Source of the DNA: a virus
Lineage: Duplodnaviria; Caudoviricetes
Virus record (IMG/VR): IMGVR_UViG_3300010429_001696
Span: 1 to 64,000 of that record
DNA length: 64,000 nucleotides
Direction: 5' to 3' (one strand)
Part shown: one piece after another, positions 1 to 64,000 of the stretch
How positions within the stretch are numbered: position 1 is the first letter of the stretch
How the letters are laid out: each line of letters begins with the position of its first letter
Made by a program: the position numbers and the translations under genes
Notes under the pieces: generated by a model
What the model saw: only the letters and a program-made list of their open reading frames with translations
Told to the model about the DNA's origin: nothing
The model's database searches: none

Positions 1-669
1 CTTTTTTCTAGCCAAGGATCGCTGCTCTATCCTCAACTTTTTCATAGCAGATTTAAAGAAATCTTGGTTCTTGAATTTCTTTCCATCTGAAGTTATTACA
101 AAATCTTTTATGCCTAAATCAATTCCAACACTAGTTTTTAATTTTATTTCCTTTTTATCAGATTTTTTTTTCAATAGTATCAACCAATATAGATACATAA
201 TATTTATTAGTTACTGATTTACTAATCGTTACCGTTTTTATATCACCTTTAAATTCTCTATGTAAATCTATATCAACTAATTTTAATTTGGGTATAAAGA
301 TTTGTTTTTTATTTTCACTCAAAAATACACCTTGAGGCAACTGAAATGATTGTTTAGCATATTTTGATTTAAATTTAGGAAAACCCGAACCTTTAAAGAA
401 ATTGGTGTAAGCATTATCTAAATTAGCCATACTCATTTGTAATGCTTGAGATGGACTTTCTTTTAACCAAGGAGCATCAGTATTTTTTAATTCAGTTATT
501 TGTTTATTTAAATCAAAACATTTGAGATGTTTTTTATTTCCAACATAAGCACTAATTTTTGTTTCTAAACCAAGATTATATACAAACCTAACTTGACCAA
601 AAAAATATGAGACATTATTTCTTTTTGTTGTTGATTTGGATATATTCTATATTTATATGATTTCAACAT
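1..669 (-). pseudogene. tnpB: IS200/IS605 TnpB (RNA-guided nuclease), frameshifted, runs off window start
   Basis: ATG at 669 gives MLKSYKYRIYPNQQQK; after a shift in the run at 599-605 it reads GQVRFVYNLGL...QALQMSMANLDNAYTNFFKGSGFPKFKSK; after a second shift near 163-171 it reads VGIDLGIKDFVITSDG (RuvC-I). Confidence 0.9.
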
Positions 670-827
670 CTTAAACTAAACTTTTATTCTGTTTAAAATA
701 TATATAATTAAAAAAATATCATTTTTTTCCATTTTTAAAATGGTTTGAAGTGATGTAAATTAGGTAGTGAACAAAAAATGGAAAAATTACAAACTAATAA
801 AAAAAGAAAAAATAAATAAGTGATATT

Positions 828-3800
828 ATGAAGAAATTATTGATGATATTAAGTCACTGTTCAACAGGTGGGATGCCTCAAGTTGCTTGTAAAAGAATTG
901 AATTAATAAAAAATGACATAGATGTCTATGTTGTTGAATATGATAACATATCCGATCATTTCATCATTCAAAAAAATAGAATAAAAAAACTTTTAAAATC
1001 AAATCATTTTTTCACTCTTGGTAAAGATAAATTTGAGCTTCTTGATATAATAGAAAAAATACAACCAGATTATATCCACATGGAGGAAATGCCAGAATTG
1101 TTCATGTCATATGATCTAGCCACTGAATTATATAAGAAAGATAGAAAATACAAAATTTTTGAGACAACACATTCATCTGATTTTAACACAGATGACAAGA
1201 CTTTTTATCCAGATAAATTTCTTTTTGTTTCGCAATATAACTGTTATAAATTTAATAAATTCGGCATACCAACAGAAGTAATTGAATATCCGGTTGAAAA
1301 GAATAAAGTTAGTCAAGAAGTCAAATTAGAAAAAATGCGAAAATTGGGGCTAGATCCTAAATTCAAACATGTAGTGAATGTTGGACTTTTTACTCCTAGA
1401 AAAAATCAGGCATACGCTTTTGAAATAGCCAGAAAACTTGTGGATCAGCCAATAAAATTTCATTTCATTGGAAATCAAGCTGATAATTTCAAAACTTACT
1501 GGGAGCCGTTGATGAAAAATAAACCCAACAATTGTGTTTTATGGGGTGAAAGAGATGATGTAGATGATTTTTTGGACGCTTGTGATTTGTTTTTATTTAC
1601 TTCTATGGGATTTCGTTGGAACAAAGAATTGAATCCACTTGTTATAAAGGAAGCTCTTCAACACCAAATACCACAATTTTTATTTCCTCTGGATGTTTAT
1701 AATAGAAAATATGATATTGAAGAAACTATTCATTATTTAAAGGGAGATCCTGATATAGATAATAGACTTATAAGAGATTTTCTTTTTGAAAGAAAAAATG
1801 TTCCTTGGAATAATAAAAATGTTAAATACAAAATCAGGGCTGTTCATCTTTTATTGGAAGAAGATGATAGAAAATCAGAATCTATAAAAAATATAGAAAA
1901 ATTAAAAGATTATGGCATAGATTATGTTCAACATATAAACAAAAGATATACACAAGATCCACCAAAAGAAAATTGTGCTCGTCCGCAAGATGTTGGTAGA
2001 ATTGGAGCTTATTCTTTACGAGGACCGCATTACGGAAACTACACATCATTTAAAAATGCCATATTATCAGAGTTCACGGATGATATTGATTTTTTGATGG
2101 TTTTCGAATCAGATTGTATATTAAATGTGCCTGTAGAAGAATTTGCTGAAAAAATATACAAAGCTTGCGATTATATTCTCAAAGAAAGAATATATTATAT
2201 GTCATTTGGTGATGATCGCAATCTTAGGACTGGCGAAACAGTGTCCTCTGTTGAAAGAAAAATAGATGATGTCGATTGGATGTATATAACAAATAAAATT
2301 ATTGGTATTCAATCAATTATGTTTCCAAAATTTGCCAGAAATTATATAAACAGAGCTTATAGTACAACTTTATGGGATGTGTCGGATTTGATGTTCAATG
2401 ATATGTTTAGCTCAAAAACAAAAGGTATCGCTCCAAGATTAACTACCCAGATAGAGGGAATATCTACTATACAAGGTGAAAAAATACAGCATTTTTTATT
2501 GAAAGACATTAATAATTTTGTGAATGATAAATCTCCAAATGATGTTGTTATAGAGTATAATAAAAATGATAATAGATTTCATTTGTGTCTAAGCGATTTT
2601 TATCAAAAAGATATTAATAACATAAGAGTTGTGGTCCATATGGATGAAAATAAAAATGTTTTTGATACAACAACTACCCTATCGCCTTGGGGTTCGATAT
2701 GGATAGAACTATATGAAACATCAAAACATAATGATTTTTACTTTGATATTTATTATATGGATAAATTTCTATTCACAAAACATATGAGACTTGATAATGT
2801 TAGAGAAAAAAAGAGCATAGATGATATTGAAAAAATGTTAAATGAAATTAGAGAAAAAGAAAATGAGAGAGAAGTGAAAGAAATCGATCCAGAATTATTT
2901 ATTGTTAGTTATGATAAGACAGATGATAAAATTTATTTATCATATAAAGGTGATGGAGAACCAGTTTTCAATATTAAAATTAAAAATATTAAAAGTGGGG
3001 ATGTTGTTTTTGATCAAAAAGAAACTCAATTTTCTAAAGAATTTAATAACTGGATAAAATTAGACAATAGAAATCCTTATGGTTATGAAATAATTTATAA
3101 TAATACGGATGATTTGTTCTTGTTCTCCAAAGATTTGATATTGATGAAAATAGAAGCGGTGGTGGAAGATAGAAAAGAGTATAAAGAAATTCATAGAGAA
3201 ATTCAACCTGTTGTAGAAAGAAAAATCTCATCATCAAATTTCATAGATGAAGATATTTACTTGGTTATGACTTATCCAGATACAAAGATTAAAGAGAATA
3301 TAACCAAACAATGTTTAAATAGTCTGAAAAACAATGGTAAAAAAATAATATTAGCATCTCATTATCCAGTTGATAAAGAATTACAGGCGATGGCAGATTA
3401 TTATTTATATGATTCTTATAATCCGTTGATCAATCACACATTGTATAATTATTATTGGTCAATGATACCCGAGGGGAAAGTAGAAATATATCTGGATAAA
3501 ATTGATCAAAAATATCAATTAAATCAATCTCTTACTGTTCTGAATAATATCAAAAACGCAACTACTTTTGCTTATAAAATGGGATATAAAAATCTTATTT
3601 CAATAAGTTATGATTTTATTTTCAGTGAAGCGGATTTAAGTAAAATTGATGACATTTGTGATAGACTAAGAAAATATGAAAAGAATGGTTATTTTATGAG
3701 ATTTAAAGAAGGTGATATGACTTTATTAAAAAGTGTCTTCTTTATAACAAATTTGGAATTTTTTGAAAAAACATTTTCTAATCCTCGAACACCTGAGGAA

Positions 3801-5267
3801 TATAATAAAGAATGCTCACAGCTTGGGGTGAACAATTTCTTGGAGAACTATTTCTATAAGAAGCTCATTGATTATGAAGACGATCTTCTTATAGCGGACA
3901 CAAATGAAGATGAATTATTTAAAAATTCAAAAATAAATTTATTTTCTGGAGTTGAATATTTGACTTTACTGCCCGTTAAAAACGACAAAAGAAGTTTCAT
4001 TGTTTGGTTTAATTCGTCCAACATAACAGACAATAGAAGAATAGAATTTGAATATAAGAATGGAGATTTTATTGAGAGATCAACTCATTATATAAAAGAT
4101 CGAACATATTATATGAAAAAAATAACATTAAATGATGGAGATAATTATTCTATAACTGCAAAATTTATTGATTCTGTTAATAATCAAATTATATCAGTAA
4201 AAAATTATAATGTCAATTTGAATAATATTAATGATTTAAACATATATGGTGTTTTTACAGACAATAAAATAAAATCATCCTCAATAGAAGATAATTTTAC
4301 AATAAAATTTGATCCCGAGACAAATAACATATATTTCAAATCCATTGAAGATTTTCAGGGGAAAATATCCGTGATGGATTCTTATTCAAAAACAGCTTTT
4401 CATTGGTCAAAAACAAATATGAACAAGAATATTGAATATTATATAAATCCAATACCAAAGGGGGCTTTTGATTTTGAAAAAGATCCATATATCAATGGAT
4501 TTGATATATCATTCTATGATATGGATGACAATTTCTTATTTAACAAAATAATACCAACAAAAAAAGAGCCCGTGAATGTCGACGCTGTTATTCCACTAGG
4601 AATCACACCTTTTGACTGTTTATATTTTTTATGGAGAGATTTCTTTATTAATAAAACTTATGATGATTTTTTAAACAAAATAGGACTAGGAATAGAAACT
4701 GTTGTTGATCTTGGTGCCAATCAGGGTTTATTTACATATCTGATGTTGTTAAGAGGGGCTGAAGATATATATGCTGTCGAGGCTGTGAAGTCTTGTTGTG
4801 ATAACATGGAAAAAATGTTTAAAGATAATGATAATGTTTTTATTATTAATAAAGCCATATCAGATGATAATTCTATGGTTGATATATTTGTTAATCGTGT
4901 GAATACAACAGTGAGTTGTAGAGATCTGGAAAAATGTAAAAAACATCTTCCAAATTCAATAGATGGATATGATAAAATTTCAGTAGAAGGAATAACAATA
5001 AACAATTTAATAAAAGAAAAAAACATAGATAGAATAGATTTGTTGAAAGTTGATATTGAAGGAGATGAATATATGATGTTTGATACCATAACATATCGAA
5101 ATCTAATGAAGATAGAAAATATGATAATAGAGTTCCATCACAATCAAAATAATGATCTGGATTTAATTTTAAATAGATTAAAAGAAAATGGTTTCCATTA
5201 TCAAATAGTCAAACTTGATGATAATAATGGAGGAACTTTATATGTTTCAAAAAATAATATTTTTTAA
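828..5267 (+). CDS. Multidomain glycosyltransferase (GT-B N-terminus) with C-terminal FkbM-type methyltransferase
   Basis: GGMPQ, VGLFTPRKNQ, GERDDVDDFLDACDLFLFTS..ELNPLVIKEA (GT4-like); C-terminal VVDLGANQG...LLKVDIEGDE...IEFH. Confidence 0.85.
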   Translation: MKKLLMILSHCSTGGMPQVACKRIELIKNDIDVYVVEYDNISDHFIIQKNRIKKLLKSNHFFTLGKDKFELLDIIEKIQPDYIHMEEMPELFMSYDLATELYKKDRKYKIFETTHSSDFNTDDKTFYPDKFLFVSQYNCYKFNKFGIPTEVIEYPVEKNKVSQEVKLEKMRKLGLDPKFKHVVNVGLFTPRKNQAYAFEIARKLVDQPIKFHFIGNQADNFKTYWEPLMKNKPNNCVLWGERDDVDDFLDACDLFLFTSMGFRWNKELNPLVIKEALQHQIPQFLFPLDVYNRKYDIEETIHYLKGDPDIDNRLIRDFLFERKNVPWNNKNVKYKIRAVHLLLEEDDRKSESIKNIEKLKDYGIDYVQHINKRYTQDPPKENCARPQDVGRIGAYSLRGPHYGNYTSFKNAILSEFTDDIDFLMVFESDCILNVPVEEFAEKIYKACDYILKERIYYMSFGDDRNLRTGETVSSVERKIDDVDWMYITNKIIGIQSIMFPKFARNYINRAYSTTLWDVSDLMFNDMFSSKTKGIAPRLTTQIEGISTIQGEKIQHFLLKDINNFVNDKSPNDVVIEYNKNDNRFHLCLSDFYQKDINNIRVVVHMDENKNVFDTTTTLSPWGSIWIELYETSKHNDFYFDIYYMDKFLFTKHMRLDNVREKKSIDDIEKMLNEIREKENEREVKEIDPELFIVSYDKTDDKIYLSYKGDGEPVFNIKIKNIKSGDVVFDQKETQFSKEFNNWIKLDNRNPYGYEIIYNNTDDLFLFSKDLILMKIEAVVEDRKEYKEIHREIQPVVERKISSSNFIDEDIYLVMTYPDTKIKENITKQCLNSLKNNGKKIILASHYPVDKELQAMADYYLYDSYNPLINHTLYNYYWSMIPEGKVEIYLDKIDQKYQLNQSLTVLNNIKNATTFAYKMGYKNLISISYDFIFSEADLSKIDDICDRLRKYEKNGYFMRFKEGDMTLLKSVFFITNLEFFEKTFSNPRTPEEYNKECSQLGVNNFLENYFYKKLIDYEDDLLIADTNEDELFKNSKINLFSGVEYLTLLPVKNDKRSFIVWFNSSNITDNRRIEFEYKNGDFIERSTHYIKDRTYYMKKITLNDGDNYSITAKFIDSVNNQIISVKNYNVNLNNINDLNIYGVFTDNKIKSSSIEDNFTIKFDPETNNIYFKSIEDFQGKISVMDSYSKTAFHWSKTNMNKNIEYYINPIPKGAFDFEKDPYINGFDISFYDMDDNFLFNKIIPTKKEPVNVDAVIPLGITPFDCLYFLWRDFFINKTYDDFLNKIGLGIETVVDLGANQGLFTYLMLLRGAEDIYAVEAVKSCCDNMEKMFKDNDNVFIINKAISDDNSMVDIFVNRVNTTVSCRDLEKCKKHLPNSIDGYDKISVEGITINNLIKEKNIDRIDLLKVDIEGDEYMMFDTITYRNLMKIENMIIEFHHNQNNDLDLILNRLKENGFHYQIVKLDDNNGGTLYVSKNNIF

Positions 5268-5297
5268 AAGATTTGAATAAAAAAATAATAACATTAA

Positions 5298-7445
5298 ATG
5301 AAAATAGCACAGATAAATTTAGGATTAATTGAAATACCACCAAAAAGCTGGGGAGCTATCGAAAAGGTTATATGGAACTATAAACTTGAATTAGAGAAGC
5401 TTGGAAATCAAGTAGATATAGTTTATCCTTGGGAATTATATGATGGAGATAAATTAAAATATGATATTGTTCATTTTCATGCTGCCAATCAAGCGATAGA
5501 TACTTGGCGAGATTCAGGTCTCCCGTATGTGTTTTCGACACACGATCACCATGTGGTTAGATATGGCAAGTCATCTTCATTATATTCTAAGAATTTTTTA
5601 GCTATGAAGCAATCTGTGGCTTCAATAACTTATGCTGAGTTTTTGGTGGATTATTTTGATAAAACGGACAAACTTTATTATATACCACATGGAGTTGATA
5701 ATAAGATATATAGAGATAAAGGAATAAGAAATTCATCAAAACACAAACTTTTATGTGTTGCAAATAATGGTTATGCTGATGATCCAAAAAGTGATAGAAA
5801 AGGATTTAGATATGCCATTGAGGCCGCTAGAATGTTGAACATGGATATAACAATAGTTGGACCCGAGAACAACATGAATTTTTTCAGAGCCAATGATGAT
5901 CTATTGTCTTATGATAAATTAAAAATGATAAAAGATCCAAATGAAGAAGAGCTTGTGAATATTTATAACGAGCATACTATATTTTTGCATCTTTCTGAAT
6001 TAGAAGCGGGTCACCCAAATCTTACTTTACTCGAAGCGATGGCTTGCGGACTGCCTATAATTGGAACTTATAACGGTAAACGTCCTCTAATGGGCCTCGT
6101 TAAATGTAGTAGAAACTCAAAGGAAGTTAAAATGAAAATAGAAGAAGTTATTCAAAATTGGGATGAATATCATCAACTAGCCTTAGAAACTGGAAAGAAA
6201 TATGATTGGTCGAATGTAGTTAAAGAATTAAATGATTTTTATACATTTACTGTTTCTGTTAATAATACATATAGTAATGAAGATGTTAGACAAAGAGTTG
6301 TAAAAGCTTATGAAAATTCTACTCAAACTATAAGGGACTCAGTTGTGCCAAAAACAAAATTTAATATAAATTTTAATGATGGAGCATTTATCGAAATGTT
6401 GTCTCCTATAGATAAAAAAATAAAAGTGGATTTCATCGATAAAGACACAAATAATGTTGTTTATAACCTGAATATGGGATCGAACACTTGGGCAAAAACC
6501 AACACAAAATATTATAAAAATTGGCGAGTAAAAGTAAGTGGTGATGAAGAATTTACATATGAGATGGAATTAAAAGGTAGCAATGTTCTCATCGATTTTC
6601 AAAGCAGCTCGATAGGGGATACTTTGGCTTGGATACCTTATGCTGAGGAATTTAGAAAAAAACACGAGTGTGTTGTTTATTGCTCTATACATAACAATTT
6701 AGAAAAACTTTTTGAAAACGAATACAAAGATATTATATTCATAAAACCTGGCACTCAAATTGATTATTTATATGCGACATATAAACTAGGATGGTTTTCG
6801 CCACCTTGGGGTGGAAGCCGTGATGTTCATCCAAACGATTATAGAACAATGCCGCTACAAAAAACAGCATCTGATATACTTGGGCTAGATTATAAAGAAA
6901 TAGTGCCAAAAATAACAATACCAAAACAAGGAAGACCCATAGGTAGAAAATATGTTGTCATAGCCGAATATTCAACAGCCAATGCCAAACATTGGTTATA
7001 TCCAGGTGGATGGCAAAAAATAGTCAATTGGTTGAAAGAGAACGGATTAGAGGTTATGGTTATAAGCAAACAAGATACTAATTTAAAAGGAGTTATAAAA
7101 GAAACAGGCGACATGCCTTTAGAAAAAAGAATAAATCAAATAAATCATTCAGAATTTATGATAACTATCGGAAGTGGGCTGGCTTGGATAGCATGGGCTG
7201 TTGGCAAAAAAGTTGTTATGATCTCTGGCTTCAGTAAGCCGTTCTGCGAATTTAAATCAAATTGCATTAGAATAATAAACGAAAATGTTTGTAATGGATG
7301 TTTCAATGATGAAAGATATGAATTTGATAGAGGGGATTGGAATTGGTGTCCAGCACATAAAGACACTTCAAGAATGTTTGAATGCACGAAAACCATAACG
7401 CCAGAATTTGTCATGGAAGAAATAAAAAAGAATAATTTGTTGTAA
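5298..7445 (+). CDS. GT4 glycosyltransferase fused to TibC/Aah-like autotransporter heptosyltransferase domain
   Basis: WGAIEK and EAGHPNLTLLEAMACGLP; C-terminal SSIGDTLAWIPYAEEF, GSGLAWIAWAVGKKVVMISGFS and Cys cluster CNGC...WCPAH...FECTKTI. Confidence 0.85.
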   Translation: MKIAQINLGLIEIPPKSWGAIEKVIWNYKLELEKLGNQVDIVYPWELYDGDKLKYDIVHFHAANQAIDTWRDSGLPYVFSTHDHHVVRYGKSSSLYSKNFLAMKQSVASITYAEFLVDYFDKTDKLYYIPHGVDNKIYRDKGIRNSSKHKLLCVANNGYADDPKSDRKGFRYAIEAARMLNMDITIVGPENNMNFFRANDDLLSYDKLKMIKDPNEEELVNIYNEHTIFLHLSELEAGHPNLTLLEAMACGLPIIGTYNGKRPLMGLVKCSRNSKEVKMKIEEVIQNWDEYHQLALETGKKYDWSNVVKELNDFYTFTVSVNNTYSNEDVRQRVVKAYENSTQTIRDSVVPKTKFNINFNDGAFIEMLSPIDKKIKVDFIDKDTNNVVYNLNMGSNTWAKTNTKYYKNWRVKVSGDEEFTYEMELKGSNVLIDFQSSSIGDTLAWIPYAEEFRKKHECVVYCSIHNNLEKLFENEYKDIIFIKPGTQIDYLYATYKLGWFSPPWGGSRDVHPNDYRTMPLQKTASDILGLDYKEIVPKITIPKQGRPIGRKYVVIAEYSTANAKHWLYPGGWQKIVNWLKENGLEVMVISKQDTNLKGVIKETGDMPLEKRINQINHSEFMITIGSGLAWIAWAVGKKVVMISGFSKPFCEFKSNCIRIINENVCNGCFNDERYEFDRGDWNWCPAHKDTSRMFECTKTITPEFVMEEIKKNNLL

Positions 7446-7465
7446 AAGAATAAGGACTATCTACA

Positions 7466-7503
7466 TGAAAAACCAGAAAATATTAATATTTTCTGGTTTT
7501 TCA
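7466..7503. terminator. Perfect 38-bp palindrome, likely intrinsic terminator
   Basis: tgaaaaaccagaaaatattaatattttctggtttttca directly after the GT operon. Confidence 0.65.
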
Positions 7504-7538
7504 GTTTTTATATATAACATAAAAAATATTTTTTCAAT

Positions 7539-8693
7539 ATGAAACATGTGAAATCGTATGATGAGTTAAATGAGTCTATATTTGGAGATTTAGGGAGACT
7601 TGATCCAAAAAGATATGACAATGATAAAAAGTTTTTAAAACTCTATAAAGAAATTATTGATGATTTCAATAAATATGATCAAGATTTAAGAAAAGTGGCT
7701 ATAATAAATAATAAGGGCAAATCAATAACATCTAGTGAAATAAATGTTGGAGACCGCGCGACATTAACTTATGTTTTTGGCAAATTTCATCCGGTTTATA
7801 ATAATATACATACAGGAAATAGTAGAGCTGGAAAAAGAAAAATAAAAATAAGTTATATACCATTTTCAATAACTCTTAGGAAAAACGAACTTGAAAAGAT
7901 GTTTAAAACTAGTAGGATAAATTTAAAAAAAGTTAGAGTAAAAGAAGAAAAAACAATAGATAATCTTGAATATAATCCAAATATTTCTAAAAATTATGGC
8001 ATTTTTGAGGAGCCAACTGAATCCGATAGAAAAAAAATGGCCATGTATCACGAAATAGAGGACGAATATAGAGTGTCGGCCGACGTAGCTGGAAAATTAT
8101 TAAAAGCTTTTGTGGATGAATATCATCGTCAATATCCTAGTATAAAAGGTAAGTATATGAATAGTATGGAAATTTCAGATGCCAAAGCAGGCATAAAACC
8201 AGTTTTAAAATACATAGATGTGATAAATAAGGATGGTGAAGAGCTAATACTTGATATAAGAGAAGGAGATGATGAAAAGGAGATCAGAGATATGTTAAAG
8301 AATATGACAAAAAAAGAATACGATGCCTATTGTGAAAAAAAGAAAAAAGAGACATACGGGGAAAAATGGAAGAAAGACGAAGAATTGAAAAAGGCTGGAA
8401 TTGAAAAATGGAAAAACAAGTTTATTAATTTGTTTAAAAAATATAATATTGAAACTTGCCCCTATGGTGGAGGGGATAAAAGTTTTGATAATTTTGATCT
8501 TAGATATTATGGATATGAAATTCAAGTGGCTTTTTATGTGAATAAAGACATAAGTGAAAATGATTTAGATGAAAGAATAAAAAAATTATCAAAAGAAGAT
8601 TTTGAAAACTATAATTTTAAATATAGATTAGATCAAGATTACTCTACCAAAAAAACATGGTATGTCCATATTGTTTTAGAAGAAAATGATTAA
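7539..8693 (+). CDS. Hypothetical protein with capsid-targeting-like leader
   Basis: MKHVKSYDELNE N-terminus; TTATATATA motif upstream. Confidence 0.7.
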   Translation: MKHVKSYDELNESIFGDLGRLDPKRYDNDKKFLKLYKEIIDDFNKYDQDLRKVAIINNKGKSITSSEINVGDRATLTYVFGKFHPVYNNIHTGNSRAGKRKIKISYIPFSITLRKNELEKMFKTSRINLKKVRVKEEKTIDNLEYNPNISKNYGIFEEPTESDRKKMAMYHEIEDEYRVSADVAGKLLKAFVDEYHRQYPSIKGKYMNSMEISDAKAGIKPVLKYIDVINKDGEELILDIREGDDEKEIRDMLKNMTKKEYDAYCEKKKKETYGEKWKKDEELKKAGIEKWKNKFINLFKKYNIETCPYGGGDKSFDNFDLRYYGYEIQVAFYVNKDISENDLDERIKKLSKEDFENYNFKYRLDQDYSTKKTWYVHIVLEEND

Positions 8694-9294
8694 AGATTTT
8701 GAAAAATATAACTTTATAGATTTCGTCAAAAGTTTAAATATAAATTTAGATGATTTCAATTTATCGGATGAGAATTTCGATCATAAATCCATGATACATG
8801 GTGTAAATCATGTTTATAGAGTTATGTTTAATTGTTTTTTGATAGGAAGTAAAATGGGGGATATAAGAAATACAAGAAATGCTTTTTTCGCAGCTTTCTT
8901 ACATGATTTGGCAAGAAAAACAGATGCTGCTTGCAAAATACATGGAAGAGAGTCAGCCAAAACAAAACTACCTTTATATCTAGATGTTCTTTACAGAAAT
9001 GGGGCGGATGAAAAAGATATAAAATCAATAAAGACCGCCATAGAAAACCATAGCGATGCTTATGAATTAGAAAAAGAAAATCCATATTACAAGACAACAT
9101 CAATATTGAGAGATGCCGATGGAATGGATCTTGTTAGACTGGATAGAACAATAAATCCTAATATTTTAAGGAATAGAGAAAGCGCTGGCTTGATAGATAA
9201 GACAACAAAATTATATAACCATACAGTTTTCAAAAAATATGATAAATTTTACGATTTTTTAGATGATGGAATAAATATAGTTTTTAAAAAATAA
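8686..9294 (+). CDS. HD-domain phosphohydrolase
   Basis: HGVNHVYRV...FLHDLAR...HGRESA...NHS...LRDADGMDLVR. Confidence 0.85.
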   Translation: MIKDFEKYNFIDFVKSLNINLDDFNLSDENFDHKSMIHGVNHVYRVMFNCFLIGSKMGDIRNTRNAFFAAFLHDLARKTDAACKIHGRESAKTKLPLYLDVLYRNGADEKDIKSIKTAIENHSDAYELEKENPYYKTTSILRDADGMDLVRLDRTINPNILRNRESAGLIDKTTKLYNHTVFKKYDKFYDFLDDGINIVFKK

Positions 9295-9352
9295 TAATAA
9301 TGATAATATATTGATATTGAAATATTTTAATTTTTATTTCTATCAACTCTAT

Positions 9353-10102
9353 TTATTTCGAATCCAAAGGTCTTAAATTTGAAAAGTGATTCAATTTTAA
9401 AAGAATTTCTTCTGTCGTTGCGGTTTTCAATTCAATTATATGGTCTATATCCCATCCATATTTATAATCACCATTATATTTCCCATAATTTTCCCAATTC
9501 ATCCATGGCTCGAATTGTTTTTCTATGTGTTCTTTTAATGTCAAAAACGAGCAACCAATTATTTCTTCTATTTTATTCGTTTTTTTATATCTTCCTCTTC
9601 TTATGGATTTATTTATCATTGGGCAGATAATACATTTTAATCTGAACAAGCTGTCTGATTCTTTTCTATTTTTAGTATAGATCTTTCTTTTCTCGTTCAA
9701 TAATTCTCTGTTTTCAATATAATATTTCTTATTATATTCTTTTATTTTTTCTGAATTTTTGTTGCTTAATATTTTTTCCTTGTTGGTTTGATAATATTTC
9801 TTTTTTTGTTCATTTATAACATCTTTGTTCTCTTGTCTATATTTCATATTTTTCTCAAGAATATTTTCTCTGTTTTTTTGAAAATAAATTTTTTGAGAAT
9901 TCAATAGGGAGTCTTTGTTTTCAAGGTAATACTTTTTATTATATTCATTTTGTTTTTCTTTATTGTCTATTCTATACTTTTTTTTATAATTTTGTATTTT
10001 TTCGATATTTTTTTCTTGATATTTCTTATTGCGTTCTTTTATTTTCTCTTTATCTTTGAGATATCTTCTTCTTTCATATATTTTTGAAATTTCCTTATCC
10101 AA
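9353..10102 (-). CDS. HNH endonuclease-like protein with Lys/Glu/Tyr-rich helical repeats
   Basis: EKQFEPWMNWENYGK...WDIDHI...LNHFSNLRPL; N-terminal KKYYxENK repeats. Confidence 0.75.
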   Translation of the reverse strand: MDKEISKIYERRRYLKDKEKIKERNKKYQEKNIEKIQNYKKKYRIDNKEKQNEYNKKYYLENKDSLLNSQKIYFQKNRENILEKNMKYRQENKDVINEQKKKYYQTNKEKILSNKNSEKIKEYNKKYYIENRELLNEKRKIYTKNRKESDSLFRLKCIICPMINKSIRRGRYKKTNKIEEIIGCSFLTLKEHIEKQFEPWMNWENYGKYNGDYKYGWDIDHIIELKTATTEEILLKLNHFSNLRPLDSK

Positions 10103-10103
10103 T

Positions 10104-10490
10104 TTATCTCAATAATTTTATTAAATCTTCAACCAATATGGTTATTAATTTCTTGCCATTGATCTCTACATTGGGGATGTTTTTAATTATCGAAAATGCG
10201 GAACTACCATCTATTTCAAGATTTTCGATATGTTCTTTTAATAATTCATTATGAGAATAATAAACTTTCAATTCATCAAGAAACATTTTTAGATCAAATC
10301 CTTTTCTATTGTTATATTTTATCATTTGAAGTTCGTTATCTTGCTTCTCAATCAAAATATACCACAATTTTTGTTTTGATACTTTTATACGTTCCAAGAA
10401 ATTATAAGCCGATGCCGCTTTCGTGTTCTTCGGCATTTTAGCCACATGTCCGTGCAAATGTATCAAATCATCTTTTTCGTTATCTACCAT
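10104..10490 (-). CDS. Hypothetical protein (paralog of C-terminal part of 32114..32827)
   Basis: KLWYILIEKQ..KGF..IDGSSAFSIIKNIP aligns with KIWYCMTEKQ..KGF..IKGNDNFAILSNVP. Confidence 0.7.
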   Translation of the reverse strand: MVDNEKDDLIHLHGHVAKMPKNTKAASAYNFLERIKVSKQKLWYILIEKQDNELQMIKYNNRKGFDLKMFLDELKVYYSHNELLKEHIENLEIDGSSAFSIIKNIPNVEINGKKLITILVEDLIKLLR

Positions 10491-10585
10491 ATCTTGAAAT
10501 GAATTTTAAATTATATATAAAGAAAAAAAGGGCTAAAAAGGCGATTTTTCAAATTAATATATAATAAAAAAATAAAATAAGAAAT

Positions 10586-10819
10586 ATGAAAAATTTAAAA
10601 CTATACGAGCAATTTGAAATCGGTGATGATGACGTTAGTGATGATCAAATTTTAAAGAAGATGGAGCAAAATAAAGAGATAGATAAATTGGCTGAACAAG
10701 AATTCCGATCATTAAAAGATTTGCTTGCGAAAGAATCAAAAAGAGATGCTGATATAGCCGAATTGTGGTTCGGAATAGGATTTAGAAGAGGTTATAAAAA
10801 AAATAAAATAAAAAATTGA
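10586..10819 (+). CDS. Small protein with capsid-targeting-like leader
   Basis: MKNLKLYEQF; TTAATATATA upstream. Confidence 0.7.
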   Translation: MKNLKLYEQFEIGDDDVSDDQILKKMEQNKEIDKLAEQEFRSLKDLLAKESKRDADIAELWFGIGFRRGYKKNKIKN

Positions 10820-11946
10820 TTAAAAAATTTAAAATTTTTTTAAATGAGAAATATGAAGATATTCTAAAAAGTTATGGTAATGTAGCCAAAAATCTTCAAG
10901 ATGAAAGAGGTCACACTCCAAATGTATTCGGTCGCTTTGCGCATATCCCGTCAAACGGACTAGCAGAAAAATTATTGGAAAAATATTATGAACCAGGATT
11001 TAAATTATTAGACATAGGGTGTGGTCTGGGTAATATTTTAAAATTGGGCAATGAAATCGGATATCAATCAACAGGAATAGAAATAAACGAATCTTTAAAA
11101 AAATATCATGAAGGATTAAATGTGATTTATGGTGATGTTTTAAATATAGATCTAAAATTTATAAAGGATTTTGATGTTATATATCTATATAGACCATTGG
11201 GTCCATTAAACAAATGTAATAAATTATTTGAAAAATTATACAAAAATTGTAAAGATAATTGTAAAATAATATATGTTTATTCTTCTCAGTTAGAATTGGG
11301 TTTAAAAAGAAAATTTAATTTTGAAAAATTCGATACTGAGTTTACTTTCATGACGGATAGACCATATGACAAAAATTTCGAGAACTATTATTCGATATTA
11401 ACTCCTATAAAAAATGTAGAAGATGTTGATGCAAAAGAAGTTTTAAACAAAGCTATTAAAGAGCTTTCTAAGTATAGAGTAATAGATAATGAAGATTATA
11501 GTAGATCAGATCAAAAATATGGATCAACGTTTGTGTGTGACAATATAAACAACATAACAGATTTTTTGAGCCATTTAGAAAAATCATATCATTTAATTGA
11601 TAGCAACAATTTGGATATCAAATTTGCTCATACTTTTTATATCGAATATTCAGAAAAAGAAGAAGATTACAATAGAATAAAAATGAAATCTCCACTCGGG
11701 CGAGGCAAATATTATCCAGAATTTGACCCCACACCAAAAATAATGTATCTACCAATGGTTATATGGAGAATGAGCGGAATTGATATCGGAATCGAAAATA
11801 GACTTAAAAGGTTAGATATCATCAATTCTATTAAAAGAGATTTAAAAAGAATAGAAAATTATAAATTAAAATTTTTTAAATTATCTGTACATATGATTTA
11901 TTCTAAGATTGATGGCGAAATATATGAATTAATATATAAAATCTAA
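10816..11946 (+). CDS. Class I SAM-dependent methyltransferase with leader
   Basis: LLDIGCGLG, GIEIN, GDV, DVIYLYRP; N-terminal KKFKIFLNE. Confidence 0.75.
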   Translation: MIKKFKIFLNEKYEDILKSYGNVAKNLQDERGHTPNVFGRFAHIPSNGLAEKLLEKYYEPGFKLLDIGCGLGNILKLGNEIGYQSTGIEINESLKKYHEGLNVIYGDVLNIDLKFIKDFDVIYLYRPLGPLNKCNKLFEKLYKNCKDNCKIIYVYSSQLELGLKRKFNFEKFDTEFTFMTDRPYDKNFENYYSILTPIKNVEDVDAKEVLNKAIKELSKYRVIDNEDYSRSDQKYGSTFVCDNINNITDFLSHLEKSYHLIDSNNLDIKFAHTFYIEYSEKEEDYNRIKMKSPLGRGKYYPEFDPTPKIMYLPMVIWRMSGIDIGIENRLKRLDIINSIKRDLKRIENYKLKFFKLSVHMIYSKIDGEIYELIYKI

Positions 11947-11952
11947 TTTTTT

Positions 11953-12861
11953 CTAAAAATTTTTTAAAATGTTGCTAAATATATTTGAAATTTTTACATA
12001 ATATATTTCATTATATGAAGAATATTTATCATAATAAAAAATTTCTTTTATAGTTTTACTTGATATATCATCCAATTCTTTATATGATTTCTCTATATAC
12101 TCTTTATATTTTAATTTGAAAAATTTATTCCATTTATTATAATACTCAATCAAATCTTTTTTATCATGACATTCTTCACCATTAAAATATTGATTAAATA
12201 GTTTAGTAAAATTTAATAAATCGCTTATATCAGAAAATTGATCAATAAATTCGTTTGGGTCAAAATCTTTCAAAGATTCAAAAAATTTATATAAATATGA
12301 AGACTCAAATAATTTATACAATTCATCTTTACTACAATCACAATTTCTAAACTGAGCATATAACATTGTATATCTTGCTATTAACTCGTGTTCCAATGTC
12401 AAATAAACCAAATATAAAAATTTATCATATCTATTGTCAATATCTTTTTTTATTATAGAAACATATAAAGACTTCACAAAATCCAACATATCACTATCAT
12501 TCTCAATTGTGTAAATATCGTATATGTGTCTAATTTCGTGGGCGACAACAGATATCAGTTTATTCTTATCTATTTTTTTATCATATATTTCAATTGGTAT
12601 AATTATGTTTTCTCTGTTTCTATATAATAAATCATAGATGTTTACATTCGAATAATATACACTTTTTTCATCATCTTCGATAAAATTAATATGAACATTA
12701 GCAATATTATCTAGCAGCCCATATTTTCTCAAATCTAAATAAACGACACAAGATGAATCTACATTTTTCAAATCTTCCTCGATATAACTGATTATATTTT
12801 TAATATCCTCGGGAATATAAGATTTGAACTCGTTTAAAAAATTTTGATAATTATAAATCAT
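11953..12861 (-). CDS. Putative zincin metalloprotease-like protein
   Basis: VAHEIRH (HExxH) plus downstream EHELIAR; leader YQNFLNE. Confidence 0.55.
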   Translation of the reverse strand: MIYNYQNFLNEFKSYIPEDIKNIISYIEEDLKNVDSSCVVYLDLRKYGLLDNIANVHINFIEDDEKSVYYSNVNIYDLLYRNRENIIIPIEIYDKKIDKNKLISVVAHEIRHIYDIYTIENDSDMLDFVKSLYVSIIKKDIDNRYDKFLYLVYLTLEHELIARYTMLYAQFRNCDCSKDELYKLFESSYLYKFFESLKDFDPNEFIDQFSDISDLLNFTKLFNQYFNGEECHDKKDLIEYYNKWNKFFKLKYKEYIEKSYKELDDISSKTIKEIFYYDKYSSYNEIYYVKISNIFSNILKNF

Positions 12862-12901
12862 ATAAATATATATTCAATGAAATATCGTATGTTTTTGAAA
12901 G

Positions 12902-12973
12902 TTGAGATGAAAAGATTCGAACTTTTATCGGGTGATCCAAGAGTCACTAATGATGCCATTGCACCACATCTCA
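12902..12973 (-). tRNA. Atypical tRNA with 8-nt anticodon loop (CUCUUGGA; Lys-CUU or Gln-like)
   Basis: TGAGATG/CATCTCA acceptor, AAAAG-TTCGAAT-CTTTT T arm, GTGA/TCAC anticodon stem. Confidence 0.7.
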
Positions 12974-12976
12974 GAG

Positions 12977-13048
12977 TGGCGAGAGGGAATTTCGAAATCC
13001 CGGCCTAGCGAATATGAGTCGCTTGTTCTGCCTCTGAACTACCTCGCC
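12977..13048 (-). tRNA. tRNA-Met/Ile2 (CAT)
   Basis: GGCGAGG...AGCGA-CTCATAT-TCGCT...TCTCGCCA. Confidence 0.9.
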
Positions 13049-13160
13049 ATAATATTTTACAGAATACTTTTTTTGGACATATTTAAAAGACATGTTTTGG
13101 TTTTTTGTTGCTGTAAGTATTCTTTAGTTGTTTTGCTCATTAGATACCAGATTTTATTAG

Positions 13161-13233
13161 TTGCCCTGTCAGAGTATGATTCTGAATCTCAACATTCAAA
13201 GTGTTGCGTGATAGCCAATTTCACTACAAGGCA
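13161..13233 (-). tRNA. tRNA-Gln (TTG), non-canonical T loop ATCATAC
   Basis: TGCCTTG/CAGGGCA acceptor, CAACA-CTTTGAA-TGTTG. Confidence 0.85.
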
Positions 13234-13240
13234 GTATATC

Positions 13241-13492
13241 TTATATATTATATTTTTCGTATGTCTTCACCCATTTTTTAATCGCATTTCCACTAACGCC
13301 ATATTTTCTCCCAACACCACATAAACCAAATTCATCAATCTCATTTTTTAATTGCTCAAATGATGGTCTATCTACCTTTCTTCTAGATACAAAAGAATTC
13401 TTTATGTTGTTTTCTTTCTGTTTCAGTATAGACTTAAAATCATCTGGGATATACTTCTTAAATTCATTTAAAAAATCAAGATAATATTTCAT
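13241..13492 (-). CDS. Small protein: leader plus HTH like the C-terminus of phage HNH endonucleases
   Basis: MKYYLDFLNEFKKYIPDD; RRKVDRPS...GVGRKYGVSGNAIKKW. Confidence 0.65.
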   Translation of the reverse strand: MKYYLDFLNEFKKYIPDDFKSILKQKENNIKNSFVSRRKVDRPSFEQLKNEIDEFGLCGVGRKYGVSGNAIKKWVKTYEKYNI

Positions 13493-13559
13493 AAGGTTTT
13501 TAATTATATATTAAAAAATAATGATTTGGTTTAAATTTCAACATTTCAAAGAACTTTTG

Positions 13560-13645
13560 AGTCGACGGTCAGACTCGAACTGACATGCCTTTCGGTTTTT
13601 ACAATTTTGCAGATTGCTGGCTATTTCCAATTCACCCACGTCGAC
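13560..13645 (-). tRNA. tRNA-Cys (GCA) with enlarged variable region
   Basis: GTCGACG/CGTCGAC-T, GCAAT-CTGCAAA-ATTGT, variable AAAAACCGAAAGGCAT. Confidence 0.85.
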
Positions 13646-14526
13646 AAATTATTTAAATATTTTTGTTCATATTTTTTAATATCTTCTAAAAACCACACCT
13701 CAAAATCTAATCCTAATTTTTTTGCTGATTCCCATTTATTATAATCATCTTCTTTTATCCTGCCCTTTATCTCTAAATTTTTAATGCTATCATTGTTATT
13801 TATGATTCGAAAATCTATGATATAAGTGTGTTCATTTTTATCGATTCCAATATATTTTATTCTAACCTTACCATATTCCCAATCTTTGATCAAATTGATT
13901 TCTTTCATTTTATCTAAAATATAACAAGCTCTTAATTCATATGTTCCTTGAACTCTGATATCTTTATATTCTAACCATTTTGTTGTTCCACCAGCAACAT
14001 AATTCTTTCCAGTGTCGTAAGATTTTTTATTTACTTTGCTCCAATTTATATTAGAATTATGAACAGTTAACCATCCTCCTCTTTTTTTAGATGCACAACT
14101 AATACTGCAATATTTTTGATTTCTCTTAGCCCATTTTATTTCAAATTCTTTTTCACAATATTCACACTTTAATAATACTGTGTGACTATGGCATCCTTTA
14201 TCAGTCAAAGTTTTAGAAATTTTGTTTTTTGTTTCATCACTATGATTTCTGGAATTGGCGCATTTTCTTGAGCAGAATTTATTATATTTCCCTTTATCAA
14301 AATCGTTTTCAGTGATTCTAATATAGAAAATATTATTACATTTAGAACATTTTTGTTTTAATTCTATTCTTTTTGATTTTTCAACACCTTTAAATTTTTC
14401 TGAATTTTTTCTAATTCTCTCTTCTTTTTTGGGGTTTGAATCACAATTTGAAACATGTAAAGCATATAAACATTGTTTATCAACTTCTATTAATTTGTTA
14501 CACCATTTACAAATTTTACTATACAT
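13621..14526 (-). CDS. Zn-finger plus PD-(D/E)xK (TnsA-like) free-standing homing endonuclease
   Basis: Likely start MYSKICKWC at 14526; CxxC/FCSRKCANSR/YCSISCA motifs; QGTYELR..YIIDFRII..LEIKGR; 3' end overlaps tRNA-Cys. Confidence 0.75.
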   Translation of the reverse strand: MYSKICKWCNKLIEVDKQCLYALHVSNCDSNPKKEERIRKNSEKFKGVEKSKRIELKQKCSKCNNIFYIRITENDFDKGKYNKFCSRKCANSRNHSDETKNKISKTLTDKGCHSHTVLLKCEYCEKEFEIKWAKRNQKYCSISCASKKRGGWLTVHNSNINWSKVNKKSYDTGKNYVAGGTTKWLEYKDIRVQGTYELRACYILDKMKEINLIKDWEYGKVRIKYIGIDKNEHTYIIDFRIINNNDSIKNLEIKGRIKEDDYNKWESAKKLGLDFEVWFLEDIKKYEQKYLNNLSTWVNWK

Positions 14527-14605
14527 AATTATATATATAAAAATTTGCCGGTTCATAATAGAATCGAACTTAATATTTCCAATAATTTCAAAGAACTTAT
14601 CTAAG

Positions 14606-14908
14606 CGGTGCCGACCGGGCTCGAACCGGCGACTTCCTGCGTGCATTTTTTAAAACCTTTTTGTTTCCAAAAAGTTAGGACTATATCATCATCTCAGAGA
14701 GATGTTGGATGCTAATTTGGTATTATATTATATTGCTATAACCCCCAATAGTCTCTGCACCTTCCGTCTCTGACGGCTTGGCTCAGGATTACCATCTTTT
14801 TAAAAAAGTTAGGCTTCCCTGAATTCATCCAATTTTTCAATCATTATCGCTAATGAAAGCTGCCACTTCTGACAGGCAGGCATTCTAAACCAACTGAACT
14901 ACAGCACC
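14606..14908 (-). tRNA. tRNA-Asp (GTC) interrupted by group I intron
   Basis: 5' exon GGTGCTGTAGTTCAGTTGGTTTAGAATGCCTGCCTGT (14908-14872) plus 3' exon CACGCAGGAAGTCGCCGGTTCGAGCCCGGTCGGCACCG (14643-14606). Confidence 0.92.
14644..14871 (-). ncRNA. Group I intron (IC-like, ORF-less, 228 nt) at anticodon position 35/36
   Basis: Follows U, ends in G; core motifs AATTCAGGGAAGCC, GGTAATCCTGAGCCAAG, GTGCAGAGACTA, GATATAGTCC. Confidence 0.9.
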
Positions 14909-14978
14909 ATATTTTTTCAAAGCCAATAAATTAGCAAAGAAAATTAATTTTTTATCAATATTTCAATGAACTATTATG

Positions 14979-15063
14979 CGTCCCAGGAAGGATTCGAACC
15001 TACGTTGGATTTTCATCGTCGGGTTAACAGCCCGGACCGTTCGACCACTACGGCAACTGAGAC
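14979..15063 (-). tRNA. tRNA-Asn (GTT) with long variable arm
   Basis: GTCTCAG/CTGGGAC-G, CGGG-CTGTTAA-CCCG, variable arm GAT-GAAA-ATC. Confidence 0.85.
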
Positions 15064-15068
15064 TTTTG

Positions 15069-15155
15069 CGGTCCCTACGGGATTCGAACCCGTCTGAGAT
15101 ATTTCTATCAACCGATGTGACAGACCGGCAGCCACGCCTAGCAGCCCCAGAGACC
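15069..15155 (-). tRNA. tRNA-Asp (GTC) with long variable arm
   Basis: GGTCTCT/AGGGACC-G, CCGGT-CTGTCAC-ATCGG, variable arm GATA-GAAA-TATC. Confidence 0.85.
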
Positions 15156-15159
15156 AGAG

Positions 15160-15233
15160 TAGTCAAGGGCGGACTCGAACCGCCAGCCACGACTTTATCA
15201 GAGTCGCAATCTAACCAATTGATATACTTGACT
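15160..15233 (-). tRNA. tRNA-Ile (GAT)
   Basis: AGTCAAG/CTTGACT-A, CGACT-CTGATAA-AGTCG. Confidence 0.92.
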
Positions 15234-15263
15234 ATGCAATAATTTCAAAGAACTTAAAATTTG

Positions 15264-15333
15264 TGCCGCCGGAAGGATCTCGAACCTTCGCGCCGAGGTT
15301 TTACAGACCTGTCGCCTACCCTGGGTCGTCGGC
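15264..15333 (-). tRNA. Atypical tRNA-Tyr (GTA): short variable loop, weak D arm, 8-nt T loop
   Basis: GCCGACG/CGGCGGC-A, AGGT-CTGTAAA-ACCT, GAAGG-TTCGAGAT-CCTTC. Confidence 0.7.
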
Positions 15334-15350
15334 AATTCTAAAAAGATAAA

Positions 15351-15529
15351 AAAATTGTCTGCTCATTCCAAGTATGAAATAAAGTTTCTGGACATATCCT
15401 ATTAGGGACTTCACCAGAATGCAAGTCTACCTGACCTTTATCTTACTAAGCGAATTGACGTTTTCTTGGAAAAACTATGACAATCTTTCTGAAGGATTAT
15501 CATCGATTCACTTTTCACCAGACAATTTT
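15351..15529 (-). ncRNA. Unidentified multi-branched structured RNA (~180 nt)
   Basis: 11-bp closing stem AAAATTGTCTG/CAGACAATTTT; internal stems TGATAATC/GATTGTCA, GTTTT/AAAAC, TTCTGG/CCAGAA, AGATAAAG/CTTTATTT; no ORF; inside tRNA operon. Confidence 0.65.
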
Positions 15530-15532
15530 ATA

Positions 15533-15628
15533 AAAAATGTGTGTTCCAACATGAAACCGTAGGACTTTTTCCGTCTGATTACCGGAACCTGTGGGACACT
15601 GGGAATCGAACCCTCACCACACATTTTT
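15533..15628 (-). ncRNA. Unidentified structured RNA (~95 nt) with T-loop hairpin
   Basis: Closing stem AAAAATGTGTG/CACACATTTTT, GGG-TTCGATT-CCC, TTCCG/CGGAA. Confidence 0.6.
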
Positions 15629-15898
15629 AATCTCATTTTTTCAAAGAACTATTTTTTTATTATATTTTTTATATTTTTAACTTTTAACTTCAACCATCTT
15701 TTATTTCTAACAACCGTTCTATCTTTATCATTCAACTCCACTTTTTCGCCATCCCATATGCCAGTTAAATATATTTTTATGGATTTTCTACCATTTGAAT
15801 AATCATATTTAGAATCAACATATTCAACAAGATCCCCTTCCTCTATTTCATTATAATTTTTTTTATCATTGCTCCTTTCTTATTATATTTTTTAAAAC

Positions 15899-15932
15899 AA
15901 AAAAACCCAATCTTTTATTTCAGATTGGGTTT
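15899..15932 (-). terminator. Attenuator terminator of tRNA operon 1
   Basis: AAACCCAATCT-GAAATAAA-AGATTGGGTTT followed by TTTTGTTTT. Confidence 0.85.
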
Positions 15933-15960
15933 ATAAAAACTAAGCTATATGCAAAATGAT

Positions 15961-16023
15961 TCACCCAATCAGAATTTTCATTTGATCGTCATAAATATTC
16001 ATATAATTACACATAGTTTTCAT
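15961..16023 (-). CDS. Leader peptide 1, MKTMCNYMNIYDDQMKILIG
   Basis: 20-codon ORF whose end (GATTGGGTGA) is complementary to the terminator 5' arm; codons match downstream tRNAs. Confidence 0.8.
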   Translation of the reverse strand: MKTMCNYMNIYDDQMKILIG

Positions 16024-16030
16024 AATTGCT

Positions 16031-16120
16031 CGTTTATTATATATTGTATTAAAAAAGTCGTTTTTTTCCGTTTTTGTTTTAATTATACGACAAAATTACT
16101 AAAAAGTTTCAAAATAAAAA
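16031..16120 (-). promoter_or_regulatory. Promoter module 1 (TAATTTTG element plus AATATATA element)
   Basis: ~90 bp near-duplicate of 17789-17880; TAnnTTTG at 16091-16098. Confidence 0.7.
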
Positions 16121-16139
16121 ATATTTTTTAATTTTTTTT

Positions 16140-16418
16140 TTAAAAAACTCCGTTATCTTCGCCATATGTTGCATTCCAATAGATTATATCTTTTATATCT
16201 ATAATTACATCATCTAAAGTTTTTACTCTATAAGGCCTAGCTCTTTTTAATTCATCTGGTGTGAAAATTCTATGATTATACATTTTCATTGCTTTTTCAG
16301 CCTTATCATTTGTCTCCTCACAAAAATTTTCAGCTTCTTTTATGTCTGTAAAAATATGATAAAAGATTGTATCATCTGGTGTTATAACTACATAAATTTC
16401 ACTCGTTTCATATCTCAT
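16140..16418 (-). CDS. Hypothetical protein
   Basis: Open ORF in a minus-strand gene run. Confidence 0.6.
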   Translation of the reverse strand: MRYETSEIYVVITPDDTIFYHIFTDIKEAENFCEETNDKAEKAMKMYNHRIFTPDELKRARPYRVKTLDDVIIDIKDIIYWNATYGEDNGVF

Positions 16419-16511
16419 CGTTTTTTTTTATTTTTTTTATCTAGGGCTTTTGTGGTCTTTCTACGAAATCTTCACCGAAAGGATCATCCGTATTAAATGC
16501 TTCAAATTTTT

Positions 16512-17117
16512 TCATGTTAATTTATCATTTTCCTTATCAGATATTCTATTAACAAAATATGTATTGTCTTGTGGAAGTTTTTTTGAAACATTAAAAGAAT
16601 GAATTTCATTTTTATATTTCAATCTCAGATAATTCTCTCTGTTTTTATCAATCTGGATGCATTGAAATATCGTTATCACCATGGCCAACATAGATATAAT
16701 AAATCCATTAATAGAGCCCTGATCATTTATTCCTCTAAAGAAACATATAATATAAAATATGAATATGGCTGCTGTTAATATGATTGCTCCGGTTGTGAAA
16801 ATTCCAATTTCTTCATTTTTCTTATCCAAAAAAATATTAAATATAAAATTTATTCCTTTATCATAAAACTTTTTTATTTTATTTAAAATGTTGAATCTTT
16901 CTCCAATCTGTTCTATTTTATCAATATCTATTATATTATTGCTAAAATATTCTAATATCATTTTCTGATATTTTGGACTCAAACTACTAAAAACATTAAC
17001 TATCTTATTTCTTATACCATCATCATTTATATACTTGTTTATTAATTTCAAATCGAAATCGATGGTATTGTTCTCGGCTAAGAATTCATCATAATTTTTC
17101 ATTTTCCTATCTTTCAT
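16512..17117 (-). CDS. Hypothetical membrane protein with T4 CTS-like leader
   Basis: MKNYDEFLAE; two hydrophobic segments. Confidence 0.65.
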   Translation of the reverse strand: MKDRKMKNYDEFLAENNTIDFDLKLINKYINDDGIRNKIVNVFSSLSPKYQKMILEYFSNNIIDIDKIEQIGERFNILNKIKKFYDKGINFIFNIFLDKKNEEIGIFTTGAIILTAAIFIFYIICFFRGINDQGSINGFIISMLAMVITIFQCIQIDKNRENYLRLKYKNEIHSFNVSKKLPQDNTYFVNRISDKENDKLT

Positions 17118-17175
17118 TTTATTAATATTTCTTTTTATTTTATATATTAATAAAAAAAAACAGAAAAAATAATAA

Positions 17176-17376
17176 TTACCATCTTATAATTTTGAAGTTT
17201 GCTCCTTTACTTTTTACTATTTTACCTTCTTTTTCGAGTTCAGCAATAATGATATCAACCAGAACTTTATTCAATTCTGATATATCCCAGTAGTAAAAAG
17301 TATCTCCTCGCTTCGCTGATTTTAAAATCTCACGACGAAGAAATTTTAATATTTCTTGTTTTTGTTCTGGTAACAT
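17176..17376 (-). CDS. Hypothetical protein
   Basis: Start MLPEQK at 17376; the longer ORF call overlaps a tRNA. Confidence 0.6.
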   Translation of the reverse strand: MLPEQKQEILKFLRREILKSAKRGDTFYYWDISELNKVLVDIIIAELEKEGKIVKSKGANFKIIRW

Positions 17377-17396
17377 TTTTTTTTGTAAGTTTTTTG

Positions 17397-17476
17397 TTGT
17401 GGTGGAGGGATTTGAACCCTCATACACCAGATTACGCTTTTAATGCATGTTTATAAGACATGTGCGATACACCACA
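17397..17476 (-). tRNA. tRNA-Ile (TAT)-like, lacking a normal D arm
   Basis: TGTGGTG/CACCACA-A, 7-nt connector, CATGT-CTTATAA-ACATG, 24-nt extra region, GAGGG-TTCAAAT-CCCTC. Confidence 0.75.
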
Positions 17477-17482
17477 ATATTG

Positions 17483-17558
17483 TACTCCCGATGGGACTCG
17501 AACCCACAACTTCCGCCTTGAAAGGGCGGCGACTTTAAACCAGTTCGTCTACAGGAGC
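17483..17558 (-). tRNA. tRNA-Glu (TTC)
   Basis: GCTCCTG/CGGGAGT-A, CCGCC-CTTTCAA-GGCGG. Confidence 0.92.
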
Positions 17559-17566
17559 TTATGATT

Positions 17567-17640
17567 TGGTAGCCTGTTTGGAAATCGAATCCAAATTGTC
17601 GATGTGAGAAACCGATCTCCTGCCATTAGAGGAACAGGCC
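17567..17640 (-). tRNA. tRNA-Glu (CTC) with encoded CCA
   Basis: GGCCTGT/ACAGGCT-ACCA, TCGGT-TTCTCAC-ATCGA. Confidence 0.88.
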
Positions 17641-17676
17641 ATATATTTTTTTTTCAAAGAACAATCAAAACATAAC

Positions 17677-17703
17677 AAAAAACCCAATCTTTTTTGATTG
17701 GGT
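17677..17703 (-). terminator. Attenuator terminator of tRNA operon 2
   Basis: ACCCAATC-AAAAAA-GATTGGGT followed by TTTTTGTT. Confidence 0.85.
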
Positions 17704-17738
17704 CTCTTATATAAAAAAGCATATAAAAATATTCCCAA

Positions 17739-17789
17739 TCAAGTTGGCGAGTTTTCTATCTCTTCATATATGTTAAAATTTTTCATCAT
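17739..17789 (-). CDS. Leader peptide 2, MMKNFNIYEEIENSPT
   Basis: Contains ATA TAT GAA GAG ATA GAA; stop lies within TTGATTGGG, complementary to the terminator 5' arm. Confidence 0.8.
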   Translation of the reverse strand: MMKNFNIYEEIENSPT

Positions 17790-17880
17790 TTATTATATAT
17801 TGTATTTAAAAAGTCGTTTTTTTCCGTTTTTCGTTTCAATTATAGCACAAAATTACTAAAAAGTTTTAAATAAAAAAAAT
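17789..17880 (-). promoter_or_regulatory. Promoter module 2 (duplicate of module 1)
   Basis: TAnnTTTG at 17848-17855, then AAAACGGAAAAAAACGACTTTTT..AATACAATATATAATAAA. Confidence 0.7.
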
Positions 17881-17893
17881 TAAATTTATTATT

Positions 17894-18130
17894 TTATATT
17901 TTTACTAAATCTTTGTAGTTATAACAATATTTTAAACCAGATGGCAACCATATCACATCGAATTCATCTGGTTCATCGTTATATGGATTTCCAGCAACAA
18001 TTCCCTCACAATTCCCAAATTCATATCCATGACTAGCGCTTCCAAGTAAACCATCACCAGATAATTTTAATTTTTCTTTAAAATCATTTGACATTTTTAC
18101 CTTATCTCCTATTTTATAGTCGTTTTTCAT
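17894..18130 (-). CDS. Small SH3/KOW-like hypothetical protein
   Basis: YKIGDKVKM...GIV...DVIW; TAATTTTG upstream. Confidence 0.6.
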   Translation of the reverse strand: MKNDYKIGDKVKMSNDFKEKLKLSGDGLLGSASHGYEFGNCEGIVAGNPYNDEPDEFDVIWLPSGLKYCYNYKDLVKI

Positions 18131-18182
18131 AATGAAGCAAAATTATAAAAAAAGTTTGAAATAAAAAATTTTTTAAAAAAGT

Positions 18183-18350
18183 TCAAACTATTCTTTTCTT
18201 ATTGAATTTCATATTTACATCAGACGATTTTTCTTCGCCATCACTTACAGAAAAACCACCGACTTCCGTTTTTTTGTTTGGTTTTTGAATATCATGGAGT
18301 TTAGAAAATTCTTCGAATTTGAGTAAATTATCTAATTTTTTTTCAGCCAT
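18183..18350 (-). CDS. 55-aa protein with leader and KTEVG motif (absent from ORF track)
   Basis: MAEKKLDNLLKFEEFSKLHDIQKPNKKTEVGG; TTAATATATA upstream; resembles N-termini at 36911 and 37148. Confidence 0.65.
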   Translation of the reverse strand: MAEKKLDNLLKFEEFSKLHDIQKPNKKTEVGGFSVSDGEEKSSDVNMKFNKKRIV

Positions 18351-18404
18351 TTTAAATGAATTTTTTATTGTATATATTAAAAAATTTCATTCAAAAATAA
18401 TCAC

Positions 18405-18647
18405 TTAGATAATTTCCAGTTCTCTATTATCTATACGGCCTTCAACTGTAAAATATCCAGCATCTGGACCTTGTGGTACACTAAAAAATAAAGTTTCATC
18501 ATCATTTTGATGAATTTTTACTTTCTTGCTAAATTTACTCATCACTTTATCTTTGGCTTCTAAAAAGGTGTTTGCTTCAACTCCTTTTGTCCAGATGCCC
18601 ATAGTGACAGTCCCATTAAAAACTTGTTGAGTAACTATGTAAATCAT
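18405..18647 (-). CDS. Hypothetical protein
   Basis: Open ORF in operon. Confidence 0.6.
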   Translation of the reverse strand: MIYIVTQQVFNGTVTMGIWTKGVEANTFLEAKDKVMSKFSKKVKIHQNDDETLFFSVPQGPDAGYFTVEGRIDNRELEII

Positions 18648-18679
18648 AATATTTTAATATTTTTTTAACATTCTTTCTT

Positions 18680-19246
18680 TCATTTAAAAATATATATTCC
18701 TTTATTATTTAATAATCCATCACAATAACAACATCTTACTTTATAATCCTTAAAAACTATTCTTAAAAAATAATCATATAATTTATTTTTCCTATCATCT
18801 TGTGATAATCCAATAACATAAGAATAATTTTTAATTTTGTTATAATCTCTTACAATATAACCGATTTTGCCTAGTACTTCATATATCTCTTTTTTATTAG
18901 TTGGCTCTTCATACCTATCCACATCTCTATTTAATTCCGTGAATGAAATGTTATAAACAAATTCGTTGTTGATTTTATCACAATAGTTTTTCATTTTTAA
19001 AAGATCCAACCTATAATAATTATTAGAAGATGTTTGAAATCTTATGGTAATTATATCATTATCTAAATATATTACATCATAGTTCACGTCAGAATAATCC
19101 TTATCAAAAATTTCATTTAATTTTAAAAAAGGATTTTCGCCAATATATTTACTGGTATATATTTTAATATTTTTGTCTAATCTATTGTTATTGAATACTT
19201 TATAATATTCTTTAAAAGTTAGATAAGAAACATAAAGATATTTCAT
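18680..19246 (-). CDS. Hypothetical protein
   Basis: Open ORF in operon. Confidence 0.6.
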   Translation of the reverse strand: MKYLYVSYLTFKEYYKVFNNNRLDKNIKIYTSKYIGENPFLKLNEIFDKDYSDVNYDVIYLDNDIITIRFQTSSNNYYRLDLLKMKNYCDKINNEFVYNISFTELNRDVDRYEEPTNKKEIYEVLGKIGYIVRDYNKIKNYSYVIGLSQDDRKNKLYDYFLRIVFKDYKVRCCYCDGLLNNKGIYIFK

Positions 19247-19255
19247 TTAAAAAAA

Positions 19256-19534
19256 CTAAATTCTTTCATATCCACTCTCAAATGCTTCGGCAGGAGAAAA
19301 TGATTTATATCCATCTTTATATACAACATAGTAACCTCCAACTTGTGGTTTATGTTTTTGCATATATTCAAAATTCACCTTGAATGGAGCATAAGCTTCT
19401 TCTTCTGGAGTAATCATAGCGCTTCCATCCGTTTCTCTGTTCTCACCTTCACCATCTCTCACAATGGATTTAATTTTTAACGCCCAAACTTCTTTGTAGC
19501 ATTTATATTTTGGCATTTCGATTGATGCGCACAT
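19256..19534 (-). CDS. Conserved phage hypothetical protein
   Basis: PKYKCYKEVWALKI...GGYYVVYKDGYKSFSPAEAFESGY. Confidence 0.75.
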   Translation of the reverse strand: MCASIEMPKYKCYKEVWALKIKSIVRDGEGENRETDGSAMITPEEEAYAPFKVNFEYMQKHKPQVGGYYVVYKDGYKSFSPAEAFESGYERI

Positions 19535-19543
19535 AATTTTATA

Positions 19544-19750
19544 TTATTTTTCTTCTTCTGTTTCTGTTTTTTCAACATCAACATCTTCATCTTTTATATC
19601 TTCGTTTTCTTCGTTCTTAGCTTTTCCGCATTTTTTTGCATATCTTACAAAATATTTAGCAAGTAATTCTGTGTCATTCGACCAGTCATCTTCTCTTTTC
19701 TTATCAATTTTCTTGATAAACCGTTTAGCATTTTTAATGTTGTTTTTCAT
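19544..19750 (-). CDS. Hypothetical protein
   Basis: Open ORF. Confidence 0.55.
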   Translation of the reverse strand: MKNNIKNAKRFIKKIDKKREDDWSNDTELLAKYFVRYAKKCGKAKNEENEDIKDEDVDVEKTETEEEK

Positions 19751-19796
19751 ATATTATTTTTTTTATATTATTTTATACTCCTAAAAATTAAATGTT

Positions 19797-20315
19797 TTAT
19801 TTTTTAACAAAATTTTCTAAAAAGAAATTTTTTATTTTGTTTCCATTTTCAGTGACCTCGGGATGACCTTGAAAAGCCAATATTGGTTTGGTTTTATGTC
19901 TTATCCACATAACCATACCATTTACAATTTCTCCAACAAATCCATCTGGTATTCTATCGAAATAATAAGTGTGATTATAAAACATATTATAATTTTCACC
20001 AACAAATCTTAAATTTTCATTGAGTTTCCTATTTTTTGTCATTTTTTTCATTTCTCCACCAAAGGTATGGCATAAAATATGGAGACCCAAGCATATACCT
20101 AAAACTGGCTTATTGGTTTGTTTCAACCATTCTTTTTCTTTTTTAATATTTTCAAACGTTTCGTCCGGTGTTGGACCGCCAGATAAAACTATATAATCAT
20201 ATTGTTCGGCAACTTCACTATTAAAGTTTGTGCAGTTTATCATATCGCATCCATCAAATAATTTTATGATTTCGCCGATATATTTTGTGTTATGATTGAT
20301 TATAAGACCTTTCAT
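19797..20315 (-). CDS. Class I glutamine amidotransferase
   Basis: LSGGP, PVLGICLG, FQGHPE triad. Confidence 0.9.
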   Translation of the reverse strand: MKGLIINHNTKYIGEIIKLFDGCDMINCTNFNSEVAEQYDYIVLSGGPTPDETFENIKKEKEWLKQTNKPVLGICLGLHILCHTFGGEMKKMTKNRKLNENLRFVGENYNMFYNHTYYFDRIPDGFVGEIVNGMVMWIRHKTKPILAFQGHPEVTENGNKIKNFFLENFVKK

Positions 20316-20374
20316 TTTTCAAAATTAATAAAAAAATATTTCAGAAAAAAAAAATTAATATATAATTTTTGATT

Positions 20375-21412
20375 ATGAATATTAAACTTTTTGAACAATT
20401 TTCTGATGAAAAATATAAAGTTGGAGATCTTTTTTATGTTAGAGATCCAAAGAATTATGATGTATATGAATTGATCGAAATTTCTGAGGAACCTGTTTTA
20501 CATTGGGGAATAAGTCGCTCGGAGAAAAAAACTGACATTTATTATAATGTAAGTTCGGATGGAAATACACTCAGTTATACAAAAAATTATTTTGATAGTA
20601 TATTTGGTCTTATTGATAATAAAACAACAGAAAAATATAAAAAGAAAGAGTTATTAAAATTTAACATATCTCAAGATTTGAAAAATATTCTATATGATTT
20701 CGATTTTAAACCAGAAAAGCCAAATTTATATGAATATACAAATTTTGATACAAATGAAAAAAACAATAATTTAATAGATTGTAAAGATGCCAATGGGAAA
20801 AAACTATCTATTCGTACAGGCAAATTTTTTAAAATGATATGTCCTAACTCTAAACCTACAAGAATAGAATACCTTGTTGGTGAATATAAATCTAGACATG
20901 ATATGATTTATAACAAAATTAATTTAGAAATAGTCAAGGGAGAAGAAATACGGCATTGGTACTTGGATGAGAACTACAAAGAAGGACATGGAAGCCTAAA
21001 TAATTCTTGTATGAGATTTAAAGATTGTCAAAAAAAATTAAACCTTTATTGTGACAATCCAAAAAAAGTCGCTCTTGTTATATTAAAAAGTGAAGAAAAT
21101 AAATTGCTTGGAAGGGCTCTTTTATGGAAATTAGACAAACCAAATAATAAAATTTATATGGATAGAATATATACTGTAGTGGATTTTTATGAAAACATTT
21201 TTTTAAAATTCGCAAGAAAAAATGGATATTTAAATTATTATGACAGTAGAGAAAAAATGGTCGTTGAACTTAAAACAAAATCAAGTCCTGATAAAAATCC
21301 ATATATGGACACATTTTCATGTTATAATTATAAAAAACATTTTTTAACAAATTATATAGACTATGATTTTGATGAAGATGATGATAATTACGAAACATTT
21401 GACTATGCTTAA
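20375..21412 (+). CDS. Phage protein, SCM/GRALLW/MDRIY family, paralog 1
   Basis: IKLFEQF leader; GSLNNSCMR...LGRALLWK...MDRIY...PYMDT. Confidence 0.75.
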   Translation: MNIKLFEQFSDEKYKVGDLFYVRDPKNYDVYELIEISEEPVLHWGISRSEKKTDIYYNVSSDGNTLSYTKNYFDSIFGLIDNKTTEKYKKKELLKFNISQDLKNILYDFDFKPEKPNLYEYTNFDTNEKNNNLIDCKDANGKKLSIRTGKFFKMICPNSKPTRIEYLVGEYKSRHDMIYNKINLEIVKGEEIRHWYLDENYKEGHGSLNNSCMRFKDCQKKLNLYCDNPKKVALVILKSEENKLLGRALLWKLDKPNNKIYMDRIYTVVDFYENIFLKFARKNGYLNYYDSREKMVVELKTKSSPDKNPYMDTFSCYNYKKHFLTNYIDYDFDEDDDNYETFDYA

Positions 21413-21428
21413 ATAAAAGATAAAAGAT

Positions 21429-21725
21429 ATGTGGAAATTTTTGAAAATATACGAGCAATTTGATTTTGATGAAGATGATCCTTGGGGTGAAGAAAGAGCT
21501 GTCATTAAAGAGCCAAAATTTGAAATAGGTGATAAAGTAAAAACGAGATATGAAATACTCGATAGCTCTCGCAGTGTATATATAGAAAGATATGAAATTG
21601 GTGAAGTAATGAAAACTGAAAAAGAAAAAAATCAATTTTCTTATATAATTGAATTCGAAGGGAATAGAATTTTCAAAGTTCTTGATGAGCATCAGAACAA
21701 GTTCTATATATTAGAAAAAATTTGA
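21429..21725 (+). CDS. Small leader-bearing SH3/KOW-like protein
   Basis: LKIYEQFDFDEDDPWGEE..FEIGDKVK. Confidence 0.65.
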   Translation: MWKFLKIYEQFDFDEDDPWGEERAVIKEPKFEIGDKVKTRYEILDSSRSVYIERYEIGEVMKTEKEKNQFSYIIEFEGNRIFKVLDEHQNKFYILEKI

Positions 21726-22223
21726 TCAATCTTTGATATGAGATCTTGTTAGCCAAGCCACTTTTTCGGTTTCATCTAAAAGTCCTTCCAAGAAATTAGT
21801 TGTTCCATTATCAACATCTTCTTCTTTTAAAAACTTTCTTATCGAAACAATGGTATCCTCAATATCTTTTAAAATAAGCTCATACATTTCTTCGATATCT
21901 GTTATATCATCTTCACAATCTTTTAAATCTGCTTCATCTAAATATCCCTTTACAGTACTTATTGGTCTTCCGCCCAAAAATCTAACTCTTTCTGCAATGC
22001 TATCTATTTTTTCAAAGGCCCCTTCATATATATCTTGAAAGAATTTATGAGCCTGGGCGAAATCTTTACCAACCATATTCCAGTGAAAATTAAAAGCTTT
22101 AACCATTAAAATAAAATGATTTGATAAAAGTTTATTTAAAAACTCAATAACTGGTTTTGTTTCTTTTTCTTCCAGGTCAATGTTAATGTCACTGTAACCT
22201 TCAAAAGTTTTCATTATTCTCAT
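21726..22223 (-). CDS. dps: Dps/ferritin-like DNA protection protein
   Basis: FHWNMVG.DF..AHKFF..IDSIAERVRFLGG..EKVAW. Confidence 0.9.
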   Translation of the reverse strand: MRIMKTFEGYSDINIDLEEKETKPVIEFLNKLLSNHFILMVKAFNFHWNMVGKDFAQAHKFFQDIYEGAFEKIDSIAERVRFLGGRPISTVKGYLDEADLKDCEDDITDIEEMYELILKDIEDTIVSIRKFLKEEDVDNGTTNFLEGLLDETEKVAWLTRSHIKD

Positions 22224-22276
22224 AGCTTTAATATTTTTTTATATTATATATTGAAATATTTAAATCATTTTTTATG

Positions 22277-22306
22277 AAAAAAAAAAGAGACCCCCGTAAG
22301 AGTCTC
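22277..22306 (-). terminator. Intrinsic terminator after gp32-like gene
   Basis: GAGACTCTTACGGGGGTCTC followed by U-tract. Confidence 0.75.
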
Positions 22307-22336
22307 CTTTTTTCGTTTAAAGCGCATGTGTCTTGA

Positions 22337-23359
22337 TTAGATTCCATCATCATCTTCATCATCAAAGTCAAATATGCTGTCGATGTCATCATCAACAATA
22401 TTGACCGGTGCTCTTTCTGATGATGTTTTAGCTACTCTTTCAGCCTTAACCACTTCATTTCCAGTTAGAATAGATATTATTCTTTCAACATTTGCACGCT
22501 GCTCGTCGGTGAGTGGTTTTGGTGCGTGATTACTTAAATCAACATTATCCGGGCGGTTCATCAAAACTTCTTTAATTTTAGCTTGCCATTTCTTGTCTGT
22601 TATCGCTGGTTTACCATCAATAATTTCAACAGGAGGAGTGACGAATTTTTGTGATTTTTCGCTAAAAATTTTCAAAGGTGTGCTGGTTAGGAATGTGCTG
22701 GTGTCATAATTCGGCATATCTACTGGAGGACCAGGTCTTCCATCAGGCGGAGGAGTTTTCTTAATTTTTATAACTAACCGAAAATCTTTACCAGTAACAA
22801 AGTCAAAAACATTGCATTTTGAACCATCTTCTGATACTTCACCATTTTTTTCTGCATTGATTTTTTCCAAAATTTTTGTTCCATATGGATAAACCAAAAT
22901 CTTACCAACAAGCTCTGGATGTTGCTCGTCTTCAATTACCATTATATAAGAATAGTACTTAGTACTTCTCTTAATGAGTTTTGAATTTTCAACATCAGCA
23001 CTGTTGTTTGATTTGTTTAATTTCCAATAAGTTGTACATAATGGACAAGGTGTTTGTTTTGAAGTGTTTTTCTCACAATCATAATATCCAGAAAGTTCGG
23101 GATAATTTTTGAAATCAGCATAATGTACGTGTTTTTGGATTGCTGCTGGACCTGCCCCGCTTCCATCCTTATAAACATTTCTAAGGAAACGGATAATGGC
23201 CCTGTAACCTGTTCCCCTTGGATCTGCCGAGTCCTCGGGTCTTGGACGATAGATACCGTCCTGATTTTTGCTCTCTTTGTTCAAAAAAGCCAATTCTTCA
23301 TTTTCTTTTTCACTAGAAGCCCCAAATAAGAAATCTTCATCATTTTTAAATTCTGCCAT
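22337..23359 (-). CDS. T4 gp32-like single-stranded DNA-binding protein
   Basis: AIIRFL, C...CPLC, YYSYIMVIED..HPELVGKI.VY.YG.KI, FD..GKDFRLVIK, NYDTS.F, acidic tail. Confidence 0.85.
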   Translation of the reverse strand: MAEFKNDEDFLFGASSEKENEELAFLNKESKNQDGIYRPRPEDSADPRGTGYRAIIRFLRNVYKDGSGAGPAAIQKHVHYADFKNYPELSGYYDCEKNTSKQTPCPLCTTYWKLNKSNNSADVENSKLIKRSTKYYSYIMVIEDEQHPELVGKILVYPYGTKILEKINAEKNGEVSEDGSKCNVFDFVTGKDFRLVIKIKKTPPPDGRPGPPVDMPNYDTSTFLTSTPLKIFSEKSQKFVTPPVEIIDGKPAITDKKWQAKIKEVLMNRPDNVDLSNHAPKPLTDEQRANVERIISILTGNEVVKAERVAKTSSERAPVNIVDDDIDSIFDFDDEDDDGI

Positions 23360-23467
23360 AAAGCCTATAATTATTTTTTGAATGAGTTTAAAAGCCGATA
23401 AGCCTAAAATTCATTTTAGAGATTATATAAAAAAACTACAAAAAGTTTTGAAAAAAAAAAATAAAAA

Positions 23468-23803
23468 TTATTCTTTGATGAGAGGCGGATCGTTCTTGAA
23501 TCCGTACTTATCTTTTATTTTCTTTATCAACGAACTAACTATTATTGGAGTTGACATAAACATTTCTTTATAACTGGTAATGTCCACCTCGGGATTTTCA
23601 TCGATATATAACATCGTCTCATCAGTGAAATCTTTACAAAATGTGTTATAATCATATTGATAATTTATATCAAATGCCTCAAAAGCCTTGTTGATCATTT
23701 TAACAGATTCTTTAAAATCATCGTACTTCTCTACAAATAAATCATTAAAAAGCCTATCTTTTATTTCTTGCTTTCTTTTCTCAATTTCATTTTTATCTAT
23801 CAT
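23468..23803 (-). CDS. Hypothetical protein
   Basis: Open ORF. Confidence 0.6.
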   Translation of the reverse strand: MIDKNEIEKRKQEIKDRLFNDLFVEKYDDFKESVKMINKAFEAFDINYQYDYNTFCKDFTDETMLYIDENPEVDITSYKEMFMSTPIIVSSLIKKIKDKYGFKNDPPLIKE

Positions 23804-23892
23804 TAACTTTAAATAGTTTTTTTATATAAATATATATAAAAAATTGAAACCAGTGTTTTTTATATATAGAACAAAAAGAAAAATAATATTAA

Positions 23893-26442
23893 ATGGCTTC
23901 TTTTACAACATCTTCTTCTGTAGGGTCTTCCAGCACATCTACAACAAAAACATATAAAAAGTTATCAACAGCATCTGAATCAAATAGTGGAGGAGGAGCT
24001 TTAAAATATGATCCTTTAAACACATCTACCGATACTTATTATACTCAGCAAGAAATTTTAAATGTTGATAATAATATAAATTACAGAACATCATCCAACG
24101 CTGTCAAATTACTACCTGTTATTGAGAACAATAATGGAAAGGTGAAATTATATACAGAAGTCAATTCAAATTTCAAAGTAGGGGATAAAGTTTATATAAT
24201 GTATGATCAATCATCTGCGAACACTAGAATTTATTTAAAAGGAATACAAAATTCATCCAATAAAATTTTTACTTTTTTCAATTCTATTCCTTATGGGGCA
24301 ACTTATTATCTATATAAAAAAGAAGATTTAGAAGTCGATTTCGTTTTAGTAACTGGTTATACTATAAGCGATGAAAGAAATTCTATAACTATTGATGAAC
24401 CACCAAAATCCACTGATAAAATCGAGCTTTATTATAATTTTATACCAGATATAATTTTGGATAATTATCTAGAATTTTCAGCTTGTACGTTTTTAATAAC
24501 CAATTTATTTTTATCAAACTGGCAATATTTATATCAGTCACAAGGATATAAAATATTGGAAATGAATGAGTTGAATAATGAGATAACCATAGATCGTTAT
24601 TTTGATTCTAGGTTTCTGAATAAAAAAATATACAATCATTATATAGGTAGAGCTTATATAAAAAACATAGATTTTGTAAGAGGTGAGATAGATGGAGCGA
24701 TGATAAACTCTATGTATTTGAATAGTGGCGAGACAACTGCCATAGATATCAATATGGTTCAGGCAATAGTTTTTAGCGGACAAAGCAAGCTTGTTGATGT
24801 TAAAAACAAATATGATTCCAACTATGTAAGCACAAATGCCGAAATCACAACAAAATCAGTAACTACTTATAAACCATATATTTATAAAGGTAGTAGTGTT
24901 ATTGATAATCAAACGGATACAATATCATCTTATTATAGTAAAAATAATAATATTTATGGTTATAATTACATAAATAATGTTTCTATGACTGGTGTAACCA
25001 TAAGAGTTGGTTATTTTAAAAATTGCACAATAAAAGATTCTTATATTTATGGTGGTGAATTTATAAATTGTAATATAATAGGAGGCACGATTTCGGATGG
25101 TTATTTTATAAATTGCCAAGTTGAATCGAGCAGATGGTTAAATGGCACGTGGGAAGATCAAACCAATACGGAAGACACTTTTAATCCTTATGATGGTGTT
25201 TGGTCAAATGGTGTTTGGAATTATGGAATATTTAGAAATATGACTTGGTTGGATGGTATTTTCAATGATGGATATTTCTATGATAGTACTTGGACAAAGG
25301 GAACCTTTAAAGGGGGTGAAATGATGTCAATAGATCCATTATTAATGAATACTTGGTATGATGGAATATTTAGTGGTGGGGTCATTTTAAATATGATTTG
25401 GAAAAATGGAAGCTTTAATGGAGGCACTATAACAAATTGCGTGTGGGAAGATGGAACCTTTAATGATGGAACGATGAAAACGTGCACGTGGGCAACTGGA
25501 ACGGTCAATGGTGGCACAATAAATAACACAATATGGCAAGATGGCACTTTCAATAAAGGATTAATGAGTTGTTGTTATTGGAATGATGGAACGTTCAATG
25601 GGGGAACATTTAATTCGGATAACAATATAAAGTTGGGAAGTGATTATAATGGAGTCTTTACAAATGGTGGAGCTCTTACACAAAAAGATGTCAATAAATC
25701 ATATTATTGGAACAATGGAACGTTCAATGGTGGAAGTTTTTTGAACAGCATATGGATGGATGGAGCGTTTATTAATGGAGTTATAGATCAAGGTAGTTTG
25801 TGGATAAAAGGCGATTTTTTAAACGGAGAATTTAAAAATAGTTATTGGATGGAAGGAACTTTCAAACAAGGCAAAGTAACAAATTCATCTTTTCATAATG
25901 TAAACTGGGGTCGAGGCACTTGGCTGAGTGGAAATATTGGAATAATTGACACGGCGGGAAAATCCTCAACAACATATCCTATAGTTAATTGGTATGGCGG
26001 AGTTTTTAATGAAGGAGTGTTTGGTCACGCTCTATGGAGTTATTTCAATAGCAATTTTGTTTCTGTGGATAATACTGGAGTGACATATAATCCTTATGTT
26101 GGAAATCCTAGTTTGTCAGCGGTGACGATGAATTGGCATGATGGAAACTTTTATGGTAAACATTTTTATAGTTATTTTGCTAGTGGAGATACTTTATGTT
26201 CGATTGCTATTGGTGGGTTCTCAGGCGGCACGTTTTATAATGGTTATTTTAGAGGAGTTTTTTATAATGGAACATGGGCAGGCGGAACATTTTTATCACC
26301 ACCTTGCTGCAATAAATCTCGTCAAATTATTGTCAATAATATGCCCATATTTACAACGGATCCAAGGAATAAAAAACTTGGCAGAAAATATGGTTTAATA
26401 AATCCAAAAGCTGGAAGAAAGACTGGAAATAGCACTTTATAA
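23893..26442 (+). CDS. Beta-helix repeat protein (W-x-x-G-x-F-x-x-G decamers), likely virion-associated
   Basis: Many ~10-aa repeats such as WEDGTFNDGT; Ser/Thr-rich N-terminus; TATATATA upstream. Confidence 0.7.
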   Translation: MASFTTSSSVGSSSTSTTKTYKKLSTASESNSGGGALKYDPLNTSTDTYYTQQEILNVDNNINYRTSSNAVKLLPVIENNNGKVKLYTEVNSNFKVGDKVYIMYDQSSANTRIYLKGIQNSSNKIFTFFNSIPYGATYYLYKKEDLEVDFVLVTGYTISDERNSITIDEPPKSTDKIELYYNFIPDIILDNYLEFSACTFLITNLFLSNWQYLYQSQGYKILEMNELNNEITIDRYFDSRFLNKKIYNHYIGRAYIKNIDFVRGEIDGAMINSMYLNSGETTAIDINMVQAIVFSGQSKLVDVKNKYDSNYVSTNAEITTKSVTTYKPYIYKGSSVIDNQTDTISSYYSKNNNIYGYNYINNVSMTGVTIRVGYFKNCTIKDSYIYGGEFINCNIIGGTISDGYFINCQVESSRWLNGTWEDQTNTEDTFNPYDGVWSNGVWNYGIFRNMTWLDGIFNDGYFYDSTWTKGTFKGGEMMSIDPLLMNTWYDGIFSGGVILNMIWKNGSFNGGTITNCVWEDGTFNDGTMKTCTWATGTVNGGTINNTIWQDGTFNKGLMSCCYWNDGTFNGGTFNSDNNIKLGSDYNGVFTNGGALTQKDVNKSYYWNNGTFNGGSFLNSIWMDGAFINGVIDQGSLWIKGDFLNGEFKNSYWMEGTFKQGKVTNSSFHNVNWGRGTWLSGNIGIIDTAGKSSTTYPIVNWYGGVFNEGVFGHALWSYFNSNFVSVDNTGVTYNPYVGNPSLSAVTMNWHDGNFYGKHFYSYFASGDTLCSIAIGGFSGGTFYNGYFRGVFYNGTWAGGTFLSPPCCNKSRQIIVNNMPIFTTDPRNKKLGRKYGLINPKAGRKTGNSTL

Positions 26443-26448
26443 TGAAAA

Positions 26449-27423
26449 TTAAATTCTATAGAACGGATCTCCAGATATTTGTTTAGAAAGTGATTCAGAA
26501 CCTATTCTTATATATTTGAAAAAACTTCGTTCTGTTGTGTGACCAGTTATATTCATTATTTCTAAAAGAGTCATTCTTCCAGTAAGGTACATGTTTGTTG
26601 CGGCACTTCTTCTAGCTGTATGCGACGATATGAGTTCCCATTTTTTCTTCGTCTCGCTAACAATATTACCTCCCCTAGTGTAACTATATGTAATATTGTC
26701 ATCAAATCCTATTTTTTTACATATCAATTTGATATATCTATTGAAATGTTGAGAACAAAGGTTGAAATTTAGGTTTCCATCATATTTTTCATATATTTCT
26801 TTGATATAGTCGTGAAGAGGAATAATAACTTTTTTGTGAGTTTTTTGTGTCATTTTAATCAAATAGTCTCCATTAAAATTTTCTTTTTCTAATTTTGAAT
26901 AATCACCATATCTAAGAGCTGTCAAGCATCCTATGATGAACAAATCCCTTATTCTTTCTTGTTTTTTTGTCAGTCCTTTATAATAATATATTCTTGTTAT
27001 CTCGTTCATAGACAAATATGTTGAAAAAGATTCTTCTTGATTAACATCAACATCGTCATACGTGTTATCAACAGCATAACCATAATTGGCGGCTTTTCTC
27101 ACCATAGCCTTAACTAAAAATAATAGATTTTTTATATAGTTCTGTTTCAGATCTCTTTCTTGAAGATAGATTATGAAATCATCTAAAAATTCTTCATTAA
27201 CACTGTTTGTGTAGATTGTTGCCTCGTATATCTTGGAGAAATTATTCAAATGATAAATTAAAGTTTTGTAATTTGATGGATAATGAACACTCATTCTTTT
27301 TGATTTTCTTTTCACTGTCATTTCAATGAAATCAGAAAAAAGGACTCCGAATTTTGGTTCATTTTTATTTGAATAATTTATATAATCTTTGGATTTTTTC
27401 TCAATTACATTTTCCTCTAGCAT
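26449..27423 (-). CDS. Tyrosine recombinase/integrase, Bacteroidetes type
   Basis: RDLFIIGCLTALRYGD, QKT, ISSHTARRSAATN, ITGHTTE.SFFKYI. Confidence 0.92.
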   Translation of the reverse strand: MLEENVIEKKSKDYINYSNKNEPKFGVLFSDFIEMTVKRKSKRMSVHYPSNYKTLIYHLNNFSKIYEATIYTNSVNEEFLDDFIIYLQERDLKQNYIKNLLFLVKAMVRKAANYGYAVDNTYDDVDVNQEESFSTYLSMNEITRIYYYKGLTKKQERIRDLFIIGCLTALRYGDYSKLEKENFNGDYLIKMTQKTHKKVIIPLHDYIKEIYEKYDGNLNFNLCSQHFNRYIKLICKKIGFDDNITYSYTRGGNIVSETKKKWELISSHTARRSAATNMYLTGRMTLLEIMNITGHTTERSFFKYIRIGSESLSKQISGDPFYRI

Positions 27424-27513
27424 AATTCTTTTTTTTAAACATAAATAGTTTTTAATTTTTTGTTTGAAAAATATTATGAAAAAATCGCGTGAAAAGTTCC
27501 AAAGGTGAACTAA

Positions 27514-29889
27514 TTAATTTTCATAATTCCATGAGGCTATTGAATTTATTATCGCTTTCATCCAGTCAATAATAAGATAGCCATGTTTAATGCTATCATA
27601 TCCTGTCAATTTATTCCTTAGATACATTGTTAGTCCAGATGTATATTGTAATTCTCCTGACGCTTTACCTGCTCTTGTAACAAAACTTGCACTTGTCAGA
27701 TATGTAGTAAATGAATCTGAATGCAAAAGCACACCGCCAACAGTTTCATCCCTATTAACTGCAATTATATAATCGAATGAGCCAGAACCTATAAATGCCT
27801 TTAAATCTGTTACTTCTTCTTCTAAGCCTGCATCCCAATTTGATATAGTAGTATTTTTAGGATTTGCACTTGGTATAAATGTTATATTGCACTCATTTAA
27901 TAGCTGTATTGTAGCAGGTTTATCGTCTGATAATATCTGATTTATTGCACCGTGTATCGTTAATTGGTCGTGATTTGTATTAGTCACTCCAACAACTAAT
28001 ACCTTCTTTTCTCCGCTACCAATTACTATTTTATAGACATCTGTACCGTCTAAATCATATATAACCGATGCTGTATTGTGTTTTGCGATAATATCAGCAT
28101 AACTTGTATCAAGTTTCCCAAATTCATATGAGTAAAAAGATGGAGCTATGCACTTGTCATAATAAATTGAATCGTAAACTTTTTTTACCGCATTATGCAA
28201 CACTTTTGACCCACATAACATTAACTCAACTGCTCTGATAGTACGAACAGAATCGCTCAGCCAATAGTCTGACGCCCTGCTTGTTTCTGAGCAATATCCT
28301 GGGATACCATAATTCTCAACTATATAACCAACTTCAAAACCAATTAGCCCATAATCTGCCCAGCTAAATGAACCGCCTGATTTAACAATAGCAATCCAAT
28401 CATTAATATAATTAGTCGCTTCTGTTTTGAATGCATATTGCATCCCCTCCTGATAGCCTGGCTCCGCGGCGAGTGTCTTATTGGAAAAATCATGACAAGC
28501 TAAATACCAATCAATCCCTGTTTTGCTTTTAAAATATGTTTTAATGTTTTGCGTTTCAGAAATGCTAAAAGGTGCTATACCTTTTTTAGTTGGATTATAT
28601 GTTTGATCATCCCAGCAATAATCAAAATTTGCTGATATATCAACACCATCATAAGGGTATCGTTGTGAGTTTTCAAATCCATAAGGATTAATTATTGGGA
28701 TAATAAATATCCTATAATTTTCAGCCATATATTCAATAAAATCGCCCCCCGTATGGTTGCATATTCTTCGTATAAACTCGATAGACGCATATTTAGAATA
28801 CGGTTCATCTCCATGTGCTCCGCTTGTAAATAATGCAGTATATTGATATGATGATGGTATAAACTCATACGCAAACATATCATAAGTACCCGACCCATCC
28901 TTTCCTATGTTTACTTTATTTACAATCCCATTATAATTCGTCGTATAGCTATCTATTAGCGCAATCTGCTGCGAATATGTTTCTGAGTAAGAAAATGTAT
29001 CAATATCATCCACCAGCTCTACAAATAAATCAATGCCATAAATCAACTCATCCCATGCTGATTTTATAATATCAATATCAATCTGATCTAATCCGCTTCC
29101 GAAAAATCTCAACCCAACCGTATCTGATGTATAAAATAGTCTATTTGATCCTACTATTTTAGCACACAAATCAGGTATGGTTTCGTTTGCCAATGATGTA
29201 GAATTTGCATTCGCTAATCCTTTCCCGATTCCATCTATAAATAATTGATGCTGAGTTGCGTTTAACCTAACTCCTATGAATAATTTATTTGAATCATAGC
29301 CCCCATCTATCACTTCAAATGCACCTTGTATTCTCACATAACATTTACCATCTGCTAATCGTGTAATTAATACAACTCCAGGATTTCCTGAACCTGTATT
29401 ATATAACCCGCTCGCATAATCAGCTCCCAAAATTCTATTATTATAATACCAAATACCATTAGAACAATTATTTTGTGTATATAAAGTTCCTCCGTCAGCG
29501 GTAGGATTAAATCCTGTGTCTATATACGTTTGTGATGCTGGGATACCGGTAAATCCCTGTTCTTGTATATACGTTGGTGGTGTAGCACTTAATGTGGCTT
29601 TTCTTGATGGTGCATTCCACCATATCAAAGCGTCCTCTGCTGTTGGCATTCCTGCGGCATAAGGTAATAAACAGGCTAATTTAGCCCATGTATTACGGCT
29701 TGAGGCGTTGTCACCTTTTAATCTTTCAATAAATTTGTTTTGTCTAATTTGAACAGCAATTAAAGGTTTCTCACCTGTCATGGCTTCTTGAATTGCTTTA
29801 TATTCATCACAAAAAACGTTCAACTTTGACGCTTGCTGTGATGCAGCTATACTGAAAATCGAATATGTTATTCCTCCTAATGGTACCAT
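27514..29889 (-). CDS. M14 zinc carboxypeptidase-domain protein with N-terminal LamG-like region
   Basis: GAHGDE, IIPIINPYG, DISANFD, ACHD. Confidence 0.7.
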   Translation of the reverse strand: MVPLGGITYSIFSIAASQQASKLNVFCDEYKAIQEAMTGEKPLIAVQIRQNKFIERLKGDNASSRNTWAKLACLLPYAAGMPTAEDALIWWNAPSRKATLSATPPTYIQEQGFTGIPASQTYIDTGFNPTADGGTLYTQNNCSNGIWYYNNRILGADYASGLYNTGSGNPGVVLITRLADGKCYVRIQGAFEVIDGGYDSNKLFIGVRLNATQHQLFIDGIGKGLANANSTSLANETIPDLCAKIVGSNRLFYTSDTVGLRFFGSGLDQIDIDIIKSAWDELIYGIDLFVELVDDIDTFSYSETYSQQIALIDSYTTNYNGIVNKVNIGKDGSGTYDMFAYEFIPSSYQYTALFTSGAHGDEPYSKYASIEFIRRICNHTGGDFIEYMAENYRIFIIPIINPYGFENSQRYPYDGVDISANFDYCWDDQTYNPTKKGIAPFSISETQNIKTYFKSKTGIDWYLACHDFSNKTLAAEPGYQEGMQYAFKTEATNYINDWIAIVKSGGSFSWADYGLIGFEVGYIVENYGIPGYCSETSRASDYWLSDSVRTIRAVELMLCGSKVLHNAVKKVYDSIYYDKCIAPSFYSYEFGKLDTSYADIIAKHNTASVIYDLDGTDVYKIVIGSGEKKVLVVGVTNTNHDQLTIHGAINQILSDDKPATIQLLNECNITFIPSANPKNTTISNWDAGLEEEVTDLKAFIGSGSFDYIIAVNRDETVGGVLLHSDSFTTYLTSASFVTRAGKASGELQYTSGLTMYLRNKLTGYDSIKHGYLIIDWMKAIINSIASWNYEN

Positions 29890-29892
29890 TTT

Positions 29893-30540
29893 TTATGCCG
29901 TTCCTCCTATACAAGTCCAAGAATTTGTTCCAGTTTTTATTAAAACTAAAATATTATATTGCTCAGCTGTTTTTGGATTACCATGAACTGTAACGTTACC
30001 ATTTAATGCTGAAACTGTTATTTGATCCGTTCCAGATTGCTCAAGTATAGTTGTCATACCACTAGATATTAATTCAGTATCATTGTCTGGTACACTTATA
30101 GTTGAGCCAGTGCTAAACATCAAGTATTTGCTCATATCATTGCTTGTTAGTTGATAAGTTAGCCCTGTTATCAATTCAATAACGATATTGTCTGGCGATG
30201 ATAAACCAGATGAACCAGAAGACCCGTCTATTCCTACTCCACTCGTTCCACTGGTCCCACTAGTTCCATCTATTCCTATTCCACTAGTACCGCTTGTTCC
30301 AGATGTGCCAGAAGTTCCATCTATTCCTATTCCACTAGTACCGCTTGTTCCAGATGTGCCAGAAGTTCCATCTATTCCTACTCCACTCGTTCCACTGGTT
30401 CCATCTATTCCACTGGTTCCATCTATTCCACTCGTGCCACTCGAGCCATATGACGAGTCTCCATACACATAATCAAATAGCTCGTTTATTTTTTTCAGTT
30501 TATTATATTCGGGTTCTGTAAGTCTTATCCACTTTGCCAT
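29893..30540 (-). CDS. Gly/Thr/Ser-repeat (GTSGTSG) fibre-like protein
   Basis: Tandem DGTSGTSGTSG repeats; C-terminal LIKTGTNSW..IG domain typical of phage fibre proteins. Confidence 0.75.
   Translation of the reverse strand: MAKWIRLTEPEYNKLKKINELFDYVYGDSSYGSSGTSGIDGTSGIDGTSGTSGVGIDGTSGTSGTSGTSGIGIDGTSGTSGTSGTSGIGIDGTSGTSGTSGVGIDGSSGSSGLSSPDNIVIELITGLTYQLTSNDMSKYLMFSTGSTISVPDNDTELISSGMTTILEQSGTDQITVSALNGNVTVHGNPKTAEQYNILVLIKTGTNSWTCIGGTA
30225..30447 (-). repeat. Coding tandem repeats (GIDGTSGTSG)
   Basis: Duplicated 48-nt unit gttccatctattcctattccactagtaccgcttgttccagatgtgccagaa. Confidence 0.85.
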
Positions 30541-30752
30541 TTATTTCTGATATTTTTTATTTATATATTAATTTTAAATTTTATTAAAATGTGGACCCAA
30601 TAGCAGCATTTTTCATTCATAAAATCATCATACGTTTTAAGACTTCTCATGGTTCAAATATTCTATTTTTATTTATATATTAATTTTAAATTTTAAATTT
30701 TGAATTAATTAAAAATTTGACTTTTTTTAGCAATATATATAATTGATGCCAA

Positions 30753-31207
30753 ATGAACTACTACGACACTGAAGATGTCGTAGTTTCGGGAACATAATGT
30801 TCCTTCTCTTTAAGCGTTTCACAGATTACGCCAGATTTCTCTGGTCTTATTTGGTCTCCACGCTCGTAATCAGTCGTTCCAACTGATATATTTATTCTAT
30901 ATCCTTCGTTGAGGATATTAGTTGCTGCGTTAAAATCTCTATCGTGTTTCTCACCACATTTACAAGTCCACTCACGCACCTTTAATGTTAAACCATTATT
31001 TATCCAACCACATTTAGAACAAGTTTTGCTTGAAGGGAAGAACCTATCTATATGAACTACAGATTTATCATTCCATCCTGCTTTGTATTCAAGTGTGTCT
31101 ATGAACTTACTCCAACAAACATCACTAATGGCTTTTGATAGTTTATGATTTTTCATCATACCTTTTACATTTAAATCTTCCAGATATATTGTATCAAATT
31201 GCTTCAA
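30753..31207 (-). mobile_element. tnpB: 5'-truncated tnpB with intact IS200/IS605 right end and omegaRNA region
   Basis: IYLEDLNVKGM, FFPSSKTCSKCG, WTCKCGEKHDRDFNAATNI; terminal hairpin CTACGACATCTTCAGTGTCGTAG followed by TAGTTCAT. Confidence 0.88.
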
Positions 31208-31530
31208 AGGGAGAAAGAAAAATAAAACAAATTTTAGAAAAAAATGACGTGAATTATTTTTATGAATATAGGTTTAATGATTGCAGAAATGAACTACCTC
31301 TCCCATTTGATTTTTATTTACCTGATTTCAAAACTTGCATAGAATATGATGGAATTCAACATTTTGAGATAATAGAACATTTTGGTGGCGAAAATTCTTT
31401 TATAGAAAGGCGTTTAAAAGATGAAATTAAAAATAAATATTGTAAAGATAAAAAAATTAATTTGATTAGAATATCGCACAATAACTATGATAATATTGAA
31501 AAAATAATAAAAAATGAATTATTATATTAA
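31198..31530 (+). pseudogene. 5'-truncated DUF559/Vsr-like endonuclease
   Basis: SKGERKI..EYRFNDCR..LPFDFYLP..CIEYDGIQHF..D..KNKYC..LIRI; no plausible start. Confidence 0.8.
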
Positions 31531-31592
31531 TATATATAGAAAAAAAGAAAAAAAATATTAATATATAATTAAAAAAAAATAATTTATAAATT

Positions 31593-32099
31593 ATGACAAA
31601 CAACTTATTTGAATTCAGAGAATTTCAAAAGAAAAACAGAACCAAAACAAGGTTGAACGAAAATGTCCAGGCTGTTGATGACATATATCGCGTGCGCAAA
31701 CGAATTGATGTTCCCATGTCATTGGTTAATGCTTTCAAAAAGAAAGTAAAAGATGAGAGTGGAAAAAATATTGGTCAGTTTTATTCAGATGTTGAGTTAG
31801 CTGAAGAAATAGCTGATTATATCATTTCATCTTACGTTAGCATAGAGAACTTACCAGTGAATTTGATATTGGGTGATCAATATTCAAAAGCACAAGGTGG
31901 TCAAGGCCAACCAGATGAATTCGATGACACTCAACCTGTTCAAGGGCAACCTCAAGCTCAACCAGCTCCACAAGGACAACCACAGGCTCAGGCTCAACCA
32001 GCTCCACAGGCTCAGGCTCAACCAGCTCCACAGGCACCTGCTCCACAAGGTCAGGCTCAAAGAACAGCAGCACAAGTGCCACCAGCTCAGGCTATTTAA
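31593..32099 (+). CDS. Hypothetical protein with leader and Gln/Pro/Ala-rich tail
   Basis: LFEFREFQKK..LNE; QAQPAPQ repeats. Confidence 0.75.
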   Translation: MTNNLFEFREFQKKNRTKTRLNENVQAVDDIYRVRKRIDVPMSLVNAFKKKVKDESGKNIGQFYSDVELAEEIADYIISSYVSIENLPVNLILGDQYSKAQGGQGQPDEFDDTQPVQGQPQAQPAPQGQPQAQAQPAPQAQAQPAPQAPAPQGQAQRTAAQVPPAQAI

Positions 32100-32113
32100 A
32101 AAATTAAAGAAAC

Positions 32114-32827
32114 ATGGACGAACTCGAACATCTTTATAACATATACCAGTCAAATATAAAGACTGAAAAATTTATTGAGGAGAACAACAATTTCATCAAT
32201 GTTGGTGATATTGTTGTTGCCTCATATAATAATAAAGAAGTTCGTGGCGAAGTATCTGCAGTTTTAGAAAATAAATTTGAGATTAAAGGAAAAAATGGTA
32301 ACAAAATAAGAGTTACTATTGATGATATTATGGAGCATTATCCAAAAAATCGTCACTTTGAAAACAAGGTTTTAAAAAAGGATGATGAAGAAATCGTTGC
32401 TCAAAAGAAAAAGAAAACTTTTAAAGAAATTGAGCAAGACGAAATGAAAAACTCGCCAGACGATCAGGTCGATCTAACAATAAATGAAAAGATAAAGATT
32501 TTTGGCAAAGTACTAAAATATCAAGATGTGAAATATTCTGATATAGAAAATATGTTCGAAAAAAGAGTATTGACTGTTGAAAAAATATGGTATTGTATGA
32601 CAGAAAAACAGGGTGAAATTCACGTTGTTCGTCAAAATGAAAAGGGATTTAGAATACAACCATTTGCTATGAGCCTAATGGATCATTTTTTAAAAGTCAA
32701 ACCTTTAAATGAAGGATATAATCAAATAAAAATAAAAGGAAATGATAATTTCGCTATTCTATCGAATGTTCCTCCTTTAATTTATGGTAAAGTTTTAAAC
32801 GGTTTAATATCGCTTCTAAGTAAGTAA
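32114..32827 (+). CDS. Hypothetical protein (SH3-like N-terminus; paralog of 10104..10490)
   Basis: INVGDIVVA..GEV; shared KIWY..EKQ domain. Confidence 0.7.
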   Translation: MDELEHLYNIYQSNIKTEKFIEENNNFINVGDIVVASYNNKEVRGEVSAVLENKFEIKGKNGNKIRVTIDDIMEHYPKNRHFENKVLKKDDEEIVAQKKKKTFKEIEQDEMKNSPDDQVDLTINEKIKIFGKVLKYQDVKYSDIENMFEKRVLTVEKIWYCMTEKQGEIHVVRQNEKGFRIQPFAMSLMDHFLKVKPLNEGYNQIKIKGNDNFAILSNVPPLIYGKVLNGLISLLSK

Positions 32828-32948
32828 AAAAAAAATGAGTTATGAAAATTGTAATCCATCGTGGCCTTTCTCGAAATATGACATAGAAAAAATTGTTTAT
32901 TTACCAGAGTTTGGATGTTAAAAATGAAAAAAATAATAAAATAATAAA

Positions 32949-33155
32949 ATGGCAAAAATTAAAAGATTTGACGAAAATGAGATAAAATTGAGAAATACAT
33001 TTTATTTCATATATGATGAAAAAGATATAGAATTTCTTAAATCTTTAAAGTTAACAGACGAGCAAAATGCCAATCTATCAAGATTAATAGAAAATTATGG
33101 TCAAGACAAGTATTCTGAAGGATATACTGATGGATGTCAAAATGAAAGTTATTGA
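32949..33155 (+). CDS. Small leader-bearing protein
   Basis: MAKIKRFDE. Confidence 0.6.
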   Translation: MAKIKRFDENEIKLRNTFYFIYDEKDIEFLKSLKLTDEQNANLSRLIENYGQDKYSEGYTDGCQNESY

Positions 33156-33157
33156 TT

Positions 33158-33285
33158 TTTGTGATGTTTTCAATTCTTCTCCCTTGCATTTCTAATAACA
33201 TTTCTATATATTTAAATCCGAATCTGGTTAATCTATCTTTGTGTTCTACAATTATCACATCGATGTCTTTATCTTGAAGTAACAT
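33158..33285 (-). pseudogene. IS607 TnpA serine-resolvase fragment
   Basis: IDVIIVEHKDRLTRFGFKYIEMLLEMQGRRIE. Confidence 0.8.
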
Positions 33286-33383
33286 ATTTAATTTAGGGAT
33301 GTGGATTTAAAATATCCCACACATTTGAAGATGATTATCAAAAGTTTTTAAAACATCAATATTTCATTTATCTATATTGAAAT

Positions 33384-34106
33384 ATGAATTATATTTTATC
33401 AAACATTCTTTTCGGTTATCCAAAAATGGCAAAATATCAAATTGAATATTTTGATAATTATTTTGTTCCTTTGATACAAAAGCGTGGTTATCAAGAAGAT
33501 GATAAAATAATAATCACTGGAAATATATTTTATAACACGTCAAATGTAAGTTTTGAGCTACTCAGTAAAGCAATTTCTATATTGAATAGTCTGTCTTCTT
33601 GTGTTGAAATAGAAATTATGAACAATGAATACTGTGAAAATATAATAAAGAAAGAAAATATCACTTTTAAAAAAAATTCTTTTTATGACAATGTAAAACT
33701 CAATTTGTTTGGATTTAAAAAGAGTGAATATGATATAGGATTTGAAGTTGTTAAAGATGGTGAAATAAAATTTGTTGAAAATAAAAAATCACCAAGATTT
33801 GTAGAATGTAGAATAGATAAAATAGAAGATATTACAAATATGAACATTGACACTAAAAATTTTATTGATATCACGATAAATAGTGATTTGCTAGACACAC
33901 CAGAGCATAAAAATCTGATAAACATATTTTTATCTAAAAATATATTTAATAATGTTTATTATTCAGAAAAGTCAGAACCAAAAAGAAAGGATGCTGTGAT
34001 GGTGGAAGGCATCACTAATATAAGAGATATAATAATGAACAATATCGATGAAGATCTAAAAGATGATATGATGAATATTTTTAAACTGAGTGATGGAGTC
34101 TTTTAA
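33384..34106 (+). CDS. Degenerate gp47/Mre11-like recombination endonuclease homolog
   Basis: ILSNILFG..QIEYFDNYFVPLI..IIITGNIFYN..FVENKKSPRF follow the gp47 layout but metal ligands are replaced. Confidence 0.5.
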   Translation: MNYILSNILFGYPKMAKYQIEYFDNYFVPLIQKRGYQEDDKIIITGNIFYNTSNVSFELLSKAISILNSLSSCVEIEIMNNEYCENIIKKENITFKKNSFYDNVKLNLFGFKKSEYDIGFEVVKDGEIKFVENKKSPRFVECRIDKIEDITNMNIDTKNFIDITINSDLLDTPEHKNLINIFLSKNIFNNVYYSEKSEPKRKDAVMVEGITNIRDIIMNNIDEDLKDDMMNIFKLSDGVF

Positions 34107-34121
34107 AAAAAAATTATTTAT

Positions 34122-34790
34122 ATGAAATTTGATTATGAAACCGGATGTTATTATCCTGAAAATGAATTGGAAGGATGTAGAGGAACACATAAAGAAATAC
34201 CTTTGTACCTTTTAAATTTTGATGTATATCCAACTGATGTTGTTGTTGATCTCGGTATGTATATCGGTATGTTTGGTAGATATTGCATGAGTAAGGATGT
34301 TAAAAATTATTATGGATTTGAAGCGGATGAAAATTATTTTGAAATCGCTCGTAAGAATTTAGATCCAAACTATAAACTTTTCAACTTTATGATAAGTGAT
34401 AAAGTTGAAGACGTAATGTATGAATACTGGGGACATTCTGATTATAAGACAACTGTTGGACTTGTTGATGTCATGAGTCGTTATGAGCGTGTCGATCTTC
34501 TAAAAATGGATATCGAAGGATATGAGTATAAATTATTTAAAGATAAGAAATCGCTAGATTTTTTAATGTCAATAAATAAAATGTCATTTGAAATTCATGG
34601 AGTAAAAGAAAATTATGATTATATAATCAATTTGATAAAAGAATTTGAAGAAAAAGGTTATAATTATGACATTAGGGATGTTGTTGGGTTACAAGTAAAA
34701 GATGGTTTCATAAAAAATATCTGGTATCCAGATGTTTCTTCTCAGGCCAGAGATTGGTATAATGAATTAATCATATATTTTTGGAAATAA
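34122..34790 (+). CDS. FkbM-family methyltransferase
   Basis: VVDLGMYIG, FEAD, LLKMDIEGYE, FEIH. Confidence 0.85.
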   Translation: MKFDYETGCYYPENELEGCRGTHKEIPLYLLNFDVYPTDVVVDLGMYIGMFGRYCMSKDVKNYYGFEADENYFEIARKNLDPNYKLFNFMISDKVEDVMYEYWGHSDYKTTVGLVDVMSRYERVDLLKMDIEGYEYKLFKDKKSLDFLMSINKMSFEIHGVKENYDYIINLIKEFEEKGYNYDIRDVVGLQVKDGFIKNIWYPDVSSQARDWYNELIIYFWK

Positions 34791-34794
34791 GAGA

Positions 34795-35733
34795 TTAATA
34801 TTTAAATAATTTACTAACAGACATGTTTTTTTGATTTCTTATAATAGCGTCACCTAGTAAATTGGCTATTGTAATAACTGTTATCTTTTTATATTTCTCA
34901 TTTTCTTTTAACCTCAGAGGTATAGTGTCTGTAACAATCAATTCATCTATAACAGAATCTTCTATTTTTTGTTTGGCGCTGTTGGACAAGACTGGATGAA
35001 CAACAAGAGCTTTAACACTTTTAGCCCCCTTTTTCATAAGAAGTTCAGCACATTCTATTAGAGTTCCGCCCGAGTCAATGATATCATCAACAATGATAAC
35101 ATTTTTATCAGTAACATCACCAACGAGTATCATATCATCTATCTCTCCATCTTTATTGCGGTGTTTATGACAAATAACAAATTCAGTCTTTAAAATTCCA
35201 CTAAGATGTGCTGATTTTTTTGCTGCTCCAACATCTGGTGAGCAGAAAACCAAATTTTTAATTTTCGAATTTTCGATGTAAGGTACTTGTACATAAGAGG
35301 CAAATAATTGATCAAATGGTATGTTAAAAAATCCACTTGTTTGATCAGCGTGTAACTCGATTGCTACAACACGTGTTGCTCCAGCCGCTTCTAAAAAATC
35401 AGCCACCAATTTAGCCCCAACGCTAACTCTTGGGCGGTCTTTCCTATCTTGTCTCCCCATTGGATAATAAGTTAGAACAGCTATTATTCTCCTGGCGGAA
35501 GCTAATTTAGCTGCTTGCACGGCTAGACACAGCTCCATAAAATTATCAGAAGGTGAATAACAGCTAGATATAATATAAACATCTTTTCCTCTTATATTTT
35601 CACCGTAAGTGATTCTCATTTCTCCATCAGAGAATCTTTTGGTTTCCATTCTTCCTAGTCTTGTGTGACAATGTTTAGCTACCTTGTGCCCCAATTCCAG
35701 AGCTGATTGACAAGCGAAAATTTTCATAGACAA
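34795..35733 (-). CDS. prs: Ribose-phosphate pyrophosphokinase
   Basis: FSDGE, RQDRK, ELHADQ, SPDVG, IIVDDIIDSGGT. Confidence 0.95.
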   Translation of the reverse strand: MSMKIFACQSALELGHKVAKHCHTRLGRMETKRFSDGEMRITYGENIRGKDVYIISSCYSPSDNFMELCLAVQAAKLASARRIIAVLTYYPMGRQDRKDRPRVSVGAKLVADFLEAAGATRVVAIELHADQTSGFFNIPFDQLFASYVQVPYIENSKIKNLVFCSPDVGAAKKSAHLSGILKTEFVICHKHRNKDGEIDDMILVGDVTDKNVIIVDDIIDSGGTLIECAELLMKKGAKSVKALVVHPVLSNSAKQKIEDSVIDELIVTDTIPLRLKENEKYKKITVITIANLLGDAIIRNQKNMSVSKLFKY

Positions 35734-35847
35734 TATTGTTTTTTTAAATCAAAGGTTTCATATAAATATAAACAAAATTAAATAAAATGTTTATAACAAA
35801 AAACGAGTTTTTAAAAATAATATATAATAAAAAATAATTTAAAAAAA

Positions 35848-36402
35848 ATGGAAAGAAAAGGAATTAAAAATTTTGATGATTTTTTAAAAATTGAGAAAAA
35901 TGAAAATGAATTCGAAGAAAATCTTGATGTGAAAAACGTTGACATGGAAAACGATAATATTGAAGACATTGAAGACATTGATGATGATGTTGAAGATATA
36001 GATGAAATTGATAACGAAAAAGACATTGATGATGTTGAAAATTATGACGAATCAGATGATGAGGAAGAAGAATGGAAAGAAAAAATAAAAAATTCGTTAT
36101 CCACTATAATCTCTGAAGACAATATCTCGCCAGATGAATTACTTGATTTTATAGTAGAATACTTGAGCGATGAATATGATCTTAATGTCGATTTTGAACA
36201 AACCATTGATGATGAAGATGAAGAAGAGGAAGATTTAGATGAATTCGGCGATGATGATTTTGAAGATGAAGATCTTGAAGATGACGATCTTGAAGATGAA
36301 GAAGATGACGATCTTGAAGATCTTGAAGATGAAGAAGATGACGATCTTGAAGATCTTGAAGATGAAGAAGATGACGATCTTGAAGATGATGAAAAAAAAT
36401 AA
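35848..36402 (+). CDS. Highly acidic protein with leader (possible head core/scaffold component)
   Basis: IKNFDDFLK; DDDLEDLEDEE tandem repeats. Confidence 0.7.
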   Translation: MERKGIKNFDDFLKIEKNENEFEENLDVKNVDMENDNIEDIEDIDDDVEDIDEIDNEKDIDDVENYDESDDEEEEWKEKIKNSLSTIISEDNISPDELLDFIVEYLSDEYDLNVDFEQTIDDEDEEEEDLDEFGDDDFEDEDLEDDDLEDEEDDDLEDLEDEEDDDLEDLEDEEDDDLEDDEKK

Positions 36403-36411
36403 TTCATAAAG

Positions 36412-36819
36412 GTGAACAATGTTTCTATAAGGGATTTTCATAGTTTTGTGAAAGAAGATTCATTGAACGAACATTTATTGAAGATACCATTTGGTAAAGT
36501 AAAAAAGGTTATAATAAATCCCCACGGGCATCATTATATAAGAGATAAAATAGTTTGTTATGTCGGAAGAGATGAAAATGGGACATACATAAAATTCGAT
36601 GATTTGAATTGGAAAATATTAATAAAAAACCATATAAAAAATATTTTAGAAATAGATGAAAGTGGCAGAGAGATTCATGTCGAGCTAGAAAGAAAAAATG
36701 AAAGAAGAATGACGACGTTAGATTTCATTATATCACCATTTTCTATGACAAAGGATTTGAAGAAATCATTGGATAATAGTTATGTTTTTCACATAAAAGA
36801 CTATGACTCAATTGGTTAA
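36412..36819 (+). CDS. Hypothetical protein with leader
   Basis: IRDFHSFVKE..LNE. Confidence 0.65.
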   Translation: MNNVSIRDFHSFVKEDSLNEHLLKIPFGKVKKVIINPHGHHYIRDKIVCYVGRDENGTYIKFDDLNWKILIKNHIKNILEIDESGREIHVELERKNERRMTTLDFIISPFSMTKDLKKSLDNSYVFHIKDYDSIG

Positions 36820-36910
36820 TAATTTTTCGTTTTTTTACAATTTTTCAAAAAATGAAAAAAAAATATCAATATATACTTTCATAAAAAACAAAAAAAAAAT
36901 AATTGAAACG

Positions 36911-37129
36911 ATGGCAAAATTAGAAAATTTATTAAATTTCAATGATTTTGAAAAAAATTGGGAAGCAAAAAAACAAAAATCCACTAAAAGAACTGAAGTA
37001 GGATTGGATATTCTACAAGAAAAAGCATCCCCTAAACAAATTGAAGCCAGAAAGAAATTCATGGAAATGATCAAGAATAAAAAAGCTGGTAAGAAAGAAA
37101 AGAAGGGTTGCAAAAAATGTGGAGAATAA
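36911..37129 (+). CDS. Small basic protein, KRTEVG family
   Basis: MAKLENLLNFNDFEKNWEAKKQKSTKRTEVGLD; ATG at 36911. Confidence 0.7.
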   Translation: MAKLENLLNFNDFEKNWEAKKQKSTKRTEVGLDILQEKASPKQIEARKKFMEMIKNKKAGKKEKKGCKKCGE

Positions 37130-37147
37130 AAAAATAATAAATTAGAT

Positions 37148-37621
37148 ATGGGCAATTTAAATAATCTTTTTAATTTCAGCGATTTCGAAAAAAATTGGAA
37201 CGCTAAAAAGCAATCCTCAACAAAGAGAACTGAGGTTGGTCTAGATGTTCTAAACGAACATTTATATATGAAAGTAATGGATCAAGAAGCTACTGGATGG
37301 CAAGATAACGTTAAAAAATTCTTGAAAAGCGTTAATAAAAATATTGACATGAATCAGGCTAAGGACATCAAAATTGATGATGATACAGCTTTCTTCACAA
37401 TAAGAAACCGCAAACATGAAGTAAATAAAGAAAACGGCTCCATGACATTATGGAGAATGAAAACAACAGCTTTCAGAAAAAAGATTAAAGATGAAGCTGG
37501 TAGAATTCGCGAAGAAAGAAAACGCACAAAAGTTTCAGAAGAAATAGAAGTTCATGTTCCAATTGGAAAAGAAGAAGCCGCTAACTTATATGAAAAGCTA
37601 AAAGATAAAGCTGAAGATTAA
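37148..37621 (+). CDS. Hypothetical protein, KRTEVG family
   Basis: Shares ~37-aa N-terminus with the preceding gene. Confidence 0.75.
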   Translation: MGNLNNLFNFSDFEKNWNAKKQSSTKRTEVGLDVLNEHLYMKVMDQEATGWQDNVKKFLKSVNKNIDMNQAKDIKIDDDTAFFTIRNRKHEVNKENGSMTLWRMKTTAFRKKIKDEAGRIREERKRTKVSEEIEVHVPIGKEEAANLYEKLKDKAED

Positions 37622-37654
37622 TATTTTTTTTTCATATGTTTCATATTTTTTTTT

Positions 37655-37684
37655 AAGACCAGTTAAAAGCTGGTCTTTTTTTTT
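37655..37684 (+). terminator. Intrinsic terminator
   Basis: AAGACCAGTTAAAAGCTGGTCTT followed by T-tract. Confidence 0.75.
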
Positions 37685-37700
37685 AATATATAAAAATTAT

Positions 37701-38030
37701 ATGAAACACTTGAAACTATACGAGCAATATGATTTTGATGATCTCTCGGATGAAGAGCTTTTCGGTAAACCAGAAAAAGATTTGAAGCTTGCAAAATTGG
37801 GAGGATATTATTATGTTGTTTATAAAAGATCAAAAACATGGAGAAATATTTTATTGTTCGATGGGGGAGAAAATGATACAATAAGTAGAAACACCTTTGA
37901 GGATCTCAATCCTCCAACTCCAAAAATGGATAGTGCTATATTTGTTTTTAAAGGTGAGTATGGGAATATGTTTACTTATTACAAGTGGAAAAAATTACCA
38001 AAAGAGATAAAAGATAGAATAGATATATGA
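37701..38030 (+). CDS. Leader-bearing hypothetical protein
   Basis: MKHLKLYEQYDFDDLSDEELFG. Confidence 0.75.
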   Translation: MKHLKLYEQYDFDDLSDEELFGKPEKDLKLAKLGGYYYVVYKRSKTWRNILLFDGGENDTISRNTFEDLNPPTPKMDSAIFVFKGEYGNMFTYYKWKKLPKEIKDRIDI

Positions 38031-38371
38031 AACACTTGAAACTATACGAGCAATATGATTTTGATGATCTCTCGGATGAAGAGCTTTTCGGTGAGAATAA
38101 AGGACCTTATGATAATATTTTAAAATATGGTAATGATGGACCTGATTTTAAGTGTGGAGATAGAGTTAGATTAACAGAAAAAGGGCGAAGGTATTTTATT
38201 AGTAAATTATCCGATGGAACGATTGTTGATTATGATGGAGCAAAATATTACCTAGTTTGTTTTGATAATTTTTTTAGTTACGGACATGCTGGATGTAAAG
38301 GAAACGATTTTTATAATATGCCTGATGGGCATGGATACTGGGTTGAAGAATACTATTTGGAAAGCGTATGA
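38027..38371 (+). CDS. Leader-bearing SH3-like protein
   Basis: Same leader; FKCGDRVR..GTIVD..YLVCFD..GH..HGYWV. Confidence 0.75.
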   Translation: MKHLKLYEQYDFDDLSDEELFGENKGPYDNILKYGNDGPDFKCGDRVRLTEKGRRYFISKLSDGTIVDYDGAKYYLVCFDNFFSYGHAGCKGNDFYNMPDGHGYWVEEYYLESV

Positions 38372-38721
38372 AATATCTAAAACTATACGAGCAATATGAT
38401 TTCGAGGATCTGTCGGATGATGATCTCTTTGGTCCAATTTCAAAAGGACCTTATGATAATATTTTGAAATATGGTAATAATGGACCTGATTTTAAATGTG
38501 GAGATAGAGTTAGATTGACAAATAGTTGGCAAAACTCCATTCCTGGTTTCGGCGAAATATCTGAAGGGACGATTGTCGATTTTGAATATCCAAGATTATA
38601 TCTAGTTTGTTTTGATAATTATTTTCGTCATGGACACACTGGAGCCAGAGGAGGAAAATTTTATAATATACCAGAAAAACATGGATACTGGGTTGATGGA
38701 TATTTTTTAGAAGGAATATGA
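38368..38721 (+). CDS. Tandem paralog of 38027..38371
   Basis: Near-identical motif order. Confidence 0.75.
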   Translation: MKYLKLYEQYDFEDLSDDDLFGPISKGPYDNILKYGNNGPDFKCGDRVRLTNSWQNSIPGFGEISEGTIVDFEYPRLYLVCFDNYFRHGHTGARGGKFYNIPEKHGYWVDGYFLEGI

Positions 38722-38727
38722 AATATT

Positions 38728-39249
38728 TTAATGGATATTGTTATCGTATTTCAACTTTAATATCATATAGTTTGTTATAAGATCTTGATATTTAATATCG
38801 TCTATATCTCCAAGACTAACTTTCACAACGCGATTCTCATTTGTTGATTTAACACTCGATTGTTTATAGTCATTAAAATTTAATTCCAATAAGCAAACAT
38901 AATATTTTGATTTATCTCCATCATTATCTTTATAAAAAACATTATTGATCTCTGGAGTATATACACTACTTAGAACTATACCTGTTTCATTCAATAATAT
39001 TCTTTTCAAATTTTGTATATCTGTTGATTCTTCATCATATTCCCCTTTTATACAAGTTAATTGATATTGATCAGATTCTCCTTTTTTTAATGCCGGAAAT
39101 TTGCCATATCTCAAAAGAAAATATCCTTCATCTTTAAAGTATGGAAGAATAACTATTTCAGATATATTATTTTTATTATCAACAGAAAGATTTTTTTCAT
39201 CTTCTCCTTTTTGTCTAACATTTTTTTCTAATTTTGTAAATCTATCCAT
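38728..39249 (-). CDS. Degenerate Nudix-fold protein
   Basis: IVILPY..CIKGEYDEE..NLKRILLNETGI (eroded Nudix box). Confidence 0.5.
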   Translation of the reverse strand: MDRFTKLEKNVRQKGEDEKNLSVDNKNNISEIVILPYFKDEGYFLLRYGKFPALKKGESDQYQLTCIKGEYDEESTDIQNLKRILLNETGIVLSSVYTPEINNVFYKDNDGDKSKYYVCLLELNFNDYKQSSVKSTNENRVVKVSLGDIDDIKYQDLITNYMILKLKYDNNIH

Positions 39250-39393
39250 CTTATATTAAAGTTTTTTCTTTTATATATTAAAAATTAATTTTTAAAATAA
39301 AAATAATTTTTGTAATTTTGTATATATATTTAGGCAAAAAATATTAAAACATATTTTAATATATATTGTCGAGTAAACTTAATATTAAGAAAT

Positions 39394-40332
39394 ATGATAG
39401 AAAAAAACGAAGATTATTATCCTTTGATATTATCCAGAAAATTTTATAATATACTTCAAAGTATTGATGATGAGATATCTAAATATTTAATAAAATGTTT
39501 CAAAGATGGAGTTCTTTTCAAGGAAACGTTTATAGACATAACTATCGATAATGATATTGTATCATTTTTACCATCTGAGGTAATAAATAGAATGATGCAA
39601 AGTGGTGACTTTGATAAAAAAGAAGTTTGGATAAGTGGTAGAAGAATATCAACTAGAATTGGTCGATTGATTTTACGTTTAACTTCAAATAAATTTTCAG
39701 AAAAATCTATAGAAAGTTTTGTAAATAGTTATAAGGCTAGAATAGAAATCAGATCTCTATTTAAAAATTTCAGACTGGTTGAAGGAGATGAAATAAAAAA
39801 ATGGTATTTATCCGATAATTATGTTCCAGGAGGCGGCACATTAAATAATTCTTGTATGGCAAAAGCATCGGCCCAGAATTTTTTTGACATATATACAAAA
39901 AATCCAGAAAAAATAAAGTTATTGATATTATTAAATGAAGAAAAAAAATTAATATTAGGTAGAGCTCTAATATGGTTTTTAGATAGTCCAAAACAATCAA
40001 TATTGATGGATAGAATATATTACTCAGAGGATTATATATTGAATGTTTTTATAGATTATGCAACTAAAAATGGATGGTATTATAAAGTGAGTAACGAAAA
40101 TCCTTTGATAAGTGTAATGGATGGCACTCCATATAGAGTTAAAATGTGGTTGAGAATAAAAAAATATAATTATGAAAAATTTCCATTTGTGGATAATATG
40201 GGATTTTTTGAACCAAAAAAGTTTATATTGACCAATGATCCAAAATATCTAAAAAAGATAGGATCAGAATATTATTATGATCTCTGTGATAATTTTGGGG
40301 GATATGAAATAAGAAATGATTTTGAATACTAA
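39394..40332 (+). CDS. SCM/GRAL/MDRIY family, paralog 2
   Basis: GTLNNSCMA..LGRALIW..MDRIY..PFVDN. Confidence 0.75.
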   Translation: MIEKNEDYYPLILSRKFYNILQSIDDEISKYLIKCFKDGVLFKETFIDITIDNDIVSFLPSEVINRMMQSGDFDKKEVWISGRRISTRIGRLILRLTSNKFSEKSIESFVNSYKARIEIRSLFKNFRLVEGDEIKKWYLSDNYVPGGGTLNNSCMAKASAQNFFDIYTKNPEKIKLLILLNEEKKLILGRALIWFLDSPKQSILMDRIYYSEDYILNVFIDYATKNGWYYKVSNENPLISVMDGTPYRVKMWLRIKKYNYEKFPFVDNMGFFEPKKFILTNDPKYLKKIGSEYYYDLCDNFGGYEIRNDFEY

Positions 40333-40379
40333 AAATGAGATTAAAATAATAATATATAAGAAAAAATAATAATACGAGA

Positions 40380-41795
40380 ATGTCGAACATTAAAGAAATA
40401 TTTTTAAAATTAACCAGTACAACTACACCCAATGGACATGAAAATCTTATGGAGCCATATCTTCCTGCTGGATGGAAAAAGGATTTCTATGGAAATTATT
40501 ATTATGTTATTGGTGGCGGCGGAACGACGGTGATGTTTACATCCCATTTAGATACAGCTGATATTGGTCAGCCCAAAAAAATAACGCATGAGTTTCAAGG
40601 TAATATAATAAAAACAGATGGAAAAACAATTTTGGGGGCAGATGACAAAGCTGGCGCCGCTGTTATGATATCAATGATAGAGAATAGTGTGCCAGGTCTT
40701 TATTATTTCTTTCTGGGTGAAGAGAGGCATAGATTGGGTTCGACAGCTCTAGCTGAGCGTATAAAGAAAGATAAAGGAGATATTTTTAAAAATATTAATA
40801 AGGTAATATCTCTAGATAGAAGTAAGACGTCTAGTATAATAACTTATCAAGCAAGTGATAGATGTTGTTCGGAAGCTTTTGCAAGTGATTTAGCCACAAA
40901 ATTGACAGAACAAGGACTACCGTATAAAGCTGACCCAACTGGTTTATATACAGACTCTTATAGTTTTATAGAAATATTTCCAGAATGTACAAATTTATCT
41001 GTTGGCTATGAAGATCAACACGCGATGCGTGAAACGCAAGATATAGTTTTTCTACAAAAGTTGGCTGATGTTTGTCTTAAAATTGATTGGGAATCATTAA
41101 AAGTAGAAAGAGATCCATCGAAAGTAGAAAGAAGAACTTACTCGAATTATTATACTTCGGGAACAAGGAATAAATATTATGGTTTTGAAGATGATTATTG
41201 GAATGAAGATTCTTGGCATTCACCATCACAAAACGCTGTATCATCCAAATATGTAACAGATTATATGGGTGAACAAGTGTTAAAAGACGAATGCGTTTGG
41301 TGTGAATTTGATAAAGTTTGGTGTAAGAAAGATGATGCAATATGGGTTGATTATGTTGGTTTCTGGGTTGCTCCAGACATAGATCCAGAAAAAGTTAAAG
41401 CCAATGCTGAAAGAAGAAAATCTAAGCCTTCTAATTTACAAAAATTATCCAAAGATAATATTGCTGTTGGCGCTGAATTATTTATTAACGATAAAAGTTG
41501 GGGCACAATAAAAAGTATAGAAGGCTCGCATATTATAACAGGCGTCGATGATGCTTCAGAAGTGATGATACCAATAGAAAAAGCCATCGCTGATGGTTCA
41601 TATTTTATAAAGCCTGTTGCTGGATCAAATGTTGTGACTCCAAGTAATGTCGAAACTGGTATGGTAGTCATTCATCCTTCTTTTGGTGATGGAAAGATTA
41701 TATCATTAGCTAATGATAAATTAATAGCTAAAGTACAATTTAAAGATGCTGGTATAAAAGATATTTTTGTGCAAATATCAAATATGAAATTTTAA
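40380..41795 (+). CDS. M20/M28 family metallopeptidase with C-terminal SH3-like domains
   Basis: SHLDT, LGADDKAG, GEE, SLDR, YTDS, NLSVGY..QH; VIHPSFGDGKI. Confidence 0.85.
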   Translation: MSNIKEIFLKLTSTTTPNGHENLMEPYLPAGWKKDFYGNYYYVIGGGGTTVMFTSHLDTADIGQPKKITHEFQGNIIKTDGKTILGADDKAGAAVMISMIENSVPGLYYFFLGEERHRLGSTALAERIKKDKGDIFKNINKVISLDRSKTSSIITYQASDRCCSEAFASDLATKLTEQGLPYKADPTGLYTDSYSFIEIFPECTNLSVGYEDQHAMRETQDIVFLQKLADVCLKIDWESLKVERDPSKVERRTYSNYYTSGTRNKYYGFEDDYWNEDSWHSPSQNAVSSKYVTDYMGEQVLKDECVWCEFDKVWCKKDDAIWVDYVGFWVAPDIDPEKVKANAERRKSKPSNLQKLSKDNIAVGAELFINDKSWGTIKSIEGSHIITGVDDASEVMIPIEKAIADGSYFIKPVAGSNVVTPSNVETGMVVIHPSFGDGKIISLANDKLIAKVQFKDAGIKDIFVQISNMKF

Positions 41796-41798
41796 AAA

Positions 41799-43136
41799 AT
41801 GAAGAAATTCGGTAATTTTCTAAATGAGGATGCTGAGCCTAAGGAGCTTGTGAAAATGATATTTTCTGATGATTTCAAGAAAACATTAACGAATATACTT
41901 GAGGTAAGGCAAAGTAATATATCAAAAAGATTACTAGAACTTCCTAAATCGGACCAGAAGTTTGACATATCTTATGTTGATATTGATGAGGAAAAAGATT
42001 CTGTTACCTATTTGACTATCAATAGAATAGAAAGATTAAAAAAAGAAGGGGCACTGCCCGATGAGTACTGGAAAACAAAATTAAGAGACACAACAAAAAT
42101 AGGTAGATTTGTTAAAAAGATATTTGGTTCGAAATTTAATGAAAAAAGCGTCAATGCTTTCGCCGATAAATTCAAAACTATGTCTGGCTCAGACCAAAAT
42201 CTTCATAAATTTGAAATAGTTGATGGGGATGATTTGATTTATTGGTACAATAGAAATAATTATTCGGAGAAAATTGGTACTCTTGGGGCTGATGTAATGT
42301 CATACAATGCGTCGAGCATTTATTTGAATATGTATAGTAAAAATCCTAAAAAATGTAAGTTATTGATATTGAAAAGTGATACCAATGATAAAAGAATTAT
42401 AGGACGAGCTCTTTTATGGAAATTAACTACTCCAAGTGATAAAATCTTTATGGATAGAGTTTATTCCACAAAATCATCTCATGTTGATTTATTTATAAAT
42501 TATGCTAAAAGAGAGGGATGGTTATATAAAGGCGAGCAAGTATACGGAGATTCTCCTATCGTTAATGATGGAGTTGATAGAAACATTAAAATGCATGTTG
42601 AAATAGATAACACGGACTTTAAATATTATCCTTTCGTTGACACTTTGAGATATTATTATCCAAATCTAAAAATATTAGCCAATCACAAAGAATTAGATGA
42701 TATAATATATACCTTGAATGACGAGAATGGTAAATATCAAGAATATGAATGGGATAGTGAAAAGGGATTTAAAAAAGATCCAACTGTTTTCGATTCTAAT
42801 GCTTCTAAGGATATAAATTTTCGAGATGCTATGTGGTGCGAGGTTGACAATGCTTATTGTGGAAAAAGAGATGCGGTTTTTCTATCCTATAAAAATGTAT
42901 ATGCTTTACCGAAATCAGATAAAATAGTATATTCAGAGTATCAAAAAAGGTATTATTTAAAAGAAGATTGCGTTTGGTCTGAGCCATTAAAAAGTTGGAT
43001 ATGGAATAAATATGCTGTTGATGTTTATCACGATAAAGACAGAACAACCGATCCAGATAAAGTTCATCGTTTTGAAGTGAACAGATCTATTAAAAAGGTG
43101 GGCGATTATTGGTACGACATAGACTTAGATATCTAA
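41799..43136 (+). CDS. SCM/GRAL/MDRIY family, paralog 3 (Cys lost)
   Basis: GTLGADVM..IGRALLWK..MDRVY..PFVDT; leader MKKFGNFLNE. Confidence 0.75.
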   Translation: MKKFGNFLNEDAEPKELVKMIFSDDFKKTLTNILEVRQSNISKRLLELPKSDQKFDISYVDIDEEKDSVTYLTINRIERLKKEGALPDEYWKTKLRDTTKIGRFVKKIFGSKFNEKSVNAFADKFKTMSGSDQNLHKFEIVDGDDLIYWYNRNNYSEKIGTLGADVMSYNASSIYLNMYSKNPKKCKLLILKSDTNDKRIIGRALLWKLTTPSDKIFMDRVYSTKSSHVDLFINYAKREGWLYKGEQVYGDSPIVNDGVDRNIKMHVEIDNTDFKYYPFVDTLRYYYPNLKILANHKELDDIIYTLNDENGKYQEYEWDSEKGFKKDPTVFDSNASKDINFRDAMWCEVDNAYCGKRDAVFLSYKNVYALPKSDKIVYSEYQKRYYLKEDCVWSEPLKSWIWNKYAVDVYHDKDRTTDPDKVHRFEVNRSIKKVGDYWYDIDLDI

Positions 43137-45649
43137 GTTGTGAATCTATTTATTATATAACAAATATAACTTATTTCATCCTTGCTTATTTGATGATTGT
43201 TTGGTAAATATAGACCATATTTGTCGACCAGCACAGAATTTAACATATCTTTATTTTCACCATATAAATCTAGCCAAAATGGTTGTTTTGTTATAGCCCC
43301 ACAGATTAATGGCCTGGTTTCTATATCAGCTTCATTTAATGATTTGACAATTTCTTTGATACGAGGATGTATTATGGGGTAGGCAAAATTTGATATAAAA
43401 CAATTTTTTGGAGGAGATAATTTCCAATATTGATTTTCTATCAAATTGTCATATAATTTAAAATTTTCATTTCTTTTATTTATAATAAATTCTAGTTTAT
43501 CTATTTGTCTCAATCCTATAAAAGCCTGTAAATCAGTTGATCTCAAATTAAAGCCAGGATAATAAAAAGTATATAACGATTTGAAATCATCAACTGAATA
43601 TTTTTCTCTCATCTTCTGTTTGTATTCGCTGCTCCAATCTCTATCCCACCCATGAGATCTTATGGACATTAAAATGTTGTATAATTTCACATCGTCCGTT
43701 GAAACAAATCCACCTTCTATCGTGGAGTTGTGCAAACATATGGGTTGATTCCCACCGACAAAATTCTCTAAATTTTTTACACTAAAATCAAACACGTATT
43801 CATATTCTGGCGATATTTCTTCAATACTTCTAATTTTAATTGGAATGATATCACCGTTTTTGAATTTATCAAGATTCTCTTTTATTCCATATAGATTTAT
43901 TTTTTTATATGATTCATTGAAGATAATTTCACCATCATTATTGAATGTTATGTTGTTTAATACAAATTGATATTGTGGTTTGACATTAGATATTTTATTA
44001 CTATTTTTGAACTTCCTTTCTTTTTTGTTATTGATTGTTATTAACCCACCATTTAATCCTATGATATTACACAAATAAGATATGTCTGTTATCAACTTTT
44101 CGGAAACGCTTGTGACACTAATTCGATTTTTTCCTTTAATGGTGCCGTCGCCGGAGAAATATGCGTATAAAAAAGATATTATGCATTCATTGCTGCTATG
44201 AAATATAAATGATGGTATTCTTTTATTAGATGCCCCAGATTTTATATTAAAAAAATCTTTAAATACTATTTTTAATGTTTCGGACGAAACTTTAATATTG
44301 CAAGAGTTTGTATTTTCATTGAAATTTTTATATGAATTTAATCCAAAAATAGATTTTATAGAATTTGTGACATCATCAATATATTCTTTTTCCTTTATAT
44401 CAAATGAAAAATTTAATGAAGAATCACCATACGACCCCTCAGCTAAAAAATATCCAATTAAACGGCATAATTCTTTATTTATTTTATATTTAACTGGTAT
44501 ATATTTGTCCCTTGGTGTTCTTTTTTTTGCTATTTTTAAATCATTTTTATCGGTTTTTAAATATTCAATTGGTAAAATTTTTCTTTTTTTCCAGTTATAT
44601 TTTTGTTTATTTTCTTTACTATTCCATTTGAAATGAATATCATCTAAATCTTTTATATCATAATCGATCACAAAAAACTCATTTTTCATTTTTTTACAAA
44701 AATTCAAAAAATCTAATTCTTTTTTAACATGAGGCCTTTGTATTTTTGTCGGAACAAAAATATAATCATCCAGTTTTATATCACATCCTTTTACAATAGA
44801 AATATCAGATTTTTCTTTATCATATTTAAAAACACTGTGATCCTCTGTTAATTCGACAATTCTATTATTAAATAATTTTAATTGAAAAATTTTTTTATTA
44901 TCGATTTTATGTTTTAAAATGTGATCGGGACTCACATATATTGTCTTATAGTTTTCATCAAACGATAATATTTTTATTTTTGACACATCAGAGTTATATT
45001 TATTGTAAATTTCATCAATATTTTCTATATTAAAAATGTTATTCTCATCCAGATAAGGTATTGGAGTTTTTGGGGACACTGACATATGGTGCCCCATATA
45101 TAGACTAAAACTACTCATCGAGCCAAAACAACCAGTTTGAATGTTCTCATAAGTCGAGCCGATTGATTCGCAAGAATCTTCCAATAAAATAACATCATAC
45201 TTTAAACAAAGATCCATTATTTCTGTCATTTTATTAGGGGTGCCTAAAACATGAACTATGATCAGAGTGGCGGGTTTTTCTTTTTCAAATATTTTTTCAA
45301 GTGCTTCTATATTAATGCCCAATGTGTCCATTTCTATATCGCAAACTATTGGCTCATATCCAAGTTGTATGAAGGGAGATATAGTAGTCACCCAAGATAC
45401 ATCTGGAAAAACAATTTTTTTATTTTTTAAATATCCACTTTGTAGCAAAGCATATGCCATTGCTAGATTGGCGGATGAGCCAGAGTTTAAATAAACAGAA
45501 TATTTTCTTCCCAGAAAATTAGACCATTTCTTTTCTAATTCAATGGTTAATTCTCCCTTTGTTAATCTGGGATATGGATAAGTTTGTAACCAGATGACCA
45601 GTTCGTCTATATCTTTCTTGTCTATTGTGTCATTTACTAGTTTAATCAT
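43133..45649 (-). CDS. ColD-like PLP enzyme (DegT/DnrJ family; GDP-4-keto-6-deoxymannose 3-dehydratase-like) with intein
   Basis: NSGSSANL, LLEDSCES, SFSLYMGHHM^STIEGG, SHGWDR, GFNLRSTDLQA; 386-aa extein. Confidence 0.85.
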   Translation of the reverse strand: MIKLVNDTIDKKDIDELVIWLQTYPYPRLTKGELTIELEKKWSNFLGRKYSVYLNSGSSANLAMAYALLQSGYLKNKKIVFPDVSWVTTISPFIQLGYEPIVCDIEMDTLGINIEALEKIFEKEKPATLIIVHVLGTPNKMTEIMDLCLKYDVILLEDSCESIGSTYENIQTGCFGSMSSFSLYMGHHMSVSPKTPIPYLDENNIFNIENIDEIYNKYNSDVSKIKILSFDENYKTIYVSPDHILKHKIDNKKIFQLKLFNNRIVELTEDHSVFKYDKEKSDISIVKGCDIKLDDYIFVPTKIQRPHVKKELDFLNFCKKMKNEFFVIDYDIKDLDDIHFKWNSKENKQKYNWKKRKILPIEYLKTDKNDLKIAKKRTPRDKYIPVKYKINKELCRLIGYFLAEGSYGDSSLNFSFDIKEKEYIDDVTNSIKSIFGLNSYKNFNENTNSCNIKVSSETLKIVFKDFFNIKSGASNKRIPSFIFHSSNECIISFLYAYFSGDGTIKGKNRISVTSVSEKLITDISYLCNIIGLNGGLITINNKKERKFKNSNKISNVKPQYQFVLNNITFNNDGEIIFNESYKKINLYGIKENLDKFKNGDIIPIKIRSIEEISPEYEYVFDFSVKNLENFVGGNQPICLHNSTIEGGFVSTDDVKLYNILMSIRSHGWDRDWSSEYKQKMREKYSVDDFKSLYTFYYPGFNLRSTDLQAFIGLRQIDKLEFIINKRNENFKLYDNLIENQYWKLSPPKNCFISNFAYPIIHPRIKEIVKSLNEADIETRPLICGAITKQPFWLDLYGENKDMLNSVLVDKYGLYLPNNHQISKDEISYICYIINRFTT
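43727..45082 (-). mobile_element. Intein (452 aa) with LAGLIDADG homing endonuclease
   Basis: Begins SVSPKTPI; block B VELTEDHSVF; LIGYFLAEGS and FLYAYFSGDG; ends VFDFSV..NFVGG..CLHN followed by Ser. Confidence 0.92.
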
Positions 45650-45654
45650 ATTTT

Positions 45655-46296
45655 TTAAGGTTGTTTTATAATTTGGCTAAATTCAACATCAATTGGAGTT
45701 CTTCTGCCAAATATTTTTACTGATATTTTCATTCTTCTTTTATCCTCATTTATCTCTTCTATAGTGCCATTAAAATTTGAAAAGGGACCTTCTGTTATTA
45801 TAACTGTTTCTCCCAAAATAAAATCGTTAATATTTTCAGTTTTTTCTTTCGATTCATCCACTTTTCCGAGAATAGCATTTATTTCGCTTTCGCGCATTGG
45901 TGTACAAATATATTTTTTAATTTTCTTTCCAGTGTTTTCATCTTTAATTTCTTGCCATCCTCCAAGCATATTCATAACTCCATCAGTGTTGTTGATAATA
46001 TGCAGGATCTCTGGTTCCAGGCGAGATTGTATCAATAAATATCCAGGGAAAAAATTTACTTCGCGGGTCGCTTTTTTTCCTTTTCTAATATAATTTTCTT
46101 TTCTGGTGGGTAATATGAGATTTAAAACCATATCTTCCAATCCACTTAAACGCAATTGTGATTCTATGTGTTTTTTAGCTTTTTTCTCTTGTGCGCTATA
46201 ACATCTTATGACATACCATTTTACATCATTTAATTCTGGTGTAACTGGATTCATTTCAATTTTTTCTTCTTCTTTGGGTGTGTCCATAATGTTCAT
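45655..46296 (-). CDS. nusG: Transcription antitermination factor NusG
   Basis: WYVIRCYSAQE, FFPGY, GETVIITEGPFSNFNG, VKIFGRRTP. Confidence 0.93.
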   Translation of the reverse strand: MNIMDTPKEEEKIEMNPVTPELNDVKWYVIRCYSAQEKKAKKHIESQLRLSGLEDMVLNLILPTRKENYIRKGKKATREVNFFPGYLLIQSRLEPEILHIINNTDGVMNMLGGWQEIKDENTGKKIKKYICTPMRESEINAILGKVDESKEKTENINDFILGETVIITEGPFSNFNGTIEEINEDKRRMKISVKIFGRRTPIDVEFSQIIKQP

Positions 46297-47084
46297 AATT
46301 TGTTTTTTAAATCATTTATTGTATCTTTTAATAATGTCTCGTATAAGTATAATTCATTTTGTTGCGAATAATAATTCTTTTCTTTGTGTTTGCTTTCGGT
46401 ATCTAACCTTTCATTTACATAATAAGAATAATCCATATTAAATTCTTTATATAGATCTCTTATAAATCGATTCACATCAAATAATTGTCCAGCCCCAACA
46501 ACTTCATCTTTATCTGCTTTTATCGATCGCTCAACCATATATTTAGTATGAACCATATCTCGTTTAAAATAAGTATAACCTATTTCTATTGCCTTCTTAT
46601 TTATAATAGAATCGAATATTTTACCAAATAAAAAATCTTTTCTTCTATATACAGAATTGAAATAAAAAGGATGAATTATTACTACTTTAAACCATTTATC
46701 ATCTTTTTCTCTCAGTTCATATATTCGATTTCTCAATAAAAGTTTTGATTTCACGTAATCATTTGGATATTCATATAGAGGTTCGGAGTTTATATAAACT
46801 TTACCTTGATATTTATTCCACATCTCGCAACTTGTATATATGACGATCCTGTTAGAGTTATCTATCAGTCGTTCAATAACTTCCATTGTATATTTAAAAT
46901 TAGGAGTTATGAAATCCAAATCGTTTAAATGAACTCTCTGCTCAGCAAAAGTTAAATATACTGAGTCCCAGTCAGCGCTTTTCAAAAAACCATAGTCTAT
47001 ATTTCTAGAAGAAATTTTTTGATAGTTTTCTGGAAAATAATAGGATAGTTGTGATGTGTTGCCAATAACAAGATCATTATTCAT
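46293..47084 (-). CDS. Divergent NAD-dependent epimerase/dehydratase
   Basis: VIGNTSQL, YVKSK (YxxxK), KRDMVH. Confidence 0.7.
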   Translation of the reverse strand: MNNDLVIGNTSQLSYYFPENYQKISSRNIDYGFLKSADWDSVYLTFAEQRVHLNDLDFITPNFKYTMEVIERLIDNSNRIVIYTSCEMWNKYQGKVYINSEPLYEYPNDYVKSKLLLRNRIYELREKDDKWFKVVIIHPFYFNSVYRRKDFLFGKIFDSIINKKAIEIGYTYFKRDMVHTKYMVERSIKADKDEVVGAGQLFDVNRFIRDLYKEFNMDYSYYVNERLDTESKHKEKNYYSQQNELYLYETLLKDTINDLKNKL

Positions 47085-47139
47085 GTGAAAAAGAATAATT
47101 TTTTTATTTTATAAAAAATATTTATAGAAAAGTTTTTTC

Positions 47140-48004
47140 TTATTCATATATTATTAAATTTTCGTTGCTTAGTCCCCAAACATCACCATTTATATCAAAT
47201 TTTTCATTTGTTATCCAATCATTTGATCTTCTTGTTATTTTCCTGTTTGAAGAAGATTCATAATGTTCTAAATGATAAACAAAAATATCGTGGTCTTCTA
47301 GATCTTCACCCAATTCATATCTTCTTAATAATCTTCTGTGTAACTCTATGTCTTGCCATCCCCAATAAACTAATTTTTCATAAAATCCAGTTGATTCAAA
47401 AAGTATATTTTTCTTTAATAATAAAACAGATGCTCCTCCTAGAAAACTATTCAGAGAGATTTTCTTATGATATAAAAAATTTTTATTGTTCTTTATATAA
47501 TTTTCCACCTTTTTATAATTTTTAAAATCTTTATAATCAGCGGTTTCTATTTGATATCTAGACCCCCAATAGAATTTTTTAGTATTCATTTTATGATTTG
47601 AAAACATAGAAGATTCACCATTTTTAATAAATTTATAAACATTTTCGAAACTTTTATATGGCCAATATCCATCTGGAATCCCCCCATATAATATACTCAC
47701 CATCTGAATTTCTGAAAGCCACATTCAAAGGATGAACATAGGAATAATTTTGATCTGGTGGATTATATTTTTCTGCGATATCGGGTGAAACATAAATATA
47801 TTTTATTATATTCAAATTATCTTTTATATAAGATAGTTTTTCAATTAATGGTGTCTCACTCCCCCAGTCACATATAACTATTTGAACATCACTAACTTGT
47901 AATTTTTTTATATTGTCCAAATGCTTTAATAACACAAAATCAAATCTTTGGATAAAATTATCCAGATATTCATCATCTTTACATTGCATTGATATACTTA
48001 TCAT
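47140..48004 (-). pseudogene. GT2-like glycosyltransferase split by a +1 frameshift near 47675
   Basis: IVICDWGS..NVAFRNSDGEYIIWGDS joins DGYWPYKS..GFYEKLVYWGWQD. Confidence 0.75.
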
Positions 48005-48100
48005 ACTTACTATTTATTAAATTTTAATGGTTTGTTCTAAAAAAATGAAAAAAAAAAAATTAAAATAAACTTTTTTCTTTTTGAGCACTAATATTTCATT

Positions 48101-48775
48101 ATGAAACTATTAATAAAATTTCCCACTAGAAACAGAGTAAAAAAATTTTTTGATGTTTTAGATCTTTATTATGACTATCTTGAAGATAAGGATAATACGG
48201 AAATATGTGTTTCATTGGATACGGATGACAAGACAATGAACAATGACGCTATATTCAAAAGATTGGAAACCTATGATAATCTCTCCTATTTTGTTTCTAA
48301 TAACAAAAGTAAAATACAAGCAATAAATGCTGATTTGGAAGAATTTGATGGCGATTTCGATATAATTTTATTGGCGTCCGATGATATGGTGCCCCAAATA
48401 AAAGGATACGACAATATTATTAGAGAAAATATGGAAAAATATTATCCAGACACTGATGGTGTTTTATGGTTTTTTGATGGAAATCGCCGAGATTTAAATA
48501 CTCTTTGTATTTTAGGAAAAAAATATTATGATAGATTTGGATATATCTATCATCCTGGTTATAAATCAGTATACGTGGATAACGAATTCACACAAGTAGC
48601 GAATCGTTTAAAAAGGCAAACATTTATAGATCAATGTATTATAAAACATGAACACCCAGACATGCCTCAGTTCAGGGACAGGATCGATAATTTATATGTA
48701 GAAAATAGTAAATATTATCCAGCCGATCATAGTTTTTTTATGTTGAGACAAAAAAATAATTTTGGTTTAAAATGA
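48101..48775 (+). CDS. GT-A glycosyltransferase
   Basis: FPTRNR, KIQAIN, LASDDM, YVDNE. Confidence 0.75.
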   Translation: MKLLIKFPTRNRVKKFFDVLDLYYDYLEDKDNTEICVSLDTDDKTMNNDAIFKRLETYDNLSYFVSNNKSKIQAINADLEEFDGDFDIILLASDDMVPQIKGYDNIIRENMEKYYPDTDGVLWFFDGNRRDLNTLCILGKKYYDRFGYIYHPGYKSVYVDNEFTQVANRLKRQTFIDQCIIKHEHPDMPQFRDRIDNLYVENSKYYPADHSFFMLRQKNNFGLK

Positions 48776-49428
48776 AATTAATTTCTTTTTGTTTGTGGGG
48801 GAATATACCAAAATATACTATTGGGGCTATAAAAAACGCAGAATTAAAACAATCAATTTATCCGGATTGGATCGCCAGATTTTATTGCAGTGATAATGTT
48901 TCAGCAGATATAATAGAAAAATTAAAATCTTTTCCAAATGTTGAGGTTTGTATAATGCCGGATGATGGATGGAGGGCTATGTTTTGGAGATTTCTTCCAG
49001 CATCTGATCCTGATGTTTCAGCTATTTTGAGTCGTGACACAGATAGTAGGTTAAGCGTAAGAGAGAAAATGGCTGTTGATGTTTGGCTTGCTAGTGATAA
49101 GAGGTTTTTATCTTTGAGAGATCACCCATGGCATGATATACCAATTTTGGGAGGCATGTGGGGTGCAAAATATCCAATATTATCAAATATGAAAGAATTG
49201 ATAGAATCATACAACAAAGGAAATTATTGGCAAGTGGATCAAGAGTTTTTAAGTAGAGTAATTTTTCCGATTGTGAGAAATGACACAATGTTCATTGACG
49301 ATTTTTTTGGGGGTATAAGATTTCCTTCAAATAGAATAAATTATGAATTTGTCGGAGATTCTTTTGATGAAAACGATAATAGACATCCAGATTACTGGGT
49401 AGTCCTAAAAAATTATTTGGGGGGTTAA
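48772..49428 (+). CDS. Glycosyltransferase-like protein
   Basis: SFCLWG..KY..GA..N, MFWRF, SRDTDSR, RDHPWH, GGMWG, DQEFL. Confidence 0.7.
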   Translation: MKLISFCLWGNIPKYTIGAIKNAELKQSIYPDWIARFYCSDNVSADIIEKLKSFPNVEVCIMPDDGWRAMFWRFLPASDPDVSAILSRDTDSRLSVREKMAVDVWLASDKRFLSLRDHPWHDIPILGGMWGAKYPILSNMKELIESYNKGNYWQVDQEFLSRVIFPIVRNDTMFIDDFFGGIRFPSNRINYEFVGDSFDENDNRHPDYWVVLKNYLGG

Positions 49429-49701
49429 CAAAATTTTGAACAATCTTACACAATATTTAACAATGGAAAACCTTAGTGTAAAGAATATGATGTCAAACTA
49501 ATAAATCGGATGTTCTAAAAGTTGATAAGAATAAAATAAAATACAGACCTAATTGGATATATCAAATGATGTTGAAGTTTTTTCAAAATGTTACAAAAAA
49601 TGATAATTATTTAATATTAGAATCCGATTCTGCTGTATTGAAAAAATTACCCTTTTTTAAAAAGATGTATACCATAATAGGCAAAAAATATTTTAAAATA
49701 A

Positions 49702-50472
49702 ATGGAAATAGAATTTGAAAGTGTAGAAATATTTAGAAATCAATATAGAAATATACCTGGTTTTGTTTTTGGGTCCGGCCCTTCTTTAAAAGATATTAAT
49801 ATAAATTCTTTGTATAATAAGGGAGTTATAATATCATGCAATTCATCGATAGTGGAATTAGATTATGCCGACTTTTTTATATTTACTGATGGAGCTGTTC
49901 CATTTTACAATTTCTATAATGATGCTATTAAAAAATCAAAAAATATAATATTCGCGGGTAGAGGAATAGATTACAAATATTATTATAATAATATTAATGG
50001 TTACGGCGAAGCAATAGAACACAATAATAATAAATACTTAATTGACAGGAGATATGATAATAGAGGAAGGGGTTTTCTTAATAATGATTCTGACAACGCC
50101 GCCAATTTTGATTTTTTTGACGGAAAATTAATAGATGGCACTGATGTTTGTCACGTAGCATCTCATCTTTCTCATATATTGGGATGCAACCCAACATACA
50201 TTATTGGTGTAGATTTAAAATGGGATGGCAATGAAAGATATTTCAGGTCTTTTTCAGATGATTCTATTTTGCAAAGAAACAATAGTCCATATAGATATAT
50301 GGATAACAAATCTTATTTTGGTGATAATAATAGAGATATTTTTTTAAACATGAGCTATAATAGTTGGATAAAAATAACTAGAGAAAACAAAAATCTCAAT
50401 ATAAAATGTGCTAGTAAAAAAAGTCGACTTAATGATTTTTTTGATTATGTTGATATAAATAAAATATTTTAA
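49702..50472 (+). CDS. Maf/DUF115-like putative nonulosonate transferase
   Basis: FGSGPSL, ISCN, LGCNPTYIIGVDL. Confidence 0.7.
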   Translation: MEIEFESVEIFRNQYRNIPGFVFGSGPSLKDININSLYNKGVIISCNSSIVELDYADFFIFTDGAVPFYNFYNDAIKKSKNIIFAGRGIDYKYYYNNINGYGEAIEHNNNKYLIDRRYDNRGRGFLNNDSDNAANFDFFDGKLIDGTDVCHVASHLSHILGCNPTYIIGVDLKWDGNERYFRSFSDDSILQRNNSPYRYMDNKSYFGDNNRDIFLNMSYNSWIKITRENKNLNIKCASKKSRLNDFFDYVDINKIF

Positions 50473-50474
50473 CA

Positions 50475-51491
50475 ATGTTAAATAATAAAACGGTTTTAAT
50501 AACAGGCGGAACGGGTTCTTTTGGAAACAAATTTGTTGATATCGTATTAAAGAGATTTCCGAATATCAAAAGAATAATAATATATTCTAGAGATGAAATG
50601 AAACAATATGAAATGTCACAAAAATATCCATCATGCAAATATCCATGCATGAGATATTTCATAGGTGATGTTAGAGATTTGAATAGATTGAAAATGGCAA
50701 CTCAAAATGTTGATATAGTTATACATGCTGCTGCCATAAAACATGTGCCTGTAGCTGAAGAAAATCCAATGGAATGTATAAAAACGAATATCATTGGAGC
50801 GCAAAATGTTATAGATGCTTCATTAGAAAATAAAATATATTGTGTTGTGGCTCTATCAACAGATAAAGCGTCATCCCCAATAAACTTATATGGCGCATCA
50901 AAATTGTGTTCTGATAAATTATTTATAGCCGCGAACAATCTCAAAGGGCATAAAAATATAAAATTCTGTGTTGTGCGTTATGGAAATGTGATGGGTTCTA
51001 GAGGGTCCGTTATGCCATATTTTATTAAAATGAGAAGCAGTGGAATATTACCAGTGACAGATGAAAATATGACAAGGTTCAATATATCTTTAGATGATGG
51101 TGTTGAATTAGTTTTACATGCTATAGAAAAATCCTTGGGTGGAGAAATATTCGTTCCCAAAATACCGTCTTATAAATTAGTAGATGTGGCTCGAGCGATA
51201 TCACCATCATCAAAGATAAATATTATTGGAATGAGGCCTGGTGAAAAGTTACACGAAGAAATGATATCTAAAAATGATTCATATAACACCATAGATGCTG
51301 GTGAATATTATATCATATTACCAACATTTTCATGGTTTTATAAAAAGGAAGATTATGTAAAATTTCATGACGGAAAAGATGTGCCAGTTGGATTTTCTTA
51401 TTCATCAGATAAAAATAATGATTGGTTGACCACAGAAGATATAATATCATCTATAAAAAAATACATTGATCAAAATTTCATACCATTATGA
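50475..51491 (+). CDS. pseB: UDP-GlcNAc 4,6-dehydratase (inverting)
   Basis: TGGTGSFG, SRDEMKQ, STDKA..PINLYGASKL, RYGNVMGSRGSV, RPGEKLHE. Confidence 0.93.
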   Translation: MLNNKTVLITGGTGSFGNKFVDIVLKRFPNIKRIIIYSRDEMKQYEMSQKYPSCKYPCMRYFIGDVRDLNRLKMATQNVDIVIHAAAIKHVPVAEENPMECIKTNIIGAQNVIDASLENKIYCVVALSTDKASSPINLYGASKLCSDKLFIAANNLKGHKNIKFCVVRYGNVMGSRGSVMPYFIKMRSSGILPVTDENMTRFNISLDDGVELVLHAIEKSLGGEIFVPKIPSYKLVDVARAISPSSKINIIGMRPGEKLHEEMISKNDSYNTIDAGEYYIILPTFSWFYKKEDYVKFHDGKDVPVGFSYSSDKNNDWLTTEDIISSIKKYIDQNFIPL

Positions 51492-52231
51492 TATTCGCTT
51501 TTGTTCAAGCTAGGATGGGATCAACTAGATTGCCAGGTAAGGTTATGAAAAATATAAATAAAAAACCTTTGATATGGCATGTTATCGATAGATTAAAATA
51601 TTCAAAAAATATAAATAAAATCATCATTTTAACAACAATCAATAAAAAAGACGATGTTCTTTTTAAATGGTGTCGAAACCATAATTTAGAAATTTTCAGA
51701 GGAGATGAAGAAAATGTTGTAAAAAGATTTTATGATGCCGCTATCAATTTTAAATTGAGTGATAATGACATAATAATTAGAATAACATCTGATGATCCTT
51801 TTAAAGATCCATTGATTATTGATAAAATGATAGATATTTTAACTGAAAAAAAATTGGATTTTATATTCAATAATTGCCCACCAACATTCCCAGAAGGATT
51901 GGATATCGAGATTTTTAGATTTTCTTTATTAAAAAACAACATTGACGAAATACAAAATTCATTTGACAAACAACACGTGACACAATATTTCTATAGGATG
52001 ACTGAAATAAAAAAAGAAAATTTTTTCAATTCCGTCGATCAATCAGATTTAAGATGGACCATAGACACAATAGATGATTTGAAAATGACAAAAAAAATTT
52101 ATAAACTTTTATATCAAGAAAATAATATATTCACAACAAATGATATTATAAATTTGCTTGAAAATAAGGTTGATATTAAAAATATCAACAAAAATGTGAA
52201 AAGAAGTTTTATGTATGAAAAGGATATCTAA
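51488..52231 (+). CDS. SpsF/PseF-type cytidylyltransferase
   Basis: QARMGSTRLPGKV, RITSDDP, RWTIDT.DD. Confidence 0.85.
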   Translation: MIFAFVQARMGSTRLPGKVMKNINKKPLIWHVIDRLKYSKNINKIIILTTINKKDDVLFKWCRNHNLEIFRGDEENVVKRFYDAAINFKLSDNDIIIRITSDDPFKDPLIIDKMIDILTEKKLDFIFNNCPPTFPEGLDIEIFRFSLLKNNIDEIQNSFDKQHVTQYFYRMTEIKKENFFNSVDQSDLRWTIDTIDDLKMTKKIYKLLYQENNIFTTNDIINLLENKVDIKNINKNVKRSFMYEKDI

Positions 52232-53378
52232 AATAGAAAAAAAATATGTTCTTCAATGTTTAAATGATCAGTTTAGAACATCAAAAGGAAGCTATTTTAC
52301 GTCTTTGGTTGAAAAAAAAATTAAAGATTTATATAATGTTAAACATGCTATAAGTCATTCTAATGGTACTGCAACCCTACACAACGCTATTAATTCATTG
52401 GGGATCGATAAAGATGATGAAATTATTGTCCCTCCATTAACGATGTCATCAACGGCTATATCTGTATTGATGAACAACTCCATTCCTGTTTTCGCTGATG
52501 TGGATATGGATACTTTTAATATAAGCCCAAATTCTATATTAAATGCGATTACACCCAAAACAAAAGCTATTATGGCGGTTTCATTATATGGACTATCACC
52601 GGATTATGATGAAATTTTAAAAATTTGTAATAAATATAATTTATTTTTGATAGAAGATAATGCTGAAAGTTTTTTAAGTGAATATAAAGGAAAACTAATT
52701 GGTTCTTTTGGAAATTTTTCTAGCTTTAGTTTTCAATCAAGTAAACATTTAACTTGTGGTGAAGGTGGAATGTTAATTACTAATGATGATGATTTGGCTG
52801 ATAGAGCTAGAAGATTTTCAAGTCTTGGTTATCAAGGACTAAAAGAATCATCTAAAATAACGAAAAGCGATATACAAAATCCATCTTATGATAGGCATGT
52901 ATCACTCGGATTCAATTATAGAATGTCAGAGATACAATCATCTATTTTACTTGGTCAAATAGAAAGATCTCGTAAATTAGTCGATAGAAGAATAGAAGTG
53001 GCTAATCTTTTTATGGAAGCCATAGATAATTGCGAATTTTTGAAATGTCAATATGTACCTGATGGTTATAAAAATACATGGTGGACTTTCTCAATGATAT
53101 TAAAAACGGATAGTGATATAGATTGGTATAGATTCAGAGAAATCTTTTTAAATTATGGCGGAGATGAATATTATGCAGCATGGAAATTATCATATAAAGA
53201 ACCTTTATTTTTAAACATGAATGACAATAGAATATGGCAGAAATATAATGAAAATATTTGTCCTAATGCTGATTATTTACAAAAGAAAATGATCCAATTA
53301 AAAACAAATTATTGGAATTTAAAAGATGCTGAAAAGCAAGTGAAAATTCTTAAAAAGACAATAAAAAAATTTAAATAA
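52215..53378 (+). CDS. DegT/PseC-type sugar aminotransferase
   Basis: SNGTATLH, IEDNAE, SFQSSKHLTCGEGG, GFNYRM. Confidence 0.88.
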   Translation: MKRISKIEKKYVLQCLNDQFRTSKGSYFTSLVEKKIKDLYNVKHAISHSNGTATLHNAINSLGIDKDDEIIVPPLTMSSTAISVLMNNSIPVFADVDMDTFNISPNSILNAITPKTKAIMAVSLYGLSPDYDEILKICNKYNLFLIEDNAESFLSEYKGKLIGSFGNFSSFSFQSSKHLTCGEGGMLITNDDDLADRARRFSSLGYQGLKESSKITKSDIQNPSYDRHVSLGFNYRMSEIQSSILLGQIERSRKLVDRRIEVANLFMEAIDNCEFLKCQYVPDGYKNTWWTFSMILKTDSDIDWYRFREIFLNYGGDEYYAAWKLSYKEPLFLNMNDNRIWQKYNENICPNADYLQKKMIQLKTNYWNLKDAEKQVKILKKTIKKFK

Positions 53379-53380
53379 AT

Positions 53381-54439
53381 ATGTTTCCAAAAGAAATAGT
53401 CATAGGCGATAAAATAATAGGTGTGGGGCATCCCACATATATAATCGCCGAAATAGGAGCTAATTTTGATAATAATATAGAAAAAGCGAAATTGCTTTGT
53501 TTAAAGGCGAAAGAGTCTGGGGCTGATTGTGCAAAATTTCAAAGTTTCATATCTCAAAAAATAGTATCAGGAAAAGGATTTGCGAATATGAAATTGAAAG
53601 GTGTTCACGGTAGCTGGTCAAAACCAATTGAACAAGTTTTCAAAGAAGCTGAATTCCCAAGAGAATGGCACAAAGAAATTTCGGATTATTGTAAGGAAAT
53701 TGATATACATTTTTCAACATCGCCATATGATTTTGAAGCTGTTGATTTATGTGAACAATTAAATGTTCCATTTATCAAAATTGGTTCTGGTGAAATAACA
53801 TGGCATGAAATTCTTGAACACATTGCTAGTAAAAATAAACCAATGTTTCTAGCAACTGGTGATTCCACATTGTCTGAAATAGATGAAGCTGTTAGAGTGA
53901 TAGAATCAACTGGAAATAATAATCTGGTTTTGATGCAATGCATAACCAATTATCCATCTAAAATTGAAAGCGCGAATATTAGCGTATTGAAGACATATAA
54001 GAAAGCGTTCAATATTTTAACTGGTTATTCTGATCATTCACCCGGTTTAGTTGTCGCTTTGGGTTCGGTTTCTTTGGGTGCTTGTGTAATAGAAAAACAC
54101 TTTACTTTAAACAATAATGATATTGGACCAGATCATCCTCACTCCATGAACGTATCTGATTTCAAAACAATGGTAAAATGTATTAGAGAACTTGAAAAAG
54201 CATTAGGATCATCTAGAAAACAAGTTGTTGATGAAGAATCTGAAACAGTAATAGTTCAAAGAAGATGTTTATATGCTAATAAAAATATTTTAAAAGATGA
54301 TATTATAAAATATGATGATATTATCGAACTGAGACCAGCTCTTGGTATATATCCAAAATATAAAAAAAATATTATTGGTAAACGGGCTAGTAGATATATT
54401 GAAAAATATACACCCATTTTTTGGGAGGACATAATATGA
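53381..54439 (+). CDS. NeuB/PseI nonulosonic acid synthase
   Basis: IIAEIGAN, KFQ, KIGSGE, GYSDHS, IEKHFT, GPDH, SAF domain. Confidence 0.92.
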   Translation: MFPKEIVIGDKIIGVGHPTYIIAEIGANFDNNIEKAKLLCLKAKESGADCAKFQSFISQKIVSGKGFANMKLKGVHGSWSKPIEQVFKEAEFPREWHKEISDYCKEIDIHFSTSPYDFEAVDLCEQLNVPFIKIGSGEITWHEILEHIASKNKPMFLATGDSTLSEIDEAVRVIESTGNNNLVLMQCITNYPSKIESANISVLKTYKKAFNILTGYSDHSPGLVVALGSVSLGACVIEKHFTLNNNDIGPDHPHSMNVSDFKTMVKCIRELEKALGSSRKQVVDEESETVIVQRRCLYANKNILKDDIIKYDDIIELRPALGIYPKYKKNIIGKRASRYIEKYTPIFWEDII

Positions 54440-55014
54440 TAAGCGAAAGAGAAAAATTTATGGCTATAATTGATGGCGAGATTTTAAAAAAATCAGATGC
54501 TATTATAATTTTAGAAGGAGACGGTGAAAATAGAAACGAGAAATCAGCCGAATTATACAGAAATGGTTGGGGAGAAAAAATTGTTTTTTCTGGTGGGTTT
54601 GATGATCCAAAATCAGGAGCCTACATACAAAAAAATATTCTTGATAAATTAATTTCTTTTGGTGTCAGAGGTGAAGATGTAATAGAAGAAAGAAATTCTA
54701 AAAACACAAAAGAACAAGGCGATGAAGTCATGAAAATTGTAAAAGAAAAAAATTGGAAAAAAATTATATTAGTTGCATCAAATTATCACCAATATCGAGC
54801 ATATTTAACCTTTTTGAAAAGTATGGAAAATGCTAATTTATTAATAGAAATATTCAATGCCCCAGCTCGATTAAAATGGTTTGATAAAAATGAGTGGGGG
54901 GCCAGATATGAAATATTAGATCTAGAATTTGATAAAATCGATCGATATAAAGATCATTTAATGTCATATGAAAAAGCAATAAAATATCAGAAATGGAAAG
55001 AAAAACAAGTGTAG
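54436..55014 (+). CDS. YdcF/DUF218 family protein
   Basis: DAIIIL, FSGG, E.NSKNTKEQ, LVASNYHQYRA. Confidence 0.85.
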   Translation: MISEREKFMAIIDGEILKKSDAIIILEGDGENRNEKSAELYRNGWGEKIVFSGGFDDPKSGAYIQKNILDKLISFGVRGEDVIEERNSKNTKEQGDEVMKIVKEKNWKKIILVASNYHQYRAYLTFLKSMENANLLIEIFNAPARLKWFDKNEWGARYEILDLEFDKIDRYKDHLMSYEKAIKYQKWKEKQV

Positions 55015-55592
55015 AAAAAGCTCAAATATTATTTGGAAAAAATTTTATAGGAAAAGAAGAAATTAATTCCATAACTAAATTTGCGAAACTATATGTAAGT
55101 GAATACAAAGAAAACATGATTAGTTTGCAAGATGATATTGATGTTAAAAATTCTATTTTGATATATGGAAAAGGTTTGGATATTAACGGAAATCTTTATA
55201 ACATAAAAAACATGTTAAGTATATTCGGTAAAGAACCAGATAAAAATGAACCGTGTTTTTATAATCAAGATTGGTATCTAAAAGAAGATTTTATACATAA
55301 ATCTTTGGATGAAAAATGGTATATTGTTAAAAAAAATGTGTGTCATACGAAAAAAATGTTAAAAGATGTTAAAAATCTCCCATCAACTATTTTATTAACC
55401 TACGTTTTTTTTATTAATTTTTTGGTTAATTCTGAAGTTTTATGGGAAGACGATTTTATTTGGACATCCGATGTTGATCACAATGGCGATAGAATATATT
55501 GTGGTAGATATTTTGATATTGAATCTTTTAATAAAAATGGTTTCAACATTCATAGACATTTAAAAATAAAAAATAATTTTGGATATGTATGA
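54993..55592 (+). CDS. Hypothetical protein
   Basis: Overlapping operon ORF. Confidence 0.65.
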   Translation: MERKTSVEKAQILFGKNFIGKEEINSITKFAKLYVSEYKENMISLQDDIDVKNSILIYGKGLDINGNLYNIKNMLSIFGKEPDKNEPCFYNQDWYLKEDFIHKSLDEKWYIVKKNVCHTKKMLKDVKNLPSTILLTYVFFINFLVNSEVLWEDDFIWTSDVDHNGDRIYCGRYFDIESFNKNGFNIHRHLKIKNNFGYV

Positions 55593-56194
55593 TTAATGTT
55601 TTGATGCCATTTTATAATAGTGAAAAATATTTAAAAAGAAGTTTGGAATCGATACTCGCACAAACTTTTCGAGACTTTCAAATAATTTTATTAGATGATG
55701 GTTCCAATGATAATTCAGTAAATATAATAAAATCATATAATGATAATAGAATAAAGTTATTTGAGAATAAGAAAAATATGGGCAGAGGATATTCTAGGAA
55801 TATTTTATTAGAGTTGTCTAACACCGAATTATCATGTTGGTGTGATTCTGACGACTATATGTTGCCTCAGAAGTTGGAAAAACAATATGATTACTTTTTG
55901 AATAATCAAGGTTGTTATTTTTTAGCCACAGAAATGTATGATATGAATGTTGATAAAATAATTGGCGTTGGATGCAATAAACATTGGATGATTAATGAAT
56001 TAACATTGTAAAAATTAAAAATTAGCAATTGTATAAATCATCCAACAGTCATGTTTAAAACAGAAATAGCCAAAAAATTGAAATTTAATGATACAATGAA
56101 ATTTAATGAAGACTGGGATTTTTATATTAGATTATATCAAATGGGTTATAAAGTAGAGTGTCTTAATGATATATTATATGTCTATAAACTTTAA
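55589..56194 (+). pseudogene. GT2 glycosyltransferase with in-frame TAA at 56009-56011
   Basis: LMPFYN..DDGS..DSDD; same frame continues INHPTVMFK..EDWDF to 56194. Confidence 0.8.
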
Positions 56195-56213
56195 TCAAAA
56201 ATAATTATTTAAA

Positions 56214-56975
56214 ATGGATTTGATGTATCATGCCGGTCTCGGCGACAATATAATATGTAATGCAATAGTTAGAAATTTTTGTAAAGAATATGAATTTATA
56301 AATATTTTTGTAAATAGTAATAATTACGTCTCTATTGAATTCATGTTTAGAGATATAAAAAATTTGAATTATATAATATGGAATCATAATAAGAAAATAG
56401 AATTTGAGGGATATTTTGATGAAAATTCTTCAGATTTTTATAAATGGTATCAAAACAATTTAAAAAATGGCTTAAATGGCACATTAAATGGTGTCGGAGC
56501 AAATAACTACTCGTTACAAAATAAAAAAATTATTCGTATAACAAACAATAATACAAACATAAATTTTGATAGATCTTTTTATGAATGTGCTGGATTGGAT
56601 TTTAACAAAAGGTGGGATGACTTTTATGTGGATAGAGATATTCAAAAAGAAATATGTTTTTTTGAAAAATTTAATATATCTGGTGAAAAATTTATTTTTT
56701 TACATGAAGGCGGTAGTTCTGGTATGTCAAAAATAAATAGAAAAAAAATTAGTAATGATTTACCAATAATTGAAGCTAAAAGAGAACTTACAGACAATAT
56801 TTTTGATTATTGTTATATAATAGAGAATGCTGCTGAAATACACTGTGTTGATAGTAGTTTTTTATTTTTAACAGATTCTATTAAAACAAATGGTGATTTA
56901 TTTGTTCATCGATATACAAAAAAATTGAGTAATAGTGAAATGCCAACTTTAAGAAAGAATTGGAATATAATGTAG
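56214..56975 (+). CDS. Putative glycosyltransferase-like protein
   Basis: HAGLGDNIICN..FY..G..IENAAEIHCVDSSF. Confidence 0.6.
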   Translation: MDLMYHAGLGDNIICNAIVRNFCKEYEFINIFVNSNNYVSIEFMFRDIKNLNYIIWNHNKKIEFEGYFDENSSDFYKWYQNNLKNGLNGTLNGVGANNYSLQNKKIIRITNNNTNINFDRSFYECAGLDFNKRWDDFYVDRDIQKEICFFEKFNISGEKFIFLHEGGSSGMSKINRKKISNDLPIIEAKRELTDNIFDYCYIIENAAEIHCVDSSFLFLTDSIKTNGDLFVHRYTKKLSNSEMPTLRKNWNIM

Positions 56976-56991
56976 AAAATAAATTAAAAAC

Positions 56992-57999
56992 ATGAAATTT
57001 AAAGCTGTCATCTTAGAAAAAATAAACAAACCTCTTGTCATAAAAGAAATAGAAACAACACCACTAAAAAGAGGGCAAGTTTTAGTAAAAAATTTGGTGA
57101 GTGGCTTGTGCGGTGCCCAACTACAGGAAATACGTGGCGAAAAAGGAAATGCGAAATTTGTGCCTCATCTTTTAGGGCATGAAGGATGCGGAATTGTTCA
57201 AGAAGTTGGCGAAGATGTTACCAATGTTAAAGTTGGGGATAAAGTTGTTATGCATTGGAGAAAAGGAAATGGTATAGAATCAGATTTTCCAGAATACATA
57301 ATAGATGGAAACAAGAAAAGTTCAGGAAAGATAACAACATTGAGCGAATACTCAATAATCTCTGAAAATCGTTCAACATCCGTACCCATTGATACTCCAG
57401 ATGATTTTTGCGCGTTGCTGGGATGCGCTATAACAACAGCTTACGGCGTTGTAAATGATGAGATTAATTGGAGCTGGCAACATAAAAATAATAAAATTTT
57501 AATTATTGGTATCGGAGGAGTTGGTTTGAATATATATGAAGCTTTAATGTCTTATTGCCTTTTCAAAGGTGGTGAGATTACATGCTTAGATAAATTTGAT
57601 AAAAATGATATAAAAACCATTAAAAGTCTATCTGAAACTAATTCTAAATTTGATGTTATAATAGATACAACTGGAAATTCTGAATTGATATCCGAGTCTT
57701 TGAAATATTTGAATGACAATGGTCAGTATATTATAGTCTCCCAAATCAACAGCGATTTAATAATAAATAAAGATATATTCAATTCAATGTTTTCAGAAAA
57801 CGGGAAGACAATAAAATTTTCACAAGGTGGAAAATCTTTTCCATCATATCACGTTCCACATTATATAAAAATGCAAAAAGAAGGAGAATTATCCTATGAA
57901 AAAATCATAACACACAAATTTGATATGAATGAAATAAATGAGGCGATAGAATTATTGAAGACTGGAAATTGTGGTCGAATAATGATAAAAATTAATTAA
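56992..57999 (+). CDS. Zinc-binding (MDR) dehydrogenase
   Basis: GLCG, LGHEGCG, LLGCA, GIGGVG. Confidence 0.88.
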   Translation: MKFKAVILEKINKPLVIKEIETTPLKRGQVLVKNLVSGLCGAQLQEIRGEKGNAKFVPHLLGHEGCGIVQEVGEDVTNVKVGDKVVMHWRKGNGIESDFPEYIIDGNKKSSGKITTLSEYSIISENRSTSVPIDTPDDFCALLGCAITTAYGVVNDEINWSWQHKNNKILIIGIGGVGLNIYEALMSYCLFKGGEITCLDKFDKNDIKTIKSLSETNSKFDVIIDTTGNSELISESLKYLNDNGQYIIVSQINSDLIINKDIFNSMFSENGKTIKFSQGGKSFPSYHVPHYIKMQKEGELSYEKIITHKFDMNEINEAIELLKTGNCGRIMIKIN

Positions 58000-58007
58000 C
58001 AAAATAT

Positions 58008-58535
58008 ATGAAATATAAAGACGCTTTAATACAATCAATGAATAAATTAGCCGAAGATCCAAAAACACTTTTTTTGGGATATGGCGTTAAATATGGGAAA
58101 GCTTTGAACACTTTGAAAGATGTTAATCTAGAACAGATAATAGAAACTCCACTAGCAGAGAATTTAATGATGAGCATGGCTATTGGATTATCTATAGAGG
58201 GTTATAAACCAATAGTTTATTTCGAAAGATTTAATTTTATATTAATAGCTTTAGATTCTATTGTGAATCATTTGGATATGTTTAGAGAGATATCTGATAA
58301 TCAATATAGACCAAAGGTTATAATAAGAGTTACGGTTGGAAGAAAACTGACACCTTTTTTTACAGGGCCAACACACACAAGTGATTTCACCGAAGCTTTG
58401 AAAAAATTAGTAAAGTTCCCGGTTTTGAATCCAAAAACACCAACCGAGGTTATAGACGCTTATAGATTTGCGAGTCAATATGAAAATAGTGTGATGATAA
58501 TAGAAGACGCTGATATTATTGATATAAATTACTGA
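58008..58535 (+). CDS. ThDP enzyme beta subunit (pyrimidine-binding domain only)
   Basis: ETPLAE, MAIG, GPTH. Confidence 0.8.
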   Translation: MKYKDALIQSMNKLAEDPKTLFLGYGVKYGKALNTLKDVNLEQIIETPLAENLMMSMAIGLSIEGYKPIVYFERFNFILIALDSIVNHLDMFREISDNQYRPKVIIRVTVGRKLTPFFTGPTHTSDFTEALKKLVKFPVLNPKTPTEVIDAYRFASQYENSVMIIEDADIIDINY

Positions 58536-58554
58536 AAAAATAATAAGAAATGAT

Positions 58555-59163
58555 ATGATGAAAAAAGAAGAATTAATAGATTTTGAAAATGATATAATAG
58601 AATTATATAAAAAGGGATATCTTCCTTATGTAATGCATTTTTGTGGTGGTAACGAGGACGAATTGATAAAAATATTCGAAAAAATAAAACCGAATGATTA
58701 CATATTTTCTGATCACAGAACACATTATCATTATTTATTGGCTGGTGGTAGTAAAGAAAAGTTGAAGGACGATATAATGAGAGGTAAAAGTATGTTTGTC
58801 TTTGATAAAAAATTGAATTTTTTGTCAACATCTATTGTGGCTGGCGGACCTTGTATAGCCGCTGGAATGGCAATGGGAATAAAATTAAAAGGTGATGATA
58901 GACACGTTTGGTGTTTTATTGGTGATGGAGCTGAAGATGAGGGTCATTTTTATGAAGCTGTTAGATATGTAGATGGTCATGATCTGCCTTGCACTTTTAT
59001 AATAGAAGATAATAATAGAAATGTTGATACCCCCAAAATAGAAAGATATGGCAAAAATGCGATGAACTGGCCATCTTGCGTAATAAGATATCATTACGAA
59101 CCAATTTACCCACATTGTAGTGTTCCTATGAAGGAATGGTTAAAATTTAAGATGTATGAATAA
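58555..59163 (+). CDS. ThDP enzyme E1-alpha-like subunit
   Basis: HRTH, GDGAEDEG..EDNN. Confidence 0.85.
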   Translation: MMKKEELIDFENDIIELYKKGYLPYVMHFCGGNEDELIKIFEKIKPNDYIFSDHRTHYHYLLAGGSKEKLKDDIMRGKSMFVFDKKLNFLSTSIVAGGPCIAAGMAMGIKLKGDDRHVWCFIGDGAEDEGHFYEAVRYVDGHDLPCTFIIEDNNRNVDTPKIERYGKNAMNWPSCVIRYHYEPIYPHCSVPMKEWLKFKMYE

Positions 59164-59234
59164 TTACGCCAATATAATAGAATTAATAATATTATTTCTC
59201 AAATTTTTCTTGTTAAAAAGTAAATATAAAACCA

Positions 59235-60161
59235 ATGTGGAATTATGAAGATTTAATAGACGGCGCTATAGGTTATGGTAGAATATCAGACTTTATTATT
59301 ACAAATAACAAGACTCCTTTAAATAATGATATATTAGAAAAAGACGCCATAATACTTTGTAGAACAGATTTAATTGATTTTTTATTTAGTTTCATAAAAA
59401 ATTCAAATAAAAATTACATATTGATCACACATTTTACAGATCGTCATGTTAACGAATCAGAAGAACAAAGAACACACAATAATTCAGCCATATTTAGTCA
59501 TAAGCCGTCGTGTGTTATAAAATGGTACGCGACGACGACGACTTTCCATCATAAAGATTTAATTCAAATACCATTGGGATTTGGTATTCATTGGGAACAC
59601 CCAAATTGGCCAAGATTCAATGAAAAATATAGGCAATGGATGTACGACAATTGCGAGAGATTGGTAAATATTGAAAAAAATAACAATACAGTATATTGCA
59701 ATTTTACTACTGGTGGATTTCAATCTTATAGGGATGATGTCGTAAAAAAGTTACAAACTTCTGGTATAAATTGCTTTGTTAGAGAAAAAAGAATACCTTT
59801 TCCAGAATATTGCGAAGAAATGGCAAAATATAAATTTGTAGCTTCGCCGCCAGGTGATGGTATTGATGCTCATAGAAATTGGGAAGCTTTATACTTAGGT
59901 TGCATTCCAATAGTCTTGGATAGTATGCCCGTGGCGTCATACAATGGGTGGTTCACTTATAGGGGGAATGTTAGGGGCGTGAACATATACGAAAATTATG
60001 ATTTACCGTTTTTAGTCGTTGATAATTATTCTAAAATAAATTATAATTTGTTGAATAATTATCTAGACTATTATAAAAAGCATGATTTTAAATATGAACA
60101 AATGAATTTATCTTATTGGGAAAATAAAATGAAAAATGATTTAAAAAATTGTTCAGATTAA
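59235..60161 (+). CDS. Exostosin-like (GT47-like) protein
   Basis: IPLG..YKFVASPPGDGIDAHRNWEALYLGCIPIV. Confidence 0.7.
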   Translation: MWNYEDLIDGAIGYGRISDFIITNNKTPLNNDILEKDAIILCRTDLIDFLFSFIKNSNKNYILITHFTDRHVNESEEQRTHNNSAIFSHKPSCVIKWYATTTTFHHKDLIQIPLGFGIHWEHPNWPRFNEKYRQWMYDNCERLVNIEKNNNTVYCNFTTGGFQSYRDDVVKKLQTSGINCFVREKRIPFPEYCEEMAKYKFVASPPGDGIDAHRNWEALYLGCIPIVLDSMPVASYNGWFTYRGNVRGVNIYENYDLPFLVVDNYSKINYNLLNNYLDYYKKHDFKYEQMNLSYWENKMKNDLKNCSD

Positions 60162-60177
60162 AAAAAAATTATATTTA

Positions 60178-60909
60178 ATGAAAATATTGATAATAGGGGA
60201 TAGTTGTAGAGACGTTTTTGTTTATTGTGAAGCTATAAGATTGGCACCGGATGTTCCAGTGCCTGTTTTAAATATTGTAAATGAGATCGAAAACCCAGGA
60301 ATGGCTAAAAATGTTCATAGAAATATTATTAGTCTTGGGGCCAATTGTGATATATTGACAAATAGTAATTGGTATAACATAACAAAGACAAGATATATCC
60401 ATGATAAAAGCAATCATTCGTTTTTTAGAGTGGATTCTAAGTGTGAAATAGACAGAATAGATTTAAAAAAAATTGATTTTGATTATGATATAATTGCCAT
60501 ATCTGATTATGATAAAGGATTTTTAAAAAAGGAAGATATAGAATATATTTCCAAAAAAAATAATAATATTTTTATTGACACTAAGAAAATTCTTGGTGAT
60601 TGGATCAAAAATGTTTCTTTTATTAAAATAAATAATTATGAATATTCTCGTAGTATAGAATATATCAAAAAAAATAAAGATGTTGATGATAAGATCATAA
60701 ACACAATGGCAGAACAAGGTTGCTTTTATAGAGGAAAAAATTATCCAGTTAAGAAAGTTGAAGTCAAAGATGCGTCTGGCGCCGGTGATACATTTTTTGC
60801 AGCATTAGTATTTGAATATTCTAAGAATAATATCATAGAAGACGCCATAAGATTCGCCAATGATTGTGCTTCAAAGATAGTCCAACATAAAGGTGTTGGC
60901 GTGATATAA
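60178..60909 (+). CDS. HldE/RfaE-like heptose kinase domain (PfkB family)
   Basis: IGD..D..RLAPDVPVPV..GMAKNV..KTR..SDYDKG..DASGAGDTF. Confidence 0.85.
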   Translation: MKILIIGDSCRDVFVYCEAIRLAPDVPVPVLNIVNEIENPGMAKNVHRNIISLGANCDILTNSNWYNITKTRYIHDKSNHSFFRVDSKCEIDRIDLKKIDFDYDIIAISDYDKGFLKKEDIEYISKKNNNIFIDTKKILGDWIKNVSFIKINNYEYSRSIEYIKKNKDVDDKIINTMAEQGCFYRGKNYPVKKVEVKDASGAGDTFFAALVFEYSKNNIIEDAIRFANDCASKIVQHKGVGVI

Positions 60910-60955
60910 AAACAATAACAGCAAATAGATAATATGAAAAAAATAATAAATTATC

Positions 60956-61804
60956 ATGAAAATTCTAATTATACAGGAACAGGGGCGACATGAAAAAAAT
61001 AAAAACTATCGCGAGTCTCTATCTTTTGATCGCGGATTTAAAAGATTAGGAATAGATAGTGTTGTGTGGGGATTGAATTATCCAACATTTAATATTTCAT
61101 TCAATGAAATATCGAAAGATTGTGACGCGATTTTATTGATAGAAAATTATGAAAGTGGGTGGCTACCGAACATTAGTAACTTTAAAGGGTTAAAATTTTT
61201 TTGGAGCGTTGATTCACATATTATACCACAACAACATATTCAAATGTGTAAGAATAATAAAATTGATATAGTATTAAATGCTATAGAATCACATGGTCGC
61301 TATTTCAGCCCAGCTAAATCGTATTATTTCCCAAACGCACATGATGATGAATTATTGGATTATAGACCAGATATCCAAAAAATTTATGATGTTGGTTTTT
61401 GTGGTAATTATGTTAATAGAAAATCTTGGATAGATACTATACCAAATATCAAGAGAGACATATTTGTTATAGGGGATGATATGGTAAATGCGATAAATTC
61501 CTATAAAATACATTTCAACAGAAACGTGGCGAATGATATAAATTATCGAACACCAGAAACATTGGGATGTAAAACCTTTCTTTTAACAAACTTTACAGAA
61601 AACTTGGATAAAATTTACAAAATAGGGGATCATTTGGATATTTATAATGACATAAATGATTTAAAAGAGAAGATAAATTATTACTTAAATAATGAAGAAA
61701 AGAGAAAAAAAATTGAAGAATCTGGATATCAGTGGGTTAAACAGAATCACACTTATTTGAAAAGATGTGAGAGATTAATAGAGATAATAAAAGAAAATAT
61801 CTAA
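60956..61804 (+). CDS. CgeB/GT1_2-like glycosyltransferase
   Basis: YDVGFCG, KIHFN..INYR..E..G..FLLT, HTY..R. Confidence 0.8.
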   Translation: MKILIIQEQGRHEKNKNYRESLSFDRGFKRLGIDSVVWGLNYPTFNISFNEISKDCDAILLIENYESGWLPNISNFKGLKFFWSVDSHIIPQQHIQMCKNNKIDIVLNAIESHGRYFSPAKSYYFPNAHDDELLDYRPDIQKIYDVGFCGNYVNRKSWIDTIPNIKRDIFVIGDDMVNAINSYKIHFNRNVANDINYRTPETLGCKTFLLTNFTENLDKIYKIGDHLDIYNDINDLKEKINYYLNNEEKRKKIEESGYQWVKQNHTYLKRCERLIEIIKENI

Positions 61805-61809
61805 CAGGA

Positions 61810-62406
61810 ATGACCAGTGAAGAATTAATACAATTTGAAAAGGAGATAGCCGATTATTTTAATGACGCTAAAATAAAGGCCCCTGTTCATTTATATAATG
61901 GAAATGAAGAACAAATGATAGAAATTTTCAAAAAAATAGAAAAAAATGATTGGGTCTTTTGTAGTTGGCGAGCTCATTATCAATGCCTTTTGAAAGGCGT
62001 TCCAAAATTGAGGCTAAAAAAGGATATTTTAAATGGCAAATCTATGGGATTGTGTTATCCAGATTATAAAATCTTTTCATCTTCTATTGTTGGGGGAAAT
62101 ATACCAATAGCCACTGGGGTTGCTCTGGATATAAAACGGAAAAACCTGAGTAACAATGTGTGGTGCTTTGTTGGGGATATGACATCTGAGACCGGAACGT
62201 TTTATGAAAATTGGAAATATGCCGTAAATCATTCTTTGCCAATAACTTATATAATAGAAGATAATGAAGTTTCTGTTTGCACGGATACTAAAAAAGTTTG
62301 GAACGAAGAAGAATTATTTTTTGAAAAAGAAACAAGAAAGATAATTTATTATAAATATAAGTCAGAATATCCACACGCTGGTGCTGGAAAAAGAGTACAA
62401 TTTTAA
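61810..62406 (+). CDS. ThDP enzyme E1-alpha-like subunit (second copy)
   Basis: WRAH, GDMTSETG..EDN, YPHAG. Confidence 0.85.
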   Translation: MTSEELIQFEKEIADYFNDAKIKAPVHLYNGNEEQMIEIFKKIEKNDWVFCSWRAHYQCLLKGVPKLRLKKDILNGKSMGLCYPDYKIFSSSIVGGNIPIATGVALDIKRKNLSNNVWCFVGDMTSETGTFYENWKYAVNHSLPITYIIEDNEVSVCTDTKKVWNEEELFFEKETRKIIYYKYKSEYPHAGAGKRVQF

Positions 62407-62409
62407 AAA

Positions 62410-62949
62410 ATGGAGAATTTAAAATATTTCGATGAATTAAAACGTTCGATGGATTGGTTGGGGGAGAAAGAAGATACTTTTTTCTTGGGTCAAGCTGTTG
62501 AATATCAAGGTACTGCAATTACCAATACATTAACTGGTATTGATAGAAACAAATTATTAGAAATGCCAGTAAATGAAGATATGCAAATGGGTATGTCTAT
62601 CGGCATGGCTATGAACGGAACAATTCCAATTTCGATATTTCCAAGATGGAATTTTTTAATATTAGCAACAAATCAAATTTTAAATCATTTGGATCAAATA
62701 TCTCTTATGTCAAATTATAATGCTAAAGTAATTATAAGAACGTCTATTGGGTCTGTAAGACCACTAGATCCCCAGCATCAACATCGATCAGATTTTACAG
62801 ATGGTTTTAAATTGATGTGTAAAAAAATAGATATCATTCGTTTGAACGAGCCTTGGCAAATATATAATGCTTATAAAAGGGCATATGAGAGGCAAGATGG
62901 CGTGTCAACAATATTAGTGGAATGGGGAGATTATTATAATGAAAAATGA
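62410..62949 (+). CDS. ThDP enzyme beta subunit (second copy)
   Basis: EMPVNE..GMSIG..PQHQH. Confidence 0.8.
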   Translation: MENLKYFDELKRSMDWLGEKEDTFFLGQAVEYQGTAITNTLTGIDRNKLLEMPVNEDMQMGMSIGMAMNGTIPISIFPRWNFLILATNQILNHLDQISLMSNYNAKVIIRTSIGSVRPLDPQHQHRSDFTDGFKLMCKKIDIIRLNEPWQIYNAYKRAYERQDGVSTILVEWGDYYNEK

Positions 62950-63892
62950 TTATTTAAAGAACAAAAAGATTTTAATAACAGGATCAAGCGGGCTTGTTGG
63001 TGCCAGTTTCATTGAAAGTTTATCTGGTGAAGAATGTGAAATTTGGGCTTGGGTAAAAAATGACGTGCCTCCTTATTTACAGAACATATTGAATAAATGC
63101 CATATAATAAAAAAAGATTTAACAGAAAGGGAATCTTTTTCAGATTTACCACAATTTGATATTATTATACATTCGGCTGGTTATGCTCAACCAATGAAGT
63201 TTTTGGCGGACAAAACAAGAACAATAGAAATAAATACAATGTCTACGATATGGTTGATGGATAAACTATTAGAGGGCGGCAAATTTTTATTTATTTCATC
63301 CAGTGAGATTTATAATGGGCTTGATAAATATGATATAAAAGAAACAGATATTGGAAGAGCAAACACCGATCACCCGAGATCTTGTTATATAACAAGTAAA
63401 AAATGTGGCGAAAGTATATGTTATTCATATATAAATGATAGAGGAATTGATGCAAAAATAGCGAGACTCGGTTTAACATATGGGCCTTATGTTAAAATTG
63501 GGGATAAGAGAGTTATAAATACTTTAATTGAAAAAGCCATATTTGAAAAAGAAATATCACTATTGGATGGGGGGGATGCTATAAGAACTTTTTGCTTTAT
63601 AACTGACGCAGTTGAAATGATGTGGAACATACTTCTAAATGGTAAGAACGTAGTTTATAATGTGGGTGGAATATATTATTGCTCCATATTAGACATTGCT
63701 AAAAAAATAGGCAGACATTTCGATAAAGAAATTGTGGTGCCAATAGAAGATAAAAAATTGGAAGGAAGTCCGAAAATAGTTAATATAGATATATCTAGAT
63801 ATTTATTAGAATTCGGAAATAAATCATTTGTTAAAATAGATGATGGTATAGAAAAAACTATTGAATGGATAAAATATATTCATTCTTTTTAA
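62939..63892 (+). CDS. NAD-dependent epimerase/dehydratase (UDP-GlcA decarboxylase-like)
   Basis: TGSSGLVG, SSSEIY, PRSCYITSKK, YGP, RTFC. Confidence 0.85.
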   Translation: MKNDYLKNKKILITGSSGLVGASFIESLSGEECEIWAWVKNDVPPYLQNILNKCHIIKKDLTERESFSDLPQFDIIIHSAGYAQPMKFLADKTRTIEINTMSTIWLMDKLLEGGKFLFISSSEIYNGLDKYDIKETDIGRANTDHPRSCYITSKKCGESICYSYINDRGIDAKIARLGLTYGPYVKIGDKRVINTLIEKAIFEKEISLLDGGDAIRTFCFITDAVEMMWNILLNGKNVVYNVGGIYYCSILDIAKKIGRHFDKEIVVPIEDKKLEGSPKIVNIDISRYLLEFGNKSFVKIDDGIEKTIEWIKYIHSF

Positions 63893-64000
63893 TTATTTTT
63901 TCTTTATTAACATACCAACATAAGAGAAATTTTTGCCATATAAAGTGAAATCATTTGTGTTGAACGTCAAGTTTTCTCTTCCACTTGTTGAGCTATCAAA
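63893..64000 (-). CDS. 3' end of a gene entering from beyond the window
   Basis: Open frame FDSSTSGRE...MLIKKK* ending at 63893. Confidence 0.45.
   Translation of the reverse strand, partial: FDSSTSGRENLTFNTNDFTLYGKNFSYVGMLIKKK

Follow-up and report, generated by a model that had tools for sequence, protein, structure and literature searches.

Short leader genes and switchable terminators probably control the tRNA blocks of a Mahaphage-type phage

Leader-peptide attenuators are known in enterobacteria as trpL, hisL, leuL, thrL, pheL and the multivalent ilvL and ivbL, and to our knowledge all of them regulate genes for amino-acid biosynthesis, transport or tRNA synthetases. The last case is exemplified by the pheST attenuator of E. 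coli, in which the pheM leader places phenylalanyl-tRNA synthetase under the control of tRNA-Phe charging. Phage tRNA genes are likewise known to be clustered, and in the tRNA cluster of phage T4 small RNAs and mobile elements are interspersed and the precursor is processed; we know of no leader peptide or attenuator described for that cluster.

The window analyzed here is a 64,000-nt stretch of G000, a 193,754-bp record of a phage of the Mahaphage type, whose host group is Bacteroidota. Each of its tRNA blocks is preceded by a short leader ORF and a terminator that is probably switchable, such that the tRNA set would probably be made only when its cognate codons are read slowly. Judged from the sequence, the blocks are very likely small operons under a classical three-strand, ribosome-mediated transcription attenuator (Table 1). 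In common with the enterobacterial attenuators, the modules have a short ORF in which regulatory codons are frequent, followed by an intrinsic terminator, and the mutually exclusive antiterminator takes its upstream strand from the ORF's 3' end. Several amino acids are combined in one leader, as in the ilv and thr leaders, and the runs of Leu codons in leuL resemble the leader of a third phage module. Unlike in those systems, the output consists of tRNA genes and not of enzymes, so that what is sensed is also what is made; the phage leaders list up to about ten amino acids, the system is carried by a phage of Bacteroidota, many units lie in parallel in one genome, and a separate 1:2 protector hairpin is usually lacking. 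The genes downstream are tRNAs, some small ORFs and homing endonucleases, and not genes of amino-acid biosynthesis, transport or tRNA synthetases. The pheST attenuator also governs a component of the translation machinery, but it is cellular, targets a synthetase, senses one amino acid and has no tRNA gene downstream. T-box riboswitches (RF00230) similarly respond to the state of one particular tRNA by forming either a terminator or an antiterminator before translation-related genes, but they bind the uncharged tRNA directly without a ribosome, use one specifier and carry the conserved T-box sequence. The T4 cluster resembles the present blocks in its clustered phage tRNA genes with interspersed elements. 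The first-pass annotation knew of no leader-peptide attenuator with phage tRNA output, and our literature search likewise found no published description of leader-peptide attenuation controlling tRNA genes. That tRNA genes are the regulated genes is the novel point, which concerns the sub-kind and not the mechanism.

Table 1 Features of the predicted attenuator modules and tRNA blocks (positions in the window unless marked G000).
Feature	Position	Strand	Description
Promoter/5'UTR repeat, module 2	17806..17895	-	90 nt, 76% identical to 16049-16138
Leader ORF 2	17739..17789	-	16 codons + TGA; codons 7-12 are ATA, TAT, GAA, GAG, ATA, GAA
Antiterminator strand 2, TTGATTGGG	17734..17742	-	Overlaps stop of leader 2; pairs with CCCAATCAA of terminator 5' arm
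Intrinsic terminator 2	17677..17706	-	11-bp stem, A6 loop, T6 tail; 5' arm ...CCCAATC
GTTCTTTGAAA (boxA-like), module 2	17652..17662	-	Between terminator 2 and first tRNA
tRNA block 2	17397..17640	-	Glu(CUC) 17640-17567; Glu(UUC) 17558-17482; atypical Ile(UAU)-like 17476-17397
Promoter/5'UTR repeat, module 1	16049..16138	-	From repeat comparison and motif search
Leader ORF 1	15961..16023	-	20 codons + TGA; codons 4-15 all Met, Cys, Asn, Tyr, Ile(ATT), Asp or Gln
Antiterminator strand 1, CTGATTGGGTG	15962..15972	-	Covers last three codons and stop of leader 1
Intrinsic terminator 1	15899..15932	-	11-bp stem, 8-nt loop, T7 tail
Small ORF region behind attenuator 1	15639..15872	-	Ends at GTTCTTTGAAA (15649-15639)
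tRNA block 1, whole	12901..15333	-	From tRNA searches
Tyr(GUA)-like tRNA, block 1	15333-15264	-	Weak, 27.2 bits, below Rfam's 29
Ile(GAU), block 1	15233-15159	-	
Asp(GUC), first, block 1	15155-15068	-	
Asn(GUU), block 1	15063-14978	-	
Asp(GUC), second, block 1	14908-14606	-	Split by group I-like intron
Cys(GCA), block 1	13645-13559	-	
Gln(UUG), block 1	13233-13160	-	
Met(CAU), block 1	13048-12976	-	
Odd tRNA, block 1	12973-12901	-	8-nt anticodon loop
Leader ORF 3	G000 153018-152926		9 Leu among 29 codons, before four tRNA-Leu genes

A common module had been proposed at the start of both tRNA clusters of the window, and all of its elements are present in both, on the minus strand. The modules had been taken for a pair, but they form a triplet: a third copy, with an identical layout, lies outside the window (135 kb away) at about 153110-152866 of G000. 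The order runs from a shared promoter/5'UTR repeat through a short ATG ORF, whose 3' strand pairs with the 5' arm of the terminator, to the intrinsic terminator and the tRNAs, and the short ATG-started ORF between promoter and tRNA genes is present in all three G000 modules. The proposed order stood for module 2, including the position of the boxA-like motif, but not entirely for module 1, where GTTCTTTGAAA is found about 250 nt beyond the terminator instead of directly after it, the interval holding a small frame-broken ORF. The repeat of module 2 contains a TAATTTTG box and a conserved A-rich 5'UTR, the latter reaching almost to the ATG of the leader. The record contains precisely three copies of this promoter/5'UTR motif, every one of them before a tRNA cluster. 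Terminators 1 and 2 are the only strong ones on the minus strand in the 5.5 kb scanned. The identical layout was also found in the comparison set, which comprised the relative L036 (48% gp32 identity), IMG/VR contigs, which contributed 20 further non-redundant modules, and four complete Mahaphage genomes, W01-W04 (634-735 kb, W01 being the 735-kb relative). A module detector that was blind to codon content and required an ATG start yielded 23 non-redundant modules. In W01-W04, the strict detector returned 24 modules, with 153 of the 200 tRNAs behind leaders, and three more modules were recognized by eye.

The leaders of G000 differ in the codons that they list. Leader 1, which had been said to use ATT for Ile and to lack Glu, contains three ATT, no ATA and no Glu codon before a cluster with Ile-GAU and without Glu. 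The claim for leader 2 also holds, as two ATA, two GAA and one GAG precede Ile-UAU, Glu-UUC and Glu-CUC. In a binomial model based on the codon usage of the long ORFs of G000, the 14 of 19 codons of leader 1 that its own cluster can read correspond to P = 1.5e-4, and the codons without a cognate tRNA downstream are those for Lys, Thr, Leu and Gly. The corresponding value for leader 2 (5 of 15 codons) is P = 0.03, which is weak alone. Leu accounts for 9 of the 29 codons of leader 3, with all six Leu codons represented (P = 2.3e-4 for at least nine Leu, times 0.028 for the use of all six). In L036, codons 4-17 of the leader encode only Leu, Ser, His and Tyr, and tRNAs for Tyr, Ser, His and Leu follow downstream.

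The antiterminator strand is located in the last third of the leader ORF or on its stop codon; in module 1, its GATTGGG occupies 15970-15964, within the last codons and the stop. The antiterminator duplexes were calculated at -10.1 kcal/mol (z = -3.3) for module 2 and -13.0 kcal/mol (z = -3.9) for module 1. The minimum free energy (MFE) structure of 17750-17690 is the antiterminator helix of module 2 (-16.1 kcal/mol, z = -4.6), and that of 15978-15913 pairs antiterminator strand 1 with the terminator 5' arm (-14.4 kcal/mol, z = -2.7). In the folds, the antiterminator is the MFE structure as long as the 3' arm is missing, and the terminator takes its place once that arm is present. The terminators between leader and first gene have stems of 11-15 bp with T-runs, and the folds of full-length leaders reach z = -4.3 to -4.6. 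In the 23 modules, the pairing of the terminator 5' arm with the leader region is stronger than in shuffled sequences (combined Z = -11, mean z = -2.3; z = -3.3, -3.3 and -3.9 in G000), but pairing better than shuffles is absent in five of them (z > -0.5). From phage to phage, the arms have entirely different sequences, and still the leader keeps an embedded copy of the 3' arm. In module 3 and L036, the leader ORF extends 14-30 nt beyond the antiterminator strand. A ribosome halted on the stop codon would leave the strand exposed there, so that termination would have to be brought about by a ribosome between both strands, or by kinetics, a point against the model.

The correspondence between leader and cluster proposed for the window extends to the relatives. 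At the amino-acid level, 351 of 691 leader codons in the 23 modules are matched, versus 213 ± 16 after shuffling (z = 8.4), and the true pairing lies above all 100,000 shuffles; at the codon level with wobble, z = 8.9. Chance or faulty annotation might explain such a match if the ORFs are spurious, lying in AT-rich spacers, if the hairpins simply terminate or insulate the genes upstream, and if base composition accounts for the codons. Indeed, the 28.6% G+C of this genome favours codons for Asn, Ile, Lys, Tyr, Glu and Asp in every frame, the P value of leader 2 by itself is a modest 0.03, and three detected modules (L045, L050 and L154) look like false positives. However, none of the 100,000 composition-preserving leader shuffles reaches the observed match, and reading the leader DNA in either of its other frames roughly halves the match (0.24 and 0.20, versus 0.47 in the ORF frame). 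The permutation tests already contradict chance, as the true leader/cluster pairing is the unique maximum of 6 permutations in G000, 6 in W01, 5040 in W02, 720 in W03 and 40320 in W04. Together with the restriction of the whole promoter/UTR/ORF/terminator unit in G000 to tRNA clusters, these results make coincidence or artefact extremely improbable. The match is concentrated in the middle of the leaders (0.53-0.69 in the middle deciles versus about 0.3 at the ends). The choice of Ile codon tracks the Ile anticodon downstream: leaders before Ile-GAU only contain 21 ATT/ATC versus 5 ATA codons, and those before Ile-UAU only contain 7 versus 13 (Fisher p = 0.0024). Among the orthologous leaders of G000 and W01, Gln codons are confined to the one whose cluster has tRNA-Gln: in G000 this is leader 1, in W01 the orthologue of leader 2.

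The leader triplets complementary to downstream anticodons could also be read directly, with uncharged tRNAs pairing with them and stabilizing the antiterminator without translation. The output logic would then be that of T-boxes, where low charging yields more of a translation component. The matched triplets, however, lie in a single frame bounded by ATG and stop, and this frame begins with an N-terminus common to the leaders (a Met followed mostly by Lys and next by Thr or Asn), which is typical of translated leaders. All 47 non-redundant modules start with ATG, a requirement of the detector, and most have Lys as the second residue. Six to fourteen different successive specifiers fit no known tRNA-binding RNA, a cmscan search of 12000-19000 at E <= 1 returned tRNAs and three chance-level hits only, without RF00230, and the conserved UGGN bulge was not seen in the antiterminator folds. 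We therefore regard T-box-like sensing as very improbable. Another translation-dependent logic is unlikely, whether the leader acts through a Rho shield or RNA stability, with stalling lowering tRNA output, or as an early-infection timer that is open by default. No clear protector strand was seen in the folds of modules 2 and 3, and a three-strand design of this kind predicts readthrough by default when translation is absent; the need of long untranslated tRNA blocks for protection from Rho may, moreover, explain the boxA-like motifs after the terminator. On the other hand, neither a pure shield nor a timer needs a listing of codons, and a strong intrinsic terminator that competes with an alternative helix rooted in the end of the ORF is what characterizes classical attenuation. 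In W02-W04, the first tRNA follows 8-20 nt after the T-run, and a boxA-like motif is absent from that place.

We prefer ribosome-mediated attenuation, the geometry claimed in the first-pass annotation, since each of its sequence-level predictions that was put to the test agreed with what was found, including the co-variation of leader codons and downstream anticodons among related phages relative to shuffled controls, a check that the annotation had itself suggested. From the module anatomy, conservation, leader/tRNA co-variation and alternative pairings, which are established directly, we infer that leaders are translated, that this translation is coupled to transcription, which way the switch works and what triggers it in nature, and hence an attenuation mechanism that senses decoding capacity. 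Transcription would start at the shared promoter, and a ribosome would load on the leader ORF, the middle of which is written in codons of the downstream tRNAs. When decoding is fast, the ribosome would move onto or past the 3' strand, the terminator would form, and RNA polymerase would halt before the tRNA genes. When charged cognate tRNA is scarce, slow decoding would stall the ribosome upstream, and the freed strand would pair with the terminator 5' arm, allowing transcription of the tRNA block. Since the tRNA is both output and sensed product, its synthesis would be under feedback, one amino-acid group at a time. As a conjecture, the natural trigger is anticodon nucleases, host shut-off or starvation; amino-acid starvation would open the switch too, though extra tRNA is of no help then, which counts against the model. 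It is possible, if somewhat doubtful, that the leaders, each monitoring how a set of codons is decoded, are counter-defence sentinels. Particular host tRNAs would be depleted or cleaved by anticodon nucleases or another defence system that targets tRNAs, or through the host shut-off imposed by the phage itself, and precisely the matching replacement block would be switched on. If so, the approximately 45-60 tRNA genes of a megaphage would be arranged in amino-acid regulons as an on-demand, host-independent decoding system, which would be a direct and testable answer to why phages carry tRNAs.

Phage tRNA genes are usually explained by codon-usage compensation, replacement of degraded host tRNAs or escape from anticodon nucleases. 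A sensor in each tRNA operon would reveal the quantity that the phage measures, the decoding speed of cognate codons, and make the question testable by simple reporter constructs. Leader-peptide attenuation would be extended to RNA genes with direct product feedback, to phages, to Bacteroidota and to leaders of up to ten amino acids, and its operation in Bacteroidota would imply a working transcription-translation coupling there. In annotation, leader composition may predict the tRNA content of an unassembled cluster, and the leaders would mark operon boundaries in huge phages. Such compact, codon-specific switches may also serve as sensors of tRNA availability. In W04, at least eight predicted attenuator units are sorted by amino acid.

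The motif GTTCTTTGAAA is plausibly boxA-like. The boxA consensus is GCTCTTTAACAA in E. coli and GTTCTTTGAAAA in Firmicute rrn leaders; GTTCTTTGAAA resembles it and, as in rrn-type NusB-NusE antitermination, is found where untranslated stretches of RNA genes begin. Eight exact copies are present in the 194 kb, seven of them within tRNA clusters and all in sense orientation, and block 1 contains further motifs at 15253, 14971 (a variant), 14596 and 13554. W01 carries GTTCTTTAACA at the equivalent position. A literature search on the motif found nothing relevant. Since the motif is missing from the equivalent place in W02-W04, GTTCTTTGAAA is an add-on of the G000 lineage and not part of the general attenuator. 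In the small ORF region behind attenuator 1, frames read by eye include an 8-codon ATG ORF that carries an AGGAG box together with an A8 run; beyond it, a different frame stays open for about 70 codons but has no start codon. After the GTTCTTTGAAA of module 1, two structured non-tRNA stretches and the weak Tyr(GUA)-like tRNA precede Ile-GAU. The last tRNA of block 2 was missed by ARAGORN and scored 39.7 bits with Rfam, and its anticodon loop, CTTATAA, gives UAU. Homing-endonuclease-like ORFs are located between the tRNAs of block 1.

The viral record is a single contig of 193,754 bp with 28.6% G+C, and the window comprises its first 64 kb. ARAGORN detected nine tRNAs on the minus strand of the window, and Rfam added two matches, one of them weak. 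Read on the minus strand, the repeat, the leader ORF, GATTGGG, and the terminator with CCCAATC in its arm are all located where the first-pass annotation had placed them. The module order that it claimed holds as far as the terminators, but in module 1, about 250 nt with a small ORF of broken frame, and then a structured non-tRNA RNA, lie between terminator 1 and the first tRNA. The two terminators are the sole strong terminator-like sites on the minus strand of the 5.5 kb scanned, and the promoter/5′UTR motif occurs in exactly three copies in the record, one upstream of every tRNA cluster. A sigma-70 promoter scan was uninformative in such AT-rich DNA (39 sites versus 30 expected). The 5′UTR also contains, upstream of the leader ATG, a conserved hairpin-like element, GGAAAAAAA...TTTTTT, which forms a clean 10-bp hairpin in the genome of a 735-kb relative and possibly acts in pausing or stability.

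Positions of the features in the viral record and in its 735-kb relative (LR756501)
Feature	Position	Strand	Remark
Nine tRNAs	12901-17640	-	ARAGORN
Extra tRNA	17476-17397	-	Rfam 39.7 bits; anticodon loop reads UAU
Weak extra tRNA	15333-15264	-	Rfam 27.2 bits; anticodon loop reads GUA
90-nt repeat, two copies	17895-17806 and 16138-16049	-	76% mutual identity
Short ATG leader ORFs 3′ of the repeats	17789-17739 and 16023-15961	-	strand reading
GATTGGG	on or shortly ahead of each leader stop codon	-	strand reading
Intrinsic terminators	17706-17677 and 15932-15899	-	CCCAATC within 5′ arm; strand reading
GGAAAAAAA...TTTTTT element	16058-16085, 17814-17842; ~153045-153075; L170 (region of relative) ~9625-9660	- (first two)	
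Four tRNA-Leu	152774-151548		GAG, CAA, UAG, UAA
Homing-endonuclease-like ORFs	13621-14529, 13241-13492; 152090-152690	-	NUMOD3, HNH-type
tRNA with 8-nt anticodon loop	12901-12973	-	CTCTTGGA
Second tRNA-Asp(GUC)	14606-14908	-	contains intron
Structured non-tRNA RNA	15351-15628	-	head of tRNA block 1
Small gene behind attenuator 1	15649-15872	-	broken frame
gp32-like protein	22337-23359		
Aminotransferase gene with intein	43133-45649	-	DegT/DnrJ-type
bL12-like gene, relative	L167 (LR756501 ~188000-188700)	-	by-eye translation
Amber-suppressor tRNA pair, relative	L171 2086-2240 = LR756501 690585-690737	+	

The rest of the record's tRNAs, four tRNA-Leu, belong to a third module, which lies beyond the window. 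The same promoter/5′UTR, a 30-codon ORF, a strong terminator, and then GTTCTTTGAAA are located upstream of this cluster. The terminator 5′ arm pairs with a 14-nt strand within the leader ORF; the minimum free energy (MFE) fold is this antiterminator helix until the 3′ arm has been synthesized, and the terminator once the leader is complete. Leader 3 has nine Leu codons, in which all six Leu codons are represented. Against the codon usage of the long ORFs of the record, at least nine Leu in 29 codons has P = 2.3e-4, with an additional factor of 0.028 for all six codons. On the same background, the cluster tRNAs read 14 of the 19 codons of leader 1 (P = 1.5e-4), 12 of them consecutive, and 5 of the 15 codons of leader 2 (P = 0.03). 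The claimed Ile codon choice was borne out: ATT is the sole Ile codon of leader 1, whose cluster has Ile-GAU, despite ATA being the commonest Ile codon of the record, and ATA is the sole Ile codon of leader 2, whose cluster has Ile-UAU.

A search with the gp32-like protein yielded 12 related IMG/VR contigs, among which only L036 (48% gp32 identity) carries tRNAs; none were found in the other 11 or in three baseplate-related contigs because these contigs are fragments. In L036, a 33-codon ORF is followed by a 12-bp terminator and the Tyr, Ser, His, and Leu tRNAs, and leader codons 4–17 encode Leu, Ser, His, and Tyr and nothing else. The leader ORF carries a 10-nt copy of its terminator 3′ arm. 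Since the arm sequence is unrelated to that of the viral record, the three-strand layout is maintained by compensating change. The HNH endonuclease of L036 as a query found no contig besides L036, an IMG/VR scan with the shared promoter/UTR pattern returned only unrelated marine phage promoters without tRNAs, and blastn matches of the region to cultured phages were limited to tRNA and group I intron sequences.

Scanning IMG/VR for a tRNA T-loop with GTTCTTTGAAA after it yielded 119 loci. Modules were called by a detector blind to codon content, which required a perfect hairpin followed by T5, the longest ATG ORF (8–60 codons) ending within 100 nt upstream of the hairpin, and a tRNA within 800 nt downstream. 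The detector found 27 modules, 23 after removal of close homologues. Local protein similarity between the module-bearing IMG/VR loci and the viral record is weak or absent. One leader has seven consecutive Gln codons upstream of three tRNA-Gln genes. The core of another consists of Leu, Ser, Cys, and Tyr alone, and the downstream tRNAs are exactly those for these amino acids.

The closest GenBank phage records by gp32 are LR756501/3 (735 kb, 64%; hereafter W01), LR756502, LR756504, and LR745206. They represent the four largest genomes described by Al-Shayeb et al. 2020 (PMC7162821) and belong to the Mahaphage clade, with Bacteroidetes as predicted hosts; the text of that paper makes no mention of leaders or attenuation. 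Each genome has 43–62 tRNAs (Rfam). In the fetched cluster regions of the four genomes, W01–W04, the detector found 24 modules covering 153 of 200 tRNAs (ARAGORN), and three further modules missed under the strict rules were recognized by eye. W01 has orthologues of all three modules of the viral record with the same CCCAATCA/TGATTGGG arms, and the codons of the orthologous leaders track cluster gene content. The Glu/Ile(UAU) cluster of W01 additionally has Gln and Met tRNAs, and its leader has Gln and Met codons. In the viral record, the Gln and Met tRNAs belong to cluster 1, and leader 1 has a Gln codon; its W01 orthologue has no Gln codon, and the corresponding cluster has no tRNA-Gln. In W01, the module 1 orthologue has a putative bL12 (L7/L12)-like gene, recognized by eye from its translation, between attenuator and tRNAs; the leader there would additionally gate a ribosomal-protein homologue. 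W01 also has two CUA-anticodon (amber-suppressor) tRNAs with their own promoter-like box and without a leader or terminator; a suppressor tRNA is absent from the 194-kb record.

The co-variation of leader codons with downstream anticodons extends to the relatives, where the true pairing beats all shuffles. When leaders were shuffled among clusters, 351 of 691 codons matched at the amino-acid level versus 213 ± 16 (z = 8.4), a match reached by none of 100,000 shuffles; at the codon level with wobble, the matches were 300 versus 169 ± 15 (z = 8.9). Exact within-genome permutations, which control for composition and codon usage, gave the true pairing as the single best in the viral record (6 permutations), W01 (6), W02 (5040), W03 (720), and W04 (40320), and these permutation tests exclude a chance match. 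The ORF frame has a match of 0.47, compared with 0.24 and 0.20 for the other two frames, and the Ile codon choice tracks the downstream Ile anticodon (21:5 versus 7:13, Fisher p = 0.0024). A T-box-like RNA sensor is without support from an Rfam search of 12000–19000 (E ≤ 1) and from this frame specificity. The orthologous leaders of W02 and W04 keep their composition and not their residue order, which argues against a functional leader peptide. Rho-shield or timer logic is a less likely alternative and leaves the codon listing unexplained. The match is highest mid-leader, and the leader ends are generic. In 47 modules (the viral record, L036, and the loci L066–L191), the leaders share an N-terminus of Met, mostly Lys, then Thr or Asn, followed by residues rich in Ile, Leu, and Asn as far as position 7. 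This pattern points either to shared ancestry or to a requirement for rapid and unstructured initiation in a host without Shine-Dalgarno pairing.

Classical ribosome-mediated attenuation is the best reading of these modules, of which the anatomy, conservation, co-variation, and alternative folds are shown here. For the majority of modules, pairing between the terminator 5′ arm and the leader region is better than in shuffled controls (mean z = −2.3, combined Z = −11), and the antiterminator strand is usually within the last third of the ORF or at the stop codon. The antiterminator proposed for leader 1 appears once the part that a stalled ribosome would cover is omitted, but the full-length leader folded without a ribosome gives a long-range helix. 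That the leaders are translated, that this translation is coupled to transcription, which way the switch works, and what triggers it are inferred. A ribosome covers about 15 nt downstream of its P site. With this footprint, stalling on the final sensing codon of leader 1, 2, or 3 would just leave the antiterminator strand clear. Having advanced to the stop codon, a ribosome would cover this strand in modules 1 and 2; in module 3 and L036, it would sit between this strand and the terminator. The mechanism falls within a known class, and full-text literature searches returned no description of tRNA genes controlled by a leader peptide. What is new is that the output is tRNA genes, that the leaders list several amino acids, that the setting is a phage, and that tRNAs are sorted into attenuator units across the genome.

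GTTCTTTGAAA has eight exact copies in the record, seven of them inside tRNA clusters and all in the sense orientation. It is similar in sequence to boxA, and W01 has GTTCTTTAACA at the equivalent place, where GTTCTTTGAAA is absent from W02–W04. Only 3 of 28 modules have an exact or one-mismatch copy after the terminator, and three more have a two-mismatch variant, so GTTCTTTGAAA was rejected as a general module component and is treated as a lineage-specific add-on. Its putative role is possibly Nus-type antitermination over the long untranslated blocks; a literature search on the motif returned unrelated primers only.

The tRNA blocks have several other features. The structured RNA includes a T-loop-like GGG-TTCGATT-CCC and has no Rfam match. 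The small gene is broken at an A8 run: an 8-codon ORF with an AGGAG box precedes some 70 open codons that lie in the −1 frame and lack a start codon. This break could be due to a homopolymer error, transcriptional slippage, or programmed frameshifting. The second tRNA-Asp has an intron of about 230 nt after anticodon-loop position 37, which by blastn resembles phage group I introns (the S-CBWM1 psbA intron and those of T4-like Klebsiella and Escherichia phages); the Rfam group I model reported no match at E ≤ 1. ARAGORN assigns the tRNA with the 8-nt loop a four-base anticodon, CUUG; possible identities are Lys(CUU), Pro(UGG), and a quadruplet decoder. Homing-endonuclease-like ORFs are located between tRNA genes here and in L036; such blocks are apparently hot spots for mobile endonucleases. 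Elsewhere in the window, the intein of the aminotransferase gene has a LAGLIDADG endonuclease domain (Pfam).

Follow-up and report, generated by a model that had tools for sequence, protein, structure and literature searches.

Two adjacent paralogous elements at the head of a phage tRNA block: probable tRNA derivatives with a shared terminal module

RNA-A and RNA-B are two adjacent, non-coding, structured elements that lie inside a tRNA transcription unit of a phage. The DNA analyzed, referred to here as the window, spans the first 64 kb of an IMG/VR record of 193,754 bp with ~28% G+C and an estimated completeness of 92%. The minus strand of the window carries tRNA block 1, and both elements are found there, in the same orientation as the tRNAs, downstream of a boxA-like motif and upstream of the first tRNA: RNA-A, of 96 nt, extends over 15533-15628, and RNA-B, of 179 nt, over 15351-15529. 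Comparison of the two sequences indicates that they arose by duplication, and their terminal module looks selected. The best explanation is that RNA-A and RNA-B are tandem paralogues, lineage-specific stable RNAs that derive from tRNAs and are cut from the tRNA precursor, possibly to serve as tRNA mimics; we give this reading, taken as a whole, a probability of about 0.35. The part of it that concerns origin is firmer, in that the two elements are probably derived from tRNAs. We class them as orphans among the small RNAs of phage tRNA clusters and the tRNA-like RNAs. Supporting this explanation are position and strand, the lack of coding potential, G+C content, the stability of RNA-B, the closing stems, the paralogy, a third element (RNA-C), the cloverleaf-like form of RNA-A and the precedents of T4 and YrlA. 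Against it are the lack of any homologue in the searches, the absence of the elements from three relatives whose tRNA blocks share the regulatory layout, the stabilities of RNA-A and RNA-C, which do not exceed those of shuffled sequences, and a T stem in RNA-A of only 3 bp.

The layout of block 1, read 5′ to 3′ on the minus strand, is as follows: promoter, 20-codon leader ORF, intrinsic terminator, small protein gene, boxA-like motif, RNA-A, RNA-B, tRNAs. The intrinsic terminator, that of an attenuator, is at 15932-15903. The small protein gene (15649-15869, minus strand, ~70 aa by translation) lies between this terminator and the boxA, upstream of RNA-A. Its homologues, at 43-49% identity, are in other phage contigs (L107-L110), and its product matches no Pfam or PHROG family. 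The conserved body of the gene is not in the frame of its ATG at 15869; to join the two frames, the run of eight A residues at 15864-15857 would have to be the site of a −1 shift or of transcriptional slippage, or would have to contain a ninth A. The boxA-like motif, GTTCTTTGAAA (15639-15649, minus strand, a sequence reading), is 10 nt upstream of RNA-A and shares bases with the small gene's stop codon; such a motif is also present ahead of an odd element in tRNA block 3. Co-induction of RNA-A and RNA-B with the tRNAs, as proposed in the first-pass annotation, is plausible from their position. A sigma-70-like promoter match at 15687-15659 could also drive the two elements separately.

The first tRNA after RNA-A and RNA-B is a tRNA-Tyr(GUA)-like gene with a reduced D arm (15263-15333, minus strand). 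It scores 27.2 bits with the Rfam tRNA model, for which the cut-off is 29, and ARAGORN recovers it only at the 85% threshold or in D-replacement-loop mode. Downstream are tRNAs Ile, Asp and Asn, an intron-containing tRNA, tRNAs Cys, Gln and Met, and one odd tRNA. The segment at 14664-14860 of the window is intron-like: blastn ties it to annotated phage group I introns, and Rfam misses it. A second group I intron candidate lies at L115:154-291 (minus strand; record 108353-108490), with an Rfam Intron_gpI score of 40.7 bits (E 3.6e-8) that is below the gathering score.

Each element is bounded by a closing stem of 11 bp, all 11 of which are Watson–Crick pairs. In RNA-A the 5′ arm (15618-15628) pairs with the 3′ arm at 15533-15543, and in RNA-B the 5′ arm (15519-15529) pairs with the 3′ arm at 15351-15361, all on the minus strand. 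The 5′ arm of RNA-B is unlike that of RNA-A at two positions, and its 3′ arm holds the two compensating changes. That is, 2 of the 11 pairs differ between the stems, one from G-C to C-G and the other from A-U to U-A. An A run is found ahead of each stem and a U run behind it. Inside the stems, GGUGA comes immediately after the 5′ arm in both elements, and a shared 3′ motif, UUUCAU-N1-2-UUGGAA, ends 0-4 nt ahead of the 3′ arm. In RNA-A the 3′ motif is UUUCAU-G-UUGGAA (15544-15556, minus strand), and in RNA-B it is UUUCAU-AC-UUGGAA (15366-15379, minus strand). The first-pass annotation had described two adjacent RNAs with ~11-bp closing stems and common terminal motifs, and this description holds.

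Lone inverted repeats of this kind are not rare. When perfect 11-mers were counted whose arms had at least 3 G/C and were separated by 50-200 nt, the genome had 13 k-mer matches, at ~10 places, versus 9 ± 5 in Markov simulations. Two abutting repeats with near-identical ends are a different matter and are not due to chance. By base composition, the 5-mer and the 12-mer would be expected in the same structural positions ~1e-9 times, an arithmetic estimate. The global alignment of RNA-A with RNA-B scores 64, versus 44 ± 5 for shuffled sequences, 1 of 200 of which matched it. The local alignment was matched by 3 of 500 shuffles, and the alignment z overall is 3.4-3.7. The ends of the two elements are ~88% identical, whereas the interiors are unalignable; this pattern, together with the compensated stems, is read as selection on the terminal module.

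No ORF longer than 47 aa is present in the RNA-A/RNA-B stretch. The G+C contents of RNA-A and RNA-B are 45% and 35%, respectively, versus 23% for non-coding DNA. Elsewhere in the record, stretches with at least 38% G+C that lie outside ORFs of at least 70 aa are found at 74261-74552, 86929-87560, 130008-130145, 148198-148495, 160665-160759, 174528-174630 and 193573-193673; with E values up to 0.1 allowed, Rfam matches none of these seven.

The partition function gives the pairs of the closing stems probabilities of 0.9-1.0 (from 0.88 in RNA-A), with 0.54 for the outermost A-U pair. The minimum-energy fold of RNA-A is a cloverleaf-like four-way junction, comprising the closing stem, a T-loop hairpin, a middle hairpin, a 4-nt "variable" linker and a third hairpin with GG in its loop. 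The T-loop hairpin, GGG-UUCGAUU-CCC, is at 15601-15613 (minus strand) and had already been noticed in the first reading of the DNA, as had the branching of the larger RNA. Its T-loop consensus is intact at 13 of 13 positions; the stem has 3 bp, and the hairpin sits in the D-arm position. The middle hairpin (15569-15587, minus strand) has a 5-bp stem and a 9-nt loop that includes UCAGA. RNA-B is predicted to be multi-branched, folding as a five-way junction. Its domain 1, which is Y-shaped (15448-15513, minus strand), is the part that resembles RNA-C. In this domain, a C-A mismatch encloses the UUCAGAA loop of a 7-bp hairpin, a short hairpin follows after three bases, and the loop of the 7-bp hairpin reads like the anticodon loop of tRNA-Leu(CAG). 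Thus, UCAGA is found in the middle loops of both RNA-A and RNA-B. A complementarity of 6-7 nt between these UCAGA loops and the CUG-AUU end of the leader is too short to be meaningful. RNA-B is more stable than shuffled sequences (z −3.7; 0 of 200 as stable), and the stability of RNA-A is like that of shuffled sequences (z −0.7 to −0.8).

The first-pass annotation had also proposed that GUGARR pairs with UUUCAU, leaving UUGGAA in a bulge, and that this shared helix points to a common protein partner. The fold model disfavors the helix: forcing it costs +5.6 kcal/mol in RNA-A and +6.6 kcal/mol in RNA-B, and its pair probability is ≤0.001. The sole support for it is that two A-to-G differences between the copies stay pairable with U. 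The model favors instead a local 3′ hairpin, formed in RNA-B through UUUC(A)/(U)GGAA and present in RNA-A as a nearby alternative. This hairpin adjoins the 3′ strand of the closing stem, much as a T arm adjoins an acceptor stem. What survives of the proposed partner is that the shared ends suggest a terminal module, which might be a site for a partner or a processing signal; the bulged helix on which the proposal was built is not supported by the fold model.

The third tRNA block of the phage (151.5-152.8 kb; L036) repeats the promoter, leader, terminator and boxA of block 1. Between its boxA and tRNA-Leu(GAG) is RNA-C, a non-tRNA element of ~70 nt (L036 1978-2047, minus strand; record 152777-152846). 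RNA-C has in common with RNA-B domain 1 the segments GGUGAAA..UGAAUC, UCAGAAA and UAGUAA, a similarity matched by 4 of 500 shuffles (alignment z 2.9). The neighboring tRNA-Leu genes have acceptor ends like the termini of RNA-C, which has a CUCAGAA stretch and no T arm. The RNA-C fold is no better than those of shuffles (z −1.25). Judged by sequence and position, RNA-C is a probable third, degenerate copy of the family. The RNA-C motifs and the tRNA-Leu-like acceptor ends together give a hint that RNA-A, RNA-B and RNA-C may descend from a class II tRNA, perhaps tRNA-Leu(CAG). Block 2 of the same phage has no such element. A kinship of the three elements with the three attenuator leaders, seen by eye, is not significant, and the similarity of the elements to the phage's own tRNAs is marginal and carried by the T-loop.

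Apart from 16 nt at 129.2 kb (L047 3214-3229) that reproduce the RNA-A 5′ end exactly (flank and stem arm) and are unlikely to do so by chance, the genome has no further copy of RNA-A or RNA-B. The 16-nt copy sits sixty bases downstream of an intergenic element (L047:3040-3155; record 129039-129154) and just upstream of a phage-promoter-like box. That intergenic element has a closing stem of ~20 bp, a z of ~−5.3 on either strand and no Rfam match.

The expectation that RNA-A and RNA-B belong to no known family was borne out. Rfam release 15, run on the 326-nt stretch 15335-15660, gave nothing at gathering thresholds and only noise at E up to 10. The RF00005 tRNA model, with its gathering score of 29 bits, finds nothing in that stretch even when E values up to 10 are allowed, and ARAGORN in standard mode calls neither element at its default, 95% or 85% thresholds. 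A canonical tRNA was rejected on structural grounds as well: a tRNA has a 7-nt anticodon loop with U33 on a 5-bp stem, and here the loops in the middle are 9 nt long; the T-loop of RNA-A adjoins the 5′ arm of its closing stem, which is not where a T arm would be. A box C/D kink-turn, defined by a C box (RUGAUGA) and a D box (CUGA) beside the terminal stem, was also rejected, as the snoRNA models gave E values of 0.44-9, far below gathering, and GA dinucleotides are not on both strands as needed. Readings as a sarcin-ricin motif, RNase P RNA (with which AAGUCC and GGUGAAA are shared), a T-box and a retron were dropped: the strands or partners that define these are missing, and Rfam gives no support.

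Homologues were sought among relatives that had been reached through the single-stranded DNA-binding protein, SSB (45-65% identity), a 302-aa gene and the small gene. In 437 kb of these related-phage loci, blastn and nhmmer with RNA-A, RNA-B, RNA-C and RNA-D found nothing. The closest relative, known from a 59%-identical homologue of the 302-aa protein in Logan assemblies only, is outside the set compared. A blastn search in distant mode of 12800-17800 against 50,697 GenBank phage records yielded listed matches that are confined to tRNAs and the group I intron. When IMG/VR, JGI metagenomes and GTDB genomes were scanned for sequence patterns, that of RNA-A had 0 matches and that of RNA-B/C had 59 viral and 2 genome matches, all due to chance (coding or tRNA). 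The pattern for the 3′ terminal module had 1 match, also by chance, and a boxA plus T-loop pattern found only unrelated tRNAs with inserts. Since no homologue was found, covariation is limited to the two paralogue pairs. A 201-aa neighbor protein is an orphan too.

In unrelated phage contigs (L002:1800-2480, also L003-L006), several tRNA-like genes are interrupted around the anticodon by inserts of ~45-60 nt, most of which contain or end in CAGCAATG.

The regulatory layout of the tRNA block is shared by three relatives (L034, L040, L109), none of which carries RNA-A/RNA-B elements; thus, the elements are dispensable for the promoter-leader-terminator-boxA-tRNA layout. In the distant relatives, the arrangement of promoter, codon-rich leader, terminator and tRNAs is at L109:985-1215 and L034:2280-2440, and L109 has a small ORF between terminator and tRNAs, as in the window. 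CheckV rates the relatives' records (35-153 kb; G001-G006, behind L007-L016) as only 5-21% complete, implying genomes near 700 kb, an estimate that fits poorly with the 92% completeness rating of the 194-kb record.

By context, the nearest analogue is the pair of small RNAs that T4 makes from its tRNA region, the role of which is unknown (PMC3014915, PMC9697503). Like T4 RNAC and RNAD (the species 1 and 2 RNAs), RNA-A and RNA-B are two small non-tRNA elements in a phage tRNA cluster, on the tRNA strand; those of T4 are transcribed with the cluster. The differences are several: RNA-A and RNA-B head their cluster, are paralogues of each other, lie behind a leader-peptide attenuator and a boxA, and are known from sequence alone. 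In the GenBank comparison there is also no sequence similarity with RNAC/RNAD, and none of the matches listed from the 50,697 phage records covers 15345-15634.

The likeness to tRNAs, whether those of RF00005 or D-armless mitochondrial ones, includes the four-way junction and the T-loop, closing stems that resemble acceptor stems, a GGUGA located where class II tRNAs have positions 9-13 and, in RNA-B, the anticodon-loop-like UUCAGAA. The elements differ from tRNAs in being below all detection thresholds, in having the T-loop in the D-arm position, 9-nt middle loops and 11-bp stems, and, for RNA-B, in a length of 179 nt.

A mechanism can be proposed for the tRNA-derived stable RNAs. The 11-bp closing stem and the abutting 3′ hairpin would act as an acceptor/T-arm stack. 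Recognizing it, the tRNA-processing enzymes—RNase P on the 5′ side and 3′ trimming on the other—would release each RNA from the polycistronic precursor. The terminal module (stem, GGUGA, UUUCAU..UUGGAA) would then be a platform for processing or for protein binding. The most speculative step is that the released RNAs are tRNA mimics that do not decode, e.g., a decoy for a host or phage tRNA-binding factor, with the mimicry provided by the T-loop elbow in RNA-A and by the anticodon-loop-like UCAGA loop in both RNAs. Against a decoy, UCAGA was spotted post hoc, and in the minimum-energy fold of RNA-C it is not in a loop. A bolder version, which we regard as improbable, is that the terminal module marks a new class of phage "passenger" RNA that rides on tRNA processing. 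RNA-A would be a mimic with T-loop and GG-loop swapped, RNA-B and RNA-C would show a loop like that of tRNA-Leu(CAG), and the RNAs would be decoys that shield the tRNA supply of the phage from host tRNA-targeting defense or would exert feedback on the codon-sensing attenuator.

Decaying remnants and cis-acting modules are serious rivals to the stable-RNA explanation. According to the former, RNA-A and RNA-B are pseudo-tRNAs or spacer debris, left over from duplicated tRNA genes, functionless and removed as spacer during tRNA maturation. We consider this somewhat unlikely, and it draws on much of the evidence above. Neither the related phages nor the databases searched have a homologue, RNA-A and RNA-C are thermodynamically ordinary, and neither the Rfam tRNA model nor standard ARAGORN recognizes RNA-A or RNA-B. 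RNA-C is like a tRNA-Leu from which the T arm, the variable arm and the anticodon stem have been lost, and odd tRNAs, homing endonucleases and introns are numerous in the tRNA blocks of this lineage. Decay, however, fits poorly with two perfect closing stems in which both differences are compensated, or with ends that stay alike while the interiors diverge beyond alignment, the outcome expected if the ends are under selection. A T-loop consensus that is whole at its 13 positions and the stability (z −3.7) and G+C enrichment of RNA-B also argue against it.

The second serious rival, cis-acting operon modules, is unlikely in our estimate. Such modules would be entry sites of the RNase III or RNase P type, would insulate or stabilize the precursor, or would confer boxA-linked resistance to termination. 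The placement of RNA-A and RNA-B directly behind boxA in block 1, and of RNA-C likewise in block 3, is consistent with this, as are the A run before and the U run after each stem and the conservation of the terminal stem module rather than of the interior. Yet neither block 2 nor the relatives' tRNA blocks depend on such an element, and a cis-acting role needs no intact T-loop. As for particular activities, a consensus scan calls neither stem a terminator, and 11 bp is a short stem for RNase III.

It is highly improbable that RNA-B, and perhaps RNA-A, holds an aberrant functional tRNA. The candidate is 15509-15450, which ARAGORN in mitochondrial mode calls, at its default threshold, as a D-armless tRNA-Leu(CAG), and which would read the single CUG of the leader peptide. 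CUG is the leader's one Leu codon, CAG is missing among the phage's four Leu tRNAs, and the D arm of the neighboring tRNA-Tyr is reduced as well. In mitochondrial mode, however, ARAGORN makes 45 other calls outside the genome's 15 tRNA genes, so that ~0.035 false matches are expected in such a stretch, and the anticodon match was spotted post hoc. Structurally, the candidate lies within a larger fold that leaves no acceptor end free. Its T arm has a tetraloop without the T-loop consensus, the long variable arm of tRNA-Leu is missing, and the paralogue RNA-C has no anticodon stem.

A resemblance to Y RNA/YrlA had been suggested in the first-pass annotation, which noted that no canonical Ro-binding sequence was apparent and suggested Ro60 and RtcB genes as something to look for in the rest of the genome. 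Bacterial YrlA RNAs are tRNA-like and are substrates of tRNA enzymes (Chen et al. 2014, PMC4201824). Their arms are ordered stem, T-like hairpin, middle hairpin, D-like arm, stem, with T and D stem-loops that hardly vary on either side of an acceptor-like hairpin; a GNCGAA(N0-1)G motif near the 5′ end is the putative Ro60 contact, and YrlA genes lie within ~4 kb of Ro60 on the same strand (PMC4201824). The part of the suggestion with some support is architectural. In both cases the ends form a long stem around a tRNA-like domain, and the minimum-energy fold of RNA-A has the YrlA arm order, with a perfect T-loop on a 3-bp stem, a middle hairpin and a GG-loop hairpin. RNA-B has none of these stem-loops. 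GNCGAA(N)G is indeed missing from both RNAs, neither of which has CGAA; both have UCGAU instead. A search of the entire 193,754-bp record (estimated completeness, 92%) for the TROVE domain (PF05731) of Ro60, to which the controls responded, found none with E up to 1, and an RtcB gene is also absent from the record. With no Infernal match at E up to 10 and a T stem in RNA-A of 3 bp, the elements are most doubtful as YrlA-like partners of Ro60 (Rsr). The protein would have to be the host's, and a TROVE gene in Bacteroides thetaiotaomicron, used as a search control, indicates that hosts of the suggested type can have Ro60.

Least credible of all is an origin as miniature inverted-repeat mobile DNA elements that landed in the operon, which the 11-bp terminal inverted repeats and variable interiors recall, as just two copies have the repeat, the repeats differ yet stay self-complementary, no target-site duplication surrounds RNA-A, and the genome has no more copies beyond the 16-nt trace at 129.2 kb.

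The non-tRNA small RNAs of the T4 tRNA cluster have been known for decades, and to our knowledge none has been assigned a function. A second, unrelated example would be useful material for asking what the RNAs of phage tRNA clusters do. The build of RNA-A, RNA-B and RNA-C is modular: a conserved, processing-like end module is combined with variable, tRNA-like interiors, in up to three copies. If they are debris, they would be a record of the speed at which tRNA genes in these operons are copied and broken down. Should they prove to be tRNA mimics, they would be relevant to the struggle between the tRNAs of phages and the host defenses that target tRNAs.

What the first reader, a model, noticed from the sequence alone, without database searches (positions are those of the whole stretch)
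15899..16023. Attenuator 1: leader peptide lists the amino acids of its nine-tRNA operon
Leader MKTMCNYMNIYDDQMKILIG: codons 4-15 (ATG TGT AAT TAT ATG AAT ATT TAT GAC GAT CAA ATG) are all decodable by downstream tRNAs Met(CAU), Cys(GCA), Asn(GUU), Tyr(GUA), Ile(GAU), Asp(GUC, two genes), Gln(UUG). The following Lys may relate to the odd CUU-containing tRNA. GATTGGGT in the last codons pairs 8 bp with ACCCAATC of the 11-bp terminator. Inference: a multi-input OR gate where loss of any one of about seven tRNAs opens the operon. Tyr, Asn and Asp are GUN (queuosine-family) tRNAs, the class cut by colicin E5-type nucleases.
Basis: partly seen in the sequence, partly recalled or inferred. Interest (0 to 1): 0.9.

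Follow-up and report, generated by a model that had tools for sequence, protein, structure and literature searches.

The report
Codon-matched attenuator gating phage tRNA genes
A large phage of Bacteroidota-type hosts places, ahead of each of its three tRNA gene blocks, a tiny translated gene written in the codons those tRNAs read, wired to a switchable transcription stop, so it probably makes a tRNA block only when ribosomes read those codons slowly; I found no published case of such control of tRNA genes.

Summary
On the minus strand, a 20-codon ORF (16023-15961) is followed by an 11-bp terminator (15932-15903). Codons 4-15 are all readable by the downstream tRNAs. This is the only run of 12 or more such codons in any frame of the 193,754-bp genome. 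GATTGGGT in the last codons can pair with the terminator's 5' arm.

The phage has three homologous modules. Each has a promoter-like box, a leader, an antiterminator/terminator pair and a boxA, followed by tRNAs:
- Leader 2 (ATA, GAA, GAG) precedes Glu(CUC), Glu(UUC) and Ile(UAU).
- Leader 3 (ten Leu, all six Leu codons) precedes four tRNA-Leu.

Across 28 modules from about ten related uncultured phage contigs, leaders match their own tRNA sets (z=10; 0 of 20,000 permutations). The match holds at isoacceptor level for Ile and Arg. The same design occurs in the cultured Cellulophaga phage phi4:1 and in a 735-kb phage. GTTCTTTGAAA is the Bacteroidota rRNA-operon boxA.

Most likely mechanism (inferred, no experiment): a trp-like ribosome-mediated attenuator, derepressed when its codons are decoded slowly. 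The colicin-E5 and Lys/CUU ideas are unsupported.

Nine literature searches found no description. This scan has already noted the same phenomenon in other phage genomes.

The parts
16082..16109 (-). Promoter-like box of module 1: AAACTTTTTAG-TAATTTTG (Bacteroidota -7 type) followed by TATAAT.
   Evidence: Three copies precede leaders 1, 2 and 3, and one precedes a protein gene at 18157. Promoter function and the transcription start are not shown.
16024..16081 (-). Conserved, A-rich 5' untranslated leader with no Shine-Dalgarno sequence.
   Evidence: It is nearly identical between modules 1 and 2 (22-nt core identical) and similar in module 3.
15961..16023 (-). Leader ORF 1, MKTMCNYMNIYDDQMKILIG. 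Codons 4-15 are the sensing run.
   Evidence: Fourteen of 19 codons are readable by operon-1 tRNAs. It is the only run of 12 or more such codons in the genome.
15979..15990 (-). Region 1 (GACGAUCAAAUG, codons 12-15), which pairs with region 2 in the untranslated RNA.
   Evidence: MFE of the full leader. With no ribosome the terminator's 5' arm stays largely unpaired (P = 0.29).
15962..15971 (-). Region 2, the antiterminator strand UGAUUGGGUG, overlapping the last codons and the stop.
   Evidence: Duplex with the terminator's 5' arm is -13.0 kcal/mol against -5.5 for shuffles, z = -3.6. Truncated fold.
15894..15932 (-). Intrinsic terminator: regions 3 and 4, an 11-bp stem, an 8-nt loop and a U tract.
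   Evidence: -14.7 kcal/mol. It is one of only 18 such hairpins in the genome.
15650..15868 (-). Small protein gene between the attenuator and the RNAs. Its ATG is out of frame with a 72-codon open frame across an A8 run.
   Evidence: P0001.
15639..15649 (-). boxA (GTTCTTTGAAA), first of five in operon 1. The others are at 15253, 14971, 14596 and 13554.
   Evidence: Nine copies in the genome, all on the minus strand, eight of them inside tRNA operons. The same 16-mer sits upstream of 16S and in the 16S-23S spacer of Bacteroidota genomes.
15345..15628 (-). Two structured RNAs of unknown kind at the head of operon 1.
   Evidence: Fold z = -2.5, each closed by a long stem. No Rfam family matches.
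12901..15333 (-). Operon 1 RNA genes: Tyr(GUA), Ile(GAU), Asp(GUC), Asn(GUU), Asp(GUC, with intron), Cys(GCA), Gln(UUG), Met(CAU) and an odd tRNA with an 8-nt anticodon loop. Two protein ORFs are interspersed.
17675..17866 (-). Sister module 2. It comprises a promoter-like box, leader ORF 17789-17739 (MMKNFNIYEEIENSPT), antiterminator strand UUGAUUGGG (17742-17734) and a terminator.
17397..17662 (-). boxA (17662-17652), then tRNA-Glu(CUC), tRNA-Glu(UUC) and an atypical tRNA with anticodon UAU (Ile, AUA).

Best explanation
This is a ribosome-mediated (trp/his-type) transcription attenuator that gates a phage tRNA operon.

Proposed sequence of events:
- Transcription starts at a conserved promoter-like box.
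- A ribosome translates the 20-codon leader while RNA polymerase approaches the terminator.
- If the cognate aminoacyl-tRNAs (Met, Cys, Asn, Tyr, Ile-AUY, Asp, Gln) are plentiful, the ribosome runs to the stop and covers GAUUGGGU. The terminator then forms and transcription ends at about 15900.
- If any of these codons is decoded slowly, the ribosome stalls within codons 2-14. This melts the region 1:2 hairpin and leaves GAUUGGGU free to pair with ACCCAAUC. The terminator cannot form, and the polymerase reads on.
- The polymerase then transcribes boxA, which is the host rRNA-operon antitermination signal, and makes the nine tRNAs.

The output therefore relieves the stall, giving negative feedback on tRNA supply, block by block. 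The phage has three such circuits, one per tRNA block.

Shown: the sequence anatomy, the alternative structures, the codon-to-tRNA matching and its conservation. Inferred: translation of the leader, coupling of ribosome and polymerase, termination, and the signal that is sensed.
For: 1. Uniqueness. The 12-codon run is the only one in six frames of the genome (expected about 0.2). The only 10-codon windows with all six Leu codons are in leader 3.
2. Three homologous modules precede the genome's only three tRNA clusters. Their leaders differ as their tRNAs do: ATT/GAC/GAT with Ile(GAU)/Asp; ATA/GAA/GAG with Ile(UAU)/Glu x2; ten Leu with four tRNA-Leu.
3. Only 18 terminator-like hairpins exist in the genome, and three of them are these.
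4. Alternative folds. Full leaders 1 and 3 fold as a 1:2 hairpin plus terminator; truncated RNAs fold as the antiterminator. Terminator stems differ between modules (ACCCAATC versus ACCCGGTC) and the antiterminator strand changes with them.
5. Twenty-eight modules in about ten related contigs. The mean fraction of leader codons readable by their own tRNAs is 0.343, against 0.173 when tRNA sets are permuted (z = 10, 0 of 20,000). For relatives alone z = 7.8. The antiterminator duplex beats 95% of shuffles in 21 of 28 modules, and its strand lies in the last ~45 nt of the ORF.
6. Footprint simulation. P(antiterminator) for module 1 is 0.29 with no ribosome, 0.72 for stalls at codons 2-13, and 0.28 from codon 15 to the stop. 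Modules 2 and 3 behave alike, with boundaries just after their matched codons. Matched codons are enriched before the boundary (0.43 versus 0.25, p = 1e-6).
7. Isoacceptor-level matching. Ile ATA versus ATY gives 17:4 and Arg AGR versus CGN gives 17:3 in favour of the class whose tRNA lies downstream.
8. The same design occurs in the cultured Cellulophaga phage phi4:1, where three leaders partition 23 tRNAs. It also occurs in the 735-kb phage LR756501.1, which has a homologue of this very leader, MKNMVRKYNDYCINDKLKMLIG, ahead of Ile, Tyr, Cys, Asp and Asn tRNAs.
9. Negative control. The T5 tRNA region has 24 tRNAs and no such hairpin.
Against: - There is no experimental evidence of any kind. 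RNA data could not be obtained.
- Transcription-translation coupling in Bacteroidota is not established here.
- Five of the 19 leader codons (AAA x2, ACT, CTG, GGG) have no downstream tRNA.
- The Tyr tRNA is below Rfam's cut-off, and the CAU tRNA could be Ile2 rather than Met, which would remove three of the 12 matches.
- Module 2 lacks a region 1, so an untranslated leader would read through.
- In four to six relatives a canonical Bacteroidota promoter (TTTG-N18-20-TAnnTTTG) lies between the terminator and the first tRNA. There the tRNAs may be made independently of the attenuator.
- Upstream minus-strand genes have no terminator of their own, so this hairpin may also simply end their transcripts.
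- The footprint model rests on an assumed 30-nt mask and on equilibrium folding.
Confidence: 0.8

Rival explanations
1. This is a classical amino-acid attenuator. The leader senses starvation for amino acids, not shortage of particular tRNAs, and the tRNA genes merely happen to be the regulated output.
For: The architecture is the same as trpL, hisL, thrL and ilvL. A stalled ribosome cannot distinguish lack of a tRNA from lack of its charging (established knowledge).
Against: - Making more tRNA does not relieve amino-acid starvation.
- Leaders follow the isoacceptor, not just the amino acid: ATA with Ile(UAU) but ATT with Ile(GAU) in the same genome; CGN codons, rare in these AT-rich phages, appear where Arg(ACG) is downstream and AGA where Arg(UCU) is.
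- Leader 3 uses all six Leu codons ahead of four isoacceptors that together read all six.
Confidence: 0.1
2. This is an independent micro-gene with an ordinary terminator that ends the upstream transcription unit. The codon match would then come from AT-rich composition and chance.
For: The codon set is AT-rich and makes up 31% of codons. The upstream genes 16140-17117 are on the same strand and have no terminator of their own.
Against: - The run is unique in six frames of the genome.
- The three modules co-vary with their tRNA sets.
- The permutation test over 28 modules gives z = 10.
- The peptide is not conserved beyond MK(T/N), whereas the RNA pairing is.
Confidence: 0.02
3. The switch is real but contributes little. 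The tRNAs are mainly transcribed from internal promoters, and the leader/terminator unit only adds a minor, boxA-modified read-through transcript or acts as an insulator.
For: In L016, L018, L019, L021, L097 and L139 a TAnnTTTG box lies 8-10 nt after boxA and 7-15 nt before the first tRNA. In L018 the same leader precedes a lipoprotein gene.
Against: - In this phage none of the nine boxA copies is followed by a TAnnTTTG box.
- No promoter-like site was seen between the terminators and the tRNAs of modules 2 and 3, where the gaps are only 11 and about 90 nt.
- Codon matching would not be maintained across clades if the unit had no effect.
Confidence: 0.05
4. The RNA switch is independent of translation, for example a tRNA- or protein-binding leader like a T-box, and the ORF is incidental.
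For: Module 2 folds into the antiterminator without any ribosome.
Against: - No Rfam family, T-box included, matches the leaders.
- There is no specifier-loop or T-box anatomy.
- The only feature that tracks the tRNA sets is the reading frame's codons, and they sit where a footprint would matter.
Confidence: 0.03

Closest known systems
Multivalent leader-peptide attenuators of enterobacterial amino-acid operons (thrL, ilvL/ivbL; also trpL, hisL, leuL, pheL)
   Same: - A short ORF enriched in regulatory codons.
- Mutually exclusive 1:2/3:4 and 2:3 pairings.
- An intrinsic terminator directly after the leader.
- Several amino acids sampled by one leader.
   Different: - The regulated genes are tRNAs, not biosynthetic enzymes.
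- The leader lists up to a dozen different codons and follows isoacceptors.
- The element is viral and in Bacteroidota-type phages.
- It is followed by boxA.
- There is no sequence homology.
pheM leader of the E. coli pheST operon (attenuation control of an aminoacyl-tRNA synthetase)
   Same: It is a leader-peptide attenuator that controls a component of the translation apparatus in response to supply of charged tRNA (from established knowledge, not tested here).
   Different: It controls a synthetase and samples a single amino acid. Here the product is the tRNA itself, which gives direct feedback.
T-box riboswitches
   Same: They sense tRNA status through a terminator/antiterminator choice in a 5' leader.
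   Different: A T-box binds uncharged tRNA directly and needs no translation. It controls synthetase, biosynthesis and transport genes. No T-box anatomy or Rfam match is present here.
rRNA-operon antitermination (boxA with NusB/S10)
   Same: GTTCTTTGAAA(TATTG) is the motif found between promoter and 16S, and in the 16S-23S spacer, of Bacteroidota genomes. Here it follows each attenuator and recurs between tRNAs.
   Different: It is only the downstream accessory of the switch, not the sensor. Binding by Nus factors is assumed, not tested.

Membership tests
Ribosome-mediated leader-peptide transcription attenuators | A short ORF with a start codon in the 5' leader, enriched in codons related to the regulated product. 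| tested here: met
   The 20-codon ORF has 14 of 19 codons readable by downstream tRNAs, and the 12-codon run is unique in the genome. The same holds in 28 modules.
Ribosome-mediated leader-peptide transcription attenuators | An intrinsic terminator between the leader and the regulated genes. | tested here: met
   An 11-bp stem plus U tract at 15932-15894.
Ribosome-mediated leader-peptide transcription attenuators | A mutually exclusive antiterminator whose 5' strand is occluded by a ribosome at or near the stop codon. | tested here: met
   GAUUGGGU:ACCCAAUC pairing. z = -3.6 against shuffles, with 21 of 28 modules significant. Footprint simulation.
Ribosome-mediated leader-peptide transcription attenuators | The leader is translated, and read-through rises when the regulatory codons are decoded slowly. 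| not testable with these tools
T-box riboswitch | Stem I with a specifier loop, and the conserved T-box sequence in the antiterminator bulge. | tested here: not met
   No Rfam T-box match at the gathering threshold or at E <= 1 or 5. The leaders are too short.
rrn-type boxA antitermination signal | A conserved motif on the sense strand, found in rRNA-operon leaders and spacers of the host phylum. | tested here: met
   The 16-mer lies 60-225 nt upstream of the 16S start in at least 10 Bacteroidota loci. It also lies after tRNA-Ile/Ala in the spacer, and inside one bacterial tRNA operon.
rrn-type boxA antitermination signal | NusB/S10 binding and resistance of the polymerase to termination. | not testable with these tools
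   Inferred from E. coli knowledge only.

The most novel reading that the evidence does not exclude
The three attenuators are block-specific sensors of host tRNA loss. When host tRNAs decay after host shut-off, or are cut by anticodon-nuclease defences, only the phage tRNA block that lists the affected codons is switched on. This would be an inducible, self-limiting counter-defence and tRNA-homeostasis circuit, and the first case of tRNA genes autoregulated by translation of their own codons.
Probability: 0.3. Interest if true: 0.92.

Novelty: new variant of a known kind. Interest (0 to 1): 0.85.

Why it matters
Bacterial and phage tRNA genes are thought to be controlled at their promoters. 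Leader-peptide attenuation is a textbook device for amino-acid operons.

Here the same device appears to close a feedback loop on tRNA supply itself, isoacceptor by isoacceptor. It does so in a wide group of large phages of Bacteroidota, including a culturable one (Cellulophaga phage phi4:1).

If this holds, it would:
- explain how phages with many tRNAs decide when to make them;
- give a direct readout of which codons a phage 'worries about';
- link phage tRNAs to host tRNA decay or tRNA-cutting defences in a testable way;
- provide compact, programmable codon sensors for synthetic biology.

It also means that small 'hypothetical proteins' annotated inside phage tRNA clusters (for example phi4:1 gp075) are probably regulatory leaders.

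Tried and rejected
- A promoter-derived pattern (TAATTTTGTNNTATAATTNAAAC) found only unrelated phage promoters in IMG/VR.
- BLAST of the region against cultured phages gave only tRNA and intron matches. These did, however, lead to phi4:1 and LR756501.1.
- I first read GTTCTTTGAAA as a phage promoter or processing site. I rejected that for this phage because no -7 box follows any copy, and replaced it with boxA after the genome scan.
- Rfam gave no family for the leaders or for the two RNAs at 15628-15345.
- The Lys/CUU link is rejected because the Lys codons are AAA.
- The queuosine/colicin-E5 idea has no supporting pattern in relatives.
- Nine literature searches found no description of leader-peptide control of tRNA genes and no printed boxA consensus matching this motif.
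- One bacterial tRNA operon with boxA (L253) has no leader peptide. I did not survey bacteria further.
- The automatic 'longest ORF' rule picked the wrong frame in two modules (L146 second, L062 first). I left them in the statistics, so the tests are conservative.

Full report
**What is there.** The window is the first 64 kb of a 193,754-bp IMG/VR virus record (CheckV 92% complete, 28.6% G+C). Everything relevant lies on the minus strand. A 20-codon ORF (16023-15961, MKTMCNYMNIYDDQMKILIG) is followed 28 nt later by an intrinsic terminator. The terminator is AAACCCAATCT, an 8-nt loop, AGATTGGGTTT and a T run, at 15932-15894.

Downstream, in order, lie:
- a small protein gene;
- a GTTCTTTGAAA motif;
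- two structured RNAs;
- nine tRNA genes: Tyr(GUA), Ile(GAU), Asp(GUC), Asn(GUU), Asp(GUC, with a 228-nt intron), Cys(GCA), Gln(UUG), Met(CAU), and an odd tRNA with an 8-nt anticodon loop.

The Tyr gene is seen only by Rfam, at 27.2 bits against a 29-bit cut-off. GATTGGGT (15970-15963) overlaps the last codons and the stop. It is the exact complement of ACCCAATC in the terminator's 5' arm.

**Is it more than chance?** The decodable codon set makes up 31% of codons in the phage's 133 long ORFs, and 31% under base composition alone. Twelve in a row therefore has p = 8e-7, and about 0.2 such runs are expected in all six frames. Exactly one exists, and it is this one; five runs of 10 occur elsewhere. 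The genome holds only 18 terminator-like hairpins by the criteria used. Three of them sit directly upstream of the genome's only three tRNA clusters.

**Sister modules in the same genome.** The promoter-like box and 5' leader of this module recur almost identically at 17866-17790. That copy is followed by ORF 17789-17739 (MMKNFNIYEEIENSPT). UUGAUUGGG spans its stop and pairs 9 bp with CCCAAUCAA of a second terminator. Next come GTTCTTTGAAA, tRNA-Glu(CUC), tRNA-Glu(UUC) and an atypical tRNA with anticodon UAU.

Aligned with leader 1, AAT ATT TAT GAC GAT has become AAC ATA TAT GAA GAG. The Ile and acidic codons have changed just as the downstream tRNAs have.

A third copy lies outside the window (genome 153099-152870). 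Its 30-codon leader has ten Leu and uses all six Leu codons. These are the only 10-codon windows in the genome that do so. It precedes tRNA-Leu GAG, CAA, UAG and UAA. Its terminator stem is different (ACCCGGUC), and the antiterminator strand (UGGGACCAGGUUUUU) has changed with it, at -21.4 kcal/mol.

**Structure and ribosome position.**
- Full leaders 1 and 3 fold as a long 1:2 hairpin plus the terminator. RNAs truncated before the terminator's 3' arm fold into the antiterminator.
- I masked a 30-nt footprint at each A-site codon and folded the transcript up to the terminator loop.
- For module 1, the probability that the terminator's 5' arm is paired upstream is 0.29 with no ribosome. It is 0.72 for stalls at codons 2-13, 0.60 at codon 14, and 0.28 from codon 15 to the stop.
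- Module 3 behaves the same way: 0.30, then 0.92 up to codon 15, then about 0.3.
- Module 2 has no region 1. It gives 0.88 when free or stalled up to codon 11, and about 0.3 near the stop.
- In each case the matched codons end at the boundary.

This is a model with an assumed footprint and equilibrium folding. It is not a measurement.

**Relatives.** A scan of IMG/VR for a T run followed by GTTCTTTGAAA, plus tRNA scans of five related records, yielded 28 modules in about ten contigs of 75-385 kb. The leaders read like lists of the tRNAs that follow, up to the next terminator:

| Leader | Downstream tRNAs |
|---|---|
| MRTTTQYQQQQQINPTD | Gln, Gln |
| MRTTLLHTLLLDRQGLLRRLMP | Leu(UAA), Arg(UCU), Leu(UAG) |
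| MKNLMNIQPQQHPQIDEWGNYV | Pro, His, Pro, His, Gln, Gln |
| MRAISKHSSSSKSFKFWFRKTKFG... | Lys, Phe, Trp, Ser, His, His, Lys |

Statistics on these modules:
- I used a deliberately blind rule (the longest ORF ending near the terminator), which mis-picks two leaders. Even so, the mean fraction of leader codons readable by the module's own tRNAs is 0.343, against 0.173 when tRNA sets are permuted among modules (z = 10; 0 of 20,000 permutations). With near-duplicates removed z = 9.2, and with relatives alone z = 7.8.
- The antiterminator duplex beats 95% of shuffles in 21 of 28 modules, and its strand lies in the last ~45 nt of the ORF.
- Matched codons are enriched before the footprint boundary (180/422 against 77/307, p = 1e-6).
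- Matching holds at isoacceptor level. Where only one Ile or Arg codon class has a tRNA downstream, the leader uses that class 17:4 and 17:3. This includes CGN codons, which are rare in these AT-rich genomes. Ser and Leu are less clear.

**Named genomes.**
- The cultured Cellulophaga phage phi4:1 (NC_021788.1) has three modules that partition its 23 tRNAs:
  - MKIQRLHLQELEQPIISGGTGV precedes Pro, Glu, Gln, His, Leu, Leu, Arg.
  - A leader inside the annotated gp075 (...KVQLTKTGITVIDKTKGARAYLGDTVIG) precedes Ala, Lys, Ile, Gly, Met, Asp, Thr, Val, Arg, Met.
  - MKTNYCTYNNSNWSFSYDTGSVCTLGSDGLIG precedes Tyr, Ser, Asn, Trp, Phe.
- The 735-kb uncultured phage LR756501.1 has a six-Leu-codon leader ahead of five tRNA-Leu, with the same ACCCAATC stem.
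- LR756501.1 also has a homologue of the present leader, MKNMVRKYNDYCINDKLKMLIG. Its antiterminator is CUGAUUGG:CCAAUCAG, followed by boxA and then Ile, a Tyr-like gene, Cys, Ile, Asp, Asn x3, Ile, Tyr, Asp, Asp. The ORF is therefore conserved in place and composition but not as a peptide, as expected of a regulatory leader.
- As a negative control, the tRNA region of phage T5 (24 tRNAs) has no such hairpin.

**The GTTCTTTGAAA motif.** It occurs nine times in the genome, always on the minus strand, and eight copies lie in the tRNA operons. One follows each of the terminators of modules 2 and 3. Among these:
- ten or more Bacteroidota loci have it 60-225 nt upstream of the 16S start, behind a TAnnTTTG promoter;
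- about fifteen have it in the 16S-23S spacer, once directly after tRNA-Ile and tRNA-Ala;
- one has it inside a bacterial tRNA operon.

Those are the classical positions of boxA, so I read it as the Bacteroidota rrn boxA. Its resemblance to E. coli GCUCUUUAACAA is from my memory. One earlier first-reader note also called it boxA-like. The bacterial tRNA operon examined has no leader peptide. Together with the TAnnTTTG boxes and the Cellulophaga relative, this points to a Bacteroidota host; the host is inferred, not shown.

**Mechanism.** The best-supported reading is a trp-like attenuator whose output, the tRNAs, relieves the stall that induces it.
- Slow decoding of any listed codon holds the ribosome upstream of region 2.
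- The antiterminator then forms and the polymerase passes the terminator.
- The polymerase transcribes boxA and reads through the structured tRNA array.
- Fast decoding carries the ribosome onto region 2, and the terminator forms.

Because several amino acids are listed, the leader acts as a multivalent 'any of these' sensor, as in thrL or ilvL.

**Caveats.**
- The CAU tRNA might be Ile2.
- Five leader codons are unmatched.
- Module 2 would read through if untranslated.
- In several relatives a canonical promoter lies between the terminator and the first tRNA. Attenuation there may only supplement basal expression.
- Whether the natural trigger is decay of host tRNAs, codon-usage mismatch, or host anticodon nucleases is open.
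The Lys/CUU link fails because the leader's Lys codons are AAA.

**Novelty.** Nine full-text searches found no report of leader-peptide attenuation of tRNA genes. This scan has, however, already noted the same phenomenon on other phage genomes, and first-reader notes exist for modules 2 and 3 of this genome.

- the genome-wide uniqueness test;
- the permutation, position and isoacceptor statistics;
- the footprint simulation;
- the identification of boxA by its rrn context;
- a homologue of this particular leader in LR756501.1;
- a culturable model, phi4:1.

I class it as a new variant of a known kind: a classical mechanism with a new class of target and a new feedback logic.

Noticed in passing
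window 15650-15868 (-): The gene after the terminator has a good ATG with AGGAG upstream, but that frame stops after 8 codons. A 72-codon open frame (P0001) continues in the -1 frame across an A8 run (ATG ATA AAA AAA A). This could be a homopolymer assembly error, or programmed or transcriptional slippage.
   Followed up: partly
window 15345-15628 (-): Two structured RNAs (about 85 and 190 nt), each closed by a long stem, lie between boxA and tRNA-Tyr. The first has a tRNA-like GGGUUCGAUUCCC T-loop. No Rfam family matches either.
   Followed up: partly
window 14605-14908 (-) and 13621-14646 (-): tRNA-Asp(GUC) is interrupted by a 228-nt intron in the anticodon loop. The intron is similar by BLAST to group I intron regions of jumbo phages and of Synechococcus phage S-CBWM1 psbA. 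A 341-aa ORF with a weak NUMOD3 match (homing-endonuclease-like) follows.
   Followed up: partly
window 12901-12973 (-): This tRNA has an 8-nt anticodon loop (CUCUUGGA), and ARAGORN reads a four-base anticodon CUUG. It may decode quadruplets or be a frameshift suppressor, or it may be a Lys(CUU) variant.
   Followed up: no
window 17397-17476 (-): The tRNA with anticodon UAU has an almost absent D arm and a 21-nt variable region (Rfam 39.7 bits; ARAGORN misses it).
   Followed up: partly
window 43133-45649 (-): A DegT/DnrJ-type aminotransferase gene is interrupted by an intein carrying a LAGLIDADG endonuclease domain (Pfam).
   Followed up: no
window 828-7445 (+): Two very large multidomain glycosyltransferase/FkbM-methyltransferase proteins (1479 and 715 aa) lie at the start of the record.
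   Followed up: no
genome 108239-108249 (-), outside the window: This is the one boxA copy (GTTCTTTGAAATATTGG) that is not in a tRNA operon. Its context was not examined.
   Followed up: no
L148 (G002) 632-705; L062 6791-6888: Related phages carry tRNAs with anticodons CUA and UUA (amber and ochre suppressor types). This suggests stop-codon recoding in those relatives.
   Followed up: no
L155 (NC_021788.1) 4588-4707: Annotated CDS gp075 of Cellulophaga phage phi4:1 starts at a TTG inside a duplicated promoter. It is more likely a leader peptide starting at a downstream GTG or ATA. The first and third leaders of this phage are not annotated at all.
   Followed up: partly
L016, L018, L019, L021, L097, L139: In these relatives boxA lies in the spacer of a canonical TTTG-N18-20-TAnnTTTG promoter placed between the attenuator terminator and the first tRNA. 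In L018 the same leader unit precedes a lipoprotein gene instead of a tRNA.
   Followed up: partly

Follow-up and report, generated by a model that had tools for sequence, protein, structure and literature searches.

We found that a group of three tRNA genes in a phage genome is preceded by a compact leader module, which is best read as a ribosome-mediated transcription attenuator of the trp/ilv type and probably provides feedback on tRNA supply. The stretch of DNA analyzed here (the window) comprises 64,000 nucleotides and represents the first 64 kb of an IMG/VR phage record of 193,754 bp. On the minus strand of the window, this module, which we call module 2, consists of a promoter-like cassette, a short leader open reading frame (ORF), a 35-nt spacer, an intrinsic terminator, and a GTTCTTTGAAA box, followed by the three tRNA genes (Table 1). 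A sequence-only reading had proposed an attenuator at this location. The sequence, the codon statistics, and the computed RNA folds support the proposal: the short ORF contains a cluster of codons cognate to the downstream tRNAs, and the terminator behind it competes with a mutually exclusive antiterminator. The predictions of the attenuator reading also hold, as the third tRNA cluster of the same phage begins with a Leu-rich leader, and about 30 modules in related megaphages display the correspondence between leaders and tRNAs.

Table 1. Features of the three leader modules and of the tRNA genes behind module 2. Positions refer to the window unless a genome position is indicated.
Feature	Position	Strand	Remark
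Promoter-like and 5'UTR cassette, module 2	17790..17880	(-)	near-identity to 16036-16126; ends right before the leader start codon
Leader ORF, module 2	17739..17789	(-)	16 codons + TGA
Sensing codons 7-12 (ATA TAT GAA GAG ATA GAA)	17754..17771	(-)	5/6 read by the three downstream tRNAs
Antiterminator upstream strand TTGATTGGG, overlapping the stop codon	17734..17742	(-)	9 bp, perfect, with 17702-17694
Inner 10-bp A/U hairpin, stacking within the antiterminator	17704..17729	(-)	nascent-transcript fold
Intrinsic terminator (ACCCAATC, A6 loop, GATTGGGT, T6)	17676..17703	(-)	terminator scan and fold
GTTCTTTGAAA box (boxA-like)	17652..17662	(-)	between terminator and first tRNA
tRNA-Glu(CUC)	17567..17640	(-)	ARAGORN; Rfam 49.7 bits
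tRNA-Glu(UUC)	17482..17558	(-)	ARAGORN; Rfam 60.7 bits
Aberrant tRNA, anticodon UAU (reads AUA)	17397..17476	(-)	Rfam tRNA 39.7 bits, cut-off 29; no ARAGORN call
Leader ORF, module 1 (20 codons)	15961..16023	(-)	GATTGGGT at 15970-15963
Terminator, module 1 (same CCCAATC/GATTGGG stem)	15903..15932	(-)	terminator scan and fold
Leader ORF, module 3 (30 codons)	genome 153018-152926, outside the window	(-)	ahead of tRNA-Leu GAG, CAA, UAG, UAA

Re-reading the letters of the module 2 leader reproduced the claimed ORF to the base, including the run of sensing codons 7-12, five of which are indeed decoded by the three tRNAs encoded downstream. In a random 15-codon ORF with the codon usage of this genome, at least five codons out of {GAA, GAG, ATA} within six consecutive ones are expected with P = 1.1e-3. 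Over the whole leader, 5/15 codons belong to this set (P = 0.03). GAA and ATA are common codons in this genome, accounting for 5.7% and 5.5% of all codons, respectively. By itself, the codon match of module 2 is modest and suggestive; the replication across modules makes it solid. The codon choice for isoleucine is also specific to each module: the leader of module 2, with the UAU tRNA downstream, uses only ATA, and the leader of module 1, with a tRNA-Ile(GAU), uses only ATT. The single mismatched codon in the sensing run of module 2, TAT, may be a relic of shared Tyr/Glu operons, because the tRNA-Glu genes share operons and leaders with tRNA-Tyr genes in the megaphages LR745206 and LR756502.

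As for the tRNA genes themselves, both tRNA-Glu genes named in the earlier reading were recovered by ARAGORN and Rfam. The tRNA-Ile(UAU) is plausible from its Rfam score, but it is an odd tRNA. Its anticodon arm is clean, with the anticodon loop CUUAUAA, whereas 4 nt stand in place of the D arm and a 21-nt insert occupies the variable region after the anticodon arm. Given this aberrant structure, the UAU tRNA may be no functional Ile acceptor.

The entire record contains only three tRNA clusters, and all three of them begin with the same module. Codons 4-15 of the module 1 leader encode solely Met, Cys, Asn, Tyr, Ile, Asp, and Gln, the very amino acids of the tRNAs downstream, and 14 of its 19 codons match its own tRNA set. 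Module 3 (genome G000:C1 152926-153110) was located by prediction from the attenuator reading. It is composed of the cassette, the leader, the terminator, a GTTCTTTGAAA box, and four tRNA-Leu genes. Its leader contains nine Leu codons covering all six Leu codon types, among them CTC and CTG, each of which makes up less than 0.4% of the codons in the genome. The three leaders match their own tRNA sets with P = 1.5e-4 (module 1), 0.03 (module 2), and 2.3e-4 (module 3, Leu content), versus background level for the other two sets in each case.

Several additional features were observed in these clusters. An ORF for an HNH endonuclease resides between two tRNA genes of the module 3 cluster. The DNA separating the module 1 terminator from its first tRNA (window 15351-15900, minus strand) contains short ORFs, structured RNA-like segments, and one tRNA-like T arm. 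A sub-threshold tRNA-Tyr(GUA)-like gene (Rfam 27.2 bits) is located at 15333-15264, and ARAGORN detected a tRNA with the four-base anticodon CUUG at window positions 12901-12973 on the minus strand (Rfam 43.3 bits).

The Pfam families Gp23 and Terminase_6C were looked for in the genome and not found, and we therefore placed the phage by its T4-type SSB. This protein shares 64% identity with its counterpart in LR756501 (735 kb) and about 41% with those of LR756502, LR756504, and LR745206. On this basis, the "Mahaphage" genomes of 635-735 kb are relatives of the phage. The four megaphages are the genomes above 634 kb of Al-Shayeb et al. (2020), who assigned them to the Mahaphage clade and predicted Bacteroidetes as their hosts (PMC7162821). 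CheckV rated the 194-kb record as 92% complete and related 152-kb fragments as 21% complete. Because the closest relatives are far larger (635-735 kb) and the related 152-kb fragments only 21% complete, the record possibly represents just part of a much larger genome.

In 12 related contigs, no tRNAs flank the SSB gene, and no relatives were found for the 201-aa protein (16512-17117) encoded next to module 2. The only informative relatives were one related IMG/VR record and the four GenBank megaphages. The related record (G004, 61 kb, SSB 48% identical) possesses a 33-codon leader with 14 consecutive Leu/Ser/His/Tyr codons, which is followed by a terminator and then by exactly Tyr, Ser, His, and Leu tRNAs. 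Scanning the tRNA clusters of the four megaphages with our own script identified about 25 tRNA groups, each with a strong terminator 10-100 nt upstream. These terminators are preceded by ORFs of 16-42 codons, the middle of which lists the amino acids of the following tRNAs, e.g., QQIQQQQ before three tRNA-Gln genes, KKKK before four tRNA-Lys genes, FWHFHF before His and Phe tRNAs, and LSLCLSLSLSL before Leu/Ser/Cys tRNAs.

To quantify this correspondence, we swapped the tRNA sets among 32 automatically defined modules from six genomes. The own sets match 324 of the 843 leader codons versus 136 +/- 16 for the permuted sets (z = 11.8), and none of 100,000 permutations reached the observed value. 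The leader contains all amino acids of its tRNA set in nearly every module. A prospective IMG/VR search with the CCCAATC/GATTGGG terminator gave 96 matches; nine of these were followed by tRNAs, and seven of the nine had a matching leader.

The correspondence also reaches below the level of amino acids. When the tRNAs of an operon cover only a single codon box of Ile, Arg, Ser, or Leu, this box is the one favored in the leader (odds ratio 6.7, p = 5e-4). In addition, leader and tRNA cargo co-vary, as far as the sequences tell, when tRNA genes move between operons: in LR756501, the Met, Gln, Ile(UAU), and Glu tRNAs form one group, and the leader in front of them abounds in codons for Ile, Met, Gln, and Glu, whereas in our phage the Met and Gln tRNAs belong to cluster 1, leader 1 contains Met and Gln, and leader 2 lists only Ile(ATA) and Glu. 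Both features are informative about the signal to which the device would respond. The same device might report amino acid supply or charging, i.e., Glu or Ile starvation or general translation stress, and read-through would then be a general stress response. Ribosome stalling is the same for a missing and an uncharged tRNA, and the classical attenuators as well as the whiB7 uORF respond to both (PMC10274678). However, the regulated genes are tRNA genes, and extra tRNA gives no relief of amino acid starvation. Moreover, leaders that follow the anticodon set beyond the amino acids and change together with relocated tRNA genes are not what a starvation sensor would call for. We thus consider this alternative unlikely.

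The attenuator reading requires, besides matching codons, two RNA structures that exclude each other. The terminator of module 2 has an 8-bp G/C-rich stem, which can be extended to 15 pairs, and a folding energy of about -15.8 kcal/mol. It belongs to a set of strong terminator-like hairpins that numbers only about 21 over the 194 kb. The sequence TTGATTGGG (17742-17734) is perfectly reverse-complementary to CCCAATCAA (17702-17694), i.e., the 9-nt strand over the stop codon complements the 5' arm of the terminator plus one loop base. The exact complementarity together with the nascent-transcript fold bears out the 9-bp pairing, exclusive of the terminator, that had been claimed. For the nascent folds, we used the RNA up to the terminator loop and masked a 28-nt ribosome footprint. 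With the A site on any of the codons 7-12, or with the ribosome absent, the antiterminator of module 2 forms with -16.1 kcal/mol, a stability close to that of the terminator. Moving the A site to the UGA abolishes the antiterminator and frees the 5' arm of the terminator. The supposition that a stalled ribosome leaves the antiterminator strand free is thus reproduced by the footprint-masked folds.

When the full-length RNA was folded at equilibrium, the terminator was always preferred, and the states were not discriminated. The attenuator model therefore depends on co-transcriptional kinetics, with translation and transcription presumably coupled closely enough. The complete RNA of classical attenuators likewise prefers the terminator at equilibrium. 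A CCAA/TTGG hairpin, which had been suggested as a weak protector, appears only in the full-length equilibrium fold and is absent on the nascent transcript, in which the antiterminator prevails, leaving the hairpin unsupported as a kinetic element.

The nascent folds of module 1 revealed the same switch as in module 2. An untranslated leader of module 1 also sequesters the strand, resembling the 1:2 pairing in trp. In module 3, the antiterminator strand is located 13-27 nt ahead of the stop codon; termination there would depend on a ribosome passing over the strand or sitting inside the loop. With the ribosome stalled in the sensing run, half or more of the terminator 5' arm was paired upstream in every one of 30 curated modules, and 5'-arm pairing was lower in the stop-codon state than in the stalled state (Wilcoxon p = 0.002). 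In 18 of the 30, a ribosome parked at the stop codon alone fails to mask the antiterminator strand under the simple footprint model, and these modules, as modeled, need a ribosome in transit or steric exclusion. Pairing between the 3' part of a leader and the terminator arm of the same module is stronger than for shuffled sequences (mean z = -2.8), and also stronger than with most arms of other modules (mean rank 4.9 of 29). The GATTGGG strand is found in two frames, encoding ...Leu-Ile-Gly-stop in module 1 and several relatives and lying across the stop codon in module 2. Because the strand is kept in different frames, the constraint acts on the RNA, not on the peptide.

Upstream of the leader, the cassettes of modules 2 and 1 are nearly identical over about 85 nt, followed by total divergence at the leader ORF. 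A variant of the cassette precedes module 3 (genome 153110-153025). The cassette of module 2 contains TAATTTTG at 17855-17848 and TATAAT at 17844-17839, and it presumably functions as a promoter. The motif TAnnTTTG is not enriched upstream of the ORFs of this genome (13 upstream versus 9 in the internal control), and an IMG/VR search with the cassette motif returned only unrelated sigma-70 promoters of marine phages without tRNAs. The module 2 leader has no Shine-Dalgarno motif in front of it. Since such motifs precede only 4 of 158 long ORFs of this genome, where the region -20..-10 is A-rich, we rejected the missing motif as evidence against translation of the leader, which we presume to take place. 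A-rich starts without Shine-Dalgarno motifs are presumably the Bacteroidota pattern. The leaders in all genomes share the N-terminus Met-Lys/Thr-Thr/Asn-x-Asn-x-Asn-Ile ahead of the sensing run, possibly as an A-rich ramp for initiation.

The GTTCTTTGAAA box between terminator and tRNA genes occurs eight times in the genome, always on the sense strand of tRNAs (window 13544-17662; genome 108239, 151646, 152856). It also occurs in the 61-kb relative and in LR756501, but few if any terminators of the more distant LR756502, LR756504, and LR745206 are followed by it. In principle, the box could be a boxA-like antitermination element, a processing site, or an internal start or promoter. The phage encodes a NusG-like transcription antiterminator (window 45655-46296, minus strand; phrog_6386, E = 9e-26), which could work jointly with boxA-like boxes. 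If the tRNAs were transcribed from an internal start near GTTCTTTGAAA, the terminator could be a constitutive insulator of a tiny leader transcript, and the ORF would act otherwise, for instance, in stability or processing or as a decoy. The position of the box, usually 10-25 nt ahead of a tRNA or ncRNA 5' end, would suit such a start. However, the box lacks the TA of the -7 motif and has no -10 hexamer, the leaders of the three megaphages in which it is rare or absent match their tRNAs equally well, and the specific, frame-independent complementarity between the leader 3' end and the terminator arm would be left unexplained. We regard an insulator as highly improbable. Coincidence, i.e., a chance short ORF in AT-rich DNA beside the ordinary terminator of an upstream unit, could draw on the common GAA and ATA codons and on single-module P values of only 0.03 to 1e-3, but it is effectively refuted by the comparative data, namely a module at 3/3 of the phage's own clusters, the permutation result of z = 11.8 for 32 modules, a promoter-like cassette separating the upstream gene from the leader, and fitting prospective IMG/VR matches.

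Under the ribosome-mediated attenuator, which we favor, the region 17880-17397 on the minus strand would constitute one transcription unit of promoter, leader mini-gene, attenuator, and three tRNA genes, and the regulated products would be the very tRNAs for which the leader contains test codons. RNA polymerase would start approximately 45-50 nt ahead of the leader, and a ribosome would translate the 16-codon ORF behind the polymerase. With an ample supply of Glu-tRNA(UUC/CUC) and of the tRNA reading AUA, the ribosome would reach the UGA and cover the strand UUGAUUGGG, allowing the terminator hairpin (17703-17682) to form before the U-tract and to stop transcription ahead of the tRNA genes. 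Slow decoding of AUA, GAA, or GAG would stall the ribosome at codons 7-12, leaving a gap of at least 11 nt to the UUGAUUGGG strand downstream. The strand could then pair with the 5' arm of the terminator (9 bp on the 10-bp inner hairpin, -16 kcal/mol), which would block the terminator and let the polymerase continue into the tRNA genes. The predicted outcome in vivo is negative feedback, by which each tRNA block would be made on demand.

What appears to be the same device is also found ahead of the remaining two tRNA clusters of the phage and of tRNA blocks across the Mahaphage-type megaphages. We tentatively propose, as one possibility among others, that the modules represent a distributed "tRNA-on-demand" system, in which each operon would be an autonomous homeostat, switched on when its own codons are decoded slowly. 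The physiological trigger might be a host tRNA pool unfit for the AT-rich codon usage of the phage. It might also be host defenses such as anticodon nucleases, or host shut-off, destroying specific tRNAs. If the proposal is true, leader-peptide attenuation would serve huge phages as a general counter-defense and translation-takeover sensor, and one could read from each leader, as from a label, which tRNAs its operon supplies.

Enterobacterial leader-peptide attenuators include the multivalent leaders thrL (Thr/Ile) and ilvGMEDA (Ile/Val/Leu) and the single-amino-acid leaders trpL, hisL, and leuL. Module 2 resembles the thrL/ilv/trpL-type leaders in its short ORF with clustered cognate codons, its terminator and exclusive antiterminator, and the position of the ribosome as the presumable selector. 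The distance from the stop codon to the end of the U-tract is about 63 nt in module 2, and the spacing in trpL is similar. Unlike in amino acid operons, the targets of the phage modules are tRNA genes instead of biosynthetic enzymes, and the sensed molecules would be the products, i.e., direct feedback. The phage leaders list up to seven amino acids matching the tRNA cargo of the operon, and the modules are encoded by phages, occur several times per genome behind a common promoter-like cassette, and are devoid of Shine-Dalgarno motifs. In the pheM leader/pheST attenuator of E. coli, the leader tests the amino acid whose synthetase is controlled. It is alike in that a component of the translation apparatus is controlled, which is a synthetase there and tRNAs, often for several amino acids, here. 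T-box riboswitches recognize uncharged tRNA by direct binding, do not involve translation, and regulate synthetase or amino acid genes. The likeness lies in sensing a specific tRNA state and in the terminator/antiterminator switch. A cmscan of positions 11000-21000 at E <= 1 gave no match to the Rfam leader families (Trp, His, Leu, Thr, and similar) or to the T-box, and it returned tRNA-type matches and one weak unrelated match. A further single-amino-acid leader-peptide attenuator is pheL (PMC3082878). In the whiB7/wblC attenuator of Actinobacteria, stalling in a uORF leads to antitermination; it responds to knock-down of tRNAs and synthetases, and the composition of the uORF sets the specificity (PMC10274678). 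The whiB7 system differs in controlling the transcription factor of a stress regulon and in having no codon-by-codon match to downstream tRNA genes.

Phage tRNAs are usually viewed as a passive supply compensating for codon-usage mismatch or as a replacement of cleaved host tRNAs, and, to our knowledge, the regulation of large phage tRNA sets is essentially unknown. We found no description of leader attenuation of tRNA genes in open-access papers and preprints, and neither "attenuat" nor "leader" occurs in the text of Al-Shayeb et al. (2020; PMC7162821). The new elements are the tRNA genes as a target, the "checklist" leaders matched to the cargo, and the way in which huge phages employ the device as a module in multiple copies. 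If the attenuator reading is true, decoding speed would feed back on tRNA genes by a logic so far tied to amino acid operons and a few stress regulators, and megaphages would meter subsets of their tRNAs one by one. The leaders could be used as a sequence-only predictor of operon boundaries and tRNA identities, the aberrant UAU tRNA included, and possibly reveal the codons that limit phage translation. The small modular parts of about 115 nt might also be exploited as tRNA- or codon-specific sensors in synthetic biology.

Two further observations concern the translation of these phages and their coding sequences. The LR756501 genome carries two adjacent tRNAs with a CUA anticodon at 690585-690737 (amber suppressors, labeled "Pyl" by ARAGORN), which hints at TAG recoding. 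In the window, a gene for a DegT/DnrJ-type aminotransferase (43133-45649, minus strand) is split by an intein with a LAGLIDADG endonuclease domain.
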